From a virus (taxonomy: Duplodnaviria; Caudoviricetes): a stretch of DNA of 55,283 nt. This document shows positions 1 to 55,283 of this stretch, in pieces. The position numbers were made by a program, and so were the translations under genes. Each line of letters opens with the position of its first letter. The first letter of the stretch is position 1. The stretch spans positions 1 to 55,283 of IMG/VR virus record IMGVR_UViG_3300027736_000059. One strand, given 5' to 3'. The notes under the pieces were generated by a model. That model had not been told where the DNA came from, made no database searches, and saw nothing but the letters and a program-made list of their open reading frames with translations.

Positions 1-131
1 TTCTTATACTAGTAACTCTAGTATATGGAGCTACGCCTAAGCCTACTTGTAGTGCTTCTGACTTTGCTAATGTTGCATACTCTACGAATAACCCCAAAGA
101 AAGAAAAGAGATAACAGAAAAATGGTTGGAT
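1..131. repeat. Terminal overlap (circular assembly), copy 1
   Basis: 6-131 is identical to 55158-55283 (126 bp). The first bases differ by a 1-bp indel (ttcttatact vs ttcttaatact). Confidence 0.95.
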
Positions 132-260
132 AAATATGGAAAGTTTTGTTCTAAAGATCAACTCACTGCAATATATAACGGATTAGCTCTGTCTTTAGGG
201 ACATCTGATAATATGAGTATTAGAACAAAGATTGAAATATTATATGAAAGGCTAAACTAA
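1..260 (+). CDS. 3' part of a junction-spanning secreted/membrane protein (92 aa, starts at 55134)
   Basis: Manual translation across the overlap gives MRYIVVFLILVTLVYGATPKPTCS...EILYERLN*. The TAA overlaps the next ATG at 260. Confidence 0.75.
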   Translation, partial: LILVTLVYGATPKPTCSASDFANVAYSTNNPKERKEITEKWLDKYGKFCSKDQLTAIYNGLALSLGTSDNMSIRTKIEILYERLN

Positions 261-481
261 TGAGTGACGAATCTTGGATTGCCAAAAATATACAACCAAT
301 AACTGTGCTATTCTTTTTGTTTAGTTATTTCTGCTTTGCTCTTCTCTCTGTCTTTGAACTTGAGACAAGGGGCGCATACGTTGATCTACTTGGGCAAGCA
401 ATGATTATTGTTATCACAGCAATCTTTGCAGGAAAGACTGCTGAGAAAATTGTAGACATTCGTACTAATAAATCTGCATAA
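260..481 (+). CDS. Small 2-TM membrane protein, holin/antiholin-like
   Basis: Two hydrophobic segments and a basic tail; lies in the lysis cassette. Confidence 0.55.
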   Translation: MSDESWIAKNIQPITVLFFLFSYFCFALLSVFELETRGAYVDLLGQAMIIVITAIFAGKTAEKIVDIRTNKSA

Positions 482-491
482 GGAACACAAA

Positions 492-983
492 ATGGATTGG
501 CTTAAATCTCTTGCTCCCACTATTGCCACTGCTCTAGGTGGCCCACTAGCTGGCATGGCTGTCAGCGCTGTGGCTAAGGCCATAGGCTGTGACCCTGAGG
601 AAGTACAGAACATAATCAGCAGCAACAAGCTCACAGCAGAGCAGGTTGCTTCTATTCAACTAGCTGAGCTAGAACTCAAGAAGCAAGCACAGTCTATGAA
701 TCTAGACTTCGCTAAGCTGGTAGCTGAAGATAAAAAGTCTGCTAGAGATATGCAGATTGCAACCAAGTCTTGGATTCCTCCTGTGTTAGCAATGAGTGTA
801 ACAATAGGATTCTTTGGTATCTTAGTTGGCCTTATGTATGGGCAGATTCAACACGCTCCCCAGATTGATATAATGCTGGGTGCTTTAGGAACTGCTTGGA
901 CAGGCATCATTAGTTTTTATTTTGGTTCCTCTGCCAGCAGCCAAGCTAAGAATGAGTTGCTTTATAAGTCTGCTCCAATATAA
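492..983 (+). CDS. Putative holin (3TM/GTA-holin-like)
   Basis: LAPTIATALGGPLAG N-terminus, SARDMQ motif, two C-terminal TM helices ending FYFGSS; upstream of the endolysin; AAGGA SD. Confidence 0.65.
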   Translation: MDWLKSLAPTIATALGGPLAGMAVSAVAKAIGCDPEEVQNIISSNKLTAEQVASIQLAELELKKQAQSMNLDFAKLVAEDKKSARDMQIATKSWIPPVLAMSVTIGFFGILVGLMYGQIQHAPQIDIMLGALGTAWTGIISFYFGSSASSQAKNELLYKSAPI

Positions 984-1001
984 ATATTTAAGGAAGTAAT
1001 A

Positions 1002-1403
1002 ATGTTAGTAAAGAAACCAGCATCACAACGCAGTGGGCCAAGCGATATTAGTCAACTCATTGCCACACTATTTCTTAGTAGAGAAGTAGCACATAGAGAA
1101 CATCTTCATACTGATAGTTTTTCTAAGCACATGGCATTAGCAGAATTTTACAATAACATTATTGAAAGAGCAGACAGTATTACTGAGGCTTATCAGGGAC
1201 GCTGCGGTATGATTGATAGCATCCCTATTCTTACAGAAGAAAGTAAAGGCGCTATTGAAGACACTCTACAGAAACAACTAGATATTGTGGAGTCAATTCG
1301 ATATACCGCAGTTGATAAAGAAGACACAGCTATCCAGAATTTAATTGATGAAGCAGTGGGTCAGTATCTAAGCACTCTGTATAAACTCAGAAGACTGAAA
1401 TGA
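1002..1403 (+). CDS. Ferritin/Dps-like four-helix protein (DUF5856-like)
   Basis: H-x-x-H-L...H-x-A-L-x-x-F-Y...D-x-x-x-E-x-x-Q-G and IQNLIDE...YKL pattern. Confidence 0.65.
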   Translation: MLVKKPASQRSGPSDISQLIATLFLSREVAHREHLHTDSFSKHMALAEFYNNIIERADSITEAYQGRCGMIDSIPILTEESKGAIEDTLQKQLDIVESIRYTAVDKEDTAIQNLIDEAVGQYLSTLYKLRRLK

Positions 1404-1927
1404 AATTAAACTTTGATAAGTCTTTTGATTTAGTAATTAAGTCTGAAGGTGGATATGTCAATGACCCCTTAGATAAAGGGGGAGAGACTAACCTTGGTGT
1501 TACTAAAGCAGCTTGGATGGCTTATCTAAAAGTTAAAGAGTTACCACCCAATGCTATGAAGGAATTAACAAAAGATAAAGTTAAGCCTTTCTATAAAGCA
1601 ATGTATTGGGATAAAGTGTATGGTGATGATCTGCCTTCTGGCATTGATTATCTTGCCTTTGACTTTGCTGTCAATGCTGGTGCTAGTCAGTCTACTAAGT
1701 TTATTCAACGGGCTATTGGCAGCAATGCTGATGGCGTTATAGGCCCAGCAACAATTGAGAAGGTTAGTAAAACTGCCTCAGTAGATTTACTGAACAGCTT
1801 TACTAAACAGAAAGAAAGCTTTTACAAAGACATCATAGCCAGAAGACCAGACCAAGTTAAGTTTTTAAAGGGCTGGCTCACTAGGGTGGCTCATACAGAC
1901 AAAGAAGCACGGACAATGCTAGTATAA
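1400..1927 (+). CDS. Endolysin, glycoside hydrolase family 108 with peptidoglycan-binding domain
   Basis: EGGYVNDPLDKGGETNLGVT catalytic motif, FDFAVNAG, DGVIGPAT, FLKGWLTRV. Confidence 0.9.
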   Translation: MKLNFDKSFDLVIKSEGGYVNDPLDKGGETNLGVTKAAWMAYLKVKELPPNAMKELTKDKVKPFYKAMYWDKVYGDDLPSGIDYLAFDFAVNAGASQSTKFIQRAIGSNADGVIGPATIEKVSKTASVDLLNSFTKQKESFYKDIIARRPDQVKFLKGWLTRVAHTDKEARTMLV

Positions 1928-1929
1928 TT

Positions 1930-2247
1930 ATGCAAGCGATTCCTGATAAAGTTAACATTTTTGGTAGGGAATATACTATAACTGTTAAAGAGCTGTTAGA
2001 TGGCTCCACAGACAAAGAAGAAACTTTAGGGCAGTGCTTGAATGACAAGCTTATTATAGAGATAAAGAAAGAGCAACATCCTTTATTAGAAGCAGATACC
2101 TTATTGCATGAGATAATCCATGCACTAGATGAGGTTATGCAAACAAGGATGTCAGAGAGACAAGTATGCTGTATAGCTACTGGTCTTATAGGAGTATTGA
2201 AAACTAATACAGAGTTCAATGAGTATTTATATAGGATGACTAGATAA
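1930..2247 (+). CDS. Small HEXXH zinc metallopeptidase-like protein
   Basis: LGQC...TLLHEIIHAL...E motif. Confidence 0.65.
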   Translation: MQAIPDKVNIFGREYTITVKELLDGSTDKEETLGQCLNDKLIIEIKKEQHPLLEADTLLHEIIHALDEVMQTRMSERQVCCIATGLIGVLKTNTEFNEYLYRMTR

Positions 2248-4580
2248 TGAGAGAAACCTTCACAGAGCAGCAGCGAGAGATTGTAGCCCGTAAGATGGGC
2301 TATGATGGCCCTATGCAAATGTTTGATGAGTATCTGGCATCTACTCCTTCAGACGCTAATAGATACTCAGCTATTACTTCTAAGTATGCTGTCAAGATGG
2401 CAGAGGGTGGTGTTGTTAAAATGGCAACGGGTGGGGTTGCTGATGCAACAGGCTCTGATGCCATCCCCGTTGCACCAACAGCAACAACAGCAACTGCTGC
2501 TCAAACAGCTACACCCACTGCTGTAACTTTTACAAAAGGCGATACAATAAAAGATGTAACAGCAACGGCTATCAAAGAAGCGGATATAAAGAAAGCCGAT
2601 ATTCCCACTTCTATAACTGCTACATCTATAACACCCGATACATCACAAACTACTCTACAGACAGCACTTGACAAAGCTAAAGAAGCCGAAGGCAAGCTTA
2701 GTTCAGAATCTAAGACAACTGCTGCTGTTGGTACTTTATCAGCGGGGTCTGTTGCTGCAACACAAAAAGTAGATGAAAAATATAAGACCCCTGTAACCGC
2801 TCAAACACGAACCACGGGCGCTGGTGAACTTGTGGAGGCTCAAACCACTGCTCCTAAAGTGACAGCGGAAGCTGCACAAACGGCAGCGCCTACAAAAGTA
2901 GAAGCAGCCCAAGGGGTTGTACAGACTAACCAACTTGTACAAGCTGCACAGATCAAAGAAGCCGATATGGCACAGTCAAAAGCCCTTGCCGCTGAGGGAT
3001 TGGCTGCTGATGCTAGAGTTGTTGCTGCTAAGATGGCAGCATTCACTGTAGATGATGGGACACTAGCACAAGCAGCACAGGGTAATGTTAATGCGTTGTC
3101 TACAGTACAGGGACAACTATCCTCATTGATGAAGAGCTTTGACGATGGCTCTACTCCTGCGTGGGCTAGTGGTGCTATTAGAGCCGCTAACGCTGCAATG
3201 GCTTCTAGGGGTCTTGGTAATAGTTCTATGGCTAGTGTAGCTGTGTTTCAAGCAGCTATGGAAAGCGCCTTACCAATTGCTTCACAAGACGCTAAGGTGT
3301 TTGAGTCAATGAATATGCAGAACTTAAACAACCGACAACAGGTTGCTTTAACTAATGCTGCTGCTCAACAGGGTCTGTCTCTACAGAATTTATCTAACGA
3401 ACAACAAGCAAGACTTACTAACGCAGCTAACTCTTTTGCTTTGCAAAGTCAAAACATAAGTAATACTCAACAGACAATGTTGGCTAATACTCAAATTAGA
3501 GCAGCACTACAAGGTCAAAACTTAAGCAATAATCAGCAAGCTGCTGTGCTTAACGCTGCTCGTTATGCTGAGCAAGCCAATATTAATTTGAATAACGTGC
3601 AACAGGCTGCCCTACATAACAGCACAATGCAAGTACAAGTTGAGATGGCTAATACTTCTAACAGGCAACAGGCTGCTTTGGCTAATGCACAAATTGAAGC
3701 AGCTATGCAGGGTAAGATATTAGATAATAAACAGCAAGCTGCTGTGCTTAATTCTGCTCGTATTGCAGAAAATGCTAGCCTTACGTTCACTGCTGCTCAA
3801 AATACAGCACTGCACAATTCTGAAATAATGAAGAGTATTGGACTGGCTGAACTTAGCTCTTCACAGGCTACTACTATTGCTAATGCCGCCGCTTCTGCAT
3901 CTCTTGATTTAGCTAATCTAAATAATCTTCAACAAGCAAACGTATTAACTTCTAAATCTTTCTTAGAAATTGATATGAAGAATTTAGATAATAAGCAACA
4001 AATGTCTGTGTTAAAAACACAGTCTATTACACAGGCTATTCTTAGTGACACAGCAGCAGCGAATGCTGCTAAGGCTGTTAATGCTTCTAATGCTTTAGAA
4101 GCTGACAAGGTTAATGCTACTCTTGCTCTCCAAGCTTCTCAGTACAATGCCTCTGAACAGAATAGAATTACGCTAGCTAACAATGCTGCTGTTAATGACA
4201 TAGCTAAATTTAATGCTAACGAAACAAATAGAAGAGAAGATTTTAATTCTCAGCTTGGAGTACAGATTAACCTAGCCAATGCTAAAATATTAGCTGATGT
4301 TTCTACTGCCAACACAAGAGAATCTAATGCAATTAATGCAGTGAATGCAAAGAATGCTACAGACCTGTCTGCCTCTACATATTCTCAACAGTCTCAGACA
4401 TATAGAGACTTATTAGAGCTTTCATATAAAGCAGGAGAGAATGATAAGGATAGATTGACACAGCTAGCCACATCTACAATTGCGGCTAATGCTAGTAAGA
4501 CAGCGGCTGAAATTAAAGCAGATGCTGATGCTTCTGTTAGTTGGGGTCAACTGGCTTGGAAAATCTTTCAAACCTTCTGA
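2247..4580 (+). CDS. Internal virion/ejection protein (A/Q/N-rich repeats)
   Basis: 777 aa with NxQQAxLxN repeats, RGLGNSSMA motif and MAEGG/MATGG motifs; position in the late arm. Confidence 0.65.
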   Translation: MRETFTEQQREIVARKMGYDGPMQMFDEYLASTPSDANRYSAITSKYAVKMAEGGVVKMATGGVADATGSDAIPVAPTATTATAAQTATPTAVTFTKGDTIKDVTATAIKEADIKKADIPTSITATSITPDTSQTTLQTALDKAKEAEGKLSSESKTTAAVGTLSAGSVAATQKVDEKYKTPVTAQTRTTGAGELVEAQTTAPKVTAEAAQTAAPTKVEAAQGVVQTNQLVQAAQIKEADMAQSKALAAEGLAADARVVAAKMAAFTVDDGTLAQAAQGNVNALSTVQGQLSSLMKSFDDGSTPAWASGAIRAANAAMASRGLGNSSMASVAVFQAAMESALPIASQDAKVFESMNMQNLNNRQQVALTNAAAQQGLSLQNLSNEQQARLTNAANSFALQSQNISNTQQTMLANTQIRAALQGQNLSNNQQAAVLNAARYAEQANINLNNVQQAALHNSTMQVQVEMANTSNRQQAALANAQIEAAMQGKILDNKQQAAVLNSARIAENASLTFTAAQNTALHNSEIMKSIGLAELSSSQATTIANAAASASLDLANLNNLQQANVLTSKSFLEIDMKNLDNKQQMSVLKTQSITQAILSDTAAANAAKAVNASNALEADKVNATLALQASQYNASEQNRITLANNAAVNDIAKFNANETNRREDFNSQLGVQINLANAKILADVSTANTRESNAINAVNAKNATDLSASTYSQQSQTYRDLLELSYKAGENDKDRLTQLATSTIAANASKTAAEIKADADASVSWGQLAWKIFQTF

Positions 4581-4592
4581 TTAAGAATTATT

Positions 4593-4808
4593 ATGCAACA
4601 CATTAAAAACTATTTCAATAAGATTGAGGACGTTCTAGCTAAGAGGAAGTCTTCCCCTTCTACTAAGGCTTCTAAATCAAAGGGGTTGCTAGCTGCTCCT
4701 CCTATGAAAGAGAAGTCTTCTAAAGAAGACCCATCACTAAAGATGATTGCTGACTATATCGAAGGCATTAGAGAAACAAGACAGGAGATTTTAGATGGCA
4801 ACAAATGA
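4593..4808 (+). CDS. Hypothetical protein
   Basis: Co-oriented ORF in a tightly packed operon. Confidence 0.6.
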   Translation: MQHIKNYFNKIEDVLAKRKSSPSTKASKSKGLLAAPPMKEKSSKEDPSLKMIADYIEGIRETRQEILDGNK

Positions 4809-5301
4809 ACTAACTTCCGGTCAGGCACTTCAGTCTGTACCAGCGGGTATATCATGGACAGCGCCGCCTAAGAGTAGAGCATGGCAGAATCCTCCTAAGT
4901 ATACGAAGCTATCAGACGTAGCAGATACTTATATTTCTAAGCTGTCTTCCAAAGAGATGGCTAATCCTGTGTTAGACGCACTAGAAACTAAAGCGCCTTT
5001 GGCTTCTTTAGCTGAAGTGATTATGCTTAGTGGAGTACAGAAAGGTATTCATACATTGGACACAGGTATTCTTGTTATGCCTGTCATCATTGAAATGCTT
5101 AAGACAGCGGCAATGCTACACGGTATTAAAACAGTTACTTATTCTGATGAGAATGATAGTATGCGTACCATCCCAACAAGAGCAGTTAAGATGGCTGTAA
5201 CTGATTTAATGAAAGCTCCTGTTGAGGAAGCTGAACCTGCTCTTGTTCCCAAGGAAATGAAGGCAGGACTAATGCAACGTAAAAGTAAAGTAGAGGTTTA
5301 A
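4795..5301 (+). CDS. Conserved phage hypothetical (probable virion) protein
   Basis: GISWT..PKSRAWQNPP motif; GGAG SD; overlaps the upstream gene. Confidence 0.65.
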   Translation: MATNELTSGQALQSVPAGISWTAPPKSRAWQNPPKYTKLSDVADTYISKLSSKEMANPVLDALETKAPLASLAEVIMLSGVQKGIHTLDTGILVMPVIIEMLKTAAMLHGIKTVTYSDENDSMRTIPTRAVKMAVTDLMKAPVEEAEPALVPKEMKAGLMQRKSKVEV

Positions 5302-5302
5302 T

Positions 5303-6841
5303 ATGGCTATGAATTGGACAGCTTTTGGCGGCGGCTTTGCTAAGGCGGCAGTAGAGGATTTTAATAAAGAAGAAGAGGATGCTAAGGCAAGAGCCGCCCT
5401 TCAAGTTAAAGGCTTGTATGAAAACTATACTAATGTTGTTAAAGAGAACCGAACTATATCTAACGATGTTAAAGAAAAGATTAATGTAATCAAAGGCTTT
5501 GCTCCTGACGCTACTCCTGACCAGCTTGTTTCCCTTGCACAAGATAGGGGAGTGTTGGACATGCTATACACTCGGATGAAGGACAAGGACTTTGATGCCA
5601 CTGGATTCAACATCAATAACTTTGTTAAAGCAACACAGTCTAATTCTCCTTTGTCTGCTGAAGATCGTATCAATAAATTGTTCACCATCCCCGATGCAGT
5701 GAACAAAGCTTCTGCTGCTTTTAAATCCATTGCTCCAGAACCCACTGAGGGAGAAGGCTTCCTATCAGGAATGATGAAGAGGTCTGGATTGCGTGGCGCT
5801 CAGTCAGGCATAGCACAAGCTACTGCCGCTTATGGTGTGTCTCTAGAACAGCTACAAGCTGCTAAAGAATACACCAGAACTATTACTCCTTCTGGCGCAC
5901 AATACGACCTGACTATTCTTAAGAATAAGAAGACTTTCTCTGAGGCTAAAGATGCTGCTCAACTTGATATTGTTGATGCCAAAGCTGCTTACGAGAAAGA
6001 CCCGTCTAATCCAGATGCATTCAAGAAGCTAGCAAAGGCTACATCTAATGTAGCCACCTTTGTTGCTATTGAAGGTATGGGTAAGGCACAAGTTAAGAGG
6101 ACTGAGGAAGATATCAGGACTGAGCTTGTTAATAAAATCCAAGACCCTAAGACTTCTCCAGAAGACAAGAAGAGAGCAGAGGACGAGCTTAACCAACGAC
6201 AAAAGCTGTTGAGTAAAGACAGTGCTGAGGCAGCAATCCAAACTGATCTTATCAACAAGATTCAAGACCCTAACACTACTCCGCAGGAAGCCGAAACTCT
6301 TAAGGTTAAGCTCAATGAACGCAGAGATTTGTTGGCTAAGAATGCTCCAGAATCCAGAGTGACACAGACCAACTACATTGCCATTGCTAGCAGGGCTGTT
6401 GCTTCTGCTGTAACAGAGGCATTGCCACCGGGTTCTTTGACCACCACTGTTAATCCTGATGGCACTGTGCAGATGATGCCTTCTGACTTGGTTAAAGGGC
6501 CGCGCTTCACTGCTGCTATCAATGCAGCTAAGTCTGGGGTGGCTAGACAGTTCACTGACAAGGATGGAAATCCTCTGTCTGAATTCCATAAGAATGCTCT
6601 TATCTCTGTGAACATCATGCCAAACGATCAGGGCAAATTTGTTGCTAGTTCAGCGCCAGTGGAGGCAGGTACACCAACAGCACCTGCCGCAGCACCTGCT
6701 GCTCCTTTCAGGCCAGCAGGGGTTACATTCACCCCCGATCAGGAAGCCATAGTTGCCAAAGCTGAAGCAGCTATTGCTAAGGGAGCCAGTGTAGCAGCCG
6801 TTAGAGCGCGATTGAAAGAACAGAAAATACCGGGATTCTAA
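5303..6841 (+). CDS. Internal virion/ejection protein
   Basis: N-terminal FGGGFAKA, helical composition, internal duplication LxNKIQDPxT; lies among large late ORFs. Confidence 0.6.
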   Translation: MAMNWTAFGGGFAKAAVEDFNKEEEDAKARAALQVKGLYENYTNVVKENRTISNDVKEKINVIKGFAPDATPDQLVSLAQDRGVLDMLYTRMKDKDFDATGFNINNFVKATQSNSPLSAEDRINKLFTIPDAVNKASAAFKSIAPEPTEGEGFLSGMMKRSGLRGAQSGIAQATAAYGVSLEQLQAAKEYTRTITPSGAQYDLTILKNKKTFSEAKDAAQLDIVDAKAAYEKDPSNPDAFKKLAKATSNVATFVAIEGMGKAQVKRTEEDIRTELVNKIQDPKTSPEDKKRAEDELNQRQKLLSKDSAEAAIQTDLINKIQDPNTTPQEAETLKVKLNERRDLLAKNAPESRVTQTNYIAIASRAVASAVTEALPPGSLTTTVNPDGTVQMMPSDLVKGPRFTAAINAAKSGVARQFTDKDGNPLSEFHKNALISVNIMPNDQGKFVASSAPVEAGTPTAPAAAPAAPFRPAGVTFTPDQEAIVAKAEAAIAKGASVAAVRARLKEQKIPGF

Positions 6842-6844
6842 TTT

Positions 6845-9800
6845 ATGGCTTATGACATTTCCTTTGATGATTTGATTCCTAGCAACCAGAAGACAAAAGA
6901 TGTTTCCTTTGATGATTTAATCCCAAAGAAATCTACTTCGCTGGTTACTAGACCAGACCAACAGACAAAAGATAAAGAGGCTCTTTCTATTCTTCAAAAA
7001 GAAAAAGAAAAAGCTTCTGTTGCTCTTGCTGAAGCCCAGCGTCTCAAGGATAAAGCCAGAGAAGATAGGGCTGCTGCTGATGTTCTATCATTAGATAGGG
7101 AGATAGCCGCTACATCTAAGAGGGCTAGTGTAGCCACTGCTGAGCCTGTAGCTGTAGAGCCTACACTGCCAGCGAGAGACAAGCAAGTCCGTACACCTTC
7201 TCTCTATGATATTAAAGCTGCCCCTGTAGAGACTAAGGCAGCGGAAGTAGCACCTGCTGCTCCTGCTCCTACGCCTACAACTGATGAGTCTAAAGTATCG
7301 GCTGCGTTTAGTTATAAATCTAAACTTGCTGAGGGGTTCAAGCCTAGAGCAGAAGCCATGAAGGAGAAGGTAGAACAGACAAGACTAGCAGAAGAGAATA
7401 AGATTCCTTTTGATGCCTTGACACAATCTCCTGCGCTTAAGAAAACTATTGATGATTATGTACTAGCTCGTTTTGGCAAGAGTGAATTGCAAAAGCCTAA
7501 CGAATCTGTAGAAGACTATGTTAATCGCTTTGCTCAGCAGATGCGTTTCCTTAAGACAGGTAATACATATTCACTAGGTTCTGAGATACAATTCTTAAAT
7601 AGTGCTAAACAAGAAGATAAGTTAAAGATGGATGCTGCTTATACCTTATGGGATAATATAGCAGACCCATCTATGATGACAGCAGGAGGAAAAGGACAGA
7701 AAGGAATTAGACCAGTAACAGATTCGTTACTGTCTATGTTCTCAGACCCGCTTACCTTTGTATCATTGGGAGCAGGGAAGATGCTTGCTACTCCCATTCA
7801 AAAAGCTGTAGCTGAACAGGGAATCAAGAAAGCTTTAGTTAGTAACATAGGCAAAGTAGCGGCTATACCTGCCATAGAAACAGCGCAGGGTGTAGCATCC
7901 GATACAGGACAGCAAAAGATAGAGTTAACAATCGCTGCCGCTCAGCTTAAAAATGCTGAAGATAGATTCCCTTCTCTTAGTCCTGAAGAACAGGATAAGC
8001 TTAAACCAACTTTAGATTTACTTAGAAAGAAAGTAGAAGAAGGCATTAATATCAAGCAAGCAGTTATCTCTGGAGTTGTCAGCGGCGTATTGGGTTCGGT
8101 AGAAGCTGCTGGTGTTCTTAAAGCCGGTAAGAAACTAGGCGGTGGACAAAGCAGCTTGGACGAAATCTTAGCTAGAAAGAAAGCAGGGCTTCCTGAAGCA
8201 CCTGCCCCTAAGCTGGAGGTTAAGGCATCTACAGGTACACAGAAGCAATTAGAAGATGACTACGATATCTTCGAAGGGCGTAACCTACTCGACAAACAAC
8301 TGATCAATCTTGATGGATTGTCAGGGATGGAGTATGAGAAAGCCTTCGCAAAGAATGAATCTGCTGTAGCACAGATGCAGGTTAGAAAAGAAATTAATAG
8401 AAAAGCTACACAGCTTGCACAGGAAGTATGGACTAGCCTACCTGAGTTTGCTCCCAAGCAGGGAGAGAAGATATCTGATGCAGTTAAGAATGTGTTTCTT
8501 AACATAGACAGTGTTGATGATGTGGCTTTGAAAGATGCGTTTGCAAAGGCAAACATCACTCCTGAAGAGTTTGCTCGTATGAACAGAACTACAGTGAGTG
8601 ATGCAGCCAGCACAATGCAAAGCTATTCTGTTCTAGCAAGGATACAAAATAAGCTAAAGAGCATTGACCCTGCTGCCGCTAAAGAAGTAGACCTGATGTA
8701 TGGTAATAGGAATGCCATTACTGATTCGTTTGGTTTTATCAAAGACATTAGCATGAGGGCAGACAGAGAACTAAAAGCCTTGATGGTTTCTCAGATAGCC
8801 ACGACTGTTCGTAATGCTTACTCAGGTTTAACTGTTGTTACTTTTGGAGTAGCTTCCGAAGCTGTTGAGTCTGCTCTTTACAGAATTGGTAAAACATCTG
8901 CTGAGATATACACAGGAAAGCCTGTCACTGGCTCGTTCACTAACGGTATCAAGGGCGTGTGGAATGATGCATTCAGAACAGCTTCTTATCTGTCTGATGC
9001 TGGCCTATCTGCTGACGTAGCAGAAAGATTGCTGGCAGGTTCGCCAACACTAAGCAGCCTTATTCTTAAGACTGCTGGTGAAGCTGGTGATCAGGGCTTG
9101 TCCAGAGTGGGACAGATTGCCAATACCTTTAACGTGGCACAGGATGCTTTCTTTAGAAGAGCCATCTTTGCTGCTAACGTAGAGAAGCAGCTAAGTCGTG
9201 TCGGAATAGACATGTTTGATGTGTTGGCACAAAATAAGAACATTCCCTTGGATGTTCTCAAGAATGCTACAAATGAAGCATTACTCGCTACATTTAGTAA
9301 GATGCCTACCAAAGGGCCGGTTTACCATGCAGTTAAGTTTATCGAAGAGCTTGGCCCTGTAGGGTCAACGCTGATACCTTTCCCCCGCTTCATGGCTAAT
9401 GCTATGGAATGGACAGCAACACACAGCCCAATAGGTCTTGTGTCAGGTGCTGTCGATGTTGCTAGCACAGACCTCAATAAAAGAATAGCTGGGCTAGAGA
9501 AGCTGTCTAAAGGAATTGTAGGAACTGGTGCAATCTATGCCGCTTACAAATACAGAAAAGATAACCAAGACACTGAGTGGTACGATGCTAAGAACACTGA
9601 TGGCAGCTTGGTTGATACTAGGGCATTCTTTCCTGTTGCTCCTTTCCTAGCGCTGGGTGACTACTTGGTTAAGCTGGAGAATGGAACTACAAGTGAATTC
9701 AAAGCTAAAGAATTATTTGAGGCAGTGACTGGATTCAAGATGCCAGCAGGTACGAATAGCTGGCTGGGTGACCAGTTTGCTACAGCAGCTTCCAACTGGC

Positions 9801-12583
9801 AAGCCTCAGCAACTGGCGAAGATGTGGCACAAAAGAAAGTAAGTACATTCTTTGGTGAGTGGGCTGGTCAATACTTCGGTAGAGCGCTCATCCCTCTTCA
9901 GCAATTGAGTGACATCATTGGTGCTGTTGATAGAAACGAAACTCTTCCCCGTTCTGTTTATGAAATCAAGCAAGGAGAAGAAGGCTTTATTCCCTCTGCA
10001 AAGAATGTGCTGATGTCAAAAGTTCCTGTGTTGAAGCAGGAACTACCAGTAGCACAGCCGGTCACAAAGACTGAAGCTTCCTTCAATGATGCTGGCTTAC
10101 TGAAGATGTTTGCTGGTATATCAATTAAGGTTAACCCAACTGACTTCGAGAAAGAGATAACTCGCCTCAATGTTCCTTACAACAAACTATTCACCACCAC
10201 AGGTGATAAGGTTGTTGACAGACAGGCTAAGGAAATTCTTGCTCCACAATTGGTAGCTTCTTATGAGGCTTTAACAAGCACTGACTTCTATAAGAACACC
10301 AACAAAGACCTACAGAAGATATCGCTGGAGAACACACTTGCTGGTGTGCAGAAAGAAGCTAAGGCTGTTGCCGTAGATATGGCTAGAGCAAAAGCCATAG
10401 AAGGTGGCTTAGGGGCTGCTCGTGTTATAGAGAATAGATATGCAGCCAAACCCGCTGAAGTGAAGCGTCAGGCCGCTGCTCTGTACAAACAAAATACAGG
10501 CAAAGACCTTACTGAGACTGGGGATTATGAGGCCGGGTTAGCTTATGCTACGGCGGTACAGAACATCCTTAAGCCAACAACAGGTAAGGCTAATGGCGGT
10601 GTAGTGGGTTATGCTGGTGGCGGTCTTCTAGCTAAGAAGGTAGCTGGAGAAACTATAGAGCGTGGACTAACCAAGATTGGTGGTGACCTGTTACAGCAGA
10701 TGGATAACATGCTAGGCAAGAAAGTTGGCACGGAAATTGAAGAGACTGCTGCTGCCCTCAAGGCAACAAAAGAAACTTCTTTGGGTAAGAGTATGGTAGA
10801 ACCCGTCGAATCTATTACATCTACTAAGCGTCCTGTCTTTCGGCCTACATCTACTTCAAAGGTTGTTAAAGACGAAGGGCCATACTTAGGTGATGTTGAG
10901 AGAGAGGGACGTTTTGTAGACGCTCCTGAGCCCAATTTTACTAAACAAGAAGAGCAGGTTATTTCTGCCTCTCAAACATCCTTTTTAGAAGATTTAAAAA
11001 ATAAACTTAATAGTAAAGATACTTCTTATGGTAAGCAGAAGATGCTGCAAAGCATAATTAAAGTCGGCACTGAAGAAGAGAAAAAATGGGCTGCTTCTGA
11101 ACTTGCTGATTTGGCTGATAAACAATTTGATTTGTGGACAAAATATAAAGACGAAGGATATGATGTAGGGGAGTTTATTCCTGAGAAACCTTTCTATTGG
11201 GGTAACCCTGAGAAACAGGAGTATGATAAGAATCCTTTTTCATTTGCCCCAAAGCCGGTGAAAGATAAAGAAGGAAGAGCCATACCGGATTCTTTAATTA
11301 CCACTCTCCCTGAATCTAAAGTTGCTCAAGGAGACTTGGACGCTACATCTTTTGCAAGACAAGGCCCAAGCGTTAGAAAGCAAGTGCTTGCTACTATACG
11401 CCAAGCTAGGACAGATTCCTTTGATGCAATAACTAATCTGCCTAAGGTTAAGGAACTGCCGGATGCTGAGGATGTTATCGCGGTGGTGCAGGGTGATTTC
11501 CGTATCAAAGAAGGAAGAGAAATAAATCCGTCTAAAGCTGAAGACATTAGCATTGTCCAAGACATGGCTACTAAAGCACAGAAGAAACTGGATGCACTGA
11601 GAGAAGAATACAAAGATACTCCACCAGTAAAACTCTATCACGGCAAAGCTGCATATGCGGCTGAGCCTACTACTAGATATAAGACAGGCTTCTTAGACCC
11701 ACAACAGATAGATAAATATCACAGTGAAATGGAAGTGGGTGGTACATCGTTCACTAGGGATTTGAATTTAAACTTTGAGTCTCCTGTTTTTGGTGGGCCT
11801 AATGCAGATAAGATTGTCTACACAGAAATGCCATACGCTGACTACATGTTTAAGAGAATTAACATGGCTCCCACAGCGTATGATAATAAAAACTTAAATG
11901 TTATTGCTCAGTCTATCAACGGGTCTGATAGAGTTGTACGTCCCGTCAGTCTTCCGAGGTCTTCTAACTTTAAGGAAACAGAAGACATGATTACAGAGAC
12001 GGACAAGCTTCGTCCTGAAGGCAAGGGTACAGGTAATCAATTGGAAGTTAGATCAGCAGCTAACGATGTTACTCTTGCTGCTGCCAATCCTGAGAAAGTA
12101 TCTTTGCTTGGTAAAGGTGGAGATAAGAAGGGATTCATTAATCGTGTAAGAGAAGAAACAAATATCAAGGATAGGATTATCAACTTGAGTTCTGACCTCC
12201 ATACAGAGAAGAGTGGTGTTGCTGCCAATAAGATATATAAAGAGATAAGGAATCTCTTTAATAATTATATGGAGAAAGCTGATATCACTTCAACTAAAGC
12301 TGGCATGGGTCAGAGATATCACAGTGAACTATCTAATAACCTAAATATACTTAAAGGAACAGACAGTTCTATTCTCACCAAAAACCTACTGAGTACAACA
12401 AGCGATATCTTGGAGAAGCAGGGTTCTAAAGAGAAGGCTATGTTGCTACGTTCTTTGAGTAAAGAGTTAAAAGTATTAGGGGAAAACTGGGCTAGTGACG
12501 CTGCTGGTCAAGTTAAGAATGTCAACAATATCAGAGAGCTAACCCAGAAGCTAGCCAAGGGTGGACTAGTAGAAAGAAGATAA
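6845..12583 (+). CDS. Giant internal virion/ejection protein (1912 aa) with a possible C-terminal ART-like domain
   Basis: Last gene of the late arm. FDDLIP repeats at the N-terminus, PFPRF motif, LYHG...SFTRD...E in the C-terminal third. Confidence 0.65.
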   Translation: MAYDISFDDLIPSNQKTKDVSFDDLIPKKSTSLVTRPDQQTKDKEALSILQKEKEKASVALAEAQRLKDKAREDRAAADVLSLDREIAATSKRASVATAEPVAVEPTLPARDKQVRTPSLYDIKAAPVETKAAEVAPAAPAPTPTTDESKVSAAFSYKSKLAEGFKPRAEAMKEKVEQTRLAEENKIPFDALTQSPALKKTIDDYVLARFGKSELQKPNESVEDYVNRFAQQMRFLKTGNTYSLGSEIQFLNSAKQEDKLKMDAAYTLWDNIADPSMMTAGGKGQKGIRPVTDSLLSMFSDPLTFVSLGAGKMLATPIQKAVAEQGIKKALVSNIGKVAAIPAIETAQGVASDTGQQKIELTIAAAQLKNAEDRFPSLSPEEQDKLKPTLDLLRKKVEEGINIKQAVISGVVSGVLGSVEAAGVLKAGKKLGGGQSSLDEILARKKAGLPEAPAPKLEVKASTGTQKQLEDDYDIFEGRNLLDKQLINLDGLSGMEYEKAFAKNESAVAQMQVRKEINRKATQLAQEVWTSLPEFAPKQGEKISDAVKNVFLNIDSVDDVALKDAFAKANITPEEFARMNRTTVSDAASTMQSYSVLARIQNKLKSIDPAAAKEVDLMYGNRNAITDSFGFIKDISMRADRELKALMVSQIATTVRNAYSGLTVVTFGVASEAVESALYRIGKTSAEIYTGKPVTGSFTNGIKGVWNDAFRTASYLSDAGLSADVAERLLAGSPTLSSLILKTAGEAGDQGLSRVGQIANTFNVAQDAFFRRAIFAANVEKQLSRVGIDMFDVLAQNKNIPLDVLKNATNEALLATFSKMPTKGPVYHAVKFIEELGPVGSTLIPFPRFMANAMEWTATHSPIGLVSGAVDVASTDLNKRIAGLEKLSKGIVGTGAIYAAYKYRKDNQDTEWYDAKNTDGSLVDTRAFFPVAPFLALGDYLVKLENGTTSEFKAKELFEAVTGFKMPAGTNSWLGDQFATAASNWQASATGEDVAQKKVSTFFGEWAGQYFGRALIPLQQLSDIIGAVDRNETLPRSVYEIKQGEEGFIPSAKNVLMSKVPVLKQELPVAQPVTKTEASFNDAGLLKMFAGISIKVNPTDFEKEITRLNVPYNKLFTTTGDKVVDRQAKEILAPQLVASYEALTSTDFYKNTNKDLQKISLENTLAGVQKEAKAVAVDMARAKAIEGGLGAARVIENRYAAKPAEVKRQAAALYKQNTGKDLTETGDYEAGLAYATAVQNILKPTTGKANGGVVGYAGGGLLAKKVAGETIERGLTKIGGDLLQQMDNMLGKKVGTEIEETAAALKATKETSLGKSMVEPVESITSTKRPVFRPTSTSKVVKDEGPYLGDVEREGRFVDAPEPNFTKQEEQVISASQTSFLEDLKNKLNSKDTSYGKQKMLQSIIKVGTEEEKKWAASELADLADKQFDLWTKYKDEGYDVGEFIPEKPFYWGNPEKQEYDKNPFSFAPKPVKDKEGRAIPDSLITTLPESKVAQGDLDATSFARQGPSVRKQVLATIRQARTDSFDAITNLPKVKELPDAEDVIAVVQGDFRIKEGREINPSKAEDISIVQDMATKAQKKLDALREEYKDTPPVKLYHGKAAYAAEPTTRYKTGFLDPQQIDKYHSEMEVGGTSFTRDLNLNFESPVFGGPNADKIVYTEMPYADYMFKRINMAPTAYDNKNLNVIAQSINGSDRVVRPVSLPRSSNFKETEDMITETDKLRPEGKGTGNQLEVRSAANDVTLAAANPEKVSLLGKGGDKKGFINRVREETNIKDRIINLSSDLHTEKSGVAANKIYKEIRNLFNNYMEKADITSTKAGMGQRYHSELSNNLNILKGTDSSILTKNLLSTTSDILEKQGSKEKAMLLRSLSKELKVLGENWASDAAGQVKNVNNIRELTQKLAKGGLVERR

Positions 12584-12612
12584 GGAAAGGGGCATTAGCC
12601 CCCTTCTTTATT
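12584..12612. terminator. Bidirectional intrinsic terminator between the convergent arms
   Basis: aaggaaaggggc-atta-gcccccttcttt hairpin between convergent stop codons. Confidence 0.75.
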
Positions 12613-12787
12613 TCTTTGATCGTTTGATAGGTAGCACCAGCGCTAAGGCAACCACTGCTGTGAAGAGTCCCACTGTTACTATTGTAGGTAGTAATACCAG
12701 CCACCAATCCCAATCAATAACATTGAATAGTTTGGCTGCTACAAATATCAATGTAAGCAGATTAAAGAAGTTTAGATTAAGAGTCAT
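12608..12787 (-). CDS. Small 2-TM membrane protein (59 aa, not in the ORF track)
   Basis: Manual translation MTLNLNFFNLLTLIFVAAKLFNVIDWDWWLVLLP...; the LxLIFxxxKLxxVIDWxWWxVLxP pattern is common in phages; AAGGGA SD. Confidence 0.7.
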   Translation of the reverse strand: MTLNLNFFNLLTLIFVAAKLFNVIDWDWWLVLLPTIVTVGLFTAVVALALVLPIKRSKK

Positions 12788-12803
12788 GTTGTTCCCTTGT
12801 TAA

Positions 12804-12880
12804 TGGTTTGTCCTATTGGAATTGAACCAATGACCTACAGCTTAGAAGGCTGTTGCTCTATCCAACTGAGCTAAGGACAA
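12804..12880 (-). tRNA. tRNA-Arg(UCU) with encoded CCA
   Basis: Acceptor stem TTGTCCT/AGGACAA, D arm TAGCTCAGTTGGATAGAGC, anticodon arm ACAGC-CTTCTAA-GCTGT, T arm ATTGG-TTCAATT-CCAAT, then A-CCA. Confidence 0.95.
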
Positions 12881-12885
12881 ATGCT

Positions 12886-13068
12886 TTAAGCCTTTTGCTT
12901 CAGTGCAAAGATGTTCTCAAAGTAGCCTCTGTCAAAGCCTCTCTGCCACTCCTTACCCTGTACAGTGCTAGGCTCGTATTGGTTAGCAAGCCAGCCCTTG
13001 TAAAAGGCATTCCTACCCTGATCAAATTGAATCCGTAGAGGGGCAGTTCTTTCTGATTTCTCAGTCAT
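12886..13068 (-). CDS. Small protein, ribosome modulation factor-like
   Basis: F-x-x-G-x-x-A-F-x-x-G...N-x-Y...E-W-x-R-G-F pattern. Confidence 0.45.
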   Translation of the reverse strand: MTEKSERTAPLRIQFDQGRNAFYKGWLANQYEPSTVQGKEWQRGFDRGYFENIFALKQKA

Positions 13069-13541
13069 GGTTTATCCTTTAGTTGGTCAATCTTAATGTT
13101 GTAGCAATCGCTCTTAACTGTATACCCATTAGATGGGTCTATAGTTCCCTTCTGCATGAACACAGCATCCTTCATGTATTGATCTTTATTATACACACCT
13201 AGATACCAGCCTATAGAGAAATCATTCTTCACACGAACAAAAGCGTAGTAGTCACAGTCTTGTTTGGTATTCAGCGCAGCAATAGAGCAGTCGTAAGAAG
13301 GCAGGGGGACATAGCCCGTCTGCTTAGTCTTTACATCTATCTTAGTTCCGTTATCCAAAACTAAGTCATAGTCGTAGGTGTTACACAGTTTTCCACCTAG
13401 CACTTGCTGGGCAATAGCCTCGCCAATGAAGCCAGCAATATTGCCAGCCCCTCTGATGATGCTATTGCGAAGCTGTCCCATCTCAGCAGCCTTGTCTCTG
13501 GCCTCAACCAGCATGGCTGGAGATATGACAATCTCTATCAT
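13065..13541 (-). CDS. PD-(D/E)XK nuclease-like protein
   Basis: GFIGE...YDYDL...IDVKTK motif. Confidence 0.55.
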   Translation of the reverse strand: MIEIVISPAMLVEARDKAAEMGQLRNSIIRGAGNIAGFIGEAIAQQVLGGKLCNTYDYDLVLDNGTKIDVKTKQTGYVPLPSYDCSIAALNTKQDCDYYAFVRVKNDFSIGWYLGVYNKDQYMKDAVFMQKGTIDPSNGYTVKSDCYNIKIDQLKDKP

Positions 13542-15451
13542 CTAACTGGACACGCGCCAGTAGCACAATCGTCATCTAATCCAATGGTGGCTTCACCCAC
13601 CTGTGTGATTAACCTAGTGGATGCTACCAACTCATCGTATTGCTCTTTGGTAATTTCCTCTAGCGGTGCTTGCTTAAAGCCATGCTCACTGTGCAGCAAG
13701 AAAGACAAGCTCTTGTGTGAGCCTTTGTAAAACTTCTTCAGATACTTCTTAATATCTGGAAGCTCTTCCTTCTTGTAGTACACAGTACAGCTAACACTGT
13801 TGTCACTCCAGTTCTCCTGCAACCAGCGAACAGTATCAAGCTGCGCCAGTGCATCCACTTGACTAGCCAATGTAGCCACCTCAGAATGACGGAAGGGGAA
13901 CGATACAACCACTGTGCTGTGATCAGTAGAGCCATCAAAGTTCTGCTGATACTCAACAGGATATCCATGATCACGACAGGTCTGCACCAGCGAATGGTTA
14001 GCGCTGATACGGATACGTCTAATCATGTATCGCGCATAAGCAGGATGACATCCCGGTGTAACACCCGGCAGTAGGGACAGAGTTCCGCTAGGTTTAATCG
14101 TGGTTAGCTTGATGGATTTATTAAAGCCATTCTTAGCGCTGTATTGCTCGTCATAATCCCTGAGGTAGGTGTAGGTATCCTTGAGCCAGCTAAGCTGCTC
14201 CTGAGTGCTTTCCAGTACCCCTGTGATGCCAATGCCCATACGCATGTTCTTGTTCACGACGGCTTCTGTCGATTCAAGGTGGCAAGGAAGTGACAAGCTA
14301 TGCTTGTTGATTCGATATAGCAATGTTGCTACATCCATCAACTCTTCCTGAGAGGTAATGTTAGGCAGGAAGATTTCTGCTAGGCAGCAGGTTTCCTTAT
14401 CAGCCAAGCTCTGCTCTGCACATGGGTTATATCCTTGCACATCAGGGTCAGGGTATTGAGTCTCTCCCAAGCGACCAATCTTACGCGACAAACGCAAATT
14501 AATCAAACCATAGGGTTCTCCCTTACCTTCGTAGCCATCCCAAAAGAATTCATGTAGGTCTTCAATGTCATTACAGACAACGCTGTTATTGGACATCGCT
14601 CTCCACGAAGGAATGTTACCCATGTCCCAGCGCTTAGCCAGTAAAAATTCTACATCGTCAGGGTCACCAATAGCAATCTGAGCAGAGCGGCGTACATTAC
14701 CAGCCACCACAACAGCACCAATGATATTCATGATGTCCAAGCAATCAATGGGCCGAAGCTTGCGACCAGCACGGCGGGACAGGATATCACTAACCTTGCC
14801 TATGCCCCACACCAAGTCCTCAGGGCCGCTGGCAGTACCGCCAAAGCCCTTGATGGGTGCGCCCTTACTGCGGATAAGCTGTGTGCTGTAGGTGAAGGTT
14901 TGATTACCACTGCGGTGGGCTAAGAATGCCGCCTTCAGTGTCTTACCTAACAGAGCTACCCAACCCTCACGGCTATCAGGAACAATGAAATTGGCATCAG
15001 AGCTATCAAGACGGGTAGGAGCTTTGAAGTTTTCATTGACAAGGGGAAGCTTATCCACATTGCGCTTTTGAATGTTGTAACCAACACCACTGCCTAGCAT
15101 CAACAAGTCCATAGCCCAAGTGAACGGCTCCACTGGTTTGTCTACTACAGTGAAGGCACAGTTTTGAAGACTGGCTAGGCCAAGCTTATCCACTGTGTTA
15201 GTTCCAAGCTGCCATAAGAAGCGACCAGCAACACTGCCCTTAAGCTCAAGGAAGTGTTTCGTCAATCGCTCTTGTTCTTCTGCTGTGAAGTTGCAGCCTA
15301 GTTGGTCATTGGTGGCATCCACTACACGCTTGATGGTGTCAGTGAATTCTTCTGTTGGACTGTTGATGTCAGCCTCATTAAGGCGGCGAGAGTACGTTCT
15401 CTTATAGGTTAAGTAGCCAACAGATGACCAAGGAGTTTTAATATCGTTCAT
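13538..15451 (-). CDS. nrdJ: Class II (B12-dependent) ribonucleotide reductase, monomeric RTPR type
   Basis: NCAF, VVAGNVRRSA, NPCAEQ, CCLAE, TTIKPSGT and C-terminal CxxGxCP; no NrdB gene seen. Confidence 0.9.
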   Translation of the reverse strand: MNDIKTPWSSVGYLTYKRTYSRRLNEADINSPTEEFTDTIKRVVDATNDQLGCNFTAEEQERLTKHFLELKGSVAGRFLWQLGTNTVDKLGLASLQNCAFTVVDKPVEPFTWAMDLLMLGSGVGYNIQKRNVDKLPLVNENFKAPTRLDSSDANFIVPDSREGWVALLGKTLKAAFLAHRSGNQTFTYSTQLIRSKGAPIKGFGGTASGPEDLVWGIGKVSDILSRRAGRKLRPIDCLDIMNIIGAVVVAGNVRRSAQIAIGDPDDVEFLLAKRWDMGNIPSWRAMSNNSVVCNDIEDLHEFFWDGYEGKGEPYGLINLRLSRKIGRLGETQYPDPDVQGYNPCAEQSLADKETCCLAEIFLPNITSQEELMDVATLLYRINKHSLSLPCHLESTEAVVNKNMRMGIGITGVLESTQEQLSWLKDTYTYLRDYDEQYSAKNGFNKSIKLTTIKPSGTLSLLPGVTPGCHPAYARYMIRRIRISANHSLVQTCRDHGYPVEYQQNFDGSTDHSTVVVSFPFRHSEVATLASQVDALAQLDTVRWLQENWSDNSVSCTVYYKKEELPDIKKYLKKFYKGSHKSLSFLLHSEHGFKQAPLEEITKEQYDELVASTRLITQVGEATIGLDDDCATGACPVR

Positions 15452-15471
15452 AGTTTTCCTGTTCTAAAGAT

Positions 15472-15494
15472 AAAAAAAGGGAGCCAATGCTCCC
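15472..15494 (-). terminator. Terminator-like hairpin just upstream of nrdJ
   Basis: Minus strand GGGAGC-ATTG-GCTCCC followed by T7. Confidence 0.6.
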
Positions 15495-15519
15495 GTAGGG
15501 ATGATGGTTATACTAGAAT

Positions 15520-15654
15520 TTATCTGTTGTCACCACTTCCTTTTATCTGTGAGCGACTCTTCCTGTCTTGATTCTCTGAATTGAAAACCCTTGCCATATA
15601 AACGACAAGGGTTTCCGCATCAGGAGTAGACCAAATTAGTTTTACTCCGCTCAT
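15520..15654 (-). pseudogene. thyX: Truncated thymidylate synthase ThyX remnant (44 aa)
   Basis: MSGVKLIWSTPDAETLVVYMARVFNSENQD matches the ThyX N-terminus (VKLxxxTPDxExxxxYxARVSNPxNQ), then stops. The RHRxxSxxxxSxR core is absent. Confidence 0.7.
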
Positions 15655-15660
15655 TCAATG

Positions 15661-16050
15661 TTACCAAGGACTTACGCTGTTGAAATATTCAGCAGCTTCT
15701 TCCTCGCCCATATAATGAACAAGAAGGCTAACAGTAGAATCTATGATATCTTCTGAATCATCATTACCCATGTGATATTCATAGCAGGTTTGTAGTTCTG
15801 CAATGAAATCAGAATAGTCAGGGGCTTCGTCATACTCTTCCCCTTCCTCATCTCCTTCATAGTCTTCTTCAAAATCAAACCAAAGTGTTTCTTTATCCTC
15901 AGCCGCTACCCGTTGCTGCTCAACATATTTCTCAAGCAGAGCAACAAATCCAATATTGATTAACTCAACTTTAGATTGCTCATCCATTTCCAATTGAACG
16001 ATAGCGCCGCCATCATCTAGTTCTTCAAGTGTTGTACAAGTAATATTCAT
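15661..16050 (-). CDS. Acidic hypothetical protein
   Basis: D/E-rich ORF with a 4-bp overlap with the upstream gene. Confidence 0.6.
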   Translation of the reverse strand: MNITCTTLEELDDGGAIVQLEMDEQSKVELINIGFVALLEKYVEQQRVAAEDKETLWFDFEEDYEGDEEGEEYDEAPDYSDFIAELQTCYEYHMGNDDSEDIIDSTVSLLVHYMGEEEAAEYFNSVSPW

Positions 16051-16442
16051 TTCGCTTTCCTTTCGAGTTTCTCTTTAAGAGTTTTTTCCTTATGGCAACT
16101 CAGACATAATATCTGAAAGCCTTCTTCCTCACAGTACATATTCTCAATGTACTTATCCCAACTAACAAAACCAACCTTCGGGTCTACCACAGGATAGATA
16201 TGATCTACCTGCACATCGACAGCTACAAACTCTTCAGAGCAAACAGCGCATCTGTAGTGCTGTGCTAACTTACCTGTCTTCTTATTTTCTTTTCTTCCTA
16301 TCAGAGCAGCCTTTAGTGCTGAATACTTAGGAGGCCACCTACGGGAAGCTGACCTCAAGGCTGATGTTACGAAGCTCCTATACCTAGCCTCTGTCCACTC
16401 GCCACCATTACGGGGTTTGATGACTTGCTTCTTAGAGGCCAT
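16047..16442 (-). CDS. HNH endonuclease
   Basis: CxxC...VDHIxP...QILCxxCHxxKT. Confidence 0.85.
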   Translation of the reverse strand: MASKKQVIKPRNGGEWTEARYRSFVTSALRSASRRWPPKYSALKAALIGRKENKKTGKLAQHYRCAVCSEEFVAVDVQVDHIYPVVDPKVGFVSWDKYIENMYCEEEGFQILCLSCHKEKTLKEKLERKAK

Positions 16443-16448
16443 AGATAT

Positions 16449-16718
16449 TCACATGCCAAGCTTATCAAGCTTGTGAACAATAAGCATAGCATAGCCAGCA
16501 ATATCTTGCCAGCTATCTTTGTAGTAGGGGTCACCATTAACTATACGGGCAAGCTTGTTTGCAATCATGTCCATGCTTTCACGCATGTCATCACCGGCAG
16601 CCTCTATGTTAGAGCCGCTAACTATTGCCTCTTTTATTGTCCTACTGGTAGTGGCAACATTAGTATATTCCCCATACCTCTCACCTCTTTGGTCTAGTAT
16701 TTCTTCTGTAGAAATCAT
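16449..16718 (-). CDS. DUF6378/DUF3310-like nucleotide-metabolism-associated protein
   Basis: RGxRYG...KLARI..GD...DSWxDIAGYA. Confidence 0.65.
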   Translation of the reverse strand: MISTEEILDQRGERYGEYTNVATTSRTIKEAIVSGSNIEAAGDDMRESMDMIANKLARIVNGDPYYKDSWQDIAGYAMLIVHKLDKLGM

Positions 16719-17077
16719 TGCATTCCACCTACAGTTGGGGAGTTAATATCAAACACTGAGTCTTCTTCAATGTTAGAAAAGCTATTATGGTTAGCGTTGT
16801 ATTCAATACCTGCGGCGTTATGTGCGTAGAATTTATTGCAGTGATCCATAATTTCTTTTGCTACTTCCTCATTGCTCTCCATCAAGGGAACAACAGAAGC
16901 CAACAGCACAGCCATCCCAATCATATCGTCCATCGCTTCTTTAGAAATACTGACAGGGCCAAAGCCACTAACAATAACTTCAAACGTGTTATCCCACTGC
17001 TTATCTTCTCCAAGATTAGGACGCAAGATAACCGCAATATCATTGGGCTGTAGATCATTCTTGTTTTTCCTTGCCAT
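16715..17077 (-). CDS. Hypothetical protein
   Basis: Start reassigned to MARKNK, which follows an AAGGA SD. Confidence 0.6.
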   Translation of the reverse strand: MARKNKNDLQPNDIAVILRPNLGEDKQWDNTFEVIVSGFGPVSISKEAMDDMIGMAVLLASVVPLMESNEEVAKEIMDHCNKFYAHNAAGIEYNANHNSFSNIEEDSVFDINSPTVGGMQ

Positions 17078-17079
17078 GT

Positions 17080-17793
17080 TTATTCCTTTGAAGGTGGTTG
17101 CCATAATTCATTCTCGTATCTTCTTAGCCAAAGCAATCTAGCATTCTCAATAACTCTATCTTCGTTACCGTCATATTGCTCTAGACAAATAGAATACATT
17201 TCATGTTCATCTTCTGCTTCCGCAAGAAGTTTGTCAGCTTTGACAGGGCCAATACCATTTATGCCCATGATATTATCAGCAGCATCCCCTGTTAATATCT
17301 GTTTATAGAATCTAAACATACCCTCTTCAGGAGTTATGTTATACCCTATTTTCTTTACAAAGTTGTAATGCCAGCCAGCAATTTGATCTAAATCTTTGTC
17401 AACTGAGGCGACAATGTAATTGTCCTGTAACTTTGTGGCTTCTATAGCTATTGCATCGTCAGCTTCTTGACCGTCAATAACAACAGCGCCCCATTCCTCC
17501 ACAAGATGTGTGCGTAAAGCAGACAAATGTGCAGGTTTAGGGGCTGTTCTATTTCCTTTATACACAGCAGTGGTTGCTATGTCTAGTCGAAAGTTATTCT
17601 TTCCCGTTAGGTAGAGTATCCATTCGTCAGCATAACAACCACTGTATGTATTATCAATGCCGCTTATAAGTATGTCAGTGAGATAGCTGTTAAGAGAGTT
17701 CTTAGCAGATTTCCCGTTCTCATTCTTGCAAGCAAAAGCTATCCGATAAGCAATAATGTCAGAGTCAACTAACGCTATTACTTTATTGGTCAC
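17080..17793 (-). CDS. 5'-3' exonuclease (T7 gp6/RNase H-like)
   Basis: DSDIIAY, YKGNR, EADD, DKDLDQ and GDxxDNIxGIxGIGP motifs. Confidence 0.9.
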   Translation of the reverse strand: MTNKVIALVDSDIIAYRIAFACKNENGKSAKNSLNSYLTDILISGIDNTYSGCYADEWILYLTGKNNFRLDIATTAVYKGNRTAPKPAHLSALRTHLVEEWGAVVIDGQEADDAIAIEATKLQDNYIVASVDKDLDQIAGWHYNFVKKIGYNITPEEGMFRFYKQILTGDAADNIMGINGIGPVKADKLLAEAEDEHEMYSICLEQYDGNEDRVIENARLLWLRRYENELWQPPSKE

Positions 17794-17796
17794 AGC

Positions 17797-17979
17797 TTAA
17801 TCCGTGGTAGCAGGAAGTTCCATCTGTGCATTGGCTTCAGCTTGGGCTTTCTCTACTTGAGGGGCAGCTTGTTGCTGAATAACTTGAACGTGCTGAGCAG
17901 CAAATTCAAATGGCAGTTTACCTAAGCCTGTCAGGGCTGCGTTAACTGTATCAATGTGGAGGTCTAGTTTAATTTGCAT
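17797..17979 (-). CDS. Small hypothetical protein
   Basis: AAGGA SD; LxxLGxLPF...IxxQAxPQ pattern. Confidence 0.65.
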   Translation of the reverse strand: MQIKLDLHIDTVNAALTGLGKLPFEFAAQHVQVIQQQAAPQVEKAQAEANAQMELPATTD

Positions 17980-17990
17980 TTGAGTTTTCC

Positions 17991-18410
17991 TTAAAGAACA
18001 TCACTATCATCACCACCAAGCTCTGAATCAGCTCCATACTCGACAAGCTCGGTGATGACAAGCTTACCTAGCGAAGGACTAACGCCCTTCTTATTTTTAT
18101 ATGTCCACTCATAGGAACCAACCAAAGCCTTAGCCTTGCTTCCATTACCAATAGCCTCAGTAATCTCATCGCCATCAGCGTCATGCACACGAATAGGGGA
18201 TTGGCTCTTGCAAGTGATGTATCGGCCCATGTCAGCCTTCTTATCTTCACCTACTTGAACACTGATACCCATAGACTCCAGAGCATCCGCAGCGGCATCG
18301 CTTAGGTTACACAGGTTAAGCTGATACTTCCCAGACATATCATTAACCTTAGTGTGCTGACACCAAAACACATCAGCTTTAATCTTTATCTTCTTAGTTT
18401 GTGTACTCAT
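17991..18410 (-). CDS. Single-stranded DNA-binding protein (T7 gp2.5-like)
   Basis: IGNGSKA motif, acidic C-terminal tail, between polymerase and exonuclease; start reassigned to MSTQTKK (AAGGA SD). Confidence 0.75.
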   Translation of the reverse strand: MSTQTKKIKIKADVFWCQHTKVNDMSGKYQLNLCNLSDAAADALESMGISVQVGEDKKADMGRYITCKSQSPIRVHDADGDEITEAIGNGSKAKALVGSYEWTYKNKKGVSPSLGKLVITELVEYGADSELGGDDSDVL

Positions 18411-18448
18411 ACTATTTCCTTTATGAAAAATAAAATCCACTTGTAACG

Positions 18449-20281
18449 TCAGTGGCAATCACGCCAGTTGTTGCCTATCTTTCCTTCGGCATCAACCGGA
18501 CATCTAAATTGTAGCATAACACCCGCTTGTGTTGCAGCATCTTCAATAATTTTCATCGCTCTTTCTGCGTCCTCCTTAGCAACTTCCCATTGAGTTTCAT
18601 CGTGGACAAAGGCAATAAGCTTTGCATTAATTGCATGAAACTTCAGTGAGTTATCACACTCCACCAGCCACTGCTTAGCAATGATAGCTCCTGCTGATTG
18701 CAAGAGAGTATTCAATGCAGCGTGAGAAGTTCTTACCCACACTTTCCTGCCATCTAAGGCAGGGAGTTTGCCATTGGCTGATACTCTGACAACCTTCTCC
18801 TTCAGCTTCTTCAGCGAAGGAGTATTATCTAGAAAGTTATCAATAAGTTTCTTTCCTTTCGAAGCAGAAACCCCAGCAGTTAATCCAATCTTCCCTGCTC
18901 CTGCCCCGTAGAGCATGGCGTATGTCATCGTCTTCGTTATGTTACGGAACTTCTTATGCTCTGGATTGCTATCATCCTTCACTGTACCCTTTGGCACTAG
19001 TCCAAAGGCTTGGCAGTTCATCCAATGCACATCACCCTTCAATAGTTCTTCCTGCCACACAGCGTCCTGCATATAGTGGGCTAGGCAGCGTAGCTCAATG
19101 CCACTAAGGTCTACCCCTACCTGCACATTACCTTCCTCCACTGTCCACATTTCCCTGCACTCAGCGCCATAGGGTGTATCTGGATTGACTGCTGGCACTT
19201 GTCCCATGTTGGGACTACTGTGTGTACATCTACCCGTCACTGCCCCGTTGGTAATGATGCGTCCATGCACCCTGCCATCGTCCTCAACAAACCCCATCCA
19301 ACTACTGATCTGTGCTGTTCGTTTCTGTAGCATTAGATACTCAGCCACAAGCTTAGCTTCAGGCAGGTCTATGCCTTGTAGCACTGTCTCATCTACAATG
19401 ACATTACCTTTCTCTGTGTGCTTATCAAACTTCACACCAAGTATGGTTAGTCTCTCAGCAATCTGCTGCCTACTACCAGCATTGAACAGGTGTTCTCTAA
19501 CCTTCATCGGCCCAGCCATAGCTTCGTTTATCAGTGAAGCTTTATATCCTGCCTCTTTAAGTAGCTGACGAAGCTCTGTCTTAGTTTCTGCCTTGTACTC
19601 TTTCCAATCAGGTGTTACCACTTCCCAATACTCAGGGGTCTTTAGTTCCTCGTAGGTGGGCTTGAATACTAGCTGCATCTGCGCTTCAATGTCTGACATC
19701 CGTCCAACCAAATGAGCATGCAAAGACATAGCCTTAAACATGTCCAGCTTGAAGCCGTTGTCTTCCATCCCCTTACATATCACTGCAACCTTATGTTCAA
19801 GCTCTATGCTTTGCTGGCTGAATGCATCCTTCTTTAGCAGGGATAGTAAATGGTGGTGTAGCTTCTCAAGTAGTATGACATCTTGCTCACAATACTCAGC
19901 CATCTCTTCAGACCACCCAGCATCATAGTCAGTGAAGCTTATCTTGTGGCACTTCAGTCGTATGCCCCAAGCTTCTAGACTATGAGGGGCTGGTACTTTC
20001 TGTCCTTCAATGAAAGCAATATCTACATCAGGATTGTGCAGCCGTGAGAGGATAAGGGTATCGACTAGACTGGCACGGGGTATGGTGACACCCCACACCC
20101 TTTCCAATACAGGAGCATCAAAACCAATAATATTATGCCCACATACTTCACTATCTTTGAGGTATTGTTGTAGTCCATCTTTATTTCTCCAGTGTTTTAT
20201 CTCGTCATCTTTCTTGGTGACACATAACCATATTTGTTTGTGTGCTGTATCTGTTTCGATATCTAAGTAAATCATATACAT
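18449..20281 (-). CDS. DNA polymerase family A (3'-5' exonuclease plus polymerase)
   Basis: DIET, HNIIGFD, YCEQD; TGR, DLSGIELR (motif A), KTMTYAMLYG (motif B), VHDE (motif C). Confidence 0.95.
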   Translation of the reverse strand: MYMIYLDIETDTAHKQIWLCVTKKDDEIKHWRNKDGLQQYLKDSEVCGHNIIGFDAPVLERVWGVTIPRASLVDTLILSRLHNPDVDIAFIEGQKVPAPHSLEAWGIRLKCHKISFTDYDAGWSEEMAEYCEQDVILLEKLHHHLLSLLKKDAFSQQSIELEHKVAVICKGMEDNGFKLDMFKAMSLHAHLVGRMSDIEAQMQLVFKPTYEELKTPEYWEVVTPDWKEYKAETKTELRQLLKEAGYKASLINEAMAGPMKVREHLFNAGSRQQIAERLTILGVKFDKHTEKGNVIVDETVLQGIDLPEAKLVAEYLMLQKRTAQISSWMGFVEDDGRVHGRIITNGAVTGRCTHSSPNMGQVPAVNPDTPYGAECREMWTVEEGNVQVGVDLSGIELRCLAHYMQDAVWQEELLKGDVHWMNCQAFGLVPKGTVKDDSNPEHKKFRNITKTMTYAMLYGAGAGKIGLTAGVSASKGKKLIDNFLDNTPSLKKLKEKVVRVSANGKLPALDGRKVWVRTSHAALNTLLQSAGAIIAKQWLVECDNSLKFHAINAKLIAFVHDETQWEVAKEDAERAMKIIEDAATQAGVMLQFRCPVDAEGKIGNNWRDCH

Positions 20282-20284
20282 CTC

Positions 20285-21895
20285 TCATAACAGTGGTGTC
20301 TCTTCTTCGGCATCAACTTCAAACATGCGCCCTGTCTCTTTGTTATAAAGAAGGTTGCATGCGGGGCCAGTGATTCCACTGAAGCGGTTCTTCAACACCC
20401 TAACCTTCGTGGTGTTTCTTTCAATCAAGTCTTCAGCCTGACCATTACGCTCCAGTCCAATCACCATATCGCTTAACTGTGCTATTGAACCGCTTCCGCG
20501 AAGCTGTGCTAGTGATGTGGCTGCTCCTTCTTCGTGACCAGTGTTAGGTGGGCGCTTGAGGTGGCTGACAATTATAAGGGCTATGTCTGTTTCTTGTACA
20601 AGCATACGCAGCTTAGTCATAATTTCATCCAATGCCTTACGCTCGTCACCGCTCTCCTGCGCTGAGACAATGATGGACAAGTGATCTAAGAATATATACC
20701 TGCATGACATACCCTTAGCCAAGTAGCGCACACGATTGACAATGTTCTCTACTGCTGTACTTCCGAAGTGATCGAACAGAAACAATCGTCCAGTGCCTAG
20801 CGTCTTATCAAAGGCATCACGCCTTTGTTCATGAGACACTACAGTATCGGGCAAGTGTAGTGGTGTGTTAGCTGCTAAGGACATAACAGATAGGCCAGTC
20901 TTCTTAACACTTTCCTCAAGGAACATCAGGCCAATGTTGTCCTTTGTCTTTTGAAGCAAATGCCATACTAGTTCACGAAGCACTTGGCTCTTACCCAAAC
21001 CACTACCGGCTGTCACTGTAACCAGTTCACCAAAGCGTAGGCCATAGGTAATGTCGTTAAGACCAGCCCAAGGGTAGGTGCAGTCTGCTGGTGGCATAGG
21101 CTTTGATACCAAGTCCCACATACTAGAGCCACTGACAATGCCATCGGGTACATACGCCTCAGCCCTCCACCACCGCTCAACAAACTTAGCCTCTGCGTTA
21201 TCTGCTAACCAATCACAGGCATCCTTATACTCAGGGACAGGCTTGAATATCTTGCACTTGCTTCCAAATAATTCAGCAACTTCCCTTGCTGCCTTCTGTC
21301 CTACGGCATCACCATCCAAGCACACCACAATGTTTTCAAAGCTAGAGATATATTCGTAATGAGCCTTGCAATCTTTCAATGCTGAGCCAGCACCATTGCG
21401 GATAGATACCACAGGATACTTAGAGCCTGTCATTTGGAAAGCAGCGAGAGCGTCAAACTCTCCCTCGACTATGGTGAGATATTTACCACCAGAGGGGAAT
21501 AGATTCTGTCCAAATAATATTCCTTTAACCCAGCTACCAATAGCACTAAACTTCTTATCACTGACAGCCCTAACCTTAGCTGCCACAAGCTGGCTGTTGC
21601 CATCGTAGTAGGGGAAGTAGTAGTTGTCCTTCTCTCTGACAACCCCGTACTTCTCCATTGTACTTTTACTTATCCGTCTTTCGGATACGCTGATGGATGA
21701 TGCTTCCTTAAAAACTTTTAAGGTAGTGCTGTTGGTTTCAACTTCTTCTTCAATCACTATGTATCCATCCTGTTGGTTAATTAGAGAGGGTGTAAAGGTA
21801 TCGCATACAAAACATTTTGTACTAGCATCCTCGTTCATGGATAGCCCATCGCTGCTTCCACAGCTTTTGCAGGGCAGATGTGTTTTTATAAACAT
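20285..21895 (-). CDS. Primase-helicase (T7 gp4-like)
   Basis: N-terminal CxxCGSSD zinc finger, TOPRIM EGEFD and DGD, Walker A GSGLGKS, LDHL, LRGSGSIAQLSD, KNRFSG. Confidence 0.95.
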   Translation of the reverse strand: MFIKTHLPCKSCGSSDGLSMNEDASTKCFVCDTFTPSLINQQDGYIVIEEEVETNSTTLKVFKEASSISVSERRISKSTMEKYGVVREKDNYYFPYYDGNSQLVAAKVRAVSDKKFSAIGSWVKGILFGQNLFPSGGKYLTIVEGEFDALAAFQMTGSKYPVVSIRNGAGSALKDCKAHYEYISSFENIVVCLDGDAVGQKAAREVAELFGSKCKIFKPVPEYKDACDWLADNAEAKFVERWWRAEAYVPDGIVSGSSMWDLVSKPMPPADCTYPWAGLNDITYGLRFGELVTVTAGSGLGKSQVLRELVWHLLQKTKDNIGLMFLEESVKKTGLSVMSLAANTPLHLPDTVVSHEQRRDAFDKTLGTGRLFLFDHFGSTAVENIVNRVRYLAKGMSCRYIFLDHLSIIVSAQESGDERKALDEIMTKLRMLVQETDIALIIVSHLKRPPNTGHEEGAATSLAQLRGSGSIAQLSDMVIGLERNGQAEDLIERNTTKVRVLKNRFSGITGPACNLLYNKETGRMFEVDAEEETPLL

Positions 21896-22245
21896 GTCTT
21901 TGTTTTAAAATAGTTATCAATAGTTCTCGCTGCTCTTTCTCCGCAGACTAGTGGAACATCCCAAGCCCCACTAAGACCAAAGTCTTTTCTGTATTTATTT
22001 ATTAGCAGAAGTAAAGCCTTGTGTGCCTCTATAATTATCTGTTCTTCAGACAGCACTTCAGTGACTGGTGCTTGAGGCTTCCGTATCTTAAGCTGCTTTA
22101 TAAAAATAGCAAAGCTATCCTTGGTGTCGTTACCGAATGAGGCAATCTCGCACAGGCGAAGAGCAGCGTGGTCTAGCGCCTCATCCCATCCATTAGTGTA
22201 CTCATCTATCTGTTTTAAATCAATCATCACTATCCTTTGCTTCAA
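21886..22245 (-). CDS. Hypothetical protein
   Basis: Co-oriented ORF overlapping its neighbours; start uncertain. Confidence 0.55.
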   Translation of the reverse strand: MKQRIVMIDLKQIDEYTNGWDEALDHAALRLCEIASFGNDTKDSFAIFIKQLKIRKPQAPVTEVLSEEQIIIEAHKALLLLINKYRKDFGLSGAWDVPLVCGERAARTIDNYFKTKTCL

Positions 22246-22513
22246 CTAATTCAAACTTAAGGCGGCTATGAAAGCTATCTTCTCCATCATCACCAGACAC
22301 AAGCCAGTCAATTCGCTGTACATAAATGTGTGCCTCACGCAATAGTTTCAAAGCATGCTCAAACTCAGCAATGGTTTCTTCTGAATAGAACGCACCCTTG
22401 GTTTGGCCCCACTCATCAGTTTCCTTTGATGTGTTAGTAAGTATTAACTGTTCTACTTCGTCAGCAATACGTCCAATTTCATATTGCTTGTATTCAAAAT
22501 GTCCACCGCTCAT
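22220..22513 (-). CDS. Conserved phage hypothetical protein (MSGGxFxY family)
   Basis: MSGGHFEY...IDWLVSGDDGED; start reassigned. Confidence 0.7.
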   Translation of the reverse strand: MSGGHFEYKQYEIGRIADEVEQLILTNTSKETDEWGQTKGAFYSEETIAEFEHALKLLREAHIYVQRIDWLVSGDDGEDSFHSRLKFELVEAKDSDD

Positions 22514-22677
22514 TTGTTTTCTTCCTTCAACAAATGAACATAGTAGCAAAGTCTTTTAAACACCTGCGGCTCTAACGCCACCACCTTGTTTTCATGGTGA
22601 TTTACGGCAAGCCATATATGGTAGCCATCAAAGCTGGCGTATACGCCATCACCTAAATAAGTCTCATGTTCATCCAT
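22510..22677 (-). CDS. Small hypothetical protein (55 aa, not in the ORF track)
   Basis: MDEHETYLGDGVYASFDGYHIWL...; AGGAG SD; ATGA overlap with the downstream gene. Confidence 0.7.
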   Translation of the reverse strand: MDEHETYLGDGVYASFDGYHIWLAVNHHENKVVALEPQVFKRLCYYVHLLKEENK

Positions 22678-22915
22678 TATTTTTCTCCTTTAATTTATCC
22701 ACCACAGCTTGAGCAATAATTAAGAAGTCAGCAAAATCAATCTCTGCTTCCGTACTGTCTGCTATTGGCGACACACGCCACCATTCAAGCCATTCGGCAC
22801 TCGTTGGCTCCACCAGTTGACGCTGCTTCTTACCATCATAGTACCCGCTTTGATATGTGATAGTCAGTGCATCGCCGTGGTCTTTGTACACCTGTGTGTC
22901 GTCATCTTCATCCAT
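22670..22915 (-). CDS. Hypothetical protein
   Basis: Start reassigned to MDEDDD (AGGAG SD). Confidence 0.6.
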   Translation of the reverse strand: MDEDDDTQVYKDHGDALTITYQSGYYDGKKQRQLVEPTSAEWLEWWRVSPIADSTEAEIDFADFLIIAQAVVDKLKEKNNG

Positions 22916-23330
22916 TGTTCTGCTCCTTTGCGGCAGCTTCGCCAAGCCTAAAAAACCGCAGTTCGCTTTCTGTCATAGCGTGGTATTCGTCTAAATAATC
23001 CGCAATCTGCTCATCCGTCAGCCCTACCCATGTGCGCTGTGGTGGGGTGGTGTAGAGAGTTTCCCAGCGACCAATTTCTGGTTTTTCTTTTTGAAAAATT
23101 GGATTTCCACCAATAGATAAATATCCAAACGGCTCCTGCGCTGGCTGTGCTGAGGGTGATGTGGTGTAAAGGGGAACAGCATCAAACATATTTGCATTTC
23201 CATCAGGTGAATGTTGTTCGTGCCAATGCAAAGACCTGCTTCCTCCACGTTTGTCGTAAACAGCCCACGCCACAGGCTCCTGCGTCAGCTTGTCCCGCGC
23301 CATAGCTTTTTTTGATTCGTAGCCTGTCAT
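22908..23330 (-). CDS. Mosaic early protein with QEPVAW/TTPPQRTWVGLT modules
   Basis: QEPVAW, QEPFGY and PQRTWVGLTDE modules typical of proteobacterial phage accessory genes. Confidence 0.65.
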   Translation of the reverse strand: MTGYESKKAMARDKLTQEPVAWAVYDKRGGSRSLHWHEQHSPDGNANMFDAVPLYTTSPSAQPAQEPFGYLSIGGNPIFQKEKPEIGRWETLYTTPPQRTWVGLTDEQIADYLDEYHAMTESELRFFRLGEAAAKEQNNG

Positions 23331-23551
23331 CACTTCCCCCAAATAAAGTAAGCAATCAACGTCATTGCTGCGGTCACAACTATCACAGCAAGCAGCGCCT
23401 TGACAGTGCTGAGTGTGTCGGTATAGGGGTCAGTGTCAACAACCATGCCCCGTTCGGCGTATGCTTTGTTTGTGGCCTCCATGCGCTGTTTCCTGATTGG
23501 GCAATCGCGGCCTTGGTTGCAGTTTCCATTAGCATCACAACAATTAGTCAT
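23330..23551 (-). CDS. Small membrane protein with a Cys-rich N-terminus
   Basis: CCxxxGxCNQGRxCP motif plus a C-terminal TM helix. Confidence 0.65.
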   Translation of the reverse strand: MTNCCDANGNCNQGRDCPIRKQRMEATNKAYAERGMVVDTDPYTDTLSTVKALLAVIVVTAAMTLIAYFIWGK

Positions 23552-23750
23552 ATACTTTACCTTTTTCAAATAAGTCATGGAAGCATGGGCCGCAGCATAT
23601 AAAGCTTAGGTACTCATGCTCAGAGCAATCAATGCCCAGTACATCAGTGGTTAGCTTACACACTTGGCACACATCTATTGCGGCATCAACAGTAATAGAA
23701 CGTCCATGTGCATGTTCTTCTGACTCATAAACAACTTTCCACTTAGTCAT
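23544..23750 (-). CDS. Small zinc-finger protein
   Basis: CxxC...DxSxxEY...CxxC. Confidence 0.55.
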   Translation of the reverse strand: MTKWKVVYESEEHAHGRSITVDAAIDVCQVCKLTTDVLGIDCSEHEYLSFICCGPCFHDLFEKGKVYD

Positions 23751-23914
23751 TTGGCATCCTTCCATGTCCAGCCAAGCAAGCGCTCGGTGTTGGCAATCTG
23801 TTCGTCAGTGGGCTTGTGGTACATGGAAAACATATTATGCGGTGATGCTTCGGCATACAGCACCCAATACCCAACTGGGGGCGGCGGCGGTTTGGAAGTT
23901 GTGTATTCAATCAT
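23747..23914 (-). CDS. Small hypothetical protein (55 aa, not in the ORF track)
   Basis: MIEYTTSKPPPPPVGYW...LLGWTWKDAK; AGGAG SD; overlaps both neighbours. Confidence 0.6.
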   Translation of the reverse strand: MIEYTTSKPPPPPVGYWVLYAEASPHNMFSMYHKPTDEQIANTERLLGWTWKDAK

Positions 23915-24155
23915 TTGTTTCTCTCCTTAATTTATTTTCAAATAAACGCAATACCATTTCCCGAAACAGTAACCCGTCTTGGCTGTGCTTGTAGGCGTTA
24001 AACAAGTGCTTATCTTCCATGTCCTTGATAGCAATCTCTCGCTTGTCTTTTGTTGTCCAAACTTCTGTTCGGAAATTGGCCCGTGCTTCTTGGTCGTCCC
24101 AATACCTTTCAGCAAGCGCCCTATTGACACAATATTCATCGTAAGAATCGCTCAT
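23907..24155 (-). CDS. Hypothetical protein
   Basis: WTTKDxRxIxIKDMxDxHLxN pattern; start reassigned (AGGAG SD). Confidence 0.65.
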   Translation of the reverse strand: MSDSYDEYCVNRALAERYWDDQEARANFRTEVWTTKDKREIAIKDMEDKHLFNAYKHSQDGLLFREMVLRLFENKLRRETND

Positions 24156-24511
24156 TTGACACGCTCCTTGAGCATGGCATCTGCCATTTCGTAGGAAGCT
24201 TTGGCTATTTTCTCTAACCACTCTGCGGCATGGTCTGACTCTTCGTGGATTGCCTCGTCTATTAAAGTTCCTTGCATAGCCAGCCCCGCAAACTCATCCC
24301 GCAAAGTTTTATCCCTCGCAAAGCCGCCGGTCTTGACCATCCAGTCGGTGTAGTCTGCCGCAATTTCAATGTTGTCTTTCATATTAATTTCCTTGTAATG
24401 TTTACGAACAATTTCTCTGGCATCTAGTCGTGTAGAAAACCATTTACCCAGTTCTGAGTTTATATCTTGGCTTAAGTGCTCTGTATCCCATACATTATTA
24501 GTTTCCTTCAT
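24152..24511 (-). CDS. Hypothetical protein (TLRDxFAxxAMQ family)
   Basis: TLRDEFAGLAMQG...AxxSYxMADAML motif; an internal start at MKDN is possible. Confidence 0.65.
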   Translation of the reverse strand: MKETNNVWDTEHLSQDINSELGKWFSTRLDAREIVRKHYKEINMKDNIEIAADYTDWMVKTGGFARDKTLRDEFAGLAMQGTLIDEAIHEESDHAAEWLEKIAKASYEMADAMLKERVK

Positions 24512-24665
24512 CAGTTAACAAATCAAATTTAATTACTTCAAACACACCAAGCACTGCTGCAACAGATATCTTGCCACGATATTCATCAAGGACATCTAAG
24601 ATATCATCTTGCAATTTGTGTGTGAGGGTGATTGAATTATTAAAGTTTCCTTCAATTACTTCCAC
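24498..24665 (-). CDS. Small hypothetical protein (GTG start, not in the ORF track)
   Basis: GAAAGGA SD; 55-aa ORF filling the gap below the integrase. Confidence 0.5.
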   Translation of the reverse strand: MEVIEGNFNNSITLTHKLQDDILDVLDEYRGKISVAAVLGVFEVIKFDLLTDEGN

Positions 24666-24682
24666 AATATTCCTTTCAGTTG

Positions 24683-25783
24683 TTAAACAAATCCACGCAT
24701 TCTTGCTGCCACTGTAGCCCCCTTAAGTGTGTGCTTCATGTACGGAGCAACACTCTGCGGTGTAGCATGGCCTGTCATAGCCATGATGTTAGGCAGAGGC
24801 ACTTCAGCCTCAATCATTTCTGTCACCGCTGTCCTTCGCAAGTCCATCAAGAAGACATCCTTAGGTACACCAGCTACATCCATTATTGCACCACCTATTC
24901 GTGCCAGTTGGGCGGGGTTGTATGGTATCAGTCCTCCCTTACCATCACGGATGGTGCTGGGTGCTATGTACTGCTGCCATCCGAAGTCTTTGTGCTGCTG
25001 CTCCAACATGTTACGCAAGTTCTCTGACGTTGGCAAGGACACATCAACCCCTCGCTTGCTCTGCTCAAGGGACAGCGTACCTGTGCCACTGTCGTAGTTG
25101 CTCCACTGAAGCAGACGTATATCACCTAGCCTCTGTCCCCACTCATAGGCCATCTGCACAATTAAACCAATGTTGCGCCACTTAAATTTGCTATACGCTA
25201 CATCCAAGAACGCAGCCACATGCTCCCTCTCCCACACTATCTTGCGTTGCTTGTCAGCCCTTCTAAGTATGTGTGTGAATGGATTGTGTGTGGTGAAACC
25301 ATTGCGTATAGCATGATTGAATAGCAACCTATACACAGCTAAGCTGTGGTTAGCGAGACTAACACTTGTTGCAGCGTGGTTGTCGTATACACGCTGACAC
25401 ATTGGTGTAAGTATATCCCGTAGCTTAGCCTTGCTCAATGGCACACCACCTACCCTATCAGTTAACCAGCGTGATAGATAGTAGTCGTAGTCTGCTTTTG
25501 TTTTAGGCTCAAGCTTTTCATAAGCTAAACTATTCTTATAGTTTATTAGAAGGTCTGTCACTGTGGATGTGCTGGATAAATTCTTTAGTCTGTCGCGCTC
25601 TTCACGCCATTCATCTAAGATTTTATTCTGCTCATCAGCATACTTGAAAGCTATCTTCCAGTTGTTACCTAACGACTTACTCTCCACCACCCCAGCCTTG
25701 ACAGCGAGAGGCGGTGGATTGTATCTATAGATAATACCAGTGGGTTTAGTCTCTCGCATTAGATAGCGAGGGAGTGTACTCAT
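24683..25783 (-). CDS. Tyrosine recombinase/integrase
   Basis: GQRLGDIR (R), QSKR (K), MDLRRT (HxxR variant), TGH and PY catalytic residues; N-terminal arm-binding-like region. Confidence 0.85.
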   Translation of the reverse strand: MSTLPRYLMRETKPTGIIYRYNPPPLAVKAGVVESKSLGNNWKIAFKYADEQNKILDEWREERDRLKNLSSTSTVTDLLINYKNSLAYEKLEPKTKADYDYYLSRWLTDRVGGVPLSKAKLRDILTPMCQRVYDNHAATSVSLANHSLAVYRLLFNHAIRNGFTTHNPFTHILRRADKQRKIVWEREHVAAFLDVAYSKFKWRNIGLIVQMAYEWGQRLGDIRLLQWSNYDSGTGTLSLEQSKRGVDVSLPTSENLRNMLEQQHKDFGWQQYIAPSTIRDGKGGLIPYNPAQLARIGGAIMDVAGVPKDVFLMDLRRTAVTEMIEAEVPLPNIMAMTGHATPQSVAPYMKHTLKGATVAARMRGFV

Positions 25784-26658
25784 ACTTCTAGTTCCTCTGC
25801 CATAAGTTCAGGTAACTTTACAATGCCCATGTCGTAGAGCTTCTCAGCCATAGCCAGCAGTTCGTCGTGCTTAACCAGTGCCTTGAGCCATCGCTTAGGT
25901 ATGCTGCTGTAGCCATACATTGCACCAGCCATCATGCCTGTCACTGCACCTACAGTGTCTGCATCGTGGCCCTTGTTAACTGCATGTACTACAGCATCCT
26001 CAAAGCATGTGTTCATGTAGCAGGATTGTGAAGCCTGAACATAAGCATGCATGATGGAGCCATGTGTTTCTCTGCCACTGCTACGGATATTGAAACTACG
26101 GAATTTGTTGTAGTTAGCAAACATCTTTGCTGACATACACTCAGCAATGAAAGCAGCGGTGTATTGCACAACCTCAGGGCTACCATGTGTCATCAACGAC
26201 ACAGCCACACCCTCAGCCACAGCTAGTGCAACACTATCGTGATTGGCTAGCATGATGGGAGCTAGTCGCATGATGGAGCCGTTGCCGCTGGCTTGCAAGT
26301 CTGCGCTGCCAGCATAGGGAAACTCAGATGTCATCTTGTCGATAGCACCGGAGCAGGTACGGCCTATGTCAAAGACATAAGTCCTTGTACCAAAGTGTCC
26401 ACTCTTACGCCATGTCTTGAAGTTGGTGGCAATATCAGCGGGGCTGAATCGTCCAGTGCTGATGTAAGCATCGGCAATAGCCACAGCCATAGCACCATCG
26501 TCTGTCCACTCTCCCTTGTCTGTGCTGTGTACACCACCACCTGTCATTTCGCTATGCACTCCCTCAATCTCATAGGGACGGAGAAATTCCAGCGGTGCGC
26601 CTAATGCATCACCAACAAACAAACCCATGAACATACCGATTGCTTTATCTTTAATCAT
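25780..26658 (-). CDS. ADP-ribosylglycohydrolase (DraG/ARH family)
   Basis: VGDALGAPLEF, WTDD, GNGSIMRLAP, TH, DADTVGAVTG; start reassigned to MIKDK. Confidence 0.9.
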   Translation of the reverse strand: MIKDKAIGMFMGLFVGDALGAPLEFLRPYEIEGVHSEMTGGGVHSTDKGEWTDDGAMAVAIADAYISTGRFSPADIATNFKTWRKSGHFGTRTYVFDIGRTCSGAIDKMTSEFPYAGSADLQASGNGSIMRLAPIMLANHDSVALAVAEGVAVSLMTHGSPEVVQYTAAFIAECMSAKMFANYNKFRSFNIRSSGRETHGSIMHAYVQASQSCYMNTCFEDAVVHAVNKGHDADTVGAVTGMMAGAMYGYSSIPKRWLKALVKHDELLAMAEKLYDMGIVKLPELMAEELEV

Positions 26659-26905
26659 AATTATTTTTCCAAAAGTCTTTTGCCTGTGCTTGTAGTCGAG
26701 CCTGAAACACAGCGTACTCAGCCCTCGCTGCTTGCTCATCCCCATACCACAACCACCAGCCGCCCTCGCCTCTGACATTGTGATGCCCATCGCATCCACT
26801 CAGTATCTGCCAGCCCCTATCAAGGAAGGCATGCAGTTGCTCACCAGTTCCGACACTTAAAAGTACCCTTTTCTCATACACTTGTGAACCTAAAGGTTGA
26901 ATCAT
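26651..26905 (-). CDS. Hypothetical protein
   Basis: Co-oriented ORF overlapping both neighbours. Confidence 0.55.
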   Translation of the reverse strand: MIQPLGSQVYEKRVLLSVGTGEQLHAFLDRGWQILSGCDGHHNVRGEGGWWLWYGDEQAARAEYAVFQARLQAQAKDFWKNNYD

Positions 26906-27126
26906 TTGGTTTGTCCTACATCGTAGTTCTTATACATATCAAGGCGAGAGTTAAGCCGTGTAATGCGGGTCTTGTTATAATCAACAACAGACTGAGCATA
27001 CTCAACACCTGTTTCAGCGGTGAGCAATTCCAAGTGTGCATCTGCTAGCTCTTGTGCTATCAATTGCAGGGGTGTGGGCTTCCTGAACGGCTGCTCCAGC
27101 AATTCCATAAGTTTAATCTTACGCAT
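26902..27126 (-). CDS. Hypothetical coiled-coil protein
   Basis: Start reassigned to MRKIKL (AAAGGA SD). The longer track ORF runs through the RNA element. Confidence 0.65.
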   Translation of the reverse strand: MRKIKLMELLEQPFRKPTPLQLIAQELADAHLELLTAETGVEYAQSVVDYNKTRITRLNSRLDMYKNYDVGQTK

Positions 27127-27148
27127 GTCAATTCCTTTGGTGATGATG

Positions 27149-27226
27149 AATAGGTGGGGGTACTCGCTGCACTGATTGACCGCCGTTCCGCAGTCCCCTG
27201 TATCAGCATCCGCTTTCCCCCGAAAA
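27149..27226 (-). ncRNA. Candidate structured RNA, copy A
   Basis: GGGGGAAAGCGGATGCTG...GCAGCGAGTACCCCCACCTATT; a paralog with the same ends lies at 32105-32186. Confidence 0.6.
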
Positions 27227-28102
27227 TTAAGCTGTTTCCAGTGCCTCTTGGCAGATAGTATCTGCAATGTCCCACAACTCGCTGTTGATACGGATACCTT
27301 CGGAGACGCTGTTAACTGGACGGGCTTTCCGCATGATGCCTTCGTTGTTCTTCTCAGTGAGACTCTTCACGAAAGCATTGCCTCGCACCACCGCTTCTTG
27401 AATGCGATTGAACACAGTGAATGCATCCATGTAATCGTCTTCATTACGCTGCACCTTCAGTGCATCACGGACAGTGGCTTCTGTAGCATACACACCATTG
27501 GGCTGCTTGACCAGTGCCTCAGTGTTGAGCATGTTCCAACGGGTTTGAACACCAGCCCTTGCCATTGCTTGTGCTTGGGAGTAGAGCAGTTTAGTCTGAC
27601 GCAGCTTCTCAATACGCTCCATCAATGTGGGCAATGCATCCACTGTGTTACGCAGCATATCTTCAAAGCCAGTGATGGCACGGACATTGTGGTGGATACG
27701 GGATTGGAATCCGTCACCGGCAACGATGCCATTCGAGCAGATAAACCGGAAACATCCAGCAAACAAACGCACACTGCTGCTGCCATCGTGGCTGTTGTAC
27801 AGAATAATCTCAGGCCGCAAAGCACCGACTACTTCCTCAGTGTGGTAGGTTTTAGCGAAGCTCAGCATGTGTGATGAGTGCTGTGTCTCACCCTTGCGGT
27901 TCTTCTTTTGTGCAGCTTGCATTGGGAAGTAGCCATAGTCTGCCATGATGGGCAGCAATTCGCTGGTATTGAGAGAGGCATAACGATTTGTTAAGCGCTC
28001 TGCTTTGGTGTTGCTAAACACAGCAGGGGCTAGCTGCTGGATACGCTCAGTGGAGAGAGCAGTATTGTTTACATTACGGGAGAAGATGAGATGCTTTTGC
28101 AT
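27227..28102 (-). CDS. DUF932/DUF945 family protein
   Basis: IILYNSHDGSSS...FRFICSNG, R.ED...FTVFNRIQE, N.ELW. Confidence 0.85.
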   Translation of the reverse strand: MQKHLIFSRNVNNTALSTERIQQLAPAVFSNTKAERLTNRYASLNTSELLPIMADYGYFPMQAAQKKNRKGETQHSSHMLSFAKTYHTEEVVGALRPEIILYNSHDGSSSVRLFAGCFRFICSNGIVAGDGFQSRIHHNVRAITGFEDMLRNTVDALPTLMERIEKLRQTKLLYSQAQAMARAGVQTRWNMLNTEALVKQPNGVYATEATVRDALKVQRNEDDYMDAFTVFNRIQEAVVRGNAFVKSLTEKNNEGIMRKARPVNSVSEGIRINSELWDIADTICQEALETA

Positions 28103-28160
28103 ACAAGAGTTCCTTAAAGGAGGGTTGAGAAAACGAAATAAAGAGGCATTAATTTACCAC

Positions 28161-28192
28161 TTTCCACAGGGATGTCGAGTCCCTGTAGAAAA
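28161..28192. repeat. Intergenic inverted repeat overlapping a weak leftward promoter-like sequence
   Basis: tttccacaggga-tgtcgag-tccctgtagaaa; the minus strand reads TCGACA-N16-TAAATT. Confidence 0.45.
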
Positions 28193-28196
28193 TGTC

Positions 28197-28424
28197 CTAC
28201 TGTTTAGCAGGGTCTTTCTTCACCAACGGATGAACCATAGCGAAGGCAGATATGTGGGCTATGTCACCGAACATGTCACGGCAGAAGCTGTATGCCCCGT
28301 CTATGTGGTCAAAGAAGAATACATGCTCACTGATGGGTAGTTGTATGTAGCTTTTGTTTGGTACTTTGTACAGGCTTTCGACAGGCATCCTATCGAAGTC
28401 TGCGATATCTATTTCGCTAATCAT
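28197..28424 (-). CDS. Hypothetical protein
   Basis: FFDHIDGAYSFC motif; AAGGA SD. Confidence 0.7.
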   Translation of the reverse strand: MISEIDIADFDRMPVESLYKVPNKSYIQLPISEHVFFFDHIDGAYSFCRDMFGDIAHISAFAMVHPLVKKDPAKQ

Positions 28425-28594
28425 TATTTTTCCTTCACGTTAAGTTGGTTGTGATGGGCTATATCAAGTTTCAGTTCCTGCTGACCAGCGGCATAGCCCA
28501 TGTCGAAGTCAGCCTGTGCTATCCCGTGTTCACCGAAGCATACCTTAGGCCCATTCCTGAAGCCACACATAAATCCATAGGTGTAGAAAGACAT
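28424..28594 (-). CDS. Small hypothetical protein (56 aa, not in the ORF track)
   Basis: MSFYTYGFMCGF...FDMGYAAG...; AGGA SD; TAATG overlap with the next gene. Confidence 0.6.
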   Translation of the reverse strand: MSFYTYGFMCGFRNGPKVCFGEHGIAQADFDMGYAAGQQELKLDIAHHNQLNVKEK

Positions 28595-28602
28595 ACGCTT
28601 TC

Positions 28603-29037
28603 CTATTCTGCAAACGTAAACGAAGCAATGACACGCATCCCTGCCTTGCTAGAAAACATATCCACTGTGTTGCCATTAACCACAGCAAGAGCATGCCCCC
28701 TAACAATGACAACATGCCTACCCTTTGGGTTGTCAGCAAGGAATGTCTTTAGTGTCATGCCTTTGTCGCGGTATGTCACTGCATGTTCCATAGACATCTT
28801 CGCCATCCGCTTGCCATAGTAGGTGACATTGAAAGCACCAGCTTCCTTGTACACCTTGTCCAGTGCATGCCACGGAGTTCCTTTGTTGTCCCTACGTCCT
28901 GCCCTGTTTAGCAAGGACAGAGCTAAGGGATAGGAGTAAACACCTACATTAGCAATTGCCCTCACTGCACAATCACGCTTTTGTTTTAGGCCGAAGTCAT
29001 TAGCGACATAGCCTACGTCTTTGGGTTTGATATACAT
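28603..29037 (-). CDS. Putative papain-fold (C39-like) Cys-His protein
   Basis: DCAVRAIA...GHALAVVNG..D pattern. Confidence 0.5.
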   Translation of the reverse strand: MYIKPKDVGYVANDFGLKQKRDCAVRAIANVGVYSYPLALSLLNRAGRRDNKGTPWHALDKVYKEAGAFNVTYYGKRMAKMSMEHAVTYRDKGMTLKTFLADNPKGRHVVIVRGHALAVVNGNTVDMFSSKAGMRVIASFTFAE

Positions 29038-29061
29038 ACGTTTCCTTTCAGGAATGGTTAG

Positions 29062-29331
29062 TTAAACTGTAGCTTGATACCCTTGGTATGATCTGATTTT
29101 GCTTTTCCCGCTGGAGTTTTTCTCCACAAATTTGATACGAACATCACGCTCATTCAATGCTTGGCACAATATAGGCAGGTCACAGTCTTCTTCCAAGTAC
29201 ACATTGTCCCGTAGCTGGTAGCTGTAATTGCTGATAACCTGTGCCAAACCTAAGTTCTCCAGCACCTGTCGCTTCACCTTACCCCATGCATGCCCTGCAT
29301 CGGAGTACACAATAATTGTGAATGTTTTCAT
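29062..29331 (-). CDS. Conserved phage early protein (DxGHxW...YLEEDCD)
   Basis: SDAGHAW, ISxYSY, YLEEDCD and SxIRxY motifs. Confidence 0.75.
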   Translation of the reverse strand: MKTFTIIVYSDAGHAWGKVKRQVLENLGLAQVISNYSYQLRDNVYLEEDCDLPILCQALNERDVRIKFVEKNSSGKSKIRSYQGYQATV

Positions 29332-29549
29332 ACGCTTCCTTGTACAGGTCGGAATTTGATTTTAGCGTTGATGAGTGGATTCGGTGTCGGCTCACACACT
29401 ACTTCGTAGCCCAACAAACTGATGTTCTTCATTGCCTCAATCGTCAGGGTCTTAGTGCCACACATCGAAGCAAATATCTTTGCCTTTGCACACACTGGGT
29501 AGGCCACAACACAGCCATACACTTCCTTCAGGTTAATATGTATTTGCAT
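29328..29549 (-). CDS. Hypothetical protein
   Basis: VYG...YPVCxxAxxFAxxxGTKTLT motif; AGGAG SD. Confidence 0.75.
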   Translation of the reverse strand: MQIHINLKEVYGCVVAYPVCAKAKIFASMCGTKTLTIEAMKNISLLGYEVVCEPTPNPLINAKIKFRPVQGSV

Positions 29550-29572
29550 AACGCTCTCCTTTTAGTTTGGTG

Positions 29573-29956
29573 TTACCACCATGAATAATAAAACACAGCA
29601 TAGTCAGCGACTAATGCATCGGTTGCCAATTCGATAAACCTTTCGGTGTTATCAATATCATATTGATCTATCTCAGCGTTACCAAAAAAGAAACCAGCCT
29701 CATGGGTAAGCTTGTTACTTCGTAAGTCATTCGCCATGTTCTCTATGTCCTGTGCATCAAGCCGAAGGTAAATGCAATTGAATTGCCCTGTGCCGCCCTT
29801 CTTCTCATAGAGCTTACGCATCCAACCATGAAGATGATTAAACTTACGCCAGTAAGCCACCTTCAAAGGCTTCACACCAGCAGTGAATCCCTCCATGATC
29901 TGAGTATCACCAACGTCTTTAGACGGGGTAACAAATGCATACATATCTAGTCCCAT
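29573..29956 (-). CDS. Conserved phage protein (MGLDMY...YWRK family)
   Basis: MGLDMY, YWRKxNxLHGW, GFFFG, YYSWW. Confidence 0.8.
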   Translation of the reverse strand: MGLDMYAFVTPSKDVGDTQIMEGFTAGVKPLKVAYWRKFNHLHGWMRKLYEKKGGTGQFNCIYLRLDAQDIENMANDLRSNKLTHEAGFFFGNAEIDQYDIDNTERFIELATDALVADYAVFYYSWW

Positions 29957-29957
29957 A

Positions 29958-30209
29958 TCAATGTCCTTTCATGTAGGTTTGTGAATAAACGATATCATCG
30001 TTGATGTTTTCGGGAATAATATAATCACCAGTGTGGTTGTTAGCCTTGACATATTCCTCAATGTCACTCTCCAACATGTGTCGCCGTTCATGGATGGCAT
30101 GAATGATGTACATAGGATGTGCAAACCCTTCGCCAACATAGAAATTACCTAGTTCAAACTCACCAAACCACACCATCACAGGTACTAGTTTATCGCTTAC
30201 GATTTTCAT
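29958..30209 (-). CDS. Hypothetical protein
   Basis: Start follows a copy of the repeat element. Confidence 0.65.
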   Translation of the reverse strand: MKIVSDKLVPVMVWFGEFELGNFYVGEGFAHPMYIIHAIHERRHMLESDIEEYVKANNHTGDYIIPENINDDIVYSQTYMKGH

Positions 30210-30220
30210 ATTGTTTCCTT

Positions 30221-30466
30221 TCAGGAAGTGTAATCGTTGTAAACTTGGACAGTGGCAAAGTCTACATGCCAGTTAAAGCTAGCCCAGCGCAGTGATGTGA
30301 TGCCAGTGCTTGCTATGCTTACAAGCTTGACGGAACGCACAACTGGGCATTTGTCAGTCTCTATGTTATGTACTGATATGCCATCACAAGGGAAGCATTG
30401 GTCATAACGTAGCATGTCATGGGGAAACTTACCCTTGCCCATCACTGTGAATGTAATTATTTTCAT
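30221..30466 (-). CDS. Hypothetical protein (GxFPxDMLRYDxCxP family)
   Basis: GKFPHDMLRYDQCFP and RWxSFxW; SD and stop codon are both supplied by repeat elements. Confidence 0.75.
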   Translation of the reverse strand: MKIITFTVMGKGKFPHDMLRYDQCFPCDGISVHNIETDKCPVVRSVKLVSIASTGITSLRWASFNWHVDFATVQVYNDYTS

Positions 30467-30571
30467 TTTATTTCCTTTCAGGAATATCCCTATCGGGGAA
30501 TCGTTTCACAAATTGCTAAACTGTTAATGAAATCAACAGCTTAGCTTCAAAATATCGTTTCACCAATCGTT

Positions 30572-30952
30572 TCACAGCGAAGCGCTGATGAAGCCCTTGC
30601 CACCCTCTGCCAACAATGCAGCCCACTTGGCACTATGCACCGGCTGCTCTGTGCTTCGCTGCACAAAGCTGGTGTACTTGTAGGGGTTGTAGGTGATGGC
30701 TGTACCCATCATCATGTACCGACTGTGTACATCATGAGCACCACTGTCTGCCATGTGTCCAGCGACACCGGCATGGACATTCTTGCGCTTCTCTGCCAGC
30801 ACCCTGCTTCGCCCAGCTTGTGACACCTTGAACGTCACATCTGAGAGCAACACACTATTAGTGTGACCAATTACCAGCCCCTTGAACTGGCCCTCAAGAG
30901 CCTTAATGCTAAAGCATTTCTTGTGTAGGTTGAAATATACGAAGACTTTCAT
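30572..30952 (-). CDS. Conserved phage protein (VYxNLH...KNVHA family)
   Basis: VYFNLHK.CFSI, VSQAGRxRV..KRKNVHA, YNPY; start reassigned to follow the repeat element. Confidence 0.8.
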   Translation of the reverse strand: MKVFVYFNLHKKCFSIKALEGQFKGLVIGHTNSVLLSDVTFKVSQAGRSRVLAEKRKNVHAGVAGHMADSGAHDVHSRYMMMGTAITYNPYKYTSFVQRSTEQPVHSAKWAALLAEGGKGFISASL

Positions 30953-30980
30953 TTTGTTTCCTTTCAGGAAGTGAGTTGAT

Positions 30981-31178
30981 TTATTTGTTGGTTGGGCTGT
31001 TGAAGTAGTCACCTACGGGGCGACCATAACGCTCTGGACAGCGCCCCATTTGCATTCCTAATGCAAAGATGGCATCGTCACGATTCTTGGCAGTAAACCC
31101 TTGGCCCAATTGACCAAGCATATCTTTATAAACTGCATGCCACATCTTAATGTTCCGGTGGTATGTAACTGTAATCAT
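30981..31178 (-). CDS. Hypothetical protein
   Basis: Start follows the variant repeat element. Confidence 0.65.
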   Translation of the reverse strand: MITVTYHRNIKMWHAVYKDMLGQLGQGFTAKNRDDAIFALGMQMGRCPERYGRPVGDYFNSPTNK

Positions 31179-31198
31179 TTTATTTCCTTTAGGAAGAG

Positions 31199-31483
31199 TT
31201 ACTTTGTTGGGCCGAATGACATACTGCCATCCATCATATCAAACACTAGGGCTTTCGCCCTGTTCAAATACATTCTAGCACTGTCGCTGTCGCCGTGTGC
31301 CATCATCTCTTGGGCATCTGACATCAGCCCTGCCACCACCATTGCACCACCGGAGAAGCGGTAGGTGATGGATTGTTTGACACTTTCTTTGAAAGTTTCA
31401 ATGTTGCAGCCATACATTTGCATGTCATTCGTTACCGAATATTTAACCAAATTGCTGTATTCAGCGGGGTTTGTGAATATCAT
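31199..31483 (-). CDS. Hypothetical protein
   Basis: MYGC...MSDAQE...ARxxLNRAK motif; start follows a repeat element. Confidence 0.7.
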   Translation of the reverse strand: MIFTNPAEYSNLVKYSVTNDMQMYGCNIETFKESVKQSITYRFSGGAMVVAGLMSDAQEMMAHGDSDSARMYLNRAKALVFDMMDGSMSFGPTK

Positions 31484-31496
31484 GATGTGTTTCCTT

Positions 31497-31676
31497 TCAG
31501 GAATGTTTCAGGGATTTTCGATAGGCCACAAAGGTATTCCCTTTGTAGACAGCAGCACCACAATCGTAGCAAGCTGCCCAGCTTAGCGCCTCTTTGAAGG
31601 TGAAGGTGTGATGCATTGCATCAAATTGAGGACACCACACAGTGTAACCAAATAGCTCCGCTAGTGTTTGTTTCAT
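31497..31676 (-). CDS. Small hypothetical protein (59 aa, not in the ORF track)
   Basis: MKQTLAELFGYTVWC...HHTFTFKEALSWAACY; the TGA stop lies inside the repeat element. Confidence 0.65.
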   Translation of the reverse strand: MKQTLAELFGYTVWCPQFDAMHHTFTFKEALSWAACYDCGAAVYKGNTFVAYRKSLKHS

Positions 31677-31843
31677 TCTGCCACCTCTTCGAGTTGCATC
31701 ATAAAGTCAATGGCGTTGTCCAGTGCCTCACCTATGGTTTCATCACTGCCCTCGCTCTTGGGCTGCTCTTTATCTGTCCTAGACAGAGTGTCCCGAATGT
31801 CATAAAGATCAAACAGGACGATTTGGATTTGCTCTAAGTTCAT
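31673..31843 (-). CDS. Small acidic hypothetical protein (56 aa, not in the ORF track)
   Basis: MNLEQIQIVLFDLYDIRD...; start follows a repeat element; ATGA overlap. Confidence 0.65.
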   Translation of the reverse strand: MNLEQIQIVLFDLYDIRDTLSRTDKEQPKSEGSDETIGEALDNAIDFMMQLEEVAE

Positions 31844-31855
31844 GATTGTTTCCTT

Positions 31856-32083
31856 TCAGGAAGTGATTTCAGAATTGTAGGCTTCAGCCAGTGCATTTTC
31901 GCTGTCAATCGTCAACTGGTCAAACACCTGTTGCTTCGTGCCTTTGTAGCCCATACCCTTAAGAATTGCATAGCAAGTCTTACCTTTAGAGGTGAGTCGC
32001 ATACCTCGCATCTCCAGTTTAAGTCCTTGCCTTAGTGAACGGAGACGGAAGGCTTCGATTTGATCGGGGGTTGTTAACATCAT
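31856..32083 (-). CDS. Hypothetical protein
   Basis: LRxGLKLExxGM motif; SD and stop codon come from repeat elements. Confidence 0.7.
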   Translation of the reverse strand: MMLTTPDQIEAFRLRSLRQGLKLEMRGMRLTSKGKTCYAILKGMGYKGTKQQVFDQLTIDSENALAEAYNSEITS

Positions 32084-32104
32084 GATTGTTTCCTTTCAGG
32101 AATT

Positions 32105-32186
32105 AATAGGTGGGGGTACTCACTTCACTGCATCTACTACGAATCCACGATTTACGCAGTCACAGCATCTGCTTTCCCCCCGAAAA
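32105..32186 (-). ncRNA. Candidate structured RNA, copy B
   Basis: GGGGGGAAAGCAGATGCTG...GAAGTGAGTACCCCCACCTATT; paralog of 27149-27226. Confidence 0.6.
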
Positions 32187-32188
32187 GA

Positions 32189-32455
32189 TTAACGAAGCGA
32201 AGCAGCTTCGCCGCTCAGTGCCACAGATACAATTGTATCCCTGTTGATGCAGCGATAACCTGCATTCTGCATGTCATACACCACAAGGTATTTGCTGTGG
32301 TCAACAGTGGACAAACCACCTTTCAGGTGTTTCTTCACACCTAATCGGCAATTCATTTTGCGAAGCTGTCCGTCTTTCTTTTTAAAGACTACAGTTACGA
32401 ATTTGCCTTTGCTTTCAGCAATGAGAGCGGAAAAAGCAGCAGATATAATGGACAT
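32189..32455 (-). CDS. WYL_2/SH3-like (Sm-like) domain protein
   Basis: FVTVxFxKKDGxLRxMxCR...VYDxxxxGYRxIN; start reassigned to MSIIS (AAAGGA SD). Confidence 0.7.
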   Translation of the reverse strand: MSIISAAFSALIAESKGKFVTVVFKKKDGQLRKMNCRLGVKKHLKGGLSTVDHSKYLVVYDMQNAGYRCINRDTIVSVALSGEAASLR

Positions 32456-32680
32456 AATTTTCCTTTGTTGGATAGTTGCTTGATAGATACTCTGTAGCCC
32501 AGTGCCACAAAGCATCTTAAAGCGTCCACTGTATAACACCGACCCCGATGCCACTGTAGACACATCCTGCACATATTATCACCATGATATGTCAGCATAG
32601 ATAGCGGAATTCCCTCGCCGCTACTCAAGCCCAGCCAATTTCAGCTTCGCTGTCACCGAAGCATACTGATACCGGAATTA

Positions 32681-32695
32681 AATTTTTAAAGAACA
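32681..32695 (-). promoter_or_regulatory. rrn-type boxA antitermination element
   Basis: TGTTCTTTAAAAATT on the transcribed strand in a ~330-nt intergenic leader, preceded by the hairpin AAAGCCC-TAA-GGGCTTT (32760-32776). Confidence 0.6.
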
Positions 32696-32787
32696 ATCGG
32701 GAGAAGCTTCGCTTCACAGCGGGGCTTAACCCTATAGAGAAAGTACGATAACCCTCTGCAAAGCCCTTAGGGCTTTACGCAGTGCTA

Positions 32788-33558
32788 TCAGGCTGCTAAT
32801 GCAATCGGTATGAATTTCCTTTCAGGAATACTCTTACGATCAAACACAAAGCCACTGTAATCAAGCTTCGCTTTGCCTTTTGCATACAGTGCCACAACGA
32901 CACCCTTTTCCTCTAAGTGACGAATGTCACTGTTATCACCACCGATTACAGCCATTCCCCTATGCATCTTCGGAATCGAAGCAACGTCACGGAATACTGT
33001 CGCAATTCGCATCCCAAGGGCCACTGCTTTTTCAACAAAGGGCTGAAAGCCCTGCACACCGCTATCACTGAAGGTCAGGTCATAATTTGCTGGAATAAAT
33101 CTACGATTTACATCCTTGGTGTAGTCGTAGAATTGAACGTCAGGGAAAGCAGCAAATATGTTTACATATTCAGTGCCATCGGCATCGACAAAAGCTACGC
33201 TTTCCCAACGAATATCACTAGTGCCGTTCAATCGAATCAGCGCTGTCTTATTTTGCTTTGTTGCTTTAGCAACTAGCTGACGAATATTCATTGCCAATTG
33301 CACCATGAAAGAGCTACGCTCTTCGAAGAACCATATTGTTTTGTTGATTCGACCTTGTGCCACTGTTGACATAGCACCCCGTCCAGCGGTGAATAGGCAT
33401 CCTTCGCTGCACTTGGCAATGCCAGCCATGCTGCAAGTATTCCACTTTGTGGAAGTGTATGGTGCTAGATAGAGGATGCCGGTTAAGAAACCAAAGGTTT
33501 CACCCTTTACAGTTTTGGCATCTGCACCGATAGAAAGCAAAGCTTTAGACTTGAACAT
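32788..33558 (-). CDS. GP88/DUF7227-like protein
   Basis: C-x7-C-x3-C cluster, GRG, RLNGTSDI, FYDYTK, YDLTFS. Confidence 0.75.
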   Translation of the reverse strand: MFKSKALLSIGADAKTVKGETFGFLTGILYLAPYTSTKWNTCSMAGIAKCSEGCLFTAGRGAMSTVAQGRINKTIWFFEERSSFMVQLAMNIRQLVAKATKQNKTALIRLNGTSDIRWESVAFVDADGTEYVNIFAAFPDVQFYDYTKDVNRRFIPANYDLTFSDSGVQGFQPFVEKAVALGMRIATVFRDVASIPKMHRGMAVIGGDNSDIRHLEEKGVVVALYAKGKAKLDYSGFVFDRKSIPERKFIPIALAA

Positions 33559-33607
33559 AACGTGTTTCCTTTCAGGAAGGTTGTGGCAATATTGCCGAAG
33601 AAACGCT

Positions 33608-33637
33608 ACTGTATCACACCGATAATAACCATGTCAA
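33608..33637 (-). promoter_or_regulatory. Sigma70-type early promoter
   Basis: TTGACA-N18-TACAGT with TG extended -10, ~50 bp upstream of the first early gene. Confidence 0.65.
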
Positions 33638-33647
33638 CACTAGGGGC

Positions 33648-33830
33648 TTACCCTGCTTTTCCTTCTACGAAGGCCATGAGCGGTGTCAACACTAGTGCCA
33701 TGAAACCGGCAGTTATCATGGTGTAACCACCATCACTACCCAACGCAACCACACTGATTGTGCCACCTACAAGGAACAATGCCGCCTTGAAGGCCATGAA
33801 AATCGTAAAACTGTAATCGGCTTTTCTCAT
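33648..33830 (-). CDS. Possible small 2-TM protein
   Basis: Hydrophobic 60-aa ORF, but there is no clear SD and it overlaps promoter-like repeats. Confidence 0.35.
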   Translation of the reverse strand: MRKADYSFTIFMAFKAALFLVGGTISVVALGSDGGYTMITAGFMALVLTPLMAFVEGKAG

Positions 33831-33832
33831 TT

Positions 33833-33919
33833 TTTGTCTTTCAATTTTTTTAAAGAAGAAAGTATTTCCCCTTTTCATACTGATAAAGGGGATACTTTCT
33901 TCAAAAATTGAAAGACAAA
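33833..33919. repeat. Long imperfect inverted repeat 1
   Basis: Arm pairs tttgtctttcaattttt/aaaaattgaaagacaaa, gaagaaagtat/atactttcttc and tccccttt/aaagggga. Confidence 0.85.
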
Positions 33920-33943
33920 GATTCGCGGGTGATGCGCCCAGAC

Positions 33944-34017
33944 CTTCTTAAACTAATACAATTCTAGATGCCATCACTGTGTTCTGGCATAAGAATTGTT
34001 TTTATTAGTTTAAGAAG
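33944..34017. repeat. Long imperfect inverted repeat 2
   Basis: Arm pairs cttcttaaactaat/attagtttaagaag, acaattct/agaattgt and atgcca/tggcat. Confidence 0.85.
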
Positions 34018-34046
34018 ACCGCGCGAGGCTTTACCAGCTTTTCCAA

Positions 34047-34101
34047 TTGTCCACAGGTTTTCCACAATGGCCGTTTTGTGAGGTGAATAAGCTGTGGATA
34101 A
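34047..34101. promoter_or_regulatory. Cluster of DnaA-box-like 9-mers
   Basis: TTGTCCACA at 34047, TTTTCCACA at 34058, GGTGAATAA at 34082, and a perfect TGTGGATAA at 34093. Confidence 0.55.
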
Positions 34102-34150
34102 CTCTGTGGTGTGGTAGATAAACGACAGACTTTTTAGGGGCTGGAAAGCA

Positions 34151-34166
34151 CTGTGGATTTGAACAG
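34151..34166. promoter_or_regulatory. LexA (SOS) box, beta/gammaproteobacterial type
   Basis: CTGT-GGATTTGA-ACAG fits CTGT-N8-ACAG and lies in the non-coding control region. Confidence 0.55.
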
Positions 34167-34349
34167 CTTTTATACTGGTCAGTCTATATTCCGACTCATC
34201 AGTATGCCGGGTGTACTCTCCAGTCTATTTTATTACTGACGGGTTTTCGGAAAAAGCTGTTTTCGAATCAGTATTCATTCTTATGTAAGTCATTGAATTC
34301 ATTGAAGATTTTGAATTCAGGGTGATTCTTTGAATGACTTAAAACAACA

Positions 34350-34470
34350 CCTGCCTCCGCGCAGCCCCAGTCGCAGACTCTCGCCGCCGTGTGCCGCTGT
34401 GCGCCGCCGTGCCGCCGCTGACGGGGGTGGGCGTGGGCCACCGGGGGGTATGGCGCTATTTGTGTATGGC
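34350..34470. repeat. GC-rich tract with GCCGC(C/T)G repeats and G runs
   Basis: cgccgccgtgtgccgctgtgcgccgccgtgccgccgctgacgggggtgggcgtgggccaccggggggta within an otherwise AT-rich region. Confidence 0.7.
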
Positions 34471-34863
34471 CTCGCACACGGAAGGGATTTTTAACTTTCC
34501 CTCCTTACGATAGCGTATGTATATACTTATATATGTATACAAAACCATACATCTTATACAGTTTTATGTATATATCTAACACAAAGCATGTTAGAAGCCG
34601 TAGAACCCGTTAGAATCTAACAGACACTATTCAAGCCACTAACCCCTTGGCTATTGGATAAAAGGTCTGTAAAGACCCATTAAGGCGGCTTGCTGAGGAT
34701 GTTGCAATGGAAAGCAATCTCGACTGTGCAATCAACAACTTCATGTCAATACCTTTCATCAAATGCAAGTATCATTCATGAATACAGCAAGCTGAAAGAG
34801 GGGGTGGTGTACACACAGATGTGTTATGCTATCATTGAGTCTGAAAGAAAAAGAAGAAAAGAG

Positions 34864-34890
34864 TTGACAGATGCCATCATTGTGTGTAAC
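34864..34890 (+). promoter_or_regulatory. Possible late-arm promoter
   Basis: TTGACA-N15-TGTAAC; similar in layout to the capsid promoter but with a short spacer. Confidence 0.3.
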
Positions 34891-35131
34891 ACTCAAAGCT
34901 GTGGGGGGTAGGGGGGCTATGAAGTCTTCATAGTTAATTAGAGCCTCTTAGAGTTCTATAGCGTTAAAGAAACTGTTTTAATATACAATGGTAGCTATAG
35001 TATTTAAAGTAGTTAGACTATTCTTTTATTCTTATTTCTCTTTGTTTTCTAAATTAGAGTTCTAATTATCTACTTAAGCAATTACAATGCCAACTATGCT
35101 ACTTAAAAGCTAAAAGCTACAATTCCACATT

Positions 35132-35422
35132 ATGAAACAAACTGAGAGTACAGCATCTACACTACTAAGAACTAAGAAAGAATTAGATGCTGATGGATTG
35201 TTATACTCTCCACCCTATTCTGTTATGGCACAGGTCTATATAGCTATGCATAACGACAGAATGGAAACAGTTCATATTCCTCACAGTGATGTTTACTTTG
35301 TTAGGACAGCGTTAGAAAAGCGCACAGGTTATTGGTTCCCTCTTGATGCTGTTGAATATGCAATGAAGCAAGAGGGATGGAATGATAGGAAAGGAGCTAG
35401 TAGGTTTTCTATTAGCGAATAA
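35132..35422 (+). CDS. Hypothetical protein
   Basis: HIPHSDVxFVR motif; first ORF of the late arm. Confidence 0.65.
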   Translation: MKQTESTASTLLRTKKELDADGLLYSPPYSVMAQVYIAMHNDRMETVHIPHSDVYFVRTALEKRTGYWFPLDAVEYAMKQEGWNDRKGASRFSISE

Positions 35423-35425
35423 CAA

Positions 35426-35698
35426 ATGGAAATTAAAAGAGGAACAGAAGTCTTCAGCGGGTACAATAAGCCTAAGGCTACCCCGCAGCATCCGACTAAG
35501 AGCCATGTTGTGTTAGCCAAAGAAGGCGATAAGGTTAAGCTTATTCGTTTTGGACAGCAGGGTGTTAAAGGCGCAGGAGCGCATCCAACAACAGAAAAAG
35601 AGAAGGCTAGGCAGAAGAGCTTCAAAGCTAGACATGCCAAGGATATAGCAATTGGAAAGATGTCAGCGGGTTATTGGGCTGATAAGGTTAAATGGTGA
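35426..35698 (+). CDS. Small basic protein (DUF6321-like)
   Basis: GYNKPKxTPxHPTKSHVVLAK, IRFGQQG, SFKARH, YWADKVKW. Confidence 0.75.
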   Translation: MEIKRGTEVFSGYNKPKATPQHPTKSHVVLAKEGDKVKLIRFGQQGVKGAGAHPTTEKEKARQKSFKARHAKDIAIGKMSAGYWADKVKW

Positions 35699-35773
35699 TA
35701 TAACTAGTTTAGTGGCTATACTATCAACCAATCGTTGGTAATATAGCTAGTTTAATATTAACAAGGAACAGCA

Positions 35774-36061
35774 ATGGCAACAGCAGCAGAAAAAGTAGCG
35801 ATGTATAGAGAGAAGGCTAAAGACACTACCCTTCCTCAAGATGTACGCAATGCCTATTTGGATAAGGCTACAGAGCTTGAATACAAAGCATACGAAGAAA
35901 CGAAGGCTGGAACCACCAAGTCTTCTACTCCCCCACAACCAGCTAAGATGGCTGTAGGTGGAGCAGTGAAACCTCGTTGGTTAAAACCAATGAAGATGGC
36001 TACAGGTGGTTATGTTAATTGTGGAGCTTCGGTTCCTCCTGCTCAGAAAGGCAAAAAATAA
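35774..36061 (+). CDS. Small protein with two MAxGG motifs
   Basis: AAGGA SD; KMAVGG, KMATGG, NCGASVPP. Confidence 0.7.
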   Translation: MATAAEKVAMYREKAKDTTLPQDVRNAYLDKATELEYKAYEETKAGTTKSSTPPQPAKMAVGGAVKPRWLKPMKMATGGYVNCGASVPPAQKGKK

Positions 36062-36062
36062 A

Positions 36063-36305
36063 ATGGCTACTAAGAAAATTGTTCAAGGTAAAGAGACGTA
36101 TGCTTCCAAGGCTGCGATGATGAAGCATGAGAAAAGCGAGCCTCTAAAGAAACAAATGAAAGAAGACATGGCTATGATGGCTAAGGGTGGTGCTGTCAAG
36201 AAGAGTGCTAAGACTCCTGCTGTTGCCATTGTAATCGGCATGGGCAAGCCTAAGGGCAAGATGATGATGAACAAAGGTGGTATGGCTAAAGGAAAGAAAT
36301 GCTAA
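36063..36305 (+). CDS. Small Lys/Met-rich basic protein with MAKGG/MNKGG motifs
   Basis: YASKAAMMKHEKSE; start reassigned to MATKK. Confidence 0.7.
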   Translation: MATKKIVQGKETYASKAAMMKHEKSEPLKKQMKEDMAMMAKGGAVKKSAKTPAVAIVIGMGKPKGKMMMNKGGMAKGKKC

Positions 36306-36306
36306 C

Positions 36307-36471
36307 ATGGCTACGAAACTTTCTAAAAAGCAAACTGCCAAAGTGGGCAAAGTGATGCATGAGTTTAAGGGCAAGTCTTTGCATAGTGGCAAAGGTGGCC
36401 CTGTGGTTAAGAATCCAAAGCAAGCAATCGCTATTGCCTTGTCTGAAGCTTCCAAGCTAAAGAAGAAGTAA
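36307..36471 (+). CDS. Small basic protein (DUF6496-like)
   Basis: KVxKVMHEFKxxxLHSGKGGPVVKNPKQAIAIALSEA. Confidence 0.75.
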   Translation: MATKLSKKQTAKVGKVMHEFKGKSLHSGKGGPVVKNPKQAIAIALSEASKLKKK

Positions 36472-36474
36472 GCC

Positions 36475-36843
36475 ATGCCATTTGAGGCATCAAGTAAGTT
36501 TAAAACAGAGGGTGCTCGTATTACGGCTACGGCTCCCGATGCTAGCGCTCAGCTTGTCTATCAATGTCCTCCTAACTTCTCAGCTATTATTAGGCTTCTA
36601 AACATTGCTTCTGGGTCATCAGCTAATAAAACCATTGCTGTACAATTTTATCATGTAGAAGACTCTACCTATCATTACTTATTGAATGACTATGTAATGA
36701 CTAGTAATAGTTCATTTAATGTTTTAAATGCTGGTATCATGTCTTTGCATCAGAACGATAAAATTGTAGCTCACACTAATTCTGCTAGCAATTTTGACAT
36801 TGTTATATCTGTAGAAGAATACTTTGACCCTGTTAGGAGATAA
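36475..36843 (+). CDS. Beta-sandwich virion-type protein
   Basis: YxCPxNxxA...LxxxDKI pattern; beta-rich composition. Confidence 0.55.
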   Translation: MPFEASSKFKTEGARITATAPDASAQLVYQCPPNFSAIIRLLNIASGSSANKTIAVQFYHVEDSTYHYLLNDYVMTSNSSFNVLNAGIMSLHQNDKIVAHTNSASNFDIVISVEEYFDPVRR

Positions 36844-36846
36844 CAC

Positions 36847-37029
36847 ATGGCTACTACAAGCAAAAGCTCTGTTGCTAATCCATACACTAAGCCTACACTG
36901 AGAAAGAAGATATTGTCTCAGGTTAAGTCTGCTGCTGTTCAAGGCACAGCCGCTGGTGAATGGTCAGCTAGAAAAGCACAGCTTGTGGCTAAGAAATACA
37001 AAGCTGCTGGTGGTGGGTATAAGACATGA
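36847..37029 (+). CDS. Basic protein, N-terminal half of a DUF5872-like family
   Basis: YTKPTLRK...GEWSARKAQLVAKKYKAAGGGY. Confidence 0.7.
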   Translation: MATTSKSSVANPYTKPTLRKKILSQVKSAAVQGTAAGEWSARKAQLVAKKYKAAGGGYKT

Positions 37030-37259
37030 AAGCCTCTCAGAAATCTCTGAAGGATTGGACAGATCAGAAGTGGACAACTAAGTCTGGTAAGCCTTCATCT
37101 AAAACTGGAGAGCGCTATCTGCCAGAAGCAGCAATAAAGGCTTTAACTCCTGCTGAGTATGCTGCCACAACAAAAGCAAAACGAGCAGGTACAGCTAAGG
37201 GTAAACAATTTGTAGCACAGCCTAAGTCTGTTGCTTCTAAAACAGCGAGATATAGATAA
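37026..37259 (+). CDS. Basic protein, C-terminal half of a DUF5872-like family
   Basis: QKSLKDWTxQKWTTK...RYLP...GKQFVAQP. Confidence 0.7.
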   Translation: MKASQKSLKDWTDQKWTTKSGKPSSKTGERYLPEAAIKALTPAEYAATTKAKRAGTAKGKQFVAQPKSVASKTARYR

Positions 37260-37630
37260 TGGCAAAAGAACTAGACGAAAGACAAAAGAAATTCCTAGAG
37301 ATACTGTTTGAAGAGGCAGCAGGTAATCCTCTTGTTGCAAAGAGATTGGCTGGCTACTCTGATGGCTATTCCACCAAAGAACTAATTAACTCTTTGAAGG
37401 AAGAAATCTCTGAAGCCACCACGCTGTTCATTGCTATGAATGCTCCCCGTGCTGCTTGTGCTATAATCAGCGGCATTGATAGTCCTACACAATTAGGACT
37501 TAAAGAGAAGTTGAGTGCAGCTAAGGATATGCTTGATAGGGCTGGTCATGTTAAGACAGACAAGGTTCAAGTTGAAGCCATGAACGGTATTATGATTTTA
37601 CCTGCTAAGGATAAATCCGAGGAAGACTAA
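37259..37630 (+). CDS. Putative terminase small subunit
   Basis: LxERQKKFL..LF...AxRLAGY HTH-like N-terminus, AAKDxLDRAG, ILPAK; upstream of TerL. Confidence 0.65.
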   Translation: MAKELDERQKKFLEILFEEAAGNPLVAKRLAGYSDGYSTKELINSLKEEISEATTLFIAMNAPRAACAIISGIDSPTQLGLKEKLSAAKDMLDRAGHVKTDKVQVEAMNGIMILPAKDKSEED

Positions 37631-38076
37631 TGACTGAACGCACTGCTGGTAAGTGGATACTGCCACAGCCAGAAGAAGGTAAGGAATATGTTTCAGTACC
37701 TCAGCTATCCAGAACAATACCGTTTGGCTACAAGAAAGACGAAGAGAATGAAGGGTGGCTCCTTCCTATTCCGTTAGAACTAGATGCTCTTGAGGAAGCC
37801 AAGAAATATCTTAAGCAATATTCATACAGGCAAGTTGCTGCTTGGATTACAACAGCAACAGGAAGACAACTTTCTCATGCAGGACTCAAGAACAGAATAG
37901 AACATGAACAGTCGAACAGGAGAAAATCTTCAACTTACCGCCTCCTTGCCCAGCGGTACGAAGAAGCGCTTAGGAAGGCCGAAGAATACGAAAAAAGAAT
38001 CGGAACCGAAGGAAGCTTCTTTGAGTCCGATCATTTTAGAGACATCTCTTCCACCTTCAGAACCAGCGATATCTAA
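37630..38076 (+). CDS. HTH DNA-binding protein (recombinase-like PFGY motif)
   Basis: IPFGY...SYRxVAxW...GRxxSHxGL. Confidence 0.6.
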   Translation: MTERTAGKWILPQPEEGKEYVSVPQLSRTIPFGYKKDEENEGWLLPIPLELDALEEAKKYLKQYSYRQVAAWITTATGRQLSHAGLKNRIEHEQSNRRKSSTYRLLAQRYEEALRKAEEYEKRIGTEGSFFESDHFRDISSTFRTSDI

Positions 38077-39493
38077 TATCGTTGTTCCCACTTCCACACA
38101 GAATGTAATCTTCAAGCCCAATGATGGGCCTCAGACATTCTTCCTATCTGCTTCTGAAAGAGAAGTGCTATATGGTGGAGCCGCTGGCGGTGGCAAGAGT
38201 TATGCCATGTTGGCAGACCCTCTTCGCTACTTAGCCCATCCACAATTCTCTGGATTGCTGCTACGCCACACAACAGAAGAGCTTCGTGAGCTTATCTGGA
38301 AAAGCCAAGAAATATATCCCAAGATTTATCCCAACATCAAGTGGAGTGAGAGGAAGATGCAGTGGGTAGCACCGTCTGGGGCTAGGCTTTGGATGTCCTA
38401 CCTAGACAGAGACGAGGATGTGCTGAGATATCAGGGATTAGCCTTTAGCTGGATAGGCTTTGATGAGCTTACGCAGTGGCATACCCCCTTTGCTTGGAAT
38501 TATATGCGCTCACGGCTGCGTACTCCAGCAGCAGACCTCCCAATTTACATGAGAGCCACCACAAATCCGGGTGGCCCCGGTCATGCTTGGGTTAAAAAGA
38601 TGTTTATTGACCCAGCACCAGCAGGAAAACCCTTCTGGGCTACAGATATTGAGACTGCAACTGTATTAAGCTACCCAAAAGGACACACTAAAGAGGGTCA
38701 ACCCCTGTTTAAACGCCGTTTTGTACCTGCTATGCTGTCTGATAACCCATATTTGGCTGAGACAGGCGACTACGAGACGATGTTGTTGTCCCTTCCTGAG
38801 CATCAACGCAAGCAATTGCTAGAAGGAAACTGGGATATTGCAGAGGGAGCAGCCTTTTCTGAGTTTAATAGGGCCATACATGTGGTAGAACCCTTTGACA
38901 TCCCAAGTAATTGGGTAAAGTTTAGGTCATGCGACTATGGATATGGTAGTCATAGTGCTGTTGTTTGGTTTGCTGTTACTCCAAGTGAGCAAATTATCAT
39001 CTATCGTGAGTTATATGTATCAAAGGTGTTGGCAAAAGACTTGGCTCACATGGTATTGAAGGCAGAACAGAACGATGGCACTATAAGATACGGAGTATTG
39101 GATAGCAGTTGCTGGCATAAGCGTGGAGATACTGGCCCTTCCCTAGCAGAACAGATGATTATGGAGGGATGCCGCTGGCGACCTTCGGATAGAAGTGCTG
39201 GTAGTAGGGTTGCAGGTAAGAATGAGATGCATAGAAGGTTGCAGGTTGACCCATTTACAGAAATGCCAAGAATGGTTATAACTAGTAACTGCGTAAATAC
39301 AATAGCTCAGCTTCCTATTATTCCTTTGGATAAAAAGAATCCTGAGGATATAGATACAAAGACGGAAGATCACTTATATGATGCAATTCGCTATGGCATT
39401 ATGAGCCGTCCTAGAAGTAGTTTGTTTGATTATAATCCAGCAAACAGTAAACAGTATGGGATGAAAGTAGCTGACCCAGTTTTTGGTTATTGA
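37904..39493 (+). CDS. terL: Terminase large subunit
   Basis: YGGAAGGGKS Walker A, FDELTQ Walker B, TTNPGG, nuclease DYG and DHLYDAIRY; start uncertain. Confidence 0.93.
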   Translation: MNSRTGENLQLTASLPSGTKKRLGRPKNTKKESEPKEASLSPIILETSLPPSEPAISNIVVPTSTQNVIFKPNDGPQTFFLSASEREVLYGGAAGGGKSYAMLADPLRYLAHPQFSGLLLRHTTEELRELIWKSQEIYPKIYPNIKWSERKMQWVAPSGARLWMSYLDRDEDVLRYQGLAFSWIGFDELTQWHTPFAWNYMRSRLRTPAADLPIYMRATTNPGGPGHAWVKKMFIDPAPAGKPFWATDIETATVLSYPKGHTKEGQPLFKRRFVPAMLSDNPYLAETGDYETMLLSLPEHQRKQLLEGNWDIAEGAAFSEFNRAIHVVEPFDIPSNWVKFRSCDYGYGSHSAVVWFAVTPSEQIIIYRELYVSKVLAKDLAHMVLKAEQNDGTIRYGVLDSSCWHKRGDTGPSLAEQMIMEGCRWRPSDRSAGSRVAGKNEMHRRLQVDPFTEMPRMVITSNCVNTIAQLPIIPLDKKNPEDIDTKTEDHLYDAIRYGIMSRPRSSLFDYNPANSKQYGMKVADPVFGY

Positions 39494-39507
39494 TATTAAG
39501 GAATAAT

Positions 39508-41607
39508 ATGGTAGAGAAGCAAAAAGCGCTGGGAGATAAAACCTTAGCCCTAGATGATATTAAATCTGTAGAAGATTCAGAAGCTACTGGTGGCGGTATT
39601 ATTGCTTATGTGCAAGAACGCTTTACTAGGTCTGAGACAAGTAGAAAGCAAGACGAGACAAGATGGCTCCGCGCCTATCGCAATTATCGTGGTATCTATG
39701 GAACTGATGTACAGTTTACAGAACATGAGAAGTCTCGTGTATTCATTAAAGTAACCAAGACAAAAACTCTAGCTGCCTACGGTCAAATCATTGAGGTATT
39801 ATTTTCCAACAACAAGTTTCCTCTTAGCGTAGACCCTACTGTTCTTCCTGATGGTGTGGTTGAGAGTGTACACTTTGACCCTAACGACAAGACCCCACCT
39901 GTTCCAAAGAAGAAAACAGAGATTCCTTTTGGTGATAGTGGTAGTGAGGCTATTCCTAGTGGGTTCTCATTAGATGATCTAGAAGAAATGCTAGGCTCTA
40001 TGAAGGATGAACTCAAAGACATCCCCAATCTAAAAGAAGGGCCGGGGGTTACTCCTTCATCCGTCACCTTTAGTCCTGCTATGGTGGCAGCTAAGAAGAT
40101 GGAGAAGAAAATCCATGACCAGTTAGATGAGACAGGAGCTTCTAAGCATCTACGTTCTACTGCTTTTGAAATGGCTCTGTTTGGAACGGGCGTTATGAAA
40201 GGCCCATTTGCTGTCAACAAAGAATATGCTAGCTGGGATGGGGATGGTAAATATAAACCAACAATTAAAACTGTACCAGAAGCATCACATGTTTCTATCT
40301 GGAACTTCTATTGGGATGCAGACGCTAACAACACAGAAGATTGCCAGTATGTTATTGAGCGGCACAAGATGTCGCGTACTCAGCTTAGAGCGCTAAAGAA
40401 ACGTCCGCATTTTAGAGCCAATGTAATTGACCAAATCATTGAAGAAGGTGAAGGCTACGTTAAGAGATATTGGGAAGACGATCTAAAAGATTATGCTCCC
40501 ACCTTTGGCGTTGAGCGCTTTGAAGTTTTGGAATATTGGGGTAATGTAGATATTGATTTGTTGGAGGAGAATGACGTAGTTATTCCTGAAGACATGAAAG
40601 AAGCTGGTGAACTACAAGCTAATATCTGGTATTGCAACGGTAAGATTCTTCGTCTTGTTTTGAATCCTTTCAAGCCAGCGCGTATTCCTTACTACGCTGT
40701 TCCTTATGAACTCAATCCCTACTCCTTAGCTGGCGTTGGTATTGGTGAGAACATGGATGATACGCAGACACTGATGAATGGCTTCATGCGTATGGCTGTT
40801 GATAATGCTGTGCTGTCTGGTAATCTCATCTTTGAAATTGATGAAACTAATCTTGTCCCCGGTCAAGACCTATCTGTGTACCCCGGCAAAGTGTTCCGCA
40901 GACAAGGGGGCGCTCCGGGTCAGTCGCTGTTTGGAACTAAGTTTCCAAATGTTTCCAATGAGAACCTACAACTATTTGATAAAGCTAGACAACTAGCAGA
41001 TGAGTCCACAGGACTTCCATCATTCTCTCATGGTCAGACAGGCGTATCTGGAGTAGGAAGAACTGCCAGCGGTATCAGCATGTTGATGAATGCTGCTAGC
41101 GGCAATATCAAAACAGTCATTAAGAATGTGGATGATTATTTGCTTGCTCCTTTGGGTGAGGCTTTCTTTAACTTCAATATGCAGTTTGACTATGATCCTG
41201 AGATTAAGGGAGACTTGGAAGTAACGGCTAAGGGAACAGAAAGCTTGATGGCTAATGAAGTTAGAAGCCAGCGATTGATGCAGTTCTTGCAGATTGCTAG
41301 CCAGCCTTCACTTGCTCCGTTTGCTAAATTCCCTTACATCATCCGTGAAATTGCAAAGAGCATGGACTTAGACCCCGACAGAGTTACCAACAACATGGAC
41401 GAGGCTATGAAGCAAGCGTTCTTAGCTCAGCAGAATGCACCTCCTGCACCTCCTGCTGCACCAGCCGGTGCTGCTCCACAGGGCGCTCCCCCGCAAGGCG
41501 TAGCTGGCCCTCCTAGCGTGGCAGACATGAGTGGTGGTGGCGGTGGCAACATTGGTGTTGGCGCTGCTCCTGCGCCCGGAGAACAAGGATTTAGCGGCAA
41601 TGTCTGA
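39508..41607 (+). CDS. Portal protein
   Basis: Follows TerL; FGTGVMKGPF, GxGIxENM, RTASGISML, Pro/Gly-rich tail; start reassigned (AAGGA SD). Confidence 0.88.
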   Translation: MVEKQKALGDKTLALDDIKSVEDSEATGGGIIAYVQERFTRSETSRKQDETRWLRAYRNYRGIYGTDVQFTEHEKSRVFIKVTKTKTLAAYGQIIEVLFSNNKFPLSVDPTVLPDGVVESVHFDPNDKTPPVPKKKTEIPFGDSGSEAIPSGFSLDDLEEMLGSMKDELKDIPNLKEGPGVTPSSVTFSPAMVAAKKMEKKIHDQLDETGASKHLRSTAFEMALFGTGVMKGPFAVNKEYASWDGDGKYKPTIKTVPEASHVSIWNFYWDADANNTEDCQYVIERHKMSRTQLRALKKRPHFRANVIDQIIEEGEGYVKRYWEDDLKDYAPTFGVERFEVLEYWGNVDIDLLEENDVVIPEDMKEAGELQANIWYCNGKILRLVLNPFKPARIPYYAVPYELNPYSLAGVGIGENMDDTQTLMNGFMRMAVDNAVLSGNLIFEIDETNLVPGQDLSVYPGKVFRRQGGAPGQSLFGTKFPNVSNENLQLFDKARQLADESTGLPSFSHGQTGVSGVGRTASGISMLMNAASGNIKTVIKNVDDYLLAPLGEAFFNFNMQFDYDPEIKGDLEVTAKGTESLMANEVRSQRLMQFLQIASQPSLAPFAKFPYIIREIAKSMDLDPDRVTNNMDEAMKQAFLAQQNAPPAPPAAPAGAAPQGAPPQGVAGPPSVADMSGGGGGNIGVGAAPAPGEQGFSGNV

Positions 41608-41815
41608 TAAGTCTTATCTACCCAAGTTAAAAGGACTGGTTGCAAACAACAATCAATGGGAGGGCTTTTGTGAAATGCTTCAATTTAATATTGAACAGCA
41701 ACAACGAAAGCTTGAACAAGCAACTGAACTCCGAGAAATACATCAAGCTCAGGGAGCTATAACTATGCTGCGTCAAATGAAATATCTCAAGGAAGAAATA
41801 AATGCCCACAAATAA
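41600..41815 (+). CDS. Small coiled-coil head-associated protein
   Basis: LEQA....IxxAQGAIxxLRxxKxLKEE; located after the portal gene. Confidence 0.65.
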   Translation: MSDKSYLPKLKGLVANNNQWEGFCEMLQFNIEQQQRKLEQATELREIHQAQGAITMLRQMKYLKEEINAHK

Positions 41816-44036
41816 TCTGTTAGCTACTGGTGGAATGAAACAACAAGGTGGAACAGTAGACCCTGTTAGCGGTAACGCTGTTCCTGTAGGTTCTCTACAA
41901 AATGAAGTTAGAGACGATGTAGATTCAAAGCTTAGTAATGGTGAGTTTGTTTTCCCTGCTGATGTTACACGCTACATTGGTCTAGATAAGCTTATGCAAA
42001 TCCGTGAAGCAGCCAAGCAAGGACTACAGAAAATGGATAGCATGGGACAGATGGGAAATTCTGAGGAAGTTGTTGGAGACGGAAATAGCGAAGATCAATT
42101 CTCTTCTCACATTGATGACATTATTGCCACTGTTGATGGGAAAGAAGGAGTAAAGAAATTTGCTGGTGGTGGTGGAGTAAATACAACTTCATATAGTGGA
42201 GCGCCTTTGCAGGGATTTTCAATGGAGCTATACGAAGACCCCAAAACAAAAGTAACAAGATACATTCCTTTCCTTAATGGTAAAGCCTTGCTTCCTGTTC
42301 CCTCTGGGTATATAAAGAAAGATGTTTCTGCTCCAGCAACAGACACTACAACGACTACCACTACTCCAGCAACAGCCGTAGATACCACAGGGAAAACAGG
42401 CGGTGGTGGTGGAACAAGTAGGGATGGTACTGATACTACTGGTGGAATAGGTGGCACAGGTGGAGGAACTACTCCTGAAGGATTTGGTGGAATACAAAGC
42501 GGAACAAGTTCAACTATTGGAAAATTTACAGGTCTTCTTCCCGGCCCTCTTGGACTCTTAGCCGCCGCCGCTGTTAAAGTTTATACTAAAATAAATAATG
42601 AACAAGCAGCAGCGGCAAATGCTAAAGCAGTAGACGCTTCTGCTTTATCCTCCATGGGATTTAGTGCCGCGTCTGTAAAAGCTGCACAAGAAGCAGCAGC
42701 TAAGGCAACTCTTGAGGGTAAGTCTGCTAAAGATATTGCAGTTGCAGCAGCTAATGCAGCCTCTGTAGGTGTAGCTACTGGAGCACCAAAAGATTCGTTA
42801 GATGCTTTGATGGGAATTACCAATGCATTTAATACAATGACGAATACACAAGCTCAAGAAAATGCTACAGAGACTTCTGTAAACACTAGTCTTGCTGCTG
42901 CCGGTCTTGAGGGGCAAGTGCCAGCAGGTATGTGGGGCGTAGTTGTTAGCGGAATTCAAGATGGGCTTACTGCACAACAAGCTGTAGATAAGGCTATTCA
43001 AGTTGCTGATACAGCAGTTAATAAAGACGCAGCATTAGCGAATATAGCAGAAGCAACTAAAGAAGCCGTAACTGCTCAAGATACAGCAGATAACAAAGAC
43101 GCAGCAGCAGCTAATATGGCAGCAGCAATTCAAGCAGCCATCAACGCTCAAAATGCTCAGGATACAGCACCTTTATCCTTATCTCAAGTATCAGTAACTT
43201 CGGATGCTTCCATAAGTGATGGTGGTACTGATGGAATTGGTGGCGGCGTTGGCTCTGGTGGTTATAGTGGCCCAGCTTCTGGCGCAACATCCGCAGGTTC
43301 TGCCCCCGGCCCAAGCGCAGGTTCGGCTGCTGGCCCTGCTAGTGGTGGAGAAGGTGGCGATGGCGGTGGCTCTGCTGCTGGTAGCGCAGCCCGTGGAGGT
43401 ATAGGCTTTGGTGGAACTGGTAGCGGTGTAGGTGGTGATGGTGGTGACGGCGGTGGGGGCGGCAATACAGGCCGTGGTGGCGGCGAAGGCGGCGGTGGTG
43501 CTGGCGCTGGTGCTGGGGGCGGTGGTGATGGAGGTGGTGCTGGGGGCGGTGGTGATGGAGGTGGAGGAAACGGCCCAACATGCTTTGTTAAAGGCTCCTT
43601 AGTAACACTTGCTGATGGAAGAAGAATAGCTATTGAAGATGTTGCTGTCGGAGACTTTGTTCTTGGACAGGGCGGCTCTAATGAAGTTGTAGCCTATGAT
43701 CGTCCGCAGTTGATTATCCCAGATGTCCGTAATGGCACTCTTTATGGCATTAACGGCTCTAAGAAATTCATTACTTCAGAACATCCCGTGATGACTAAGG
43801 ATGGCTGGAAAGCTATTGACCAAGAGAACGCTAAGAAGTTTGAGCCTCATCTGAGTAAGATTTTAGTTGGTAGTCTGATAGTTGGTGATCTCCTTGTCAA
43901 AGAAGGTGGAGAACTTATGCTAGTTACTAGCATAGATAAATACACTGATCAGCCTCAACAGCAACTATATAACTTGATGCTCAACGGTGATCATACATAT
44001 TATGTAAATGAAATGCTTGTTCACAATAAAGACTAA
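41802..44036 (+). CDS. Virion-associated protein: N-terminal LSxGEFV domain, Ala/Gly-rich linker, C-terminal Hint domain
   Basis: RDDVDSKLSNGEFVFPADV; Hint block A CFVKGSLV, block B TSEHP, LYNL...YYVNxxLVHN followed by KD-stop. Confidence 0.8.
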   Translation: MPTNNLLATGGMKQQGGTVDPVSGNAVPVGSLQNEVRDDVDSKLSNGEFVFPADVTRYIGLDKLMQIREAAKQGLQKMDSMGQMGNSEEVVGDGNSEDQFSSHIDDIIATVDGKEGVKKFAGGGGVNTTSYSGAPLQGFSMELYEDPKTKVTRYIPFLNGKALLPVPSGYIKKDVSAPATDTTTTTTTPATAVDTTGKTGGGGGTSRDGTDTTGGIGGTGGGTTPEGFGGIQSGTSSTIGKFTGLLPGPLGLLAAAAVKVYTKINNEQAAAANAKAVDASALSSMGFSAASVKAAQEAAAKATLEGKSAKDIAVAAANAASVGVATGAPKDSLDALMGITNAFNTMTNTQAQENATETSVNTSLAAAGLEGQVPAGMWGVVVSGIQDGLTAQQAVDKAIQVADTAVNKDAALANIAEATKEAVTAQDTADNKDAAAANMAAAIQAAINAQNAQDTAPLSLSQVSVTSDASISDGGTDGIGGGVGSGGYSGPASGATSAGSAPGPSAGSAAGPASGGEGGDGGGSAAGSAARGGIGFGGTGSGVGGDGGDGGGGGNTGRGGGEGGGGAGAGAGGGGDGGGAGGGGDGGGGNGPTCFVKGSLVTLADGRRIAIEDVAVGDFVLGQGGSNEVVAYDRPQLIIPDVRNGTLYGINGSKKFITSEHPVMTKDGWKAIDQENAKKFEPHLSKILVGSLIVGDLLVKEGGELMLVTSIDKYTDQPQQQLYNLMLNGDHTYYVNEMLVHNKD

Positions 44037-44170
44037 AGTAAACTGATATATAATACAAATATCTAAACCAGTGGTGAGCTGGAAGATACTTAATAACAAC
44101 CCACCATTATTGGCTAACCTGACTCCCCGATTTATCGGCTACAGACCAGCCCCAACTTAAGGATATATTT

Positions 44171-45028
44171 ATGACAGAAGCAGTGATGGAAAAACAAGAA
44201 CAGAAGACAGCATTTGCTAGCCGCAATGCTAATGACGAAAGAATTAAAAAAGAAGAAGACGAACTAAAAGATTTAATTAATCTAAACACAGAAGGAAAAC
44301 CGGCCTCAGTTAACCCAGAAGACGATAGCAACTTAAATGCAGAGGAAAAAACATTTAAGAAACGCTATGGCGATTTAAGAAGTCATTCCCAAAAGCAGCA
44401 AATTCAACTTCAGAAAGAGATTGATGAGCTTCGGGAACAGCTACAGAAGAGTACCAGCAATCAGATTAAACTCCCTACCAGCGATGAAGACCTAGCTGCT
44501 TGGGCTAATGAGTATCCTGATGTTGCCCGTATTGTAGAAACAATTGCAATCAAAAAAGCCAAAGAACAATCAGCAGAACTAGACCAGCGCTTTAAAGCTC
44601 TGGACGATAGGGAGCAGGAGACTGCCAGAGAAAAGGCAGAGGCTGAGTTGCTTCGTATGCATCCCGACTTTGAGAATATCAAAGACAGTGATGAGTTTCA
44701 CAATTGGGTGGAAGAGCAGCCTAAGTGGGTACAGAACGCTTTGTATGAGAATGACACAGACGCTAAAGCAGCATCCCGTGCCATTGATTTGTACAAGGCA
44801 GATAAGGGAATTGGTAAACCAAAGAAGGCAGATAATCGAAGTGCAGCCGAAAGTGTCTCCACTAGAAGCAGCCGTTCTGCTCCTTCTGGTCAGGACATGG
44901 ACGGGGTTATTTATGAATCCCAAGTTAATTCCATGACATCCCATCAGTATGAAGCTAACCAAGAAGCCATCTCAAAGGCTATTAAATCTGGTAAGTTTGT
45001 ATACGATCTAAGTGGCAACGCACGTTAA
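44171..45028 (+). CDS. Capsid scaffolding protein
   Basis: FKKRYGDLR, HPDF, FxxWVxxQP, AIDLYK; acidic coiled coil directly upstream of the capsid gene. Confidence 0.8.
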   Translation: MTEAVMEKQEQKTAFASRNANDERIKKEEDELKDLINLNTEGKPASVNPEDDSNLNAEEKTFKKRYGDLRSHSQKQQIQLQKEIDELREQLQKSTSNQIKLPTSDEDLAAWANEYPDVARIVETIAIKKAKEQSAELDQRFKALDDREQETAREKAEAELLRMHPDFENIKDSDEFHNWVEEQPKWVQNALYENDTDAKAASRAIDLYKADKGIGKPKKADNRSAAESVSTRSSRSAPSGQDMDGVIYESQVNSMTSHQYEANQEAISKAIKSGKFVYDLSGNAR

Positions 45029-45031
45029 GTG

Positions 45032-45059
45032 TTGACACCTTTTGAAAATGTGATATAAC
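45032..45059 (+). promoter_or_regulatory. Sigma70-like promoter for capsid genes
   Basis: TTGACA-N16-TATAAC with an upstream TG. Confidence 0.6.
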
Positions 45060-45291
45060 CTTAAGCAAGGCCATTGATTTGGTCTTGCTCTTGGGTCTTC
45101 GCCGTTATCCGTAACCACCGAAAGCCCTAGAATGTTTAACGCAAACTGTCAGTAAGCAGATTACCCAAATAATCTAGCCAATAAATAAAAGTCCTCTAGA
45201 AGATTTTTATATATTCACCTAGCATGATTGGCCCTGTGGAACTAGGTCAGCGTATATAAGTATATGCCCATCTATCTATAGGAGAAATATC

Positions 45292-46362
45292 ATGGCATTT
45301 CCCAAGGCAACGGGTTACGGCAATTTACCTAATGGTAATTTTAGTCCAGTAATCTATTCCAAGCAAGTACAACTTGCATTCCGTAAGGCTTCCACTGTTG
45401 AAGCCGTGACCAACAACGACTATTTTGGCGAGATTGCCAACATGGGCGATTCGGTTAAGATCATCAAAGAGCCTGAAGTTAGCGTTCAGTCGTATGCTCG
45501 TGGTACACAAATCACTGCACAAGACCTGAATGATGAGGACTTCACACTTGTTGTCGATCAGGCTAACTACTATGCCTTCAAGATTGATGACATTGAAGCC
45601 GCTCACTCCCATGTAAATTTCATGCAAATGGCTTCTGATCGCGCTGCTTATCGCATCCGTGACCAGTATGACCAAGACGTTTTGGGTTACATGTCTGGCT
45701 ATCAGCAATCCGCTAAGCATGCTCAAGCAGGTACAGCCCGTACTACCTACCCCGGTACTAAGGCATTGACTGAAGCTGGCTCCAACGAATTGCTGTCCAC
45801 CATGCAATTGAAGAAGAGTGACTTTGGTAACATTACTACCGCCTCCGCTGGTGACCATTCCATTCCTTTGGCTGCTCGTCTGCCGGGTGCTACCGCACTG
45901 CCCACGGCTACGGCTTCTCCTCTGATGGTGATTTCCCGTATGAGCCGTTTGCTAGACCAACAGTTCGTTGACACTAGCGGACGCTGGTTGGTGATTGACC
46001 CCATCTTCATGGAACTGTTGAAAGACGAAGACAGCCGCTTGCTTAACAGCTTGTTCGGTGGTTCTGGTCTGCAAAACGGTTTGGTAGTGGACAACCTGCA
46101 CGGCTTCAAAGTGTATGTGTCTAACAACCTGCCTAAGGTTGGTACAGGCGCTGGCACTACAGGTACGGCTAACCAGAACACCAACTTCGGTGTTATCGTT
46201 GCCGGTCACCAGTCTGCTATTGCTACCGCTCAGCAGATCACCAAGACAGAAACCTATCGTGACCCAGATAGCTTTGCTGACATCGTGCGTGGTATGCATC
46301 TCTATGGTCGCAAAATCTTGCGTCCTGAGGGCATCGTCACTGCTAAGTATAACGCTGCTTAA
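45292..46362 (+). CDS. Major capsid protein
   Basis: GNFSPVIYSK, TNxDYFGEI, GDSVKI, FxIDDIE, DSFADIVRGMHLYGRKILRPE; strong AGGAG SD and biased codon usage. Confidence 0.92.
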   Translation: MAFPKATGYGNLPNGNFSPVIYSKQVQLAFRKASTVEAVTNNDYFGEIANMGDSVKIIKEPEVSVQSYARGTQITAQDLNDEDFTLVVDQANYYAFKIDDIEAAHSHVNFMQMASDRAAYRIRDQYDQDVLGYMSGYQQSAKHAQAGTARTTYPGTKALTEAGSNELLSTMQLKKSDFGNITTASAGDHSIPLAARLPGATALPTATASPLMVISRMSRLLDQQFVDTSGRWLVIDPIFMELLKDEDSRLLNSLFGGSGLQNGLVVDNLHGFKVYVSNNLPKVGTGAGTTGTANQNTNFGVIVAGHQSAIATAQQITKTETYRDPDSFADIVRGMHLYGRKILRPEGIVTAKYNAA

Positions 46363-46373
46363 GGAGAACATAA

Positions 46374-46868
46374 ATGGCAACTATTACCACTCTCTCTAAT
46401 GCTGTCGGTGCAGGTACACAACCTGTCCGTTCTGTCCGCAACTCCCCCTATATGGTTGAGAATACCATTAGTTGGTCTGCTGCTGCAACGGCAAAAGGTA
46501 GTGTCCTCGCCGCCGCTGATGTAATCGAAGCTCTGCAAATCCCTGCACAATCCATTGTGTTGGCTGCTGGCTTCGAAGTTATTACCGCCGCTACAGGTAG
46601 CTGCACGGTGAGCTTGGGTGTTACCGGCGTGACTGCTGCTGCTTATGTGTCGGCTTTCGCTGTCACTAGCTCGGCTACCGCTGGCACTTATGCAACCCCT
46701 GCAACTGCTGGCTATCCGATTGTTTCGCAGTCTGCTGATACGCTGGACTTGTTGCTTGTCACTGAGACTACAACTCTCAGCGCTGGCTCTATCCGTGTGT
46801 TTGCTTTGATTGTTGACGCACAAGATCGTGTTGGCCCCACCTCGGTAGACCGTGAACAGTTGGCTTAA
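46374..46868 (+). CDS. Capsid decoration/minor head protein
   Basis: Follows the MCP with the same codon bias and precedes a terminator; A/T/V-rich, beta-type composition. Confidence 0.6.
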   Translation: MATITTLSNAVGAGTQPVRSVRNSPYMVENTISWSAAATAKGSVLAAADVIEALQIPAQSIVLAAGFEVITAATGSCTVSLGVTGVTAAAYVSAFAVTSSATAGTYATPATAGYPIVSQSADTLDLLLVTETTTLSAGSIRVFALIVDAQDRVGPTSVDREQLA

Positions 46869-46885
46869 GCGCTAACTACCTGATC

Positions 46886-46923
46886 AGGGGCAGCTTCCAC
46901 AAGAGGTTGCCCCTTTTCTTTTT
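46886..46923 (+). terminator. Intrinsic terminator after the capsid genes
   Basis: aggggcagctt-ccacaag-aggttgcccct followed by a T-rich tract. Confidence 0.85.
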
Positions 46924-46937
46924 GTTAAAGGATTAAT

Positions 46938-47381
46938 ATGGCTATCACTTCCGCAGTTTGTACAAGCTTTAAGAAGGAGCTTCTAGAGCGCAAGCACGAC
47001 TTTAATTCAACGTCTGCTCATACATTTAAGATTGCTCTCTTCACTTCTGCTGCTACTCTCGGTGCTTCCACCACAGCCTACACCACTACTAACGAAGTTG
47101 TTGGTACAGGCTATACAGCCGGTGGAACTACACTAACTAATATTGACCCCACCTCCAGTGGGACTACAGCATTCGTTGACTTCAATGATGCTACATGGTC
47201 TAGTGCAACTATCACTGCTGCTGGTGCTTTGATTTATAACACTACCACGGATGGTGGCACAGGAACAACTAATGCTGTTGCTGTCATTTCTTTTGGTGGG
47301 GATAAGACCTCAACCAACGGTGATTTTGTTGTGCAGTTCCCAACAGCAGACGCTACCAACGCTATCGTTAGAATTGCTTAA
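46938..47381 (+). CDS. Conserved virion structural protein
   Basis: MAITxAxCTSFKxELL, FKIALFT, GYTAGG, GALIYN, FGGDKTST. Confidence 0.75.
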   Translation: MAITSAVCTSFKKELLERKHDFNSTSAHTFKIALFTSAATLGASTTAYTTTNEVVGTGYTAGGTTLTNIDPTSSGTTAFVDFNDATWSSATITAAGALIYNTTTDGGTGTTNAVAVISFGGDKTSTNGDFVVQFPTADATNAIVRIA

Positions 47382-47392
47382 GGAGTAGTCCT

Positions 47393-48361
47393 GTGGCTAC
47401 TACAACCCGCTCTGGGGCCATATACGGTATAGGTAGGTATGGCGCTGTAAGGTACGGCTCAACTAGTGTTGCCTACGTTCCTGATGGTTTAGAAGCCACA
47501 GGTTCAGTAGGCAGCATCACTATAGTTGGTAAAGCCAGTGTCTTAATTAGCGGAGTAGAAGCCACAAGCTCTGTGGGTTCTGTAATAGTAGTGGCTAAGG
47601 CTACTGCTGTTGTATCTGGAGTTAGCGCAAGTAGCGCAGTTGGCACTGTTAGTATATTAGCTGGAGCTGTTGTAGCACCTACTGGTGTACAAGCATCAGC
47701 TAGTGTAGGTTCTATAACAGTAGTAGCAAAGGCTGTCACTAGTGTCAGCGGCGTAGAGGCGACAGGTTCTGTAGGTGATGTAGTTGTAGTGGCTAAGGCT
47801 ACTACTGTTGTATCTGGAGTTAGTGTCACAGCATCCGTAGGGGATGTGCTGGTTCGTTCTATCAACAGGATTCCTGTAGACGGAATAGGAACAGTTGCTA
47901 GTATAGGTGACGTAGTTGTAGTGGCTAAGGCAGTCACTGGAATTACTGGGGTTAGTGCTTCTTCTAGTATTGGAGAAGTTGCAGTAACGGCGGCTAGTAT
48001 AACTACCATTACTGGTTTAAGTACTACAGCCAGTATAGGAAGTGTCAATATTGCTGTGGGTATTGTTATACCCATAGTGGGTATATCTGGTATAACCCAG
48101 CTTGGTAGTGTTACAATAACTACTTCGTCTTTTGATTATGCTGCTGTAGCTAGTTTATATGACAGAAAGCGTACAGTATATGTTGAGAGACATAGCCTCA
48201 GTAAAGATAGAACAGTGCTTGTACAGCAAGAAATTAGAAAAGTATATGTTGAAGCTAAAGGTACATCATCGACACGAGTAGCCAATGTGTCGGTGTTGCC
48301 TAGAAGAGCGTACATGTATAGAAAGACAACTTCTTCAGATAGAAGTGTTTTAGTAGCTTAA
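47393..48361 (+). CDS. Repeat-rich virion fibre-like protein
   Basis: About ten ~21-aa repeats of GVxAxxSVGxVxVxAKA; GTG start with AGGAG SD. Confidence 0.7.
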   Translation: MATTTRSGAIYGIGRYGAVRYGSTSVAYVPDGLEATGSVGSITIVGKASVLISGVEATSSVGSVIVVAKATAVVSGVSASSAVGTVSILAGAVVAPTGVQASASVGSITVVAKAVTSVSGVEATGSVGDVVVVAKATTVVSGVSVTASVGDVLVRSINRIPVDGIGTVASIGDVVVVAKAVTGITGVSASSSIGEVAVTAASITTITGLSTTASIGSVNIAVGIVIPIVGISGITQLGSVTITTSSFDYAAVASLYDRKRTVYVERHSLSKDRTVLVQQEIRKVYVEAKGTSSTRVANVSVLPRRAYMYRKTTSSDRSVLVA

Positions 48362-48370
48362 GGAAAAACA

Positions 48371-48688
48371 ATGTCGTTTAGATGGCCTAATAAAGACCCA
48401 GATGAAATACTTGATTACAGTGTAGACTGGTCTAGATGGATAGGTACTGCCACGATTAGTTCTGTTACTTGGTATGTAGATAATTCTTCTGGAGTTAAGA
48501 CAGCCCTTCCTGCTAGCACCACTGTGAATGGAATACAGAATGTATCTCAAACAATTAGTGGCGCTGTTGCTACAATTAATCTAGGTTTAGGAACTAATAA
48601 TACGGAGTATAAATTTACTTGCAGTATTACAGATAGTACAGGGAATGTTGTAGAGCGTGTTATTAGACTTAGAGTTAAGGAGCAATGA
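48371..48688 (+). CDS. Fibre/tail adaptor-like protein
   Basis: KDPDExLDYxVDW motif. Confidence 0.6.
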   Translation: MSFRWPNKDPDEILDYSVDWSRWIGTATISSVTWYVDNSSGVKTALPASTTVNGIQNVSQTISGAVATINLGLGTNNTEYKFTCSITDSTGNVVERVIRLRVKEQ

Positions 48689-48689
48689 C

Positions 48690-49418
48690 ATGGCCTACAA
48701 TTTTTTAGATTTAGTTAATGAAGTTAATAGAGCGCTCAACGAAGTCGAATTAACTTCAACTACTTTTCCAAACGCCGTTGGTTTCTATGCTAAGGTTAAA
48801 GACTCAGTTAACACAGCAATCAGAGATATCAACCATACTCACTATGAGTGGCCCTTTAACCATGTATTAGCAGAAGAAACATTAACTGCGGGTACTATTA
48901 GATATGCTTATCCAACAGATGCAAATACTTTAGATTTTGATTCATTCCGTATTAGAGAAGACGCTACACTAGGAAACAGAACAGTAAAGCTGTCTTCTAT
49001 TTCCTATGAAGATTATCTAGATAGATTTATTGATCACGAGTATACAACCGAAACAAATAAACGAACTCTACCTACTTATGTATTTCAATCTCCTAGCTTA
49101 GAGTTTGGTGTTGTTCCTGCCCCTGATCAGGCTTATGAAGTGCTGTATGAGTATTATAGAATTCCTGTAGACTTAGCAAGCTATAGCGATGTTCCTGATA
49201 TTCCAGAAAGATTTAGACATGTCATTGTAGATGGGGCCATGTTCTACGCTTATATGTTCAGAGGTAATGAGCAGTCTGCTGGTATATCAAAACAGAAATA
49301 TGATGAAGGTGTTAAGAGAATGCGTAGTATGCTTGTTAACCGTTATGGATATGTACGTTCTGGAATGATTACTCCTGCCAGTGGTTCAGTAAGATCGTTT
49401 GGTGACAGGGTTAAATAA
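48690..49418 (+). CDS. Tail tubular protein A / head-tail adaptor
   Basis: LxLVNxVxxxLNEV, WPF, PxPDxAY, IPERFxxVIVDGA; start reassigned. Confidence 0.75.
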   Translation: MAYNFLDLVNEVNRALNEVELTSTTFPNAVGFYAKVKDSVNTAIRDINHTHYEWPFNHVLAEETLTAGTIRYAYPTDANTLDFDSFRIREDATLGNRTVKLSSISYEDYLDRFIDHEYTTETNKRTLPTYVFQSPSLEFGVVPAPDQAYEVLYEYYRIPVDLASYSDVPDIPERFRHVIVDGAMFYAYMFRGNEQSAGISKQKYDEGVKRMRSMLVNRYGYVRSGMITPASGSVRSFGDRVK

Positions 49419-49419
49419 T

Positions 49420-51396
49420 ATGGCAGACGCTTGGAAGACTTATGCCTTTGAGTTTGGTGGTGGACTTATATCAAATTTCTCACCACTACAGCACGGTGTC
49501 AAAGCTCCGGGAAGTGCGCGTATTCTTAAGAATTTTGAGCCTTCTATTAACGGTGGCTACAAAAGAATTGAGGGATTTACCAAATTCTCTAGCAGTTTTA
49601 TTCCTGCTTATGGTGAACCAAAGGTGCATGGTAGTGGTCAGACAGGGACATCACTAACACTGGCTAACATCTATACCGCTCCTTTAGAAGGGTCTACCTT
49701 CACTATAGCTGGTGTTACAGGGACATACACAGTAGCCACTGGTGGTGTCTCCTTTGATAGTTCTTACAAAAGAGTTACATTAACTCTAACTACTTCCTTA
49801 GCCAGCAGCCCTGCTGATAAAGCGGCTATAACTTTTACGTCCCATTCTGGTACAGTGTTAGGTATAGCCTACTGGAGTACCAGAGCTATTGCCTCTAGAA
49901 ATTCTAGTGTCTATTCCTCCACTGGAGCTTCTTGGACAAAGATTAGTAAGCCTTCCTATGGAACAGTGCTGGTTAATGGTGCTAGTCAAACAGGTTCTTC
50001 CTTGGCTATAGATGGATTAACCGCCGCCCCAAGGATTGGTGATACCTTCAGTATTGCTGGTGTAGAGAAAGTATATACTGTAACGGCTAACGCTACAGTT
50101 ACTAGTGGCGGTGCTACGATCTCTATTAATCCTGCTCTTGCTTCTAGTCCTGCTGACAATGCTTCAGTTTCTTGGCTATCATTGGATAGAAGTGGCGCAT
50201 TAAAGATGCGTACTTCTAAGTATAGAATTGCATCTACAGAAAAGATTGTTGGTGTGGACGGTTATAATTTTCCATTTACATTTAATGGTACAACCTTTAC
50301 TGAATTAAACAGCACATCAGATTTAGAGGGAGCAGAGTTTGTTGTCTTCCATAAGAATCAATTGTTCTTTGCTGTTGGTAGTAATTTAATATTCACCGCA
50401 CCTTATAGCGATTCAGACTTCACTGCTGTCAATGGCTCAGGTATTATTTCCATTGGTGCTAAGATTACTGGCCTCATTGTATTCAGGGATGTTTTAGTTA
50501 TCTTTACAGAAAGAACTATAAACCAACTTGTTGGTAATACAATATCAGATTTTAACTTACAGCCTATCACTAGGAATGTGGGCTGTGTATCCTCAGATAC
50601 TATACAAGAAATGGGTGGGGATGTTATATTCTTAGGTTCAGATGGGTTGCGCTTACTTGGCCTTACTGATAGGGTAGGAGACTTCAATCTTGGGTTAGTA
50701 TCTAAGCCAATACAAACAGAAATGACAGACCTCATTTCTTCTTGTAGCAGTTTTTCTAGTGTTGTTATTAAACAAAAGTCTCAGTATAGATTATTGGGAT
50801 TTAATGAGAATACTAAAGCGGCTAGTTCTAAAGGAATTTTAGGTACTCAGATGGCTAGTGATAATACCAGTAATATAGCTTGGGCAGAACTTTCTGGTAT
50901 AAGGGCTTATGTTGCTGATTCTTATTATGCTGATAAAGTAGAAACTATTGTATTTGCAAATACAGATGGGTATGCTTATCAGATGGAGAGTGGTAATACT
51001 TTTGATGGGGCAAGTATTCCTGCTTCTTTTGCTACTCCGTATGTGTTTATGGATGACCCCAGAATTAGGAAGACAATGTATAAGCTCTTCCTTTATACAG
51101 ACCCACAGGGCAGTATATCCATAGATAGTAGTTTGAAGTTTGATTTTGATACTATCGGCAGTGTACAGCCTTCAGCGATAGGGCTTAGCAATACGACATC
51201 TGCTGTGGGATTTTATGGTACAAGTGTAGCAAAATATGGTACAACTACATACGGAACTAAACTTAAGAAACTATTTGAGACACAGCTAATTGGGTCAGGA
51301 TTCTTTGTATCTTTACAGTTTACTTCTGAAAGTACAAACCCACCATTTTCTTTGGATGCTGCTACGTTAGAGTATTCAACACATGATAGACGTTAA
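49420..51396 (+). CDS. Tail tubular protein B / nozzle
   Basis: GGL, LxNFEP...GGYxRIxG, ITGLxVFRD, GDVIFLxxDGLR; carries two inserted repeats. Confidence 0.75.
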   Translation: MADAWKTYAFEFGGGLISNFSPLQHGVKAPGSARILKNFEPSINGGYKRIEGFTKFSSSFIPAYGEPKVHGSGQTGTSLTLANIYTAPLEGSTFTIAGVTGTYTVATGGVSFDSSYKRVTLTLTTSLASSPADKAAITFTSHSGTVLGIAYWSTRAIASRNSSVYSSTGASWTKISKPSYGTVLVNGASQTGSSLAIDGLTAAPRIGDTFSIAGVEKVYTVTANATVTSGGATISINPALASSPADNASVSWLSLDRSGALKMRTSKYRIASTEKIVGVDGYNFPFTFNGTTFTELNSTSDLEGAEFVVFHKNQLFFAVGSNLIFTAPYSDSDFTAVNGSGIISIGAKITGLIVFRDVLVIFTERTINQLVGNTISDFNLQPITRNVGCVSSDTIQEMGGDVIFLGSDGLRLLGLTDRVGDFNLGLVSKPIQTEMTDLISSCSSFSSVVIKQKSQYRLLGFNENTKAASSKGILGTQMASDNTSNIAWAELSGIRAYVADSYYADKVETIVFANTDGYAYQMESGNTFDGASIPASFATPYVFMDDPRIRKTMYKLFLYTDPQGSISIDSSLKFDFDTIGSVQPSAIGLSNTTSAVGFYGTSVAKYGTTTYGTKLKKLFETQLIGSGFFVSLQFTSESTNPPFSLDAATLEYSTHDRR

Positions 51397-51405
51397 GGAA
51401 AAACT

Positions 51406-54400
51406 ATGACAGGTTACACTAGAGCAGACTCAGTTAACAATATTGCTGATGGTAATATTATTAATGCGTCAGATTTGGATGGGGAATTTGATGCAGTGCA
51501 AGCTGCTTTTAATAGTTCCACTGGACATGTCCATGATGGCACTGCCGCTAATGGCGCTCCTATTACAAAGATTGGGCCTACACAAGATGTAGTGGCTTCA
51601 GCTACAGCTCTCACACCAAAGACAACAGCCACTGTTGATGTTGGTAGTAGCGCTCTGAAGTTTAAGGATTTCTTCTACAGCGGTGCTGGTAGTGTTACAG
51701 GAACAATTACTGCTGGTGGATTTGCTGGCCCTATCAACGGCACAGTAGGTGCTACGACTCCTGCGGCTGGCGTTTTTACTTCGCTAACAGCTACCACCGC
51801 GATCACACTCAACACCACGACGAACAACCAATCGTACACAACCACTGGTGCTGGCACTATTACTATCTCGTCTGGCACTGCTGGCACTATCAACAACATG
51901 AGCATTGGGGCTACCACTGCTGGTACTGGCAAGTTCACCGCTATTACAAATAGCGCGTTGACATCAGGCCGAATTATATATGCGACCACTGGTGGCCTTG
52001 AGACTGACTCTGCCAACCTTTTGTACAGCGGTACTGACCTGACTGTGTATGGCATCACCGTGGGCCGTGGTGCGGGTGCTGTGGCTACCAATACTGCTGT
52101 TGGTAATGGCGCTTTGTTTTCAAATACATCAGGCGCTTTAAACAGTGCATTTGGCGCTAATGCTTTGCAATCGAATACTACGGGAAACTACAACACTGCC
52201 GCTGGAGCAAGTGATAATTCTTTTGGTAGCGCGTTGTACTCTAATACTTCGGGCGGCAACAACATTGCTTTTGGTAATGGCGCATTAGCAAGAAACACCA
52301 CGGGCAACTATAACGTCGCTGTCGGTATGCAGGCGCTTTCAGCCAACACCACAGCATCTAGCAACACTGCTGTTGGTTACCAAGCCGCTTACACAAACAT
52401 CACAGGTATTCAATACACTGCCGTTGGCGCAAATGCCGCCCGTCTTGCCACGGGAAGCCAAGTTACGGCTGTTGGTGCAAGCGCTTTAACCGCTTTAACT
52501 ACTGGCGTTGAAAACGTGTCCGTAGGCGTGTACTCTGGTGGCGCAATGACAACTGGTGGCTATAACACTGCTGTGGGTGATGACTCTCTGCGCTTTACTA
52601 CTACTGGCTCCAATAATGTAGGCATAGGCTACGCTGCCCTTAACGCCAACACCACAGCCTCATACAACACTGCCGTAGGGCACACGGCAGGGTATAGCAC
52701 CACTACTGGTCAATTTAATACCGCTGTTGGTCAAGAAGCGTTTTATTACAACACTACGGGTTCAAACAATACGGCTATTGGTCGTGATGCCCTTGCCTCT
52801 AGCACCACAGCATCCAACAACACTGCTGTTGGTTATCAGGCGGGGTATAGCAATACCACGGGGACAATTAACCTATATGTCGGTAATGCCGCAGGGTATA
52901 AAACCACCACAGGCGCAGGAAACTCATTTGTTGGCAGTTACGCTACTGGGTACAACAATACCACAGGCGGTCAAAACACAGCACTTGGTCAAGAGGCACT
53001 TGCGCAAAACACCACAGCATCCAACAACACTGCTGTAGGTTTTCAGGCTGGGTACGCAAATACTACAGGCGCTTATTCTGTGTCTGTGGGGGGTCGGGCA
53101 CTGTACACAAATACCACTGGTCAAGAAAACACTGCTGTTGGATATGGCTCTTTGGAATCAAACACCACGGGTCAATACAATGTGGCGCAAGGTTTGTACG
53201 CTTTGCGCTTCAACACCACAGCATCAAACAATACTGCTGTAGGTTATCAGGCTTCGTACTCTCAAACAACAAATGGTTCAAACACAAGTGTAGGATACCA
53301 AGCTCTATACGCAAATACCAACGTAAATAACGTAGCAGTTGGGTACAGAGCAGGATACTCAAACACAACTGGCGATATTGTGGTTGTTGGCAAAGAAGCA
53401 GGTCTTACAAATACGACTGGAAGCTATTTGGTTGCCGTTGGTCGCCAAGCGTTTACTGCAAACACAACAGGCGACCATAACGTGGGCGTGGGTCTTGGCG
53501 CTGGTGGTGCAAATACCACGGGGGCAAACAACACGGCCCTTGGTTCGCAAGCCCTCACATCCAACACCACAGCATCAAACAATACTGCTGTAGGTTATCA
53601 GGCTGGGTATAGCAATACGACGGGTGCAGCAAATGTAGCAATGGGCGCACAGGCGCTGAACACAAACTCAACTGGGCGAGATAATTCAGCATTTGGAGAA
53701 ACGGCACTTGGGCTAAACACCACTGGTTCGTTTAATGCCGCATTTGGCGGGAGAAATACAGGCGGTACTTTATCGGCTCTTGGCTCCAACACCACAGGCT
53801 CATACAACACAGCAACAGGCATAGCCGCATTAGGTTCAAACACCACAGCATCTAACAACACTGCTGTGGGTTATCAGGCTGGGTATAGTAATACTACTGG
53901 TGTATATAACGTATTTGTAGGTCAAGGTGCGGGTCAAAATAGCACTGGCGGTAATAACTGTTTTATTGGGGCAAATGCTGGATCAGGTGTTACAACCGGA
54001 ACCGGAAACACGTTTATTGGTTCTGGGGCAATAAGTGTATTCCCGTCTGGGTTTTACATTACAACCGGCTCCAAAAATTCCATCCTTGGCAACTACAACG
54101 GCAACCAAGGTGGCCTAGACATTCGCACAGCAAGCAACTACATCGTGCTGTCTGATGGGGATGGGAATCCACGGGGTATTTTTGATGATAGCGGTAACTT
54201 TTTGGTGGGAGATACAACTGCTTCTGTGGGACGCGTGCAAATTTCAAACCTTGTTAATGCAGGAATAGAACAAGCGTTAAGAACTAGACTTGGTGCTGGA
54301 TGTAATAACACAACCTCATATCACCTTGTTGCGTCAACAGGCGGATCAGATAAGATATATATCTATGGAAATGGAAACGTAGTTAATGTAAATAACAGCT

Positions 54401-54729
54401 ATGGCGCTCTTTCAGATATAAAGTTAAAAGAAAACATTGTTGATTCAACGCCAAAGTTGGCGCAACTGAACCAAGTTCGTGTTGTCAACTACAACATAGT
54501 TGGTGATAAGCAGAAACAGATTGGTGTTATTGCTCAAGAACTTGAACAAGTTTTTCCGGGGATGGTTGATGAGTCACCCGACCTTGACAAAGAAGGCAAC
54601 GACCTTGGCACGACAACCAAGTCAGTAAAGTACAGTGTGTTTGTTCCCATGCTAATTAAAGCCATCCAAGAACAACAAGCACTTATCACTTCCCTAACCG
54701 CCCGTATCACGGCACTTGAATCAACCTAA
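51406..54729 (+). CDS. Tail fibre with beta-roll repeats and a C-terminal S74 intramolecular chaperone
   Basis: N-terminal anchor GHxHDG, many NTTxxxNTAVGxxA repeats, SDIKLKENI, GVIAQE, PMLIKAIQEQQ. Confidence 0.9.
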   Translation: MTGYTRADSVNNIADGNIINASDLDGEFDAVQAAFNSSTGHVHDGTAANGAPITKIGPTQDVVASATALTPKTTATVDVGSSALKFKDFFYSGAGSVTGTITAGGFAGPINGTVGATTPAAGVFTSLTATTAITLNTTTNNQSYTTTGAGTITISSGTAGTINNMSIGATTAGTGKFTAITNSALTSGRIIYATTGGLETDSANLLYSGTDLTVYGITVGRGAGAVATNTAVGNGALFSNTSGALNSAFGANALQSNTTGNYNTAAGASDNSFGSALYSNTSGGNNIAFGNGALARNTTGNYNVAVGMQALSANTTASSNTAVGYQAAYTNITGIQYTAVGANAARLATGSQVTAVGASALTALTTGVENVSVGVYSGGAMTTGGYNTAVGDDSLRFTTTGSNNVGIGYAALNANTTASYNTAVGHTAGYSTTTGQFNTAVGQEAFYYNTTGSNNTAIGRDALASSTTASNNTAVGYQAGYSNTTGTINLYVGNAAGYKTTTGAGNSFVGSYATGYNNTTGGQNTALGQEALAQNTTASNNTAVGFQAGYANTTGAYSVSVGGRALYTNTTGQENTAVGYGSLESNTTGQYNVAQGLYALRFNTTASNNTAVGYQASYSQTTNGSNTSVGYQALYANTNVNNVAVGYRAGYSNTTGDIVVVGKEAGLTNTTGSYLVAVGRQAFTANTTGDHNVGVGLGAGGANTTGANNTALGSQALTSNTTASNNTAVGYQAGYSNTTGAANVAMGAQALNTNSTGRDNSAFGETALGLNTTGSFNAAFGGRNTGGTLSALGSNTTGSYNTATGIAALGSNTTASNNTAVGYQAGYSNTTGVYNVFVGQGAGQNSTGGNNCFIGANAGSGVTTGTGNTFIGSGAISVFPSGFYITTGSKNSILGNYNGNQGGLDIRTASNYIVLSDGDGNPRGIFDDSGNFLVGDTTASVGRVQISNLVNAGIEQALRTRLGAGCNNTTSYHLVASTGGSDKIYIYGNGNVVNVNNSYGALSDIKLKENIVDSTPKLAQLNQVRVVNYNIVGDKQKQIGVIAQELEQVFPGMVDESPDLDKEGNDLGTTTKSVKYSVFVPMLIKAIQEQQALITSLTARITALEST

Positions 54730-54741
54730 AGGAGCTTAAAA

Positions 54742-54954
54742 ATGGAAATCGAAATTACAGCAGAACAAATTGCCAAGCACTACAGTGCAGCAATGGACAG
54801 CGTAGCCCTCATCAACGGCGGCAAGCCTGAGATGATGTCCGATGAGGAATGGGCTGATTGCCTGTCCAGAAATAAAGAGCATCTGAAGATTATGATCGCA
54901 AAGGACTTCTGGACTACCGAAGACCTGTCGCCTTTGCAAGCAGCATCAGCATAA
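54742..54954 (+). CDS. Small tail-fibre-associated protein
   Basis: IAxHYSAAMDSVxLIN...RNKEHLxIM; AGGAG SD. Confidence 0.65.
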   Translation: MEIEITAEQIAKHYSAAMDSVALINGGKPEMMSDEEWADCLSRNKEHLKIMIAKDFWTTEDLSPLQAASA

Positions 54955-54966
54955 CGGGAAGCCGTA

Positions 54967-55137
54967 ATGAACGAGACTGAAGCACGATTAAATTCACACG
55001 AAGCTGTTTGTGCTGAGAGGTATGAACAGATTAATGTCAGACTAAAAAGATTAGAAGGCATTATGGTGAAAGCCTGTGGTACTTTGTTAGCGGGTATGGC
55101 TGCTATTATATGGTCTTTTCTAACACATGTTAGATGA
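54967..55137 (+). CDS. Small coiled-coil plus TM protein (56 aa, not in the ORF track)
   Basis: MNETEARLNSHEAVCAERYEQI...C-terminal TM helix; ATGA overlap with the next gene. Confidence 0.7.
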   Translation: MNETEARLNSHEAVCAERYEQINVRLKRLEGIMVKACGTLLAGMAAIIWSFLTHVR

Positions 55138-55283
55138 GATATATAGTAGTATTCTTAATACTAGTAACTCTAGTATATGGAGCTACGCCTAAGCCTACTT
55201 GTAGTGCTTCTGACTTTGCTAATGTTGCATACTCTACGAATAACCCCAAAGAAAGAAAAGAGATAACAGAAAAATGGTTGGAT
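55134..55283 (+). CDS. 5' part of the junction-spanning secreted/membrane protein
   Basis: MRYIVVFLILVTLVYGA signal-like N-terminus; continues at the window start. Confidence 0.75.
   Translation, partial: MRYIVVFLILVTLVYGATPKPTCSASDFANVAYSTNNPKERKEITEKWLD
55152..55283. repeat. Terminal overlap (circular assembly), copy 2
   Basis: Matches 1-131 apart from one extra A. Confidence 0.95.

Follow-up and report, generated by a model that had tools for sequence, protein, structure and literature searches.

Two intergenic gaps on the minus strand of the window, the whole stretch of 55,283 nt analysed here, contain related sequences, which raises the question of what kind of element they are and what it does between these genes. 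A preliminary description had given the limits and strand of both copies (Table 1) and had placed each between a stop codon and the next ribosome-binding site; coordinates, strand and placement were all borne out. Copy 1 follows a TAA (27229-27227) and precedes an ATG at 27126, copy 2 lies between a TAA (32191-32189) and an ATG at 32083, and an AAAGGAA ribosome-binding site separates each copy from its downstream start codon. As for the ends said to be shared, the 3' 17-mer GAGTACCCCCACCTATT is well above chance, with exactly two occurrences in 55,283 b (0.13 matches expected at ≤3 mismatches; two reached in 0/100 shuffles), and the 5' part stands out less when treated as a plain string (three matches at ≤3 mismatches against 1.01 expected; 7/100 shuffles did equally well). 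Each copy can fold as claimed, at energies below those of shuffles, but the gain is modest when they are folded singly (-29.3 kcal/mol, z -2.2, and -23.2 kcal/mol, z -1.4). A covariance model from other phages recovers both copies at the scores given in Table 1, the next best match within the window reaching 10 bits.

Table 1. The two copies, their parts and the adjoining genes, in window coordinates (bit scores are those of the covariance model).
Feature	Position	Strand	Remarks
Copy 1, limits of the preliminary description	27149-27226	-	leader UUUUC, hairpin, tail ACCUAUU; 71.8 bits
Copy 1 P1, 5' strand GGGG	27218-27221	-	partner CCCC 27157-27160; register from family alignment
Copy 1 unpaired C27156	27156	-	beside P1 partner CCCC; unpaired in copy 1
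Copy 1 GAAA strand, bulged-G (loop E) module	27214-27217	-	opposite GAGUA 27161-27165
Copy 1 3' strand	27161-27167	-	P2 GC 27166-27167 (partner GC 27212-27213), then GAGUA 27161-27165
Copy 1 P3 and variable distal hairpin	27172-27207	-	flanking internal-loop strands GGAU 27208-27211, UGCA 27168-27171
Copy 1 unpaired ACC tail	27153-27155	-	
Copy 2, limits of the preliminary description	32105-32186	-	65.0 bits
Copy 2 P1, 5' strand GGGGG	32177-32181	-	partner CCCCC 32112-32116
Copy 2 GAAA strand, bulged-G module	32173-32176	-	opposite GAGUA 32117-32121
Copy 2 unpaired ACC tail	32109-32111	-	
Gene upstream of copy 1	27227-28102	-	DUF932, 291 aa
Gene upstream of copy 2	32189-32572	-	127 aa, WYL_2-like
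ORF downstream of copy 1	26902-27126	-	74 aa, no family; start 26 nt past ACC
ORF downstream of copy 2	31856-32083	-	75 aa, phrog_19182, function unknown

The window copies belong to a large, uncatalogued RNA family found in hundreds of uncultured freshwater phage contigs. Each of four IMG/VR pattern scans gave at least 120 matches, and 191 distinct instances among the matches listed were analysed. The motif first presented as a two-copy one does occur twice in the window, but it extends across this much wider set of phages, usually with about one copy per genome (one in 5/5 near-complete genomes); tandem copies with spacers of 3-4 nt were seen at two loci (L124 and L320). The family was absent from the 50,697 cultured phage records searched. 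Furthermore, no Rfam 15 family matched at gathering score or at E≤10, a motif-only query included, in agreement with the earlier failure to assign the motif to a known family.

The family core runs from a G/C stem of 4-6 bp (P1) through a GAA/AGUA bulged-G (loop E) module, the S-turn, to a stem of 2 bp (P2), in most instances an irregular, conserved loop, and a third stem (P3), with an unpaired RCC immediately past P1. Near the base, about 45 nucleotides hardly differ among phages with unrelated flanking genes, and the bulged-G module is nearly invariant (GAAA/GAGUA in 78/84). The original reading of GAA opposite AGUA is backed by family covariation, which sets the register such that the last G before AAA faces the A of AGUA and not a C. 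The G-to-A and C-to-T changes between the window copies, taken at first to be compensatory, involve positions that do not pair with each other: the partner of the C/U is the G of GAAAGC, which makes this a one-sided change from G-C to G·U, and the G/A difference occupies an internal-loop position facing A. In the sarcin-ricin loop and loop E of rRNAs, AGUA likewise stands opposite GAA beside a C-G pair, and helix covariation backs this register in the element. However, this arrangement is a building block and not a family, the element is without the sarcin-ricin GAGA tetraloop, and rRNA models gave no match to it.

Covariation among homologs is strong. The third pair of P1 (n=191) is GC in 169 instances, UA in 7, AU in 7, CG in 4, GU in 2 and UG in 2, P1 is fully compensated in L304 (GAAGCC/GGCUUC), and P2 also occurs in variant forms (AC/GU and GC/GU). 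For P3, own partners gave 4.62 consecutive pairs against 3.39 when permuted (maximum 3.62 in 200 permutations). In an unbiased set, whose members were found via a protein and not via a pattern, 90.4% of cells were paired and 7/13 pairs showed changes on both sides; the covariation score and the percentage of cells paired were reached in 0/500 shuffles, and seven pairs changing on both sides in 4/500. G·U pairs are common at fixed positions in this set (P2, GC 9 and GU 7; P3, GU 8 and GC 5) and the only likely C·A mismatch among P2 variants is that of L292, which places the predicted fold on the sense strand. The proposal of a structured, sense-strand cis-RNA with a loop-E-like core is supported by these data.

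In phages with about 96% identity elsewhere, the distal hairpin has been exchanged as a whole. L067 and L108 share 96.4% identity over 4,091 nt, and L070 and L120 96.5% over 8,765 nt, with unrelated interiors in both cases. When 170 instances were clustered, they formed 139 upstream flank, 140 downstream flank and 133 module clusters. Modules were unrelated in 18 of the 24 pairs alike in both flanks, 39 pairs with unrelated flanks shared a module, and no pair shared a module and one flank but not the other. The distal module of copy 1 itself recurs behind unrelated genes at five loci (L041, L049, L056, L086 and L124). One module class contains a 17-nt stretch that equals E. coli 5S rRNA helix III/loop C at 15/17 positions. 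Other modules, by reading, display T-loop-like 7-nt loops. No excess complementarity to the distal modules was detected in their own flanks up to 1.5 kb, and over the whole window the longest complementarity was 11-13 nt, equal to shuffles.

All 191 instances are intergenic, on the sense strand and directly behind a stop codon, and the copies are located inside replication/recombination modules. An acidic C-terminus (at least three D/E in the last 10 residues) was present in 82/167 upstream proteins against a background of 10%, and 37/150 of those scanned matched SSB or Gp2.5-like PHROGs, the SSB-type proteins being from unrelated families. Downstream genes fall into 67 clusters, among which are polymerase, primase and exonuclease genes as well as many small ORFs. 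Among relatives of the DUF932 gene, the motif stands behind the gene in 16/28 loci; of the 12 motif-less loci, judged by eye, nine have in its place either an intrinsic terminator or a hairpin (plain G/C or long). DUF932 relatives without a motif match include a fully paired motif variant (L300), G/C-rich inverted repeats (L323 and L324) and a locus with nothing obvious at the motif's place (L322).

The element has a terminus like that of stable RNAs. RCC stands immediately past P1 in 139/191 instances and CC within 4 nt in 171/191, a tail left unfixed by every pattern used before this count, and the base preceding P1 is C in at least 128/191. E. coli pre-4.5S, P1/P7 C4 and phi80 M3 RNAs similarly combine a long hairpin, a G/C-rich terminal helix and unpaired NCC (E. 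coli 4.5S RNA: GGGGGC...GCCCCC-ACCC). The 4.5S likeness is generic, since the SRP RNA of one betaproteobacterial MAG ends ...GGCUCGCC-UCC and not in G5/C5-ACC. Unlike in C4, M3 and 4.5S RNA, the distal part of the element is hypervariable, with no antisense target found in flanks or window. The Rfam SRP and C4 models did not match the element, and we know of no bulged-G module adjoining the terminal helix in pre-4.5S, C4 or M3 RNA. The GGU of RNase P pairs with substrate RCCA; its substrates include pre-4.5S RNA, phage M3 RNA and P1/P7 C4 RNA, some hairpin-type substrates being phage-encoded within operons, and it also processes T4 gene 32 mRNA and polycistronic mRNAs (PMC11143913). Only two tRNA genes occur in the 290 loci (2.42 Mb). 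At L050, a tRNA gene whose own end is A-CCA starts 6 nt past the ACC of the motif.

Non-tRNA folds that borrow tRNA end-processing between cistrons are known from mitochondrial tRNA punctuation, plant mitochondrial t-elements and MALAT1 mascRNA. The element has in common with such signals a sense-strand intergenic placement, sometimes beside real tRNA genes (L050), and may share the borrowed processing. However, it has no T-arm or cloverleaf, its S-turn replaces acceptor/T-stem pairs, and the likeness consists of helix end and RCC only. Intercistronic stabiliser hairpins such as REP elements and T7 RNase III sites, which give differing levels of upstream and downstream products, are also stable stem-loops past stop codons inside operons, a likeness extended by the plain hairpins or terminators at the element's position in relatives. 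Such hairpins are present in many copies per genome, and what is conserved in them is mostly the shape, in contrast to the roughly single copy and almost invariant base of the element.

Our preferred though tentative explanation is that of a cis-acting punctuation and stability element of mRNA, which would imitate the terminus of a stable RNA, be cut by RNase P on its 5' side and halt exonucleases at RCC. Of the three roles suggested earlier (ribozyme, processing site, antiterminator), the processing site is favoured at this tentative strength. Within a polycistronic early/replication message, the conserved base (the G/C clamp of P1, the rigid bulged-G S-turn, P2 and RCC) would mimic a tRNA acceptor end or 4.5S RNA, and host tRNA-maturation enzymes would act there. 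RNase P, its P15 loop paired with RCC, could cut 5' of the first G of P1, and from any cut further downstream the RNA would be trimmed back by 3'-to-5' exonucleases as far as helix and RCC; the acting enzymes and the side of the cut are inferred, whereas structure, conservation, RCC tail and placement relative to genes, a tRNA gene and alternative hairpins are observed. The distal hairpin would be a mere cap, freely replaceable.

A small self-cleaving ribozyme of a new class, cutting the polycistronic message by itself, seems rather unlikely. Its active site would comprise the S-turn, the irregular loop next to it and, adjoining the 5' edge of P1, the RCC tail. The near-identity of the base across so many flank clusters, the near-invariance of the S-turn, the tandem copies and a distal hairpin varying freely, as in known small ribozymes, are consistent with catalysis, and host-independent activity would account for the spread over many phage types. 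The hatchet ribozyme (RF02678), which is found in phage-like contexts, cleaves at the P1 5' end; it shares with the element a hairpin-like fold in which the internal loops are conserved and the distal stems vary, and a conserved 3' tail beside that end of P1. However, the hatchet model did not match the element, whose catalysis is putative, and neither did any known ribozyme family. Moreover, the nucleotide 5' of P1 is variable, Watson-Crick pairs can replace the internal loop (L299, L301 and L302), and a sister hairpin (L299 and L301) keeps the same distal module and ACC tail, its stem being paired throughout where the others have the S-turn.

The spacing to neighbouring genes would suit an operator or translational coupling element of the downstream gene, whose folded base might hide or position the start region, although we regard this as unlikely. 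P1 starts 4-8 nt past the upstream stop codon in 143/191 instances, and start codons follow P1 in two groups, at 8-13 and 16-21 nt. SD-like motifs differ between them: in the close group they lie between element and start in 0/44 and just upstream of the hairpin in 14/44, in the far group in 75/105 and 4/105, respectively. A ribosome terminating 4-8 nt upstream could open P1, and the S-turn, a classic protein-binding platform, may be a site for a protein of host or phage. Against this, the downstream genes are very diverse, the start-codon spacing is variable, and tandem copies and a copy before a tRNA gene make no sense for an operator. A specific SSB-RNA operator is unlikely because the upstream SSB-type proteins are of unrelated families.

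Less likely still is a processing or stability scaffold that releases a stable, trans-acting small RNA of 65-95 nt, with the distal hairpin as the functional, fast-changing part (a decoy or specificity determinant, for example). The independent assortment of modules from both flanks, the differing interiors of near-identical phages, the 5S rRNA-like stretch and the T-loop-like loops would suit such a role. However, 133 module clusters in 170 instances resemble unconstrained sequence more than mimics of a few targets, complementarity is not in excess in own flanks or window, and module exchange could be a by-product of recombination via the short conserved arms.

Module replacement between near-identical genomes could also reflect a DNA-level feature with no RNA function, such as a linker or hot spot for recombination, a mobile hairpin element, or a signal for single-strand initiation or for an origin, a reading that we consider improbable. 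One copy per genome in replication/recombination modules would fit it, as would SD-like motifs upstream of the hairpin, as if it were inserted between SD and start codon, and an indel in relatives that joins 30971 to 32182 and whose start coincides exactly with the 5' edge of copy 2 (32181/32182). The consistent sense-strand, intergenic position right behind a stop codon in every instance, the frequent G·U pairs at fixed positions with one likely C·A, and AGUA/GAA as an RNA motif all argue against it. An attC-like cassette site is disfavoured by the module being unlinked to either flank, as no pairs share a module and one flank only.

The put-like antiterminator suggested at the outset, or an EAR-like one, modifying elongating RNA polymerase, is highly improbable: the element is a conserved structured RNA without coding role, in one or two copies per genome within long early operons, and the HK022 put RNAs, cis-acting as folded RNA, also number one or two in early phage operons, but HK022 lacks a match (best covariance-model hit 9.2 bits, E 0.67, within the integrase gene), only 2/187 instances have a terminator-like site in the 80 nt that follow, copy 2 is about 1.7 kb into its operon and not promoter-proximal, and real terminators occupy the same position in relatives.

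The reading as a punctuation and end-protection element has difficulties of its own. One copy per genome is few for a general punctuation signal, the element has no T-arm equivalent, and ARAGORN called no motif copy a tRNA. Pre-tRNAs prefer U before the RNase P cut, where the element mostly has C. Moreover, cleavage on the 5' side would leave the upstream (SSB) message without the hairpin, so that the cutting and stabilising halves of the explanation conflict. The near-invariant S-turn and internal loop are unneeded by RNase P or for exonuclease stalling, which indicates a further partner or catalysis. If the element does act in mRNA punctuation and end protection, the upstream cistron, often of SSB type, and the downstream cistrons would become separate messages with differing stabilities.

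Both copies of the intergenic motif claimed in the preliminary description are present on the minus strand of the window, in a long early/replication operon running from ~33.9 kb down to 13 kb of a phage record whose completeness is estimated at 98% and whose genes include an integrase, a primase-helicase and a family A DNA polymerase. Each copy is followed on its 3′ side by an AAAGGAA ribosome-binding site and then a small ORF, and a 17-mer common to the two 3′ ends occurs exactly twice in the window, against 0.13 occurrences expected. Single-sequence folding gave a modest gain over shuffled sequences (z of −2.2 for copy 1 and −1.4 for copy 2), so the two window copies alone are insufficient as proof of structure. 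The G>A and C>T differences between them, put forward as compensatory, turned out not to be partners: the C>U change lies opposite the G of GAAAGC and the G>A change in the internal loop. A covariance model built from the instances of other phages (R1) scored the window copies at 71.8 and 65.0 bits, and no other site in the window exceeded 10 bits. Relatives of the window phage lack a segment of 1,210 nt, bounded at one end by the opening base of P1 in copy 2 and at the other by a ribosome-binding-site stretch that is repeated; in these related-phage contigs 32182 is joined to 30971 with one extra A, and copy 2 and the five following small ORFs are missing.

IMG/VR was scanned with four IUPAC patterns, each fixing different parts of the motif, with at least 120 matches per pattern; by our own estimate a few matches to the first pattern would be expected by chance. 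Among the matches listed, 290 loci (2.42 Mb in total) were analysed, and the first two scans gave 207 distinct instances, 191 of them with a P1 helix of at least 3 bp. The R1 search returned 101 matches in 100 loci and exactly one match per genome in 5/5 phage genomes (51–63 kb, 92–100% complete). Among 50,697 records of cultured phages, no match was obtained to positions 26000–33500 of the window by megablast or to copy 1 by blastn (E≤10). A strict pattern gave one match in prokaryote species-representative genomes, on a contig of a betaproteobacterial MAG, and this is a lower bound, the pattern having fixed a 5-bp P1 and ACC. The sequencing runs containing the window DNA are freshwater or lake metagenomes.

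The motif had been left unassigned to any known family, and Rfam 15 agrees, with no match to it at the gathering score or at E≤10. The sole match in the whole window at the gathering score is a tRNA gene; positions 26900–32500 gave no match at E≤10, seven other loci gave six chance matches at E≤5, none overlapping the motif, and the motif-only stretches of the window and of L038, another phage locus, gave chance matches only, of 6–11 bits. Literature searches found no description of the motif; it is not described in main-text passages of an IMG/VR catalogue of 8,495 candidate RNAs (PMC10690425), whose supplementary models may include it.

Positions of the motif copies, their neighbours and related features in the window and in other phage loci
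Feature	Locus	Position (strand)	Remark
Motif copy 1	window	27149–27226 (−)	directly behind DUF932 stop codon
Motif copy 2	window	32105–32186 (−)	behind WYL_2-like stop codon
Repeated TTCCTGAAAGGAAACAA ribosome-binding-site stretch	window	30954–30971 and 32080–32103	other bound of missing segment; joint 30971/32182
Tyrosine integrase and ADP-ribosylglycohydrolase	window	24683–26799 (−)	just downstream of copy 1, same operon as DUF932
1,912-aa ORF	window	6845–12583 (+)	
tRNA gene	window	12807–12880 (−)	71.6 bits; between structural and replication arms, far from motif
Motif followed by tRNA-Arg(UCU)	L050	3273–3417 (−)	tRNA with A-CCA end encoded, beginning 6 nt past the ACC of the motif (ACC-UAU)
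Tandem motif copies	L124	6131–6272 (−)	3–4 nt spacer; behind SSB gene
Tandem motif copies	L320	~3345–3482	3–4 nt spacer; behind DUF932 gene
Distal-module class with ACTCTGAAGTGAAGCGC	L038; L066; L057	1195–1276; 6058–6139; 1623–1704	
Distal 5-bp stem with 7-nt loop	L120; L112; L286	7047–7112 (L120)	T-loop-like, by reading
Instances with unrelated interiors	L067; L108	3329–3408; 2507–2582	
Cysteine-rich ORF upstream of motif	L129 and 14 further loci	7887–8144 (L129)	
G/C hairpin with U-run behind DUF932	L313, L316, L319		
G/C hairpin without U-run behind DUF932	L305, L306, L310		
Long hairpin behind DUF932	L314, L317		
Fully paired motif variant behind DUF932	L300		distal module as in window copy 1
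G/C-rich inverted repeat behind DUF932	L323, L324		
Nothing obvious behind DUF932	L322		

Read 5′ to 3′, the element has an A/U-rich leader, mostly with C at its end, followed by P1, which among the matches listed measures 5 bp in 117, 4 bp in 52, 6 bp in 12 and 3 bp in 10 of 191 instances. P1 is nearly all G-C yet covaries, its third pair in the listed matches being GC in 169, UA in 7, AU in 7, CG in 4, GU in 2 and UG in 2. The bulged-G (sarcin-ricin or loop E) consensus consists of AGUA opposite GAA with flanking Watson–Crick pairs, and AGUA/GAA is present in both window copies. In a scan that did not fix these letters, the distinct instances among the matches listed carried GAAA/GAGUA in 78/84, AAAA/GAGUA in 4 and GAAA/AAGUA in 2. 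Furthermore, the P1 variants GAGG-G/C-CUC, GUUGG-G/C-CAAC and GAAGCC-G/GGCUUC (the last in L304, a DUF932-relative locus) allow one register only, and hence the G before AAA stands opposite the last A of AGUA and is not Watson–Crick paired. GAAA/GAGUA in this register is, as judged from sequence, a putative bulged-G (loop E) module; the loop-E-like core first proposed for the window copies is upheld in its sequence consensus and in its register, which P1 covariation supports.

Above this module, P2 comprises 2 bp (GC/GC in 103/114, GC/GU in 5, AC/GU in 2 and GU/GC in 2 among the matches listed) and leads to a conserved irregular internal loop, RRAU opposite (U or AC)GCA in 175/191 listed instances, with a linker that is dimorphic (AC in 89 and U in 77 of the listed matches). 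In relatives found through DUF932, plain pairs replace the internal loop at three loci (L299, L301 and L302), and a 4-bp P2 takes its place at three others (L308, L311 and L312). P3 likewise covaries, with pair 4 being GC in 58, UA in 43, AU in 14, UG in 10, CG in 7 and GU in 6 of the listed matches, and shows 4.62 consecutive pairs with its own partners versus 3.39 when permuted, pairing being counted from anchors given the U/AC dimorphism. Beyond P3 lies a variable distal hairpin of 20–50 nt. Directly 3′ of P1 stands an unpaired RCC tail (ACCU in 90, ACCC in 30, ACCA in 11 and GCCU in 8 of 191 among the matches listed); RCC follows P1 immediately in 139/191 listed instances, R is absorbed into a pair in 28 more, and CC lies at most 4 nt away in 171/191, in counts from patterns that left the tail free.

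An instance set obtained through the DUF932 protein rather than by pattern (A4, 17 distinct rows) has 90.4% of its cells paired, and 7/13 pairs change on both sides. None of 500 shuffles reached its covariation score or percentage paired, and 4/500 reached seven two-sided pairs. Covariation among homologues, on which the preliminary description had made its proposal depend, is thus strong in P1, P3 and A4. Moreover, G·U pairs at fixed positions assign the fold to the sense strand.

The distal hairpin behaves like a cassette open to exchange. Among the matches listed, 170 instances form 133 clusters by module, 139 by upstream flank and 140 by downstream flank. In the 24 listed pairs with both 200-nt flanks alike, the module was unrelated in 18, shared in 4 and intermediate in 2; a module was shared across unrelated flanks in 39 listed pairs and linked to one flank only in none. 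The interiors of L067 and L108 are unrelated though their contigs are 96.4% identical over 4,091 nt, as are those of L070 and L120 at 96.5% identity over 8,765 nt, and in both comparisons the replaced part begins just past GCUG and stops just short of GCAGC. Unrelated interiors were likewise seen between L042 and L069 and between L032 and L064, such pairs of phage loci being ~90–96.5% identical over kilobases.

One class of distal module carries ACTCTGAAGTGAAGCGC, which agrees with the helix III/loop C region of E. coli 5S rRNA at 15/17 positions; the Rfam 5S model gave no match and the likeness may be chance. Some modules have a terminal 7-nt loop that reads UGCAAGU or UGCAACU.

A same-strand ORF lies upstream of the element in 191/191 listed instances, with P1 starting 4–8 nt past its stop codon in 143. 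Downstream start codons in the listed matches fall into two groups, 8–13 nt and 16–21 nt after P1. An SD-like motif stands between element and start in 0/44 of the close group and 75/105 of the far group, and just upstream of the hairpin in 14/44 and 4/105, respectively. Acidic C-terminal tails were found in 82/167 upstream proteins among the matches listed, against a background of 10%. Of 164 upstream proteins, 150 were scanned against PHROGs, giving 37 matches to SSB or Gp2.5-like proteins and 31 to phrog_27714, with nucleotidyltransferase (6), Pam3 gp34-like (5) and Mu Gam (4) rarer. The commonest upstream family, phrog_27714, has no Pfam match and no PDB sequence match, and its ESM Atlas matches are all hypothetical viral clusters. 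Cysteine-rich ORFs of ~60–90 aa with the C-terminus ...CCYGNSCNTxCY also occur directly upstream of the motif, and had no PHROG or Pfam match. Genes downstream encode DNA polymerases, primase, Cas4-type exonuclease, MazG, RusA and many small ORFs.

The motif stands behind orthologues of the window DUF932 at 16/28 loci, and the other 12 were classified by eye (table). At two loci (L299 and L301) a second, sister hairpin with an ACC tail and the distal module of copy 1 follows ~80 nt past the DUF932 stop; its stem, as in L300, is fully Watson–Crick (GGAGGGAAG.../...CUUCCCUCC) where the motif has the S-turn. A small inverted repeat of the GCTTAA-TTT-TTAAGC type spans the DUF932 stop codon in L298–L303, upstream of the motif.

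Only two tRNA genes were detected by ARAGORN in the 290 loci (2.42 Mb), neither overlapping the motif; one of the loci, L050, has a tRNA placed closely behind the element. Tandem copies were found at two loci, and the second copy at the SSB gene reads GAAAAC...GUGAGUA, a compensatory replacement of the usual P2 G-C pair by A-U.

We class the element as a candidate intercistronic processing/stability RNA. The never-varying features lie at the hairpin base and resemble the terminus of a stable RNA, a helix end starting with G and followed by unpaired RCC, and E. coli 4.5S RNA has G5/C5-ACC ends, as in the motif. A review (PMC11143913) describes pairing of the GGU of the RNase P P15 loop with RCCA, names pre-4.5S RNA, phage M3 and C4 RNAs, T4 gene 32 mRNA and polycistronic mRNAs as RNase P substrates, and gives a stack of ~12 pairs with a T-loop at its end as required for tRNA-type, not 4.5S-type, recognition. 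In the motif, unpaired RCC lies directly 3′ of the terminal helix in 139/191 listed instances, and a tRNA-type stack is interrupted by the predicted S-turn and the internal loop, no ARAGORN tRNA overlapping a motif in the 290 loci. At the RNase P-type +1/−1 positions P1 is almost all G-C, and the −1 base, unpaired against A73, is C in at least 128/191. Pre-tRNAs prefer U at −1, and exonucleases such as RNase T halt at CC beside a duplex. Because of the stable-RNA-like base, the tRNA neighbour in L050, the tRNA-array-like tandems, the location close behind strongly expressed SSB-type genes and the presence of plain hairpins or terminators instead in relatives, we tentatively favour an element of mRNA punctuation and end protection that would be served by host tRNA-maturation enzymes.

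This punctuation reading leaves unexplained the near-invariant S-turn and internal loop and the presence of one copy per genome, and a specific partner or self-cleavage is consequently a serious possibility. A predicted bulged-G module separated by a few pairs from an RCC end like that of tRNA is an arrangement found in no library; a specific partner or chemistry would be expected, and worth finding. Considerably less probable is that the base is an expression scaffold, recognised by tRNA/4.5S end-maturation enzymes, which would release a stable sRNA with a swappable distal payload exchanged in conflict. The payload would be exchanged fast because it is part of that conflict, for instance as a decoy for a hairpin-recognising factor of the host or of a rival phage, and might contain elements resembling 5S rRNA or tRNA arms.

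Other candidates fared worse. The put-like antiterminator suggested in the preliminary description found no likeness in HK022, where R1 run over the whole genome with filters off gave at best 9.2 bits (E 0.67) inside the integrase gene, a weak test given that R1 was built from the motif family itself. Mimicry of host 4.5S RNA was rejected on the SRP RNA terminus, which differs in the one MAG examined. In an intrinsic (Rho-independent) terminator the stem would run into a U-tract; here RCC always lies between stem and any U-tract, at least three U follow RCC in only 36/187, and terminator-like sites near the motif number 2/187 downstream and 5/187 upstream among the matches listed. An integron attC-like site, whose variable centre would travel with the cassette gene upstream, was dismissed, as 0 pairs share upstream flank and module without the downstream flank and 18 share both flanks and not the module; for c4-type antisense pairing, the longest complement within 1.5 kb was no better than in permuted pairs for 172 listed instances, and within the window, at 11–13 nt, equalled that of shuffles.

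Should the base turn out to be a processing/stability frame, it would offer a ready-made natural scaffold for RNA hairpin expression in bacteria. Replacement of the interior between ~96% identical genomes is unusual, and could reveal either a hot spot of recombination delimited by two 20-nt arms or, alternatively, an RNA under diversifying selection. In freshwater phages the element would rank among the commonest structured RNAs still missing from catalogues, and the punctuation reading provides a concise model, open to test, for the way in which phages lacking RNase III-type sites may split long messages and balance SSB against replication enzymes.

What the first reader, a model, noticed from the sequence alone, without database searches (positions are those of the whole stretch)
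41802..42180. Candidate virion-protein processing system: shared [MFYL]-A-x-G-G motif and a tape-measure-like GEFV domain at the prohead-protease position
Seen: the motif recurs, usually in pairs, in five late proteins: MAEGG/MATGG (2397-2435); KANGG/YAGGG and terminal LAKGG (giant protein); MAVGG/MATGG (35774 ORF); MAKGG/MNKGG (36063 ORF); LATGG/FAGGG (this protein). I noticed none in the replication proteins. Here the pair brackets a compact domain, RDDVDSKLSNGEFVFPADVTRYIGLDKL. From memory, this resembles the FAxGG...GEFV...IG..L...YAxGG segment near the C-terminus of siphovirus tape measure proteins such as lambda gpH, which is cleaved during assembly. This podovirus has no tape measure and no recognisable HK97/T4-type head protease, and the gene sits between portal and scaffold. 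Inference: the GEFV domain is an unrecognised protease or receptor that reads AxGG tags to load and mature ejection and core proteins.
Basis: partly seen in the sequence, partly recalled or inferred. Interest (0 to 1): 0.88.

Follow-up and report, generated by a model that had tools for sequence, protein, structure and literature searches.

The report
Tape-measure-like module in podophage virion protein
The gene after the portal of this HMO-2011-type podophage starts with a conserved, unnamed module that also sits near the end of lambda-like tape measure proteins and ends in a self-cleaving Hint domain; it looks like a packaged, ejected carrier protein, not a protease.

Summary
The [MFYL]-A-x-G-G motif is at every stated place. 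It occurs 9 times in the window against 2.0 expected (0 of 1000 shuffles). It flanks the GEFV core in most relatives: upstream in 189 of 256, downstream in 188 of 231. Lambda gpH carries the same layout, FATGG..GEFVF..IG..L..YATGG.

The link to tape measure proteins (TMPs) is probable but weak:
- For: four TMP PHROG families match (18, 10, 5 and 2 of 21 members). hhalign gives 83.7% against at most 6.2% in 61 controls.
- Against: plain HMM searches in both directions are not significant.

The protease or tag-receptor inference is not supported. Residues invariant in podophages are changed or deleted in TMPs. AlphaFold2 gives no compact fold (pLDDT 58).

- A C-terminal bacterial-intein-like Hint domain (residues 594-742).
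- Variable payloads fused to the module in relatives: an ADP-ribosyltransferase, HNH, a transglycosylase.

The gene order portal, this gene, scaffold-like gene is fixed (62 of 62 and 59 of 61 loci).

Best reading (about 0.5): a packaged, ejected, TMP-like carrier protein. Motif enrichment is lineage-specific. Homology of the tags in other proteins could not be shown.

The parts
41802..44036 (+). Whole gene, 744 aa: N-terminal GEFV module, low-complexity middle, C-terminal Hint domain
   Evidence: ORF list. Identical protein P0151 in the collection. Relatives in HMO-2011, CRP phages and MW202701.
41820..41852 (+). Upstream flank: LATGG (residues 7-11) followed by a second GG (QQGG, 14-17). Aligns with FATGGFTGTGG of lambda gpH.
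   Evidence: G10, G11, G16 and G17 are nearly invariant in 68 sequences. hhalign columns 5-68 against 16-60.
41940..42035 (+). GEFVF core (residues 47-51) plus amphipathic helix PADVTRYIGLDKLMQIREAAKQGLQKM (52-78)
   Evidence: Invariant G47, E48, F49, A53, D54, V55, R57, G60, L61, M65, R68, A71, K72. AlphaFold2 helices at 53-59 and 61-82/83 are the only part with pLDDT 70-80.
42159..42173 (+). Downstream flank FAGGG (residues 120-124)
   Evidence: A strict motif lies within 130 aa downstream of the core in 188 of 231 relatives long enough to show it.
42261..42311 (+). Second small conserved stretch, YIPFLNGKALLPVPSGY (residues 154-170), shared with MW202701, HMO-2011 and CRP-1 homologues
   Evidence: Read from the sequences printed; coordinates. 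Not tested statistically.
42357..43580 (+). Low-complexity middle: Thr/Gly-rich region, moderately hydrophobic stretch 42525-42581, Ala-rich region (28% Ala), Gly-rich region (49% Gly)
   Evidence: Composition and Kyte-Doolittle scan. Highest 19-residue mean 1.49, against 1.59 for the best stretch of gpH.
43581..44027 (+). Hint / bacterial-intein-like domain, residues 594-742: Cys594, TSEH at 658-661, terminal His741-Asn742, then Lys-Asp-stop
   Evidence: Five Hint-type Pfam families match, all below the curated cut-off. PDB 2lwy 'bacterial intein-like domain' matches at E 3e-5 over the full length. Coordinates.
2397..2435 (+). Tandem MAEGGVVKMATGG in the 777-aa late protein (2247-4580)
   Evidence: The motif is kept in homologues: HMO-2011 MAKGG at 52; MW202701 MAKGG at 49 and YAAGG at 58; CRP-1 MAEGG at 497.
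10586..10624 (+). KANGGVVGYAGGG inside the 1912-aa protein (6845-12583)
   Evidence: Not a second copy of the module: hhalign 7.9%.
12551..12580 (+). C-terminal LAKGGLVERR of the 1912-aa protein
   Evidence: The MW202701 homologue has FNKGGL near its end; the HMO-2011 and CRP-1 homologues have none.
35948..36010 (+). MAVGG and MATGG in the 95-aa basic protein (35774-36061)
   Evidence: The MW202701 homologue carries MAKGG twice.
36177..36281 (+). MAKGG and MNKGG in the 80-aa basic protein (36063-36305)
39490..41607 (+). Portal protein (context)
   Evidence: Pfam SU10_portal, E 3.8e-24.
41600..41815 (+). Small helical ORF between the portal and the GEFV gene, overlapping the latter by 14 bases (context)
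   Evidence: BLASTP relatives at the same place in 26 of 80 related loci (counted from the output).
44171..45028 (+). Scaffold-like protein (context; assigned by position and composition only)
   Evidence: PHROG 13678, function unknown. Follows the GEFV gene in 59 of 61 loci.
45292..46362 (+). Major capsid protein (context)
   Evidence: Pfam Phage_capsid_4. 79.8% DNA identity to the annotated capsid gene of MW202701.

Best explanation
The gene encodes the conserved portal-adjacent virion protein of HMO-2011-type podophages.

Its first ~125-175 residues form an unnamed module: hydrophobic-A-x-G-G, a second GG, the GEFVF strand, an amphipathic helix, an acidic linker, and hydrophobic-A-x-G-G again. 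The same layout, in shorter form, lies in the C-terminal fragment of lambda-type tape measure proteins (TMPs). That fragment, gpHC, is unresolved in structures between about residues 690 and 817.

I read the module as a non-enzymatic assembly or anchoring element. It places the protein at the portal or DNA-exit end of the particle and carries whatever is fused to it out of the capsid ahead of, or with, the DNA. On this reading the AxGG motifs are first of all integral flanks of the module. Further copies in other late proteins are a lineage-specific elaboration.

In this phage the cargo is a TMP-like Ala/Gly-rich region and a C-terminal bacterial-intein-like Hint domain. The Hint domain should cut itself away from the rest, by N-terminal cleavage at Cys594 and Asn742 cyclisation.

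Shown: the architecture, its conservation, the synteny, the resemblance to TMPs, the Hint signature and the variable fusions.

Inferred: presence in the virion, ejection, anchoring, and actual self-cleavage.
For: - **Conservation.** The module is very widespread: 2776 cluster representatives at E<=1e-3. Thirty-three positions are invariant in 68 sequences.
- **Synteny.** In related IMG/VR loci a portal gene lies within 3 ORFs upstream in 62 of 62 loci with room for one. A scaffold-like gene lies downstream in 59 of 61.
- **Variable length and position.** The protein ranges from 120 to 1258 aa, with the core at residue 47 to 673. Minimal forms of 177-186 aa hold little beyond the module and a basic tail.
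- **Payloads fused to the module in relatives.**
  - ART-PolyVal, above the Pfam cut-off.
  - HNH, above the cut-off, in 2 of 10 long relatives scanned.
  - Transglycosylase or endolysin PHROGs in 1 of 8 scanned.
  - Hint in the window's own lineage.
- **Precedent.** ART-PolyVal is known from proteins proposed to be packaged in capsids and injected. MuF/gp7 carriers are described as head components fused to effector domains in phages that use the portal-terminase packaging system (PMC5512222, passages read).
- **Link to TMPs.**
  - gpH has FATGG..GEFVF..IG..L..YATGG.
  - BLASTP E 0.005.
  - All four named PHROG families hit by 21 family members are TMPs: 18, 10, 5 and 2 members.
  - hhalign 83.7%, score 35.2. 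Controls: 10.4 for the reversed alignment, at most 14.7 in 30 column shuffles, at most 20.4 in 30 block shuffles.
  - In 9 TMPs the strict motif flanks the core upstream in 7 and downstream in 8 (read from the alignment).
  - The 58-residue gpH segment is found in 1014 phage records; of the 50 records listed, those with a named product under the match were annotated as tape measure or tail proteins.
- **Hint domain.** PDB 2lwy E 3e-5 over its full length, plus Cys1, TxxH and a His-Asn end.
Against: - No virion proteomics or structure for any HMO-2011-type phage was found in the papers searched. Packaging and ejection are therefore inferred.
- Plain profile-to-sequence searches do not confirm the link to TMPs:
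  - The podophage profile found nothing in 5 of 5 siphophage genomes. The tool warns that an empty answer there shows nothing.
  - It found nothing related in the PDB sequences.
  - In local hmmsearch it gave E 0.85-4.1 for TMP fragments and did not list lambda.
  - The 9-TMP HMM did not list the window's protein at E<=10.
- The 21 PHROG-matching members are 53-62% identical to the window protein, so they are not independent.
- The window's own protein has no recognised lytic or effector payload and no convincing membrane segment.
- The slot after the portal would suit an assembly factor that never leaves the cell or the capsid equally well.
Confidence: 0.5

Rival explanations
1. Tag-based cargo loading read by something other than the GEFV segment. 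The hydrophobic-A-K-G-G-hydrophobic motif with a basic tail is a short C-terminal or N-terminal loading signal. It docks internal proteins onto the portal, the scaffold, the capsid interior or the packaged DNA. The GEFV protein is one tagged client among several.
For: - 43 of 68 3'-complete GEFV ORFs in related loci end in xAKGG-hydrophobic plus a Lys/Arg-rich tail; 24 of 263 collection relatives do so by the strict motif.
- One relative (P0062) has the Hint domain inserted just before such a tail, and P0118 has the tail without Hint.
- The window's 1912-aa protein and two small basic proteins end in similar strings.
- Motif density is 4.11 per 1000 aa in GEFV ORFs against 0.29 in 697 neighbouring ORFs.
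- The motif is enriched in the window and in MW202701.
Against: - An HMM built from 33 distinct family tails finds none of the window's tagged proteins at E<=10 among 559 six-frame segments.
- The homologues of the giant protein in HMO-2011 and CRP-1 have no tail tag.
- Enrichment is absent in HMO-2011 and CRP-1.
- TMPs carry the motif although they are not capsid cargo.
Confidence: 0.15
2. A structural or assembly protein of the portal vertex that is not ejected, for example a portal-bound assembly factor or plug. The fused domains are incidental.
For: - Fixed position between the portal and the scaffold-like gene.
- Very high conservation of about 70 residues, including many charged ones, suggests a fixed partner surface.
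- Minimal forms of about 180 aa carry no payload.
Against: - Enzyme domains (ADP-ribosyltransferase, HNH, transglycosylase) fused to the module make most sense if delivered to the host.
- The resemblance to TMPs points to a protein that leaves through the channel.
Confidence: 0.15
3. One reading: the GEFV segment is a protease or receptor that recognises AxGG tags and matures ejection and core proteins by cutting at AxG/G.
For: - The motif is enriched and paired.
- Many invariant Asp, Ser, Glu and Lys residues lie in the podophage module.
- Lambda gpH is cut in the glycine-rich region near its C terminus, ahead of its module; the authors state that the precise cleavage site is unknown (PMC12617516, passages read).
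- No S78 match was found, and S49 gave only a sub-threshold match.
Against: - The invariant polar residues are not shared with TMPs.
- The conserved part is about 70 residues with one confident helix and no predicted globular fold.
- Lambda has the module but no other tagged proteins.
- There is no match to any peptidase family in Pfam or NCBIfam.
Confidence: 0.07
4. The motif copies outside the module are chance or compositional by-products of Gly- and Ala-rich late proteins.
For: - The motif was defined after it was seen.
- The loose form is not enriched in the window: 18 against 13.2 expected, with 135 of 1000 shuffles reaching 18.
- The strict form is not enriched in HMO-2011, CRP-1, lambda or T7.
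Against: - Within-protein shuffles keep composition and still give 0 of 1000 for the window and 1 of 1000 for MW202701.
- Motifs recur at the same places in homologues of the 777-aa protein and of the small basic protein.
Confidence: 0.05

Closest known systems
C-terminal fragment (gpHC) of the lambda tape measure protein gpH, and the same segment in Drexlerviridae, N15 and other siphophage TMPs
   Same: Colinear hydrophobic-A-x-G-G, second GG, GEFVF, x-x-[DE], I-G, L, then hydrophobic-A-x-G-G. Gly-rich and hydrophobic low-complexity sequence lies nearby. Function and structure are unknown in both: lambda residues ~690-817 are unresolved, and only residues 921-956 of the T1 TMP are resolved (passages read in PMC12617516, PMC10721106 and PMC11945409).
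   Different: - The window protein has no TMP_2 or Tape_meas_lam_C domain.
- It is encoded in the head module of a podophage.
- Its module is at the N-terminus and carries a ~19-residue insertion (the SGNxVPxG and EVRDD blocks) and a long helix that TMPs lack.
MuF / SPP1 gp7 minor head proteins and phage 'polyvalent proteins' (Iyer et al. 2017, PMC5512222)
   Same: A conserved head-associated carrier part fused to variable enzyme domains, as that paper describes for MuF. Some relatives carry the ART-PolyVal domain named in that work. That the SPP1 gp7 gene lies directly after the portal gene, as this gene does, is recalled, not read in a call.
   Different: No Phage_Mu_F match anywhere in the genome. 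The carrier here is a different, unnamed module.
Internal virion / ejection proteins of podophages (T7 gp14-16, P22 gp7/20/16)
   Same: Proposed role: packaged, leaves before the DNA. One relative carries a transglycosylase, as T7 gp16 does (the T7 annotation was seen).
   Different: No sequence relation was found. T7 has no motif enrichment: 1 against 0.96 expected, and none in virion proteins.
Bacterial intein-like (BIL, Hint) domains, e.g. PDB 2lwy
   Same: Cys1, TxxH and a terminal His-Asn, with a full-length alignment at E 3e-5.
   Different: It sits at the very end of a phage virion-module protein. The residue after Asn is Lys, followed by only Asp and the stop codon. Classical splicing is therefore not expected; cleavage is. 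That some BIL domains ligate without a +1 nucleophile is recalled, not read here.

Membership tests
Tape measure protein (lambda gpH type) | TMP_2 (PF06791) and/or Tape_meas_lam_C (PF09718) domains | tested here: not met
   gpH matches both. The window protein matches neither at E<=0.1 for the whole protein or E<=1 for the module.
Tape measure protein (lambda gpH type) | Encoded between the tail chaperone and distal tail genes of a long-tailed phage | tested here: not met
   The gene lies between the portal and a scaffold-like gene in a podophage-type genome.
Tape measure protein (lambda gpH type) | C-terminal AxGG-GEFV-AxGG segment | tested here: met
   Plain HMM searches are not significant, so this is a probable, not a proven, shared module.
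Tape measure protein (lambda gpH type) | Sets tail length | not testable with these tools
   Needs genetics. A podophage has no long tail to measure.
Prohead protease (S78 HK97 type, S77 T4 type, S49 lambda gpC type) | Peptidase domain match | tested here: not met
   S78: no match, and the control rang in 4 genomes. S77: no match, but the control was silent, so the search is uninformative. S49: only 15.4 bits at 5309-5581, below the 24.9 cut-off, and not in this gene. No peptidase family matches the module.
Hint / bacterial intein-like domain | N-terminal Cys or Ser nucleophile, TxxH block, C-terminal His-Asn | tested here: met
   C594, TSEH at 658-661, H741-N742. PDB 2lwy E 3e-5. Each Pfam Hint family scores below its curated cut-off.
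Canonical intein | Cys, Ser or Thr at +1 of the C-extein, and a host protein restored by splicing | tested here: not met
   Position +1 is Lys743 and the protein ends two residues later.
MuF / SPP1 gp7 | Phage_Mu_F domain (PF04233) | tested here: not met
   No match in the genome; the control rang in 5 genomes.
Polyvalent / packaged effector proteins | Several effector domains in one polypeptide encoded beside packaging genes | tested here: inconclusive
   Relatives carry ART-PolyVal, HNH or a transglycosylase. The window's protein has only the Hint domain.

The most novel reading that the evidence does not exclude
The AxGG-GEFV-AxGG cassette is a self-contained maturation and loading device shared by siphophage tape measures and podophage internal proteins. 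The GEFV strand and helix would take up AxGG strands in cis or from other tagged proteins by strand exchange, and/or direct cleavage next to them. This could account for the cutting of lambda gpH into gpH* and gpHC, whose precise site is still unknown. It would also give HMO-2011-type capsids a tag-based way to co-load small basic proteins and giant ejection proteins. In some lineages a Hint domain would then replace or release the tag.
Probability: 0.1. Interest if true: 0.85.

Novelty: new variant of a known kind. Interest (0 to 1): 0.5.

Why it matters
HMO-2011-type phages are described as a dominant, broadly distributed marine group, and several of their ten core genes have no known function (PMC9038755, passages read).

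This work gives one conserved, unannotated gene of the group (hypothetical protein in HMO-2011 and CRP-1) an architecture and a testable role. It also ties that gene to the least understood part of the lambda tape measure protein: the cleaved C-terminal fragment, whose residues ~690-817 no structure resolves and whose cleavage site is unknown (PMC12617516). A module shared by proteins that leave long and short tails first would be a handle on how ejection proteins are held and released.

No Pfam or NCBIfam model covers the module. Pfam coverage of gpH ends at residue 701.

The variable enzyme fusions mark the family as a likely delivery vehicle for anti-host effectors.

Tried and rejected
- **Binding test.** Complex prediction with the module (alignment A2) and residues 48-95 of the 95-aa tagged protein gave no verdict: score 0.00, controls not run. 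I use it neither for nor against binding.
- **Second module copy in the giant protein.** The region around KANGGVVGYAGGG looked by eye like a degenerate second module. hhalign gives 7.9% against TMPs and 0.6% against the podophage family. Dropped.
- **Family tail HMM.** An HMM of 33 distinct family tails against the six-frame window found none of the tagged proteins. Its best hit in relatives was one MW202701 ORF at E 0.0021.
- **S49 peptidase lead.** The match at 5309-5581 scored 15.4 bits. It has E 0.14 against all of Pfam, is absent from three homologues, and has no PDB support. Treated as chance.
- **Profile searches.** The A1 profile against PDB sequences gave only chance-level hits. The A2 profile against five siphophage records found nothing. 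Narrow HMMs in both directions were not significant.
- **Tail by tblastn.** A 30-aa family tail against the phage collection gave no match.
- **Wasted search.** The search for homologous proteins on gpH residues 715-800 listed only E. coli, Shigella or unnamed proteins, 119 of the 120 shown 100% identical over the query, so it gave no diversity.
- **ESM Atlas.** The crAss cargo-protein lead scored 0.84, below the tool's own bar, and has no Pfam support. The TMP rows in its structure list have TM 0.27-0.41 and count only as a weak lead.
- **Structure search.** Fold search was not run, because both models have pLDDT below 60.
- **Literature.**
  - 'AxGG' with 'phage' gave 16 papers; none of the 15 listed looked relevant by title.
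  - 'GEFV' with 'tape measure' gave 0 papers.
  - Searches for virion proteomics of HMO-2011-type phages found none.
  - PMC12014285 studies other phages.
  - PMC4819975 mentions HMO-2011 only for its tubular tail B protein.
- **Closed sources.** Supplements were not opened.


Full report
**What is there.** The window is a 98%-complete virus record of the HMO-2011 type. tblastn of the first 126 residues of ORF 41802-44036 finds 14 phage records: HMO-2011 (two records), eleven Roseobacter CRP phages, and the freshwater genome MW202701. The ORF (744 aa) follows the portal (SU10_portal, E 3.8e-24) and precedes a scaffold-like gene and the capsid gene. The strict motif [MFYL]A.GG occurs 9 times in 77 called ORFs against 2.04 expected from within-protein shuffles, and 0 of 1000 shuffles reach 9. 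In 27 late proteins it occurs 8 times against 1.43 expected, with 2 of 5000 shuffles reaching 8. The motif was defined after it was seen. One copy lies in an early-side ORF, and ORF 36063 was not in my gene set.

**The family.** The first 126 residues match 2776 cluster representatives at E<=1e-3; the 150 listed are 52-89% identical. In 263 relatives from two searches, 256 have the core pattern G[ED][FYW][VIL]xP. A strict motif lies within 80 aa upstream in 189 of 256, and within 130 aa downstream in 188 of 231 that are long enough. The positions pile up at -60 to -21 and +60 to +99. The bracketing pair is therefore a feature of the module. An alignment of 68 sequences has 33 invariant positions between residues 20 and 86.

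In 80 IMG/VR loci a portal gene lies within three ORFs upstream in 62 of 62 loci with room for one. A scaffold-like gene lies downstream in 59 of 61. The protein ranges from 120 to 1258 aa, with the core anywhere from residue 47 to 673. Forms of 177-186 aa hold just the module, a linker and a basic tail.

**Relation to tape measure proteins (TMPs).** The evidence for a relation:
- BLASTP of the two proteins gives E 0.005 over the core.
- The four named PHROG families matched by 21 family members are all TMPs: 18, 10, 5 and 2 members, best E 1.5e-5.
- hhalign of 250 podophage segments against 9 TMP segments gives 83.7% and score 35.2 over 45 columns that include the first motif and the core.
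- The controls score far lower: 10.4 for the reversed TMP alignment, at most 14.7 for 30 column shuffles, and at most 20.4 (6.2%) for 30 five-column block shuffles.
- Seven of the 9 TMPs have the strict motif upstream and 8 of 9 downstream (read from the alignment).
- The 58-residue gpH segment occurs in 1014 of 50,697 phage records.

The evidence against:
- The podophage profile found nothing in five siphophage records (the tool says this shows nothing).
- It found nothing related in PDB sequences.
- Local HMM searches in both directions were not significant. Six of the top seven hits of the podophage HMM were TMP fragments, but at E 0.85-4.1.

I rate a shared module as probable (about 0.7), with homology more economical than convergence. 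No Pfam model covers it: Pfam coverage of gpH ends at residue 701. Papers on lambda and T1 resolve only the last helix of the TMP and leave lambda residues ~690-817 unseen, with the cleavage site unknown (passages read).

**Not a protease, and not shown to be a receptor.** The residues invariant in podophages are not kept in TMPs. S45 aligns with His, and the SGNxVPxG and EVRDD blocks fall in a 19-residue insertion that TMPs lack. What is common is Gly, Pro, GEFV, an acidic residue, I-G and Leu. Two AlphaFold2 runs, with 21 and 68 sequences, give mean pLDDT 58.7 and 57.7 and are confident only for the helix at about residues 53-82. No peptidase family matches. Lambda has the module but only two motifs in its genome, both inside gpH.

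**Tags elsewhere.** Motif density is 4.11 per 1000 aa in 79 GEFV ORFs against 0.29 in 697 neighbouring ORFs. Forty-three of 68 3'-complete GEFV ORFs end in xAKGG-hydrophobic plus a Lys/Arg-rich tail, often ...KRGIASKK. The window's giant protein and two small basic proteins end in similar strings. Homologues keep a motif at the same place in the 777-aa protein and in the small protein.

Four results count against a general tag system:
- Enrichment holds for the window and MW202701 (7 against 1.2 expected, 1 of 1000).
- It does not hold for HMO-2011, CRP-1, lambda or T7.
- The HMO-2011 and CRP-1 homologues of the giant protein lack the tail.
- The tail HMM does not retrieve the window's tagged proteins.

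Residues 594-742 are a Hint domain. Five Hint-type Pfam families match, each below its cut-off. PDB 2lwy, a bacterial intein-like domain, aligns end to end at E 3e-5. Cys594, TSEH and His-Asn are in place, followed by Lys-Asp-stop. In relative P0062 the same domain is followed by KDFAKGGLV and a basic tail, and P0118 has that tail without Hint. Other relatives carry ART-PolyVal ahead of the module, HNH (2 of 10 scanned) or a transglycosylase (1 of 8).

**How it most likely works.** The module is a non-enzymatic anchoring or assembly element at the DNA-exit end of the particle. The protein is packaged and leaves first, as a TMP does, carrying whatever is fused to it. Here the Hint domain cuts itself off.

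What is shown:
- The architecture, its conservation and the synteny.
- The resemblance to TMPs.
- The Hint signature.
- The variable fusions.

What is inferred:
- Presence in the virion.
- Ejection.
- The binding partner.
- Cleavage activity.

MuF/gp7 carriers and polyvalent proteins give the precedent (PMC5512222, passages read). No MuF domain is present.

**Verdict.** The feature is a new variant of a known kind of protein (ejected carrier or tape-measure-like), built on an unnamed module.

Noticed in passing
L006:31242-34226 (-), L007:38097-40244 (-), L004:38772-41060 (-): The homologues in MW202701, CRP-1 and HMO-2011 each end in a different ~100-130-aa domain that begins with Cys (after a Gly/Ser-rich linker in MW202701 and CRP-1): GCFLTTAAV..., SCYVATAL..., ICTELYKQG.... 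This echoes the Cys1 of the window's Hint domain. No Pfam match. CF[IL]TTA forms recur in 6 collection relatives.
   Followed up: partly
window 5309-5581 (+), in ORF 5303-6841: Weak Peptidase_S49 match: 15.4 bits against a cut-off of 24.9. It is not found in three homologues or in the PDB. Probably chance, but it is the only peptidase-like signal in the genome.
   Followed up: yes
window 41600-41815 (+): Small helical ORF between the portal and the GEFV gene, overlapping the latter by 14 bases. BLASTP relatives sit at the same place in 26 of 80 related loci. Its position recalls a chaperone gene ahead of a tape measure gene.
   Followed up: no
L005, HMO-2011 record 50628-50780 (-): A 50-aa ORF, not annotated in the record, with MMRGGM, MRGGGM and MMRGGM spaced 14 residues apart. 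The neighbouring gp67 has MAYGGM and YAAGGM.
   Followed up: no
window 41380-41607 (+), C-terminus of the portal: The portal ends in a Pro/Ala/Gly-rich low-complexity tail of about 70 residues (translation).
   Followed up: no
L099:18864-19130 (T7 gene 6.7): T7 gp6.7, annotated in the record as possibly injected from the virion, ends in ...SAFGGKK. This is loosely like the basic GG tails here, but it is not the strict motif.
   Followed up: no
P0123 (1070 aa, collection relative): A transglycosylase/endolysin-type region at residues 209-267 lies upstream of the module at 651-734.
   Followed up: partly
window 49399-51396 (+): The best PHROG hit is a family labelled 'amidase' (E 6e-45), matching the HMO-2011 gp44 annotation. 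PMC4819975 lists HMO-2011 gp44 in its table of tubular tail proteins, so the 'amidase' label is doubtful.
   Followed up: no
whole window: The window is 55,283 bases and the HMO-2011 genome is 55,282. The two are only about 63% identical in this protein's module, so the near-equal length is coincidence.
   Followed up: yes

Follow-up and report, generated by a model that had tools for sequence, protein, structure and literature searches.

A type-A BIL-like Hint domain as a candidate self-removing cassette at the end of a portal-adjacent phage protein

Bacterial intein-like (BIL) domains have been described in hypervariable proteins of bacteria. According to reviews, which credit the description to Amitai 2003 and Dassa 2004, type-A BILs carry a C-terminal His-Asn, lack a nucleophile at position +1, are found in non-conserved proteins, within hypervariable regions, and yield mostly cleavage products. 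BIL2 of Tetrahymena thermophila BUBL1 (PDB 6y75/6tmm) lies between two ubiquitin-like domains and reportedly transfers the upstream one to lysines; according to its depositors it makes an isopeptide of the K(epsilon-NH2)-C-terminus type and attaches ubl4 to several substrates in an ATP-independent manner (PMC8616854). No description of a role of BIL domains in phages was found in the literature searched. HMO-2011-type phages are reportedly among the dominant marine viral groups, and the main text of the main comparative paper on them contains neither 'intein' nor 'Hint' (PMC9038755).

The window, i.e. the whole stretch of DNA that was analyzed, comprises 55,283 nucleotides of the IMG/VR virus record IMGVR_UViG_3300027736_000059. 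The gene under study, here labelled gpX, encodes 744 amino acids according to the ORF list and its translation, and window position 43200 corresponds to codon 467 (Table 1). When gpX was compared by tblastn with Puniceispirillum phage HMO-2011, the CRP roseophages and MW202701, the N-terminal part alone matched. This 'anchor' is 57-63% identical across 100 residues between gpX and L003, HMO-2011 and MW202701, and its core has the consensus GG..GGT.DPVSGN.VP.G...EVRDD...LS.GEFV.PADV.R..GL...M..R..AK.GL..M...GQMGN. The GEFV.PADV core and the place directly after the portal gene assign gpX to the HMO-2011 gp49-like portal-adjacent family. At least 549 anchor-related stretches were identified in IMG/VR, and the portal gene lies directly upstream of the anchor in 60 of the best 80 of these loci. 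Gene position alone suggests that gpX is a virion component, and the anchor may be its virion-incorporation module.

Table 1. Features of gpX and its neighbourhood, in window coordinates.
Feature	Position	Strand	Basis or remark
Portal protein	39490..41607	+	PF23899 SU10_portal, E 3.8e-24
Whole gene gpX; HMO-2011 gp49 ortholog, between portal and scaffold-like genes	41802..44036	+	ORF list, translation, tblastn, synteny
N-terminal 'anchor' core, conserved, about residues 8-90	41823..42071	+	39 invariant columns, 17 sequences aligned
Most hydrophobic segment, residues 241-262, GLLPGPLGLLAAAAVKVY	42522..42587	+	top Kyte-Doolittle 19-residue windows begin at residues 239-244
Hypervariable middle region, residues 263-466, repeat-containing, Ala-rich (28% Ala)	42588..43199	+	composition, repeats, ortholog comparison
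Gly-rich linker, residues 467-593, 127 aa, ends ...GGGGNGPT; N-extein tail	43200..43580	+	composition
Hint domain, BIL type-A kind, C594 to N742	43581..44027	+	profile against PDB sequences, AF2, Foldseek, dN/dS
Cys594, codon TGC; predicted N-S acyl shift nucleophile, predicted cleavage T593/C594	43581..43583	+	Cys in 275/276 aligned copies
Block B motif T658-S-E-H661-P (TSEHP, residues 658-662)	43773..43787	+	His in 276/276; Thr/Ser at -3 in 273/276
Block G, penultimate His741 and terminal Asn742	44022..44027	+	His in 268/276, Asn in 270/276 copies
Lys743 (+1), Asp744 and TAA stop (44034-44036)	44028..44036	+	same end in five close relatives
Non-coding spacer before scaffold-like gene, 134 nt	44037..44170	.	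stops in all three frames
Scaffold-like gene	44171-45028	+	role inferred from position and composition alone
Major capsid protein gene	45292-46362	+	PF25209 Phage_capsid_4, E 2.7e-08

For the anchor no Pfam family was retrieved even at E<=10, and in PHROGs it matched only giant 'tape measure' profiles, weakly (E 1e-04 to 2e-03) and in their C-terminal parts. A lead from the Atlas, relating the anchor to a crAss cargo domain, scored 0.82, under the tool's own bar, and was not confirmed. Searches of whole gpX against PHROGs and NCBIfam returned nothing useful, and none of 50,697 phage records matched the gene in megablast. A complex predicted for the portal and anchor residues 1-100, run without controls, scored 0.00, which speaks neither for nor against an interaction.

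The middle region, which includes a 72-bp tandem repeat at 43008-43151, shares just 37-49% identity with its counterpart in phages that have 88-97% identity in the flanking genes. The first-pass annotation had described a Gly-rich stretch from 43200 ahead of a Hint domain, and such a linker is indeed encoded, made up largely of Gly (51%), Ala (13%) and Ser (11%), free of Lys and containing GGN-type tandem repeats at 43425-43564. The motifs GPT-C594-FVKG, TSEHP and LVHN-K-D-stop were likewise all present in the translation where that annotation had placed them; the Hint start reads GNGPT-C594-FVKG, C594 is the sole Cys of gpX, and LVHN ends at the N742 codon (44025-44027).

In Pfam, five Hint families matched this region, every one under its gathering score; the best was PF05203 (E 1.5e-05), which scored 25.5 bits and has its cut-off at 32.1. 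For P0009, a relative sharing 64% identity, four Pfam Hint families scored above their curated thresholds. When a profile built from 14 family members was searched against PDB sequences, it retrieved BIL2 (E 1.6e-10) and the Clostridium thermocellum BIL 2lwy (E 6.8e-10), and inteins also matched; the same profile weakly matched ataxin-1 AXH chains (E 0.003-0.007). The AlphaFold2 model of the domain (pLDDT 92.0, pTM 0.85) matched BIL and intein structures in Foldseek at E 3e-09 and TM 0.76-0.79, with probability 1.00 to BIL2, 2lwy and mini-inteins and 48 matches at E<=0.001. The model and its Foldseek matches thus give gpX the Hint fold of a type-A BIL, and the further features of that class were also found: the N-terminal nucleophile C594 with the block B T-x-x-H (T658-S-E-H661), the C-terminal His-Asn (H741-N742), a +1 residue that is no nucleophile (K743) and a location in a hypervariable region of a non-conserved protein. 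Both profile and model place the predicted domain nearest to the BIL domains, namely Tetrahymena BUBL BIL2 and the C. thermocellum BIL. Across 276 copies these catalytic residues hardly ever vary, and the earlier view that this is a real Hint domain with intact residues for step 1 (Cys1, T-x-x-H) and step 3 (His-Asn) was confirmed by profile, model and conservation. Compared with L003, the domain has a dN of 0.110, a dS of 0.80 and a dN/dS of 0.14, showing that it is under purifying selection. Base composition does not mark the domain as foreign: its GC of 0.40 compares with 0.44 in the window, and its GC3 resembles that of the neighbouring genes.

The residue following Asn742 is Lys, followed by Asp and the stop codon. 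The absence of a +1 nucleophile excludes canonical splicing, as the first-pass annotation had held, and, with the domain placed at the extreme C-terminus, a partner for splicing is lacking. That annotation had pointed out Lys in place of Cys/Ser/Thr; the Lys is present, but it is no degenerate peculiarity of one copy, as 226 of the 285 subfamily copies have K at position +1 and 20 have R (together 246), against 20 with C/S/T. It had also proposed that essentially no C-extein exists, unless a frameshift or assembly error hides a longer one. Such an error was looked for in the spacer 44037-44170 and none was found, each of the three frames being interrupted by stops. Five near-identical metagenomic proteins from other contigs (P0004, P0005, P0006, P0007 and P0028) likewise end HNK[D/E]-stop. 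Because the downstream frames are all closed and these five proteins end alike, no C-extein is hidden here. The apparently longer P0008 was dismissed, being merely a stop-to-Gln read-through of the same spacer. A promoter and terminator scan of the spacer gave nothing above shuffles. Such an ending is not confined to these proteins: 28 of 170 subfamily proteins end within 5 residues of HN.

A survey of homologs for presence or swapping of the Hint domain, suggested by the first-pass annotation, revealed both. In two loci, L017 and L019, the portal (95/92%), scaffold (93/88%) and capsid (96/97%) proteins are highly identical to those of the window, but the collinear gpX orthologs stop inside a Gly/Ser/Thr-rich tail without Hint, and no Hint was found elsewhere in these two loci. 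The best 80 loci, out of at least 549 with the anchor, contain 65 complete ORFs, of which only one (L081) carries a Hint domain; this belongs to a different Hint subfamily from that of gpX. At the C-termini of orthologs, Hint, a CFI-box, a helical 'ICT' domain and a basic tail replace one another; in HMO-2011 gp49, the 'ICT' domain stands in place of Hint. Modelled from L016, it is a confident six-helix domain (pLDDT 84), for which no match at E<=0.001 was found among PDB structures. These comparisons reveal a diversification hot spot in the portal-adjacent gene of HMO-2011-type phages.

The Hint subfamily itself is large, with 805 mostly viral clusters at E<=1e-30, and includes tandem arrays of 2-7 Hint copies. 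The domain is kept at 95% identity in at least 5 related phages. In L003, P0010 and P0012 the same Hint stands just ahead of the family's usual basic tail (24-25 residues, after HNK), an arrangement in which the domain is an insert. A 20-residue linker, GPGSTGTGSGVG[ST]GGVGPT, accompanies Hint in 9 proteins with at least 3 unrelated N-terminal architectures. One subfamily member, P0130, has a ubiquitin-like sequence after Hint. Near the Hint protein of L004, Peptidase_M15 alone was recognizable among the neighbours.

With slightly better than even confidence, the sequence comparisons and the model are read as pointing to an optional, recombining, self-removing type-A BIL-like cassette with N-terminal cleavage at T593/C594. 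The last 151 residues would be a catalytically intact type-A BIL Hint, acquired together with a Gly-rich linker at the end of a hypervariable portal-adjacent protein of an HMO-2011-type marine podophage. By a mechanism taken over from the family, the folded domain would let Cys594 attack the Thr593 carbonyl in an N-S acyl shift, assisted by Thr658 and His661, to form a thioester. With no +1 Cys/Ser/Thr and a 'C-extein' of just Lys-Asp, neither a branched intermediate nor productive splicing could follow, and water or a small thiol would resolve the thioester. The 16-kDa Hint would then be released, with or without an Asn742 cyclization removing the Lys-Asp dipeptide, and a mature 593-residue protein ending ...GGGGNGPT would remain. 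Because near-identical phages make the same protein without Hint, the domain probably cuts itself off; and as the predicted product corresponds to what the Hint-less orthologs encode, Hint would be a self-removing passenger or cap and not an essential working part. Plain N-terminal cleavage would not require His-Asn and the +1 Lys/Arg to be so strictly conserved, and self-removal does not explain this conservation, which hints that the C-terminal junction matters. Judged by its 95% identity among phages and its dN/dS, the domain could equally do something useful. Counting against self-removal, the closest solved relative, BIL2, is reported to conjugate via its thioester, which goes beyond cleavage.

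Attachment of the tail was the other half of the first-pass proposal; self-removal, as a prediction, is favoured by the Hint-less near-identical phages, but attachment found no direct support. In its general form, a thioester-driven conjugation would make Hint a single-turnover ligase that passes the Gly-rich tail from the Thr593 thioester onto an amine or hydroxyl of the capsid, the portal or a host molecule; the likeliest acceptor would be the epsilon-amine of a Lys, with an isopeptide bond as the product, and the conserved +1 Lys/Arg could take part. This is rather unlikely, although BIL2, the best match by both structure and sequence, reportedly does such chemistry, a ubiquitin-like sequence follows Hint in P0130, and the conservation of the catalytic residues and the +1 Lys/Arg exceeds what cleavage alone would need. 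The tether without Lys and the single Cys of gpX would also leave no competing nucleophile nearby. However, phages whose portal and capsid proteins are 92-97% identical lack Hint, so any conjugation would be dispensable for making the virion, just Lys-Asp follows the domain, leaving no adduct- or substrate-recognition region, and no candidate acceptor was identified. Distinctly unlikely is the more specific proposal, by analogy with BIL2, of an ATP-independent single-use 'conjugase' in which Hint would staple the Gly-rich tail via an isopeptide to a lysine of the head, the portal or the host, with the +1 Lys/Arg as part of the chemistry.

Some Hint-fold domains without catalysis serve as binding modules, and the weak profile match to ataxin-1 AXH would suit a retained, non-processing Hint acting as a binding or structural knob on a flexible tether. 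It is nevertheless improbable, as near-invariance of Cys1, T-x-x-H and His-Asn would be unexpected if the chemistry were irrelevant, and tandem arrays and optional presence fit a processing cassette better. A truncated remnant, i.e. a gene that formerly ran past Hint into a basic tail or an effector domain and was shortened by recent truncation or by an assembly or frameshift error, is hardly credible and has been largely refuted. The basic tails of L003, P0010 and P0012, and the CFI-box, 'ICT' or anchor modules that follow Hint in other family members, would be compatible with it, but the three closed frames hold no trace of a basic tail, the five distinct relatives have identical ends, endings close to HN recur in the family and the domain is under purifying selection.

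Should Hint do no more than remove itself, gpX would provide a clean natural case in which recombination in the Gly-rich linkers of phage proteins spreads an intein-like passenger. A ligating Hint would offer virions a new route to covalent links, and compact tags for self-cleavage or ligation could be derived from it. Were the 'conjugase' proposal true, a very large unstudied viral Hint subfamily would represent a general covalent-attachment device of phage particles.

Compared with known systems, the Peptidase_S74 intramolecular chaperone of phage tail fibres offers a functional analogy only, as a C-terminal module that removes itself after use; its fold and chemistry are unrelated to those of the gpX Hint. 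Peptidase_S74 is a Ser-Lys dyad protease that needs trimerization. The same phage encodes one (residues 1003-1054 of ORF 51406-54729). Pretoxin HINT (PF07591) of polymorphic toxins matched weakly in Pfam (E 0.027; P0009 at 34.5 bits, above cut-off), and gpX resembles these toxins in its variable host protein and swapped C-terminal modules. Unlike them, it has no toxin or other domain after Hint, and the next gene is scaffold-like instead of an immunity gene. The C-terminal autoprocessing domain of Hedgehog (PDB 1at0, Foldseek E 9.8e-06) is likewise a C-terminal Hint, set free after forming a thioester with the part that precedes it. Hog domains are not known to have the His-Asn end. The gpX Hint has kept it and, unlike Hedgehog, has no sterol or other adduct-recognition region, just two residues following Asn742. 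Class 1 mini-inteins (gp41-1, PDB 6qaz/6riz) share the fold and blocks A, B, F and G, but the +1 Cys/Ser/Thr of canonical inteins is missing, which makes canonical splicing impossible, and instead of a conserved site in a conserved, essential host protein the domain occupies, optionally, the extreme C-terminus of a hypervariable protein whose Hint-less orthologs end earlier. BIL2 was the top match (structure E 3.3e-09, TM 0.76-0.78) and has the same N- and C-terminal catalytic motifs at just 21-22% identity. In place of flanking ubiquitin-like domains, gpX has a Gly-rich disordered tail upstream and no domain downstream, but a mechanistic likeness may still exist. With the type-A BIL of C. thermocellum (PDB 2lwy) it shares the Hint fold (TMt 0.79), Cys1, T-x-x-H, His-Asn, the lack of a +1 nucleophile, a length of ~150 residues without endonuclease and a hypervariable, non-conserved host protein. 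Type-A BILs reside in bacterial surface or secreted proteins, whereas the hosts of the gpX subfamily are phage proteins, its +1 residue is almost always Lys/Arg, its copies often form tandem arrays, and the gpX copy lies at the extreme end of its protein.

Flanked by the portal and scaffold-like genes, the studied gene encodes a protein of 744 residues, the ortholog of gp49 of phage HMO-2011. Residues 467-593 form a 127-residue stretch with 51% Gly and no Lys, followed in order by GNGPT-C594-FVKG, T658-S-E-H-P and LVH741-N742-K-D-stop. C594 is the sole cysteine of the protein, and all motifs from which a first-pass annotation had proposed a C-terminal Hint domain were present at their positions. 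Five Hint families of Pfam matched the region, each below its gathering score, and by themselves these matches are not decisive. A large protein search identified 28 other proteins with 43-96% identity over residues 585-744, and the related protein P0009 (64% identical) scored above the curated cut-offs of PF05203, PF14623, PF07591 and PF01079. When a sequence profile built from 14 domain sequences was run against the PDB sequences, the top matches were Tetrahymena BUBL1 BIL2 (6y75/6tmm, E 1.6e-10) and a bacterial intein-like (BIL) domain of C. thermocellum (2lwy, E 6.8e-10), followed by the gp41-1, DnaB and PI-SceI inteins and, more weakly, Hedgehog. An AlphaFold2 model with the same 14-sequence alignment as input (pLDDT 92.0, pTM 0.85) gave 48 Foldseek matches in the PDB at E<=0.001, with BIL2 at the top (E 3.3e-09, TM 0.76-0.78), then 2lwy (TMt 0.79) and mini-inteins. 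Since relatives, profile and structure agree where Pfam alone falls short, the identity of the region as a Hint domain is settled.

The window is an HMO-2011-type podophage genome of 55.3 kb. The first 131 bases (1-131) match the last 131 (55153-55283) at 128 of 131 positions, which reflects a terminal repeat or else an overlap left by circular assembly, and therefore the genome is probably complete at ~55.15 kb. Using tblastn against 50,697 phage records, the 744-residue product matched 14 records, including Puniceispirillum phage HMO-2011, eleven CRP roseophages and one uncultured podovirus, with alignments confined to the N-terminal 9-23% of its length. The matching gene is likewise placed after the portal gene in HMO-2011 and MW202701. 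The small ORF at this junction overlaps the start of the studied gene and encodes roughly 70 residues from an internal Met; small ORFs are found at the corresponding site in both of these phages too.

Features of the phage genome around and beyond the studied gene
Feature	Position	Strand	Description
TerL	37904-39493		first gene of structural block
Portal	39490-41607		PF23899 SU10_portal, E 3.8e-24
Small ORF	41531-41815	+	between portal and studied gene
Studied gene	41802-44036	+	between portal and scaffold-like gene
Tandem repeat	43008-43151		within studied gene
Scaffold-like gene	44171-45028		structural block
Major capsid gene	45292-46362		PF25209
Tail-fibre-like ORF	51406-54729	+	1107 residues

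At the end of the tail-fibre-like protein is a Peptidase_S74 domain ('chaperone of endosialidase'; E 4e-11, residues 1003-1054), which would be a second self-removing C-terminal module of this phage, unrelated to the Hint.

In the 134-nt spacer 3' of the studied gene, none of the three frames is open and no trace of the tails known from relatives could be identified. Five relatives (P0004, P0005, P0006, P0007 and P0028) also end in HNK[D/E]-stop, and the ten additional residues of P0008 come from reading on into the spacer, its stop having been changed to Gln. The closed frames and the ends of these relatives rule out a longer C-extein hidden by a frameshift, and the description of the domain as having essentially no C-extein stands.

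An exhaustive profile search of the Hint family in 1.84 billion representatives yielded 805 clusters at E<=1e-30. The number rose to 4,645 at E<=1e-10 and to 22,292 at E<=1e-03, and this last set will take in ordinary inteins. The best 150 profile matches together with earlier matches (170 proteins) were studied closely. All 276 near-full copies have the block-B His and all but one (275) have Cys1; 273 have a Thr/Ser three residues ahead of the block-B His, and the penultimate His and terminal Asn are found in 268 and 270, respectively. For the 285 copies with an HN end, the residue after the Asn (+1) was K 226 times and R 20 times, with nine copies each for C and S and two for T. The first-pass annotation had correctly noted the +1 Lys but read it as a defect; because of these numbers of K and R, it is instead regarded as a hallmark of the subfamily. 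In this score-biased sample the proteins carried one to seven Hint copies, and 28 of the 170 ended within five residues of HN. In other proteins the last Hint was followed by another Hint, the anchor motif described below (6), the DP[ILV]AQ[ST]F motif found in giant DUF4815-type proteins (5) or a helical 'ICT' domain, this domain in 15 of the 170 (e.g. P0009 and P0132; also L016:1360-1881) with the junction HNK-x-I-[IV]-C-T; some had a CFI-box, others a short tail or unrelated sequence. The AlphaFold model of 'ICT' is confident (pLDDT 84) and has six helices, but nothing in the PDB matched it at E<=0.001. In giant phage structural proteins of the DUF4815 type (2,100-2,900 aa; L007, L008, L012-L015), one or two Hints of the family are inserted just ahead of the conserved DP[ILV]AQ[ST]F motif, where L014 has KSCLAYSF, and these Hints would be predicted to split the protein into two parts. 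P0130 (810 aa), from the same profile family, has a ubiquitin-like sequence (MQIFVKTLTGK...) after the Hint, a BUBL-type layout like that of Tetrahymena. Between the window and the related locus L003, dN of the Hint was 0.110 and dS 0.80 (ratio 0.14). Relatives with >60% identity came from viral or metagenomic data only, and 13 loci with 35-46% identity turned up in a pattern-limited scan that took one genome for each prokaryotic species, all in MAGs of Alphaproteobacteria, Rickettsiales, candidate-phyla bacteria and Omnitrophota.

The N-terminal anchor motif of the host protein (residues about 8-90) has 39 invariant columns across 17 sequences, and at least 549 anchor-related stretches are present in IMG/VR. 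Of these, the 80 best loci were fetched, and 60 have the portal gene directly upstream. Gene position and the anchor's weak resemblance, in PHROG, to giant proteins labelled 'tape measure' hint at a virion or ejected protein. P0020, P0024, P0026 and P0027 have the same kind of motif at the C-terminus instead. Most portal-adjacent members (anchor loci L017-L096) share a conserved, strongly basic tail at the C-terminus (AKGGL.AKR.KK...KRGIASK[KR]), which is absent from the window's protein, and some are extended N-terminally before the anchor by as many as ~1,200 residues (e.g. L090, 1,877 aa). The Ala-rich middle of the studied gene contains a tandem repeat of 72 bp in two copies (82% matches), and at the corresponding position P0004 and similar relatives have expanded AKDAAAKEAQD-type repeats; this fits hypervariability driven by repeats.

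The most telling result of the survey is the absence of the Hint from the closest phages, L017 and L019. These are 94.8 and 92.0% identical to the window in the portal, 93.3 and 87.7% in the scaffold and 95.8 and 96.9% in the capsid protein. Their orthologs are collinear with the window's protein over about 450 residues, with a middle region just 37-49% identical, and end in a Gly/Ser/Thr-rich tail; tblastn found no Hint elsewhere within the two loci. Among the 65 ORFs complete at the 3' end in the 80 anchor loci (of at least 549), only L081 has a Hint, which is of a different subfamily (CPAPW...SHN-VK) and directly precedes the basic tail. A window-type Hint (82% identical) is inserted directly ahead of this tail in L003, P0010 and P0012. 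The MW202701 ortholog (L001) has a C-terminal CFI-box-CTERM domain (residues 864-935), which scores 52.1 bits with NF041770 (cut-off 40), and the last ~137 residues of HMO-2011 gp49 (L002) are the 'ICT' domain. Both modules start with Cys, and in other proteins (P0027, L010, L016) one or the other comes directly after a family Hint, in P0027 the CFI-box-CTERM at residues 692-762 after a Hint of the window's family. Further post-Hint modules that start with Cys are CVIATHA... and CWVARKVYGEDNP.... The variable presence and the swapping of the domain, for which the first-pass annotation had proposed a survey of homologs, were both observed, with CFI-box, 'ICT' or basic tail in its place. The 20 residues ahead of Cys1, GPGSTGTGSGVG[ST]GGVGPT, are common to 9 Hint proteins whose N-terminal architectures are of at least three unrelated kinds, and for this reason linker and Hint are considered to move as one unit.

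Reviews describe type-A BILs as forming an N-terminal thioester, with a terminal Asn that can cyclise, no +1 nucleophile and mostly products of cleavage, and place them in hypervariable regions of non-conserved proteins. The window's Hint has every sequence-level feature of this type. Cys594 would form a thioester with Thr593 which, with only Lys-Asp downstream, would be hydrolysed or thiolysed; the Hint would be freed and a 593-residue product would remain, like that of the Hint-less alleles. Such self-removal is given slightly better than an even chance.

The main rival, capture of the Cys594 thioester by another molecule, had also been suggested in the first-pass annotation and is rather unlikely. 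The otherwise unexplained conservation of His-Asn-Lys/Arg lends it some weight, as does BIL2, the closest solved relative, for which the depositors report a Lys isopeptide and conjugation of the upstream domain to several substrates (PMC8616854); however, near-identical phages manage without the Hint. That the domain is kept as a non-catalytic knob fits the data poorly and is improbable, and a truncation artefact, also a poor fit, is very improbable indeed.

Compared with known systems, the domain is, by sequence criteria which it shares in full, a type-A BIL and would be expected to work like one. It is not an intein, because a +1 nucleophile and a conserved insertion site are both absent, and with Lys at +1 the earlier conclusion that it cannot splice canonically is upheld. 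Nor is it a Hog domain, since it lacks an adduct-recognition region after it, and in the window's protein it is not a pretoxin Hint, because no toxin follows. Compared with the searchable literature, the phage setting and the basic +1 residue of a type-A BIL, the terminal and tandem Hint layouts that are frequent in the subfamily, and the swapping of modules at a single phage locus are new.
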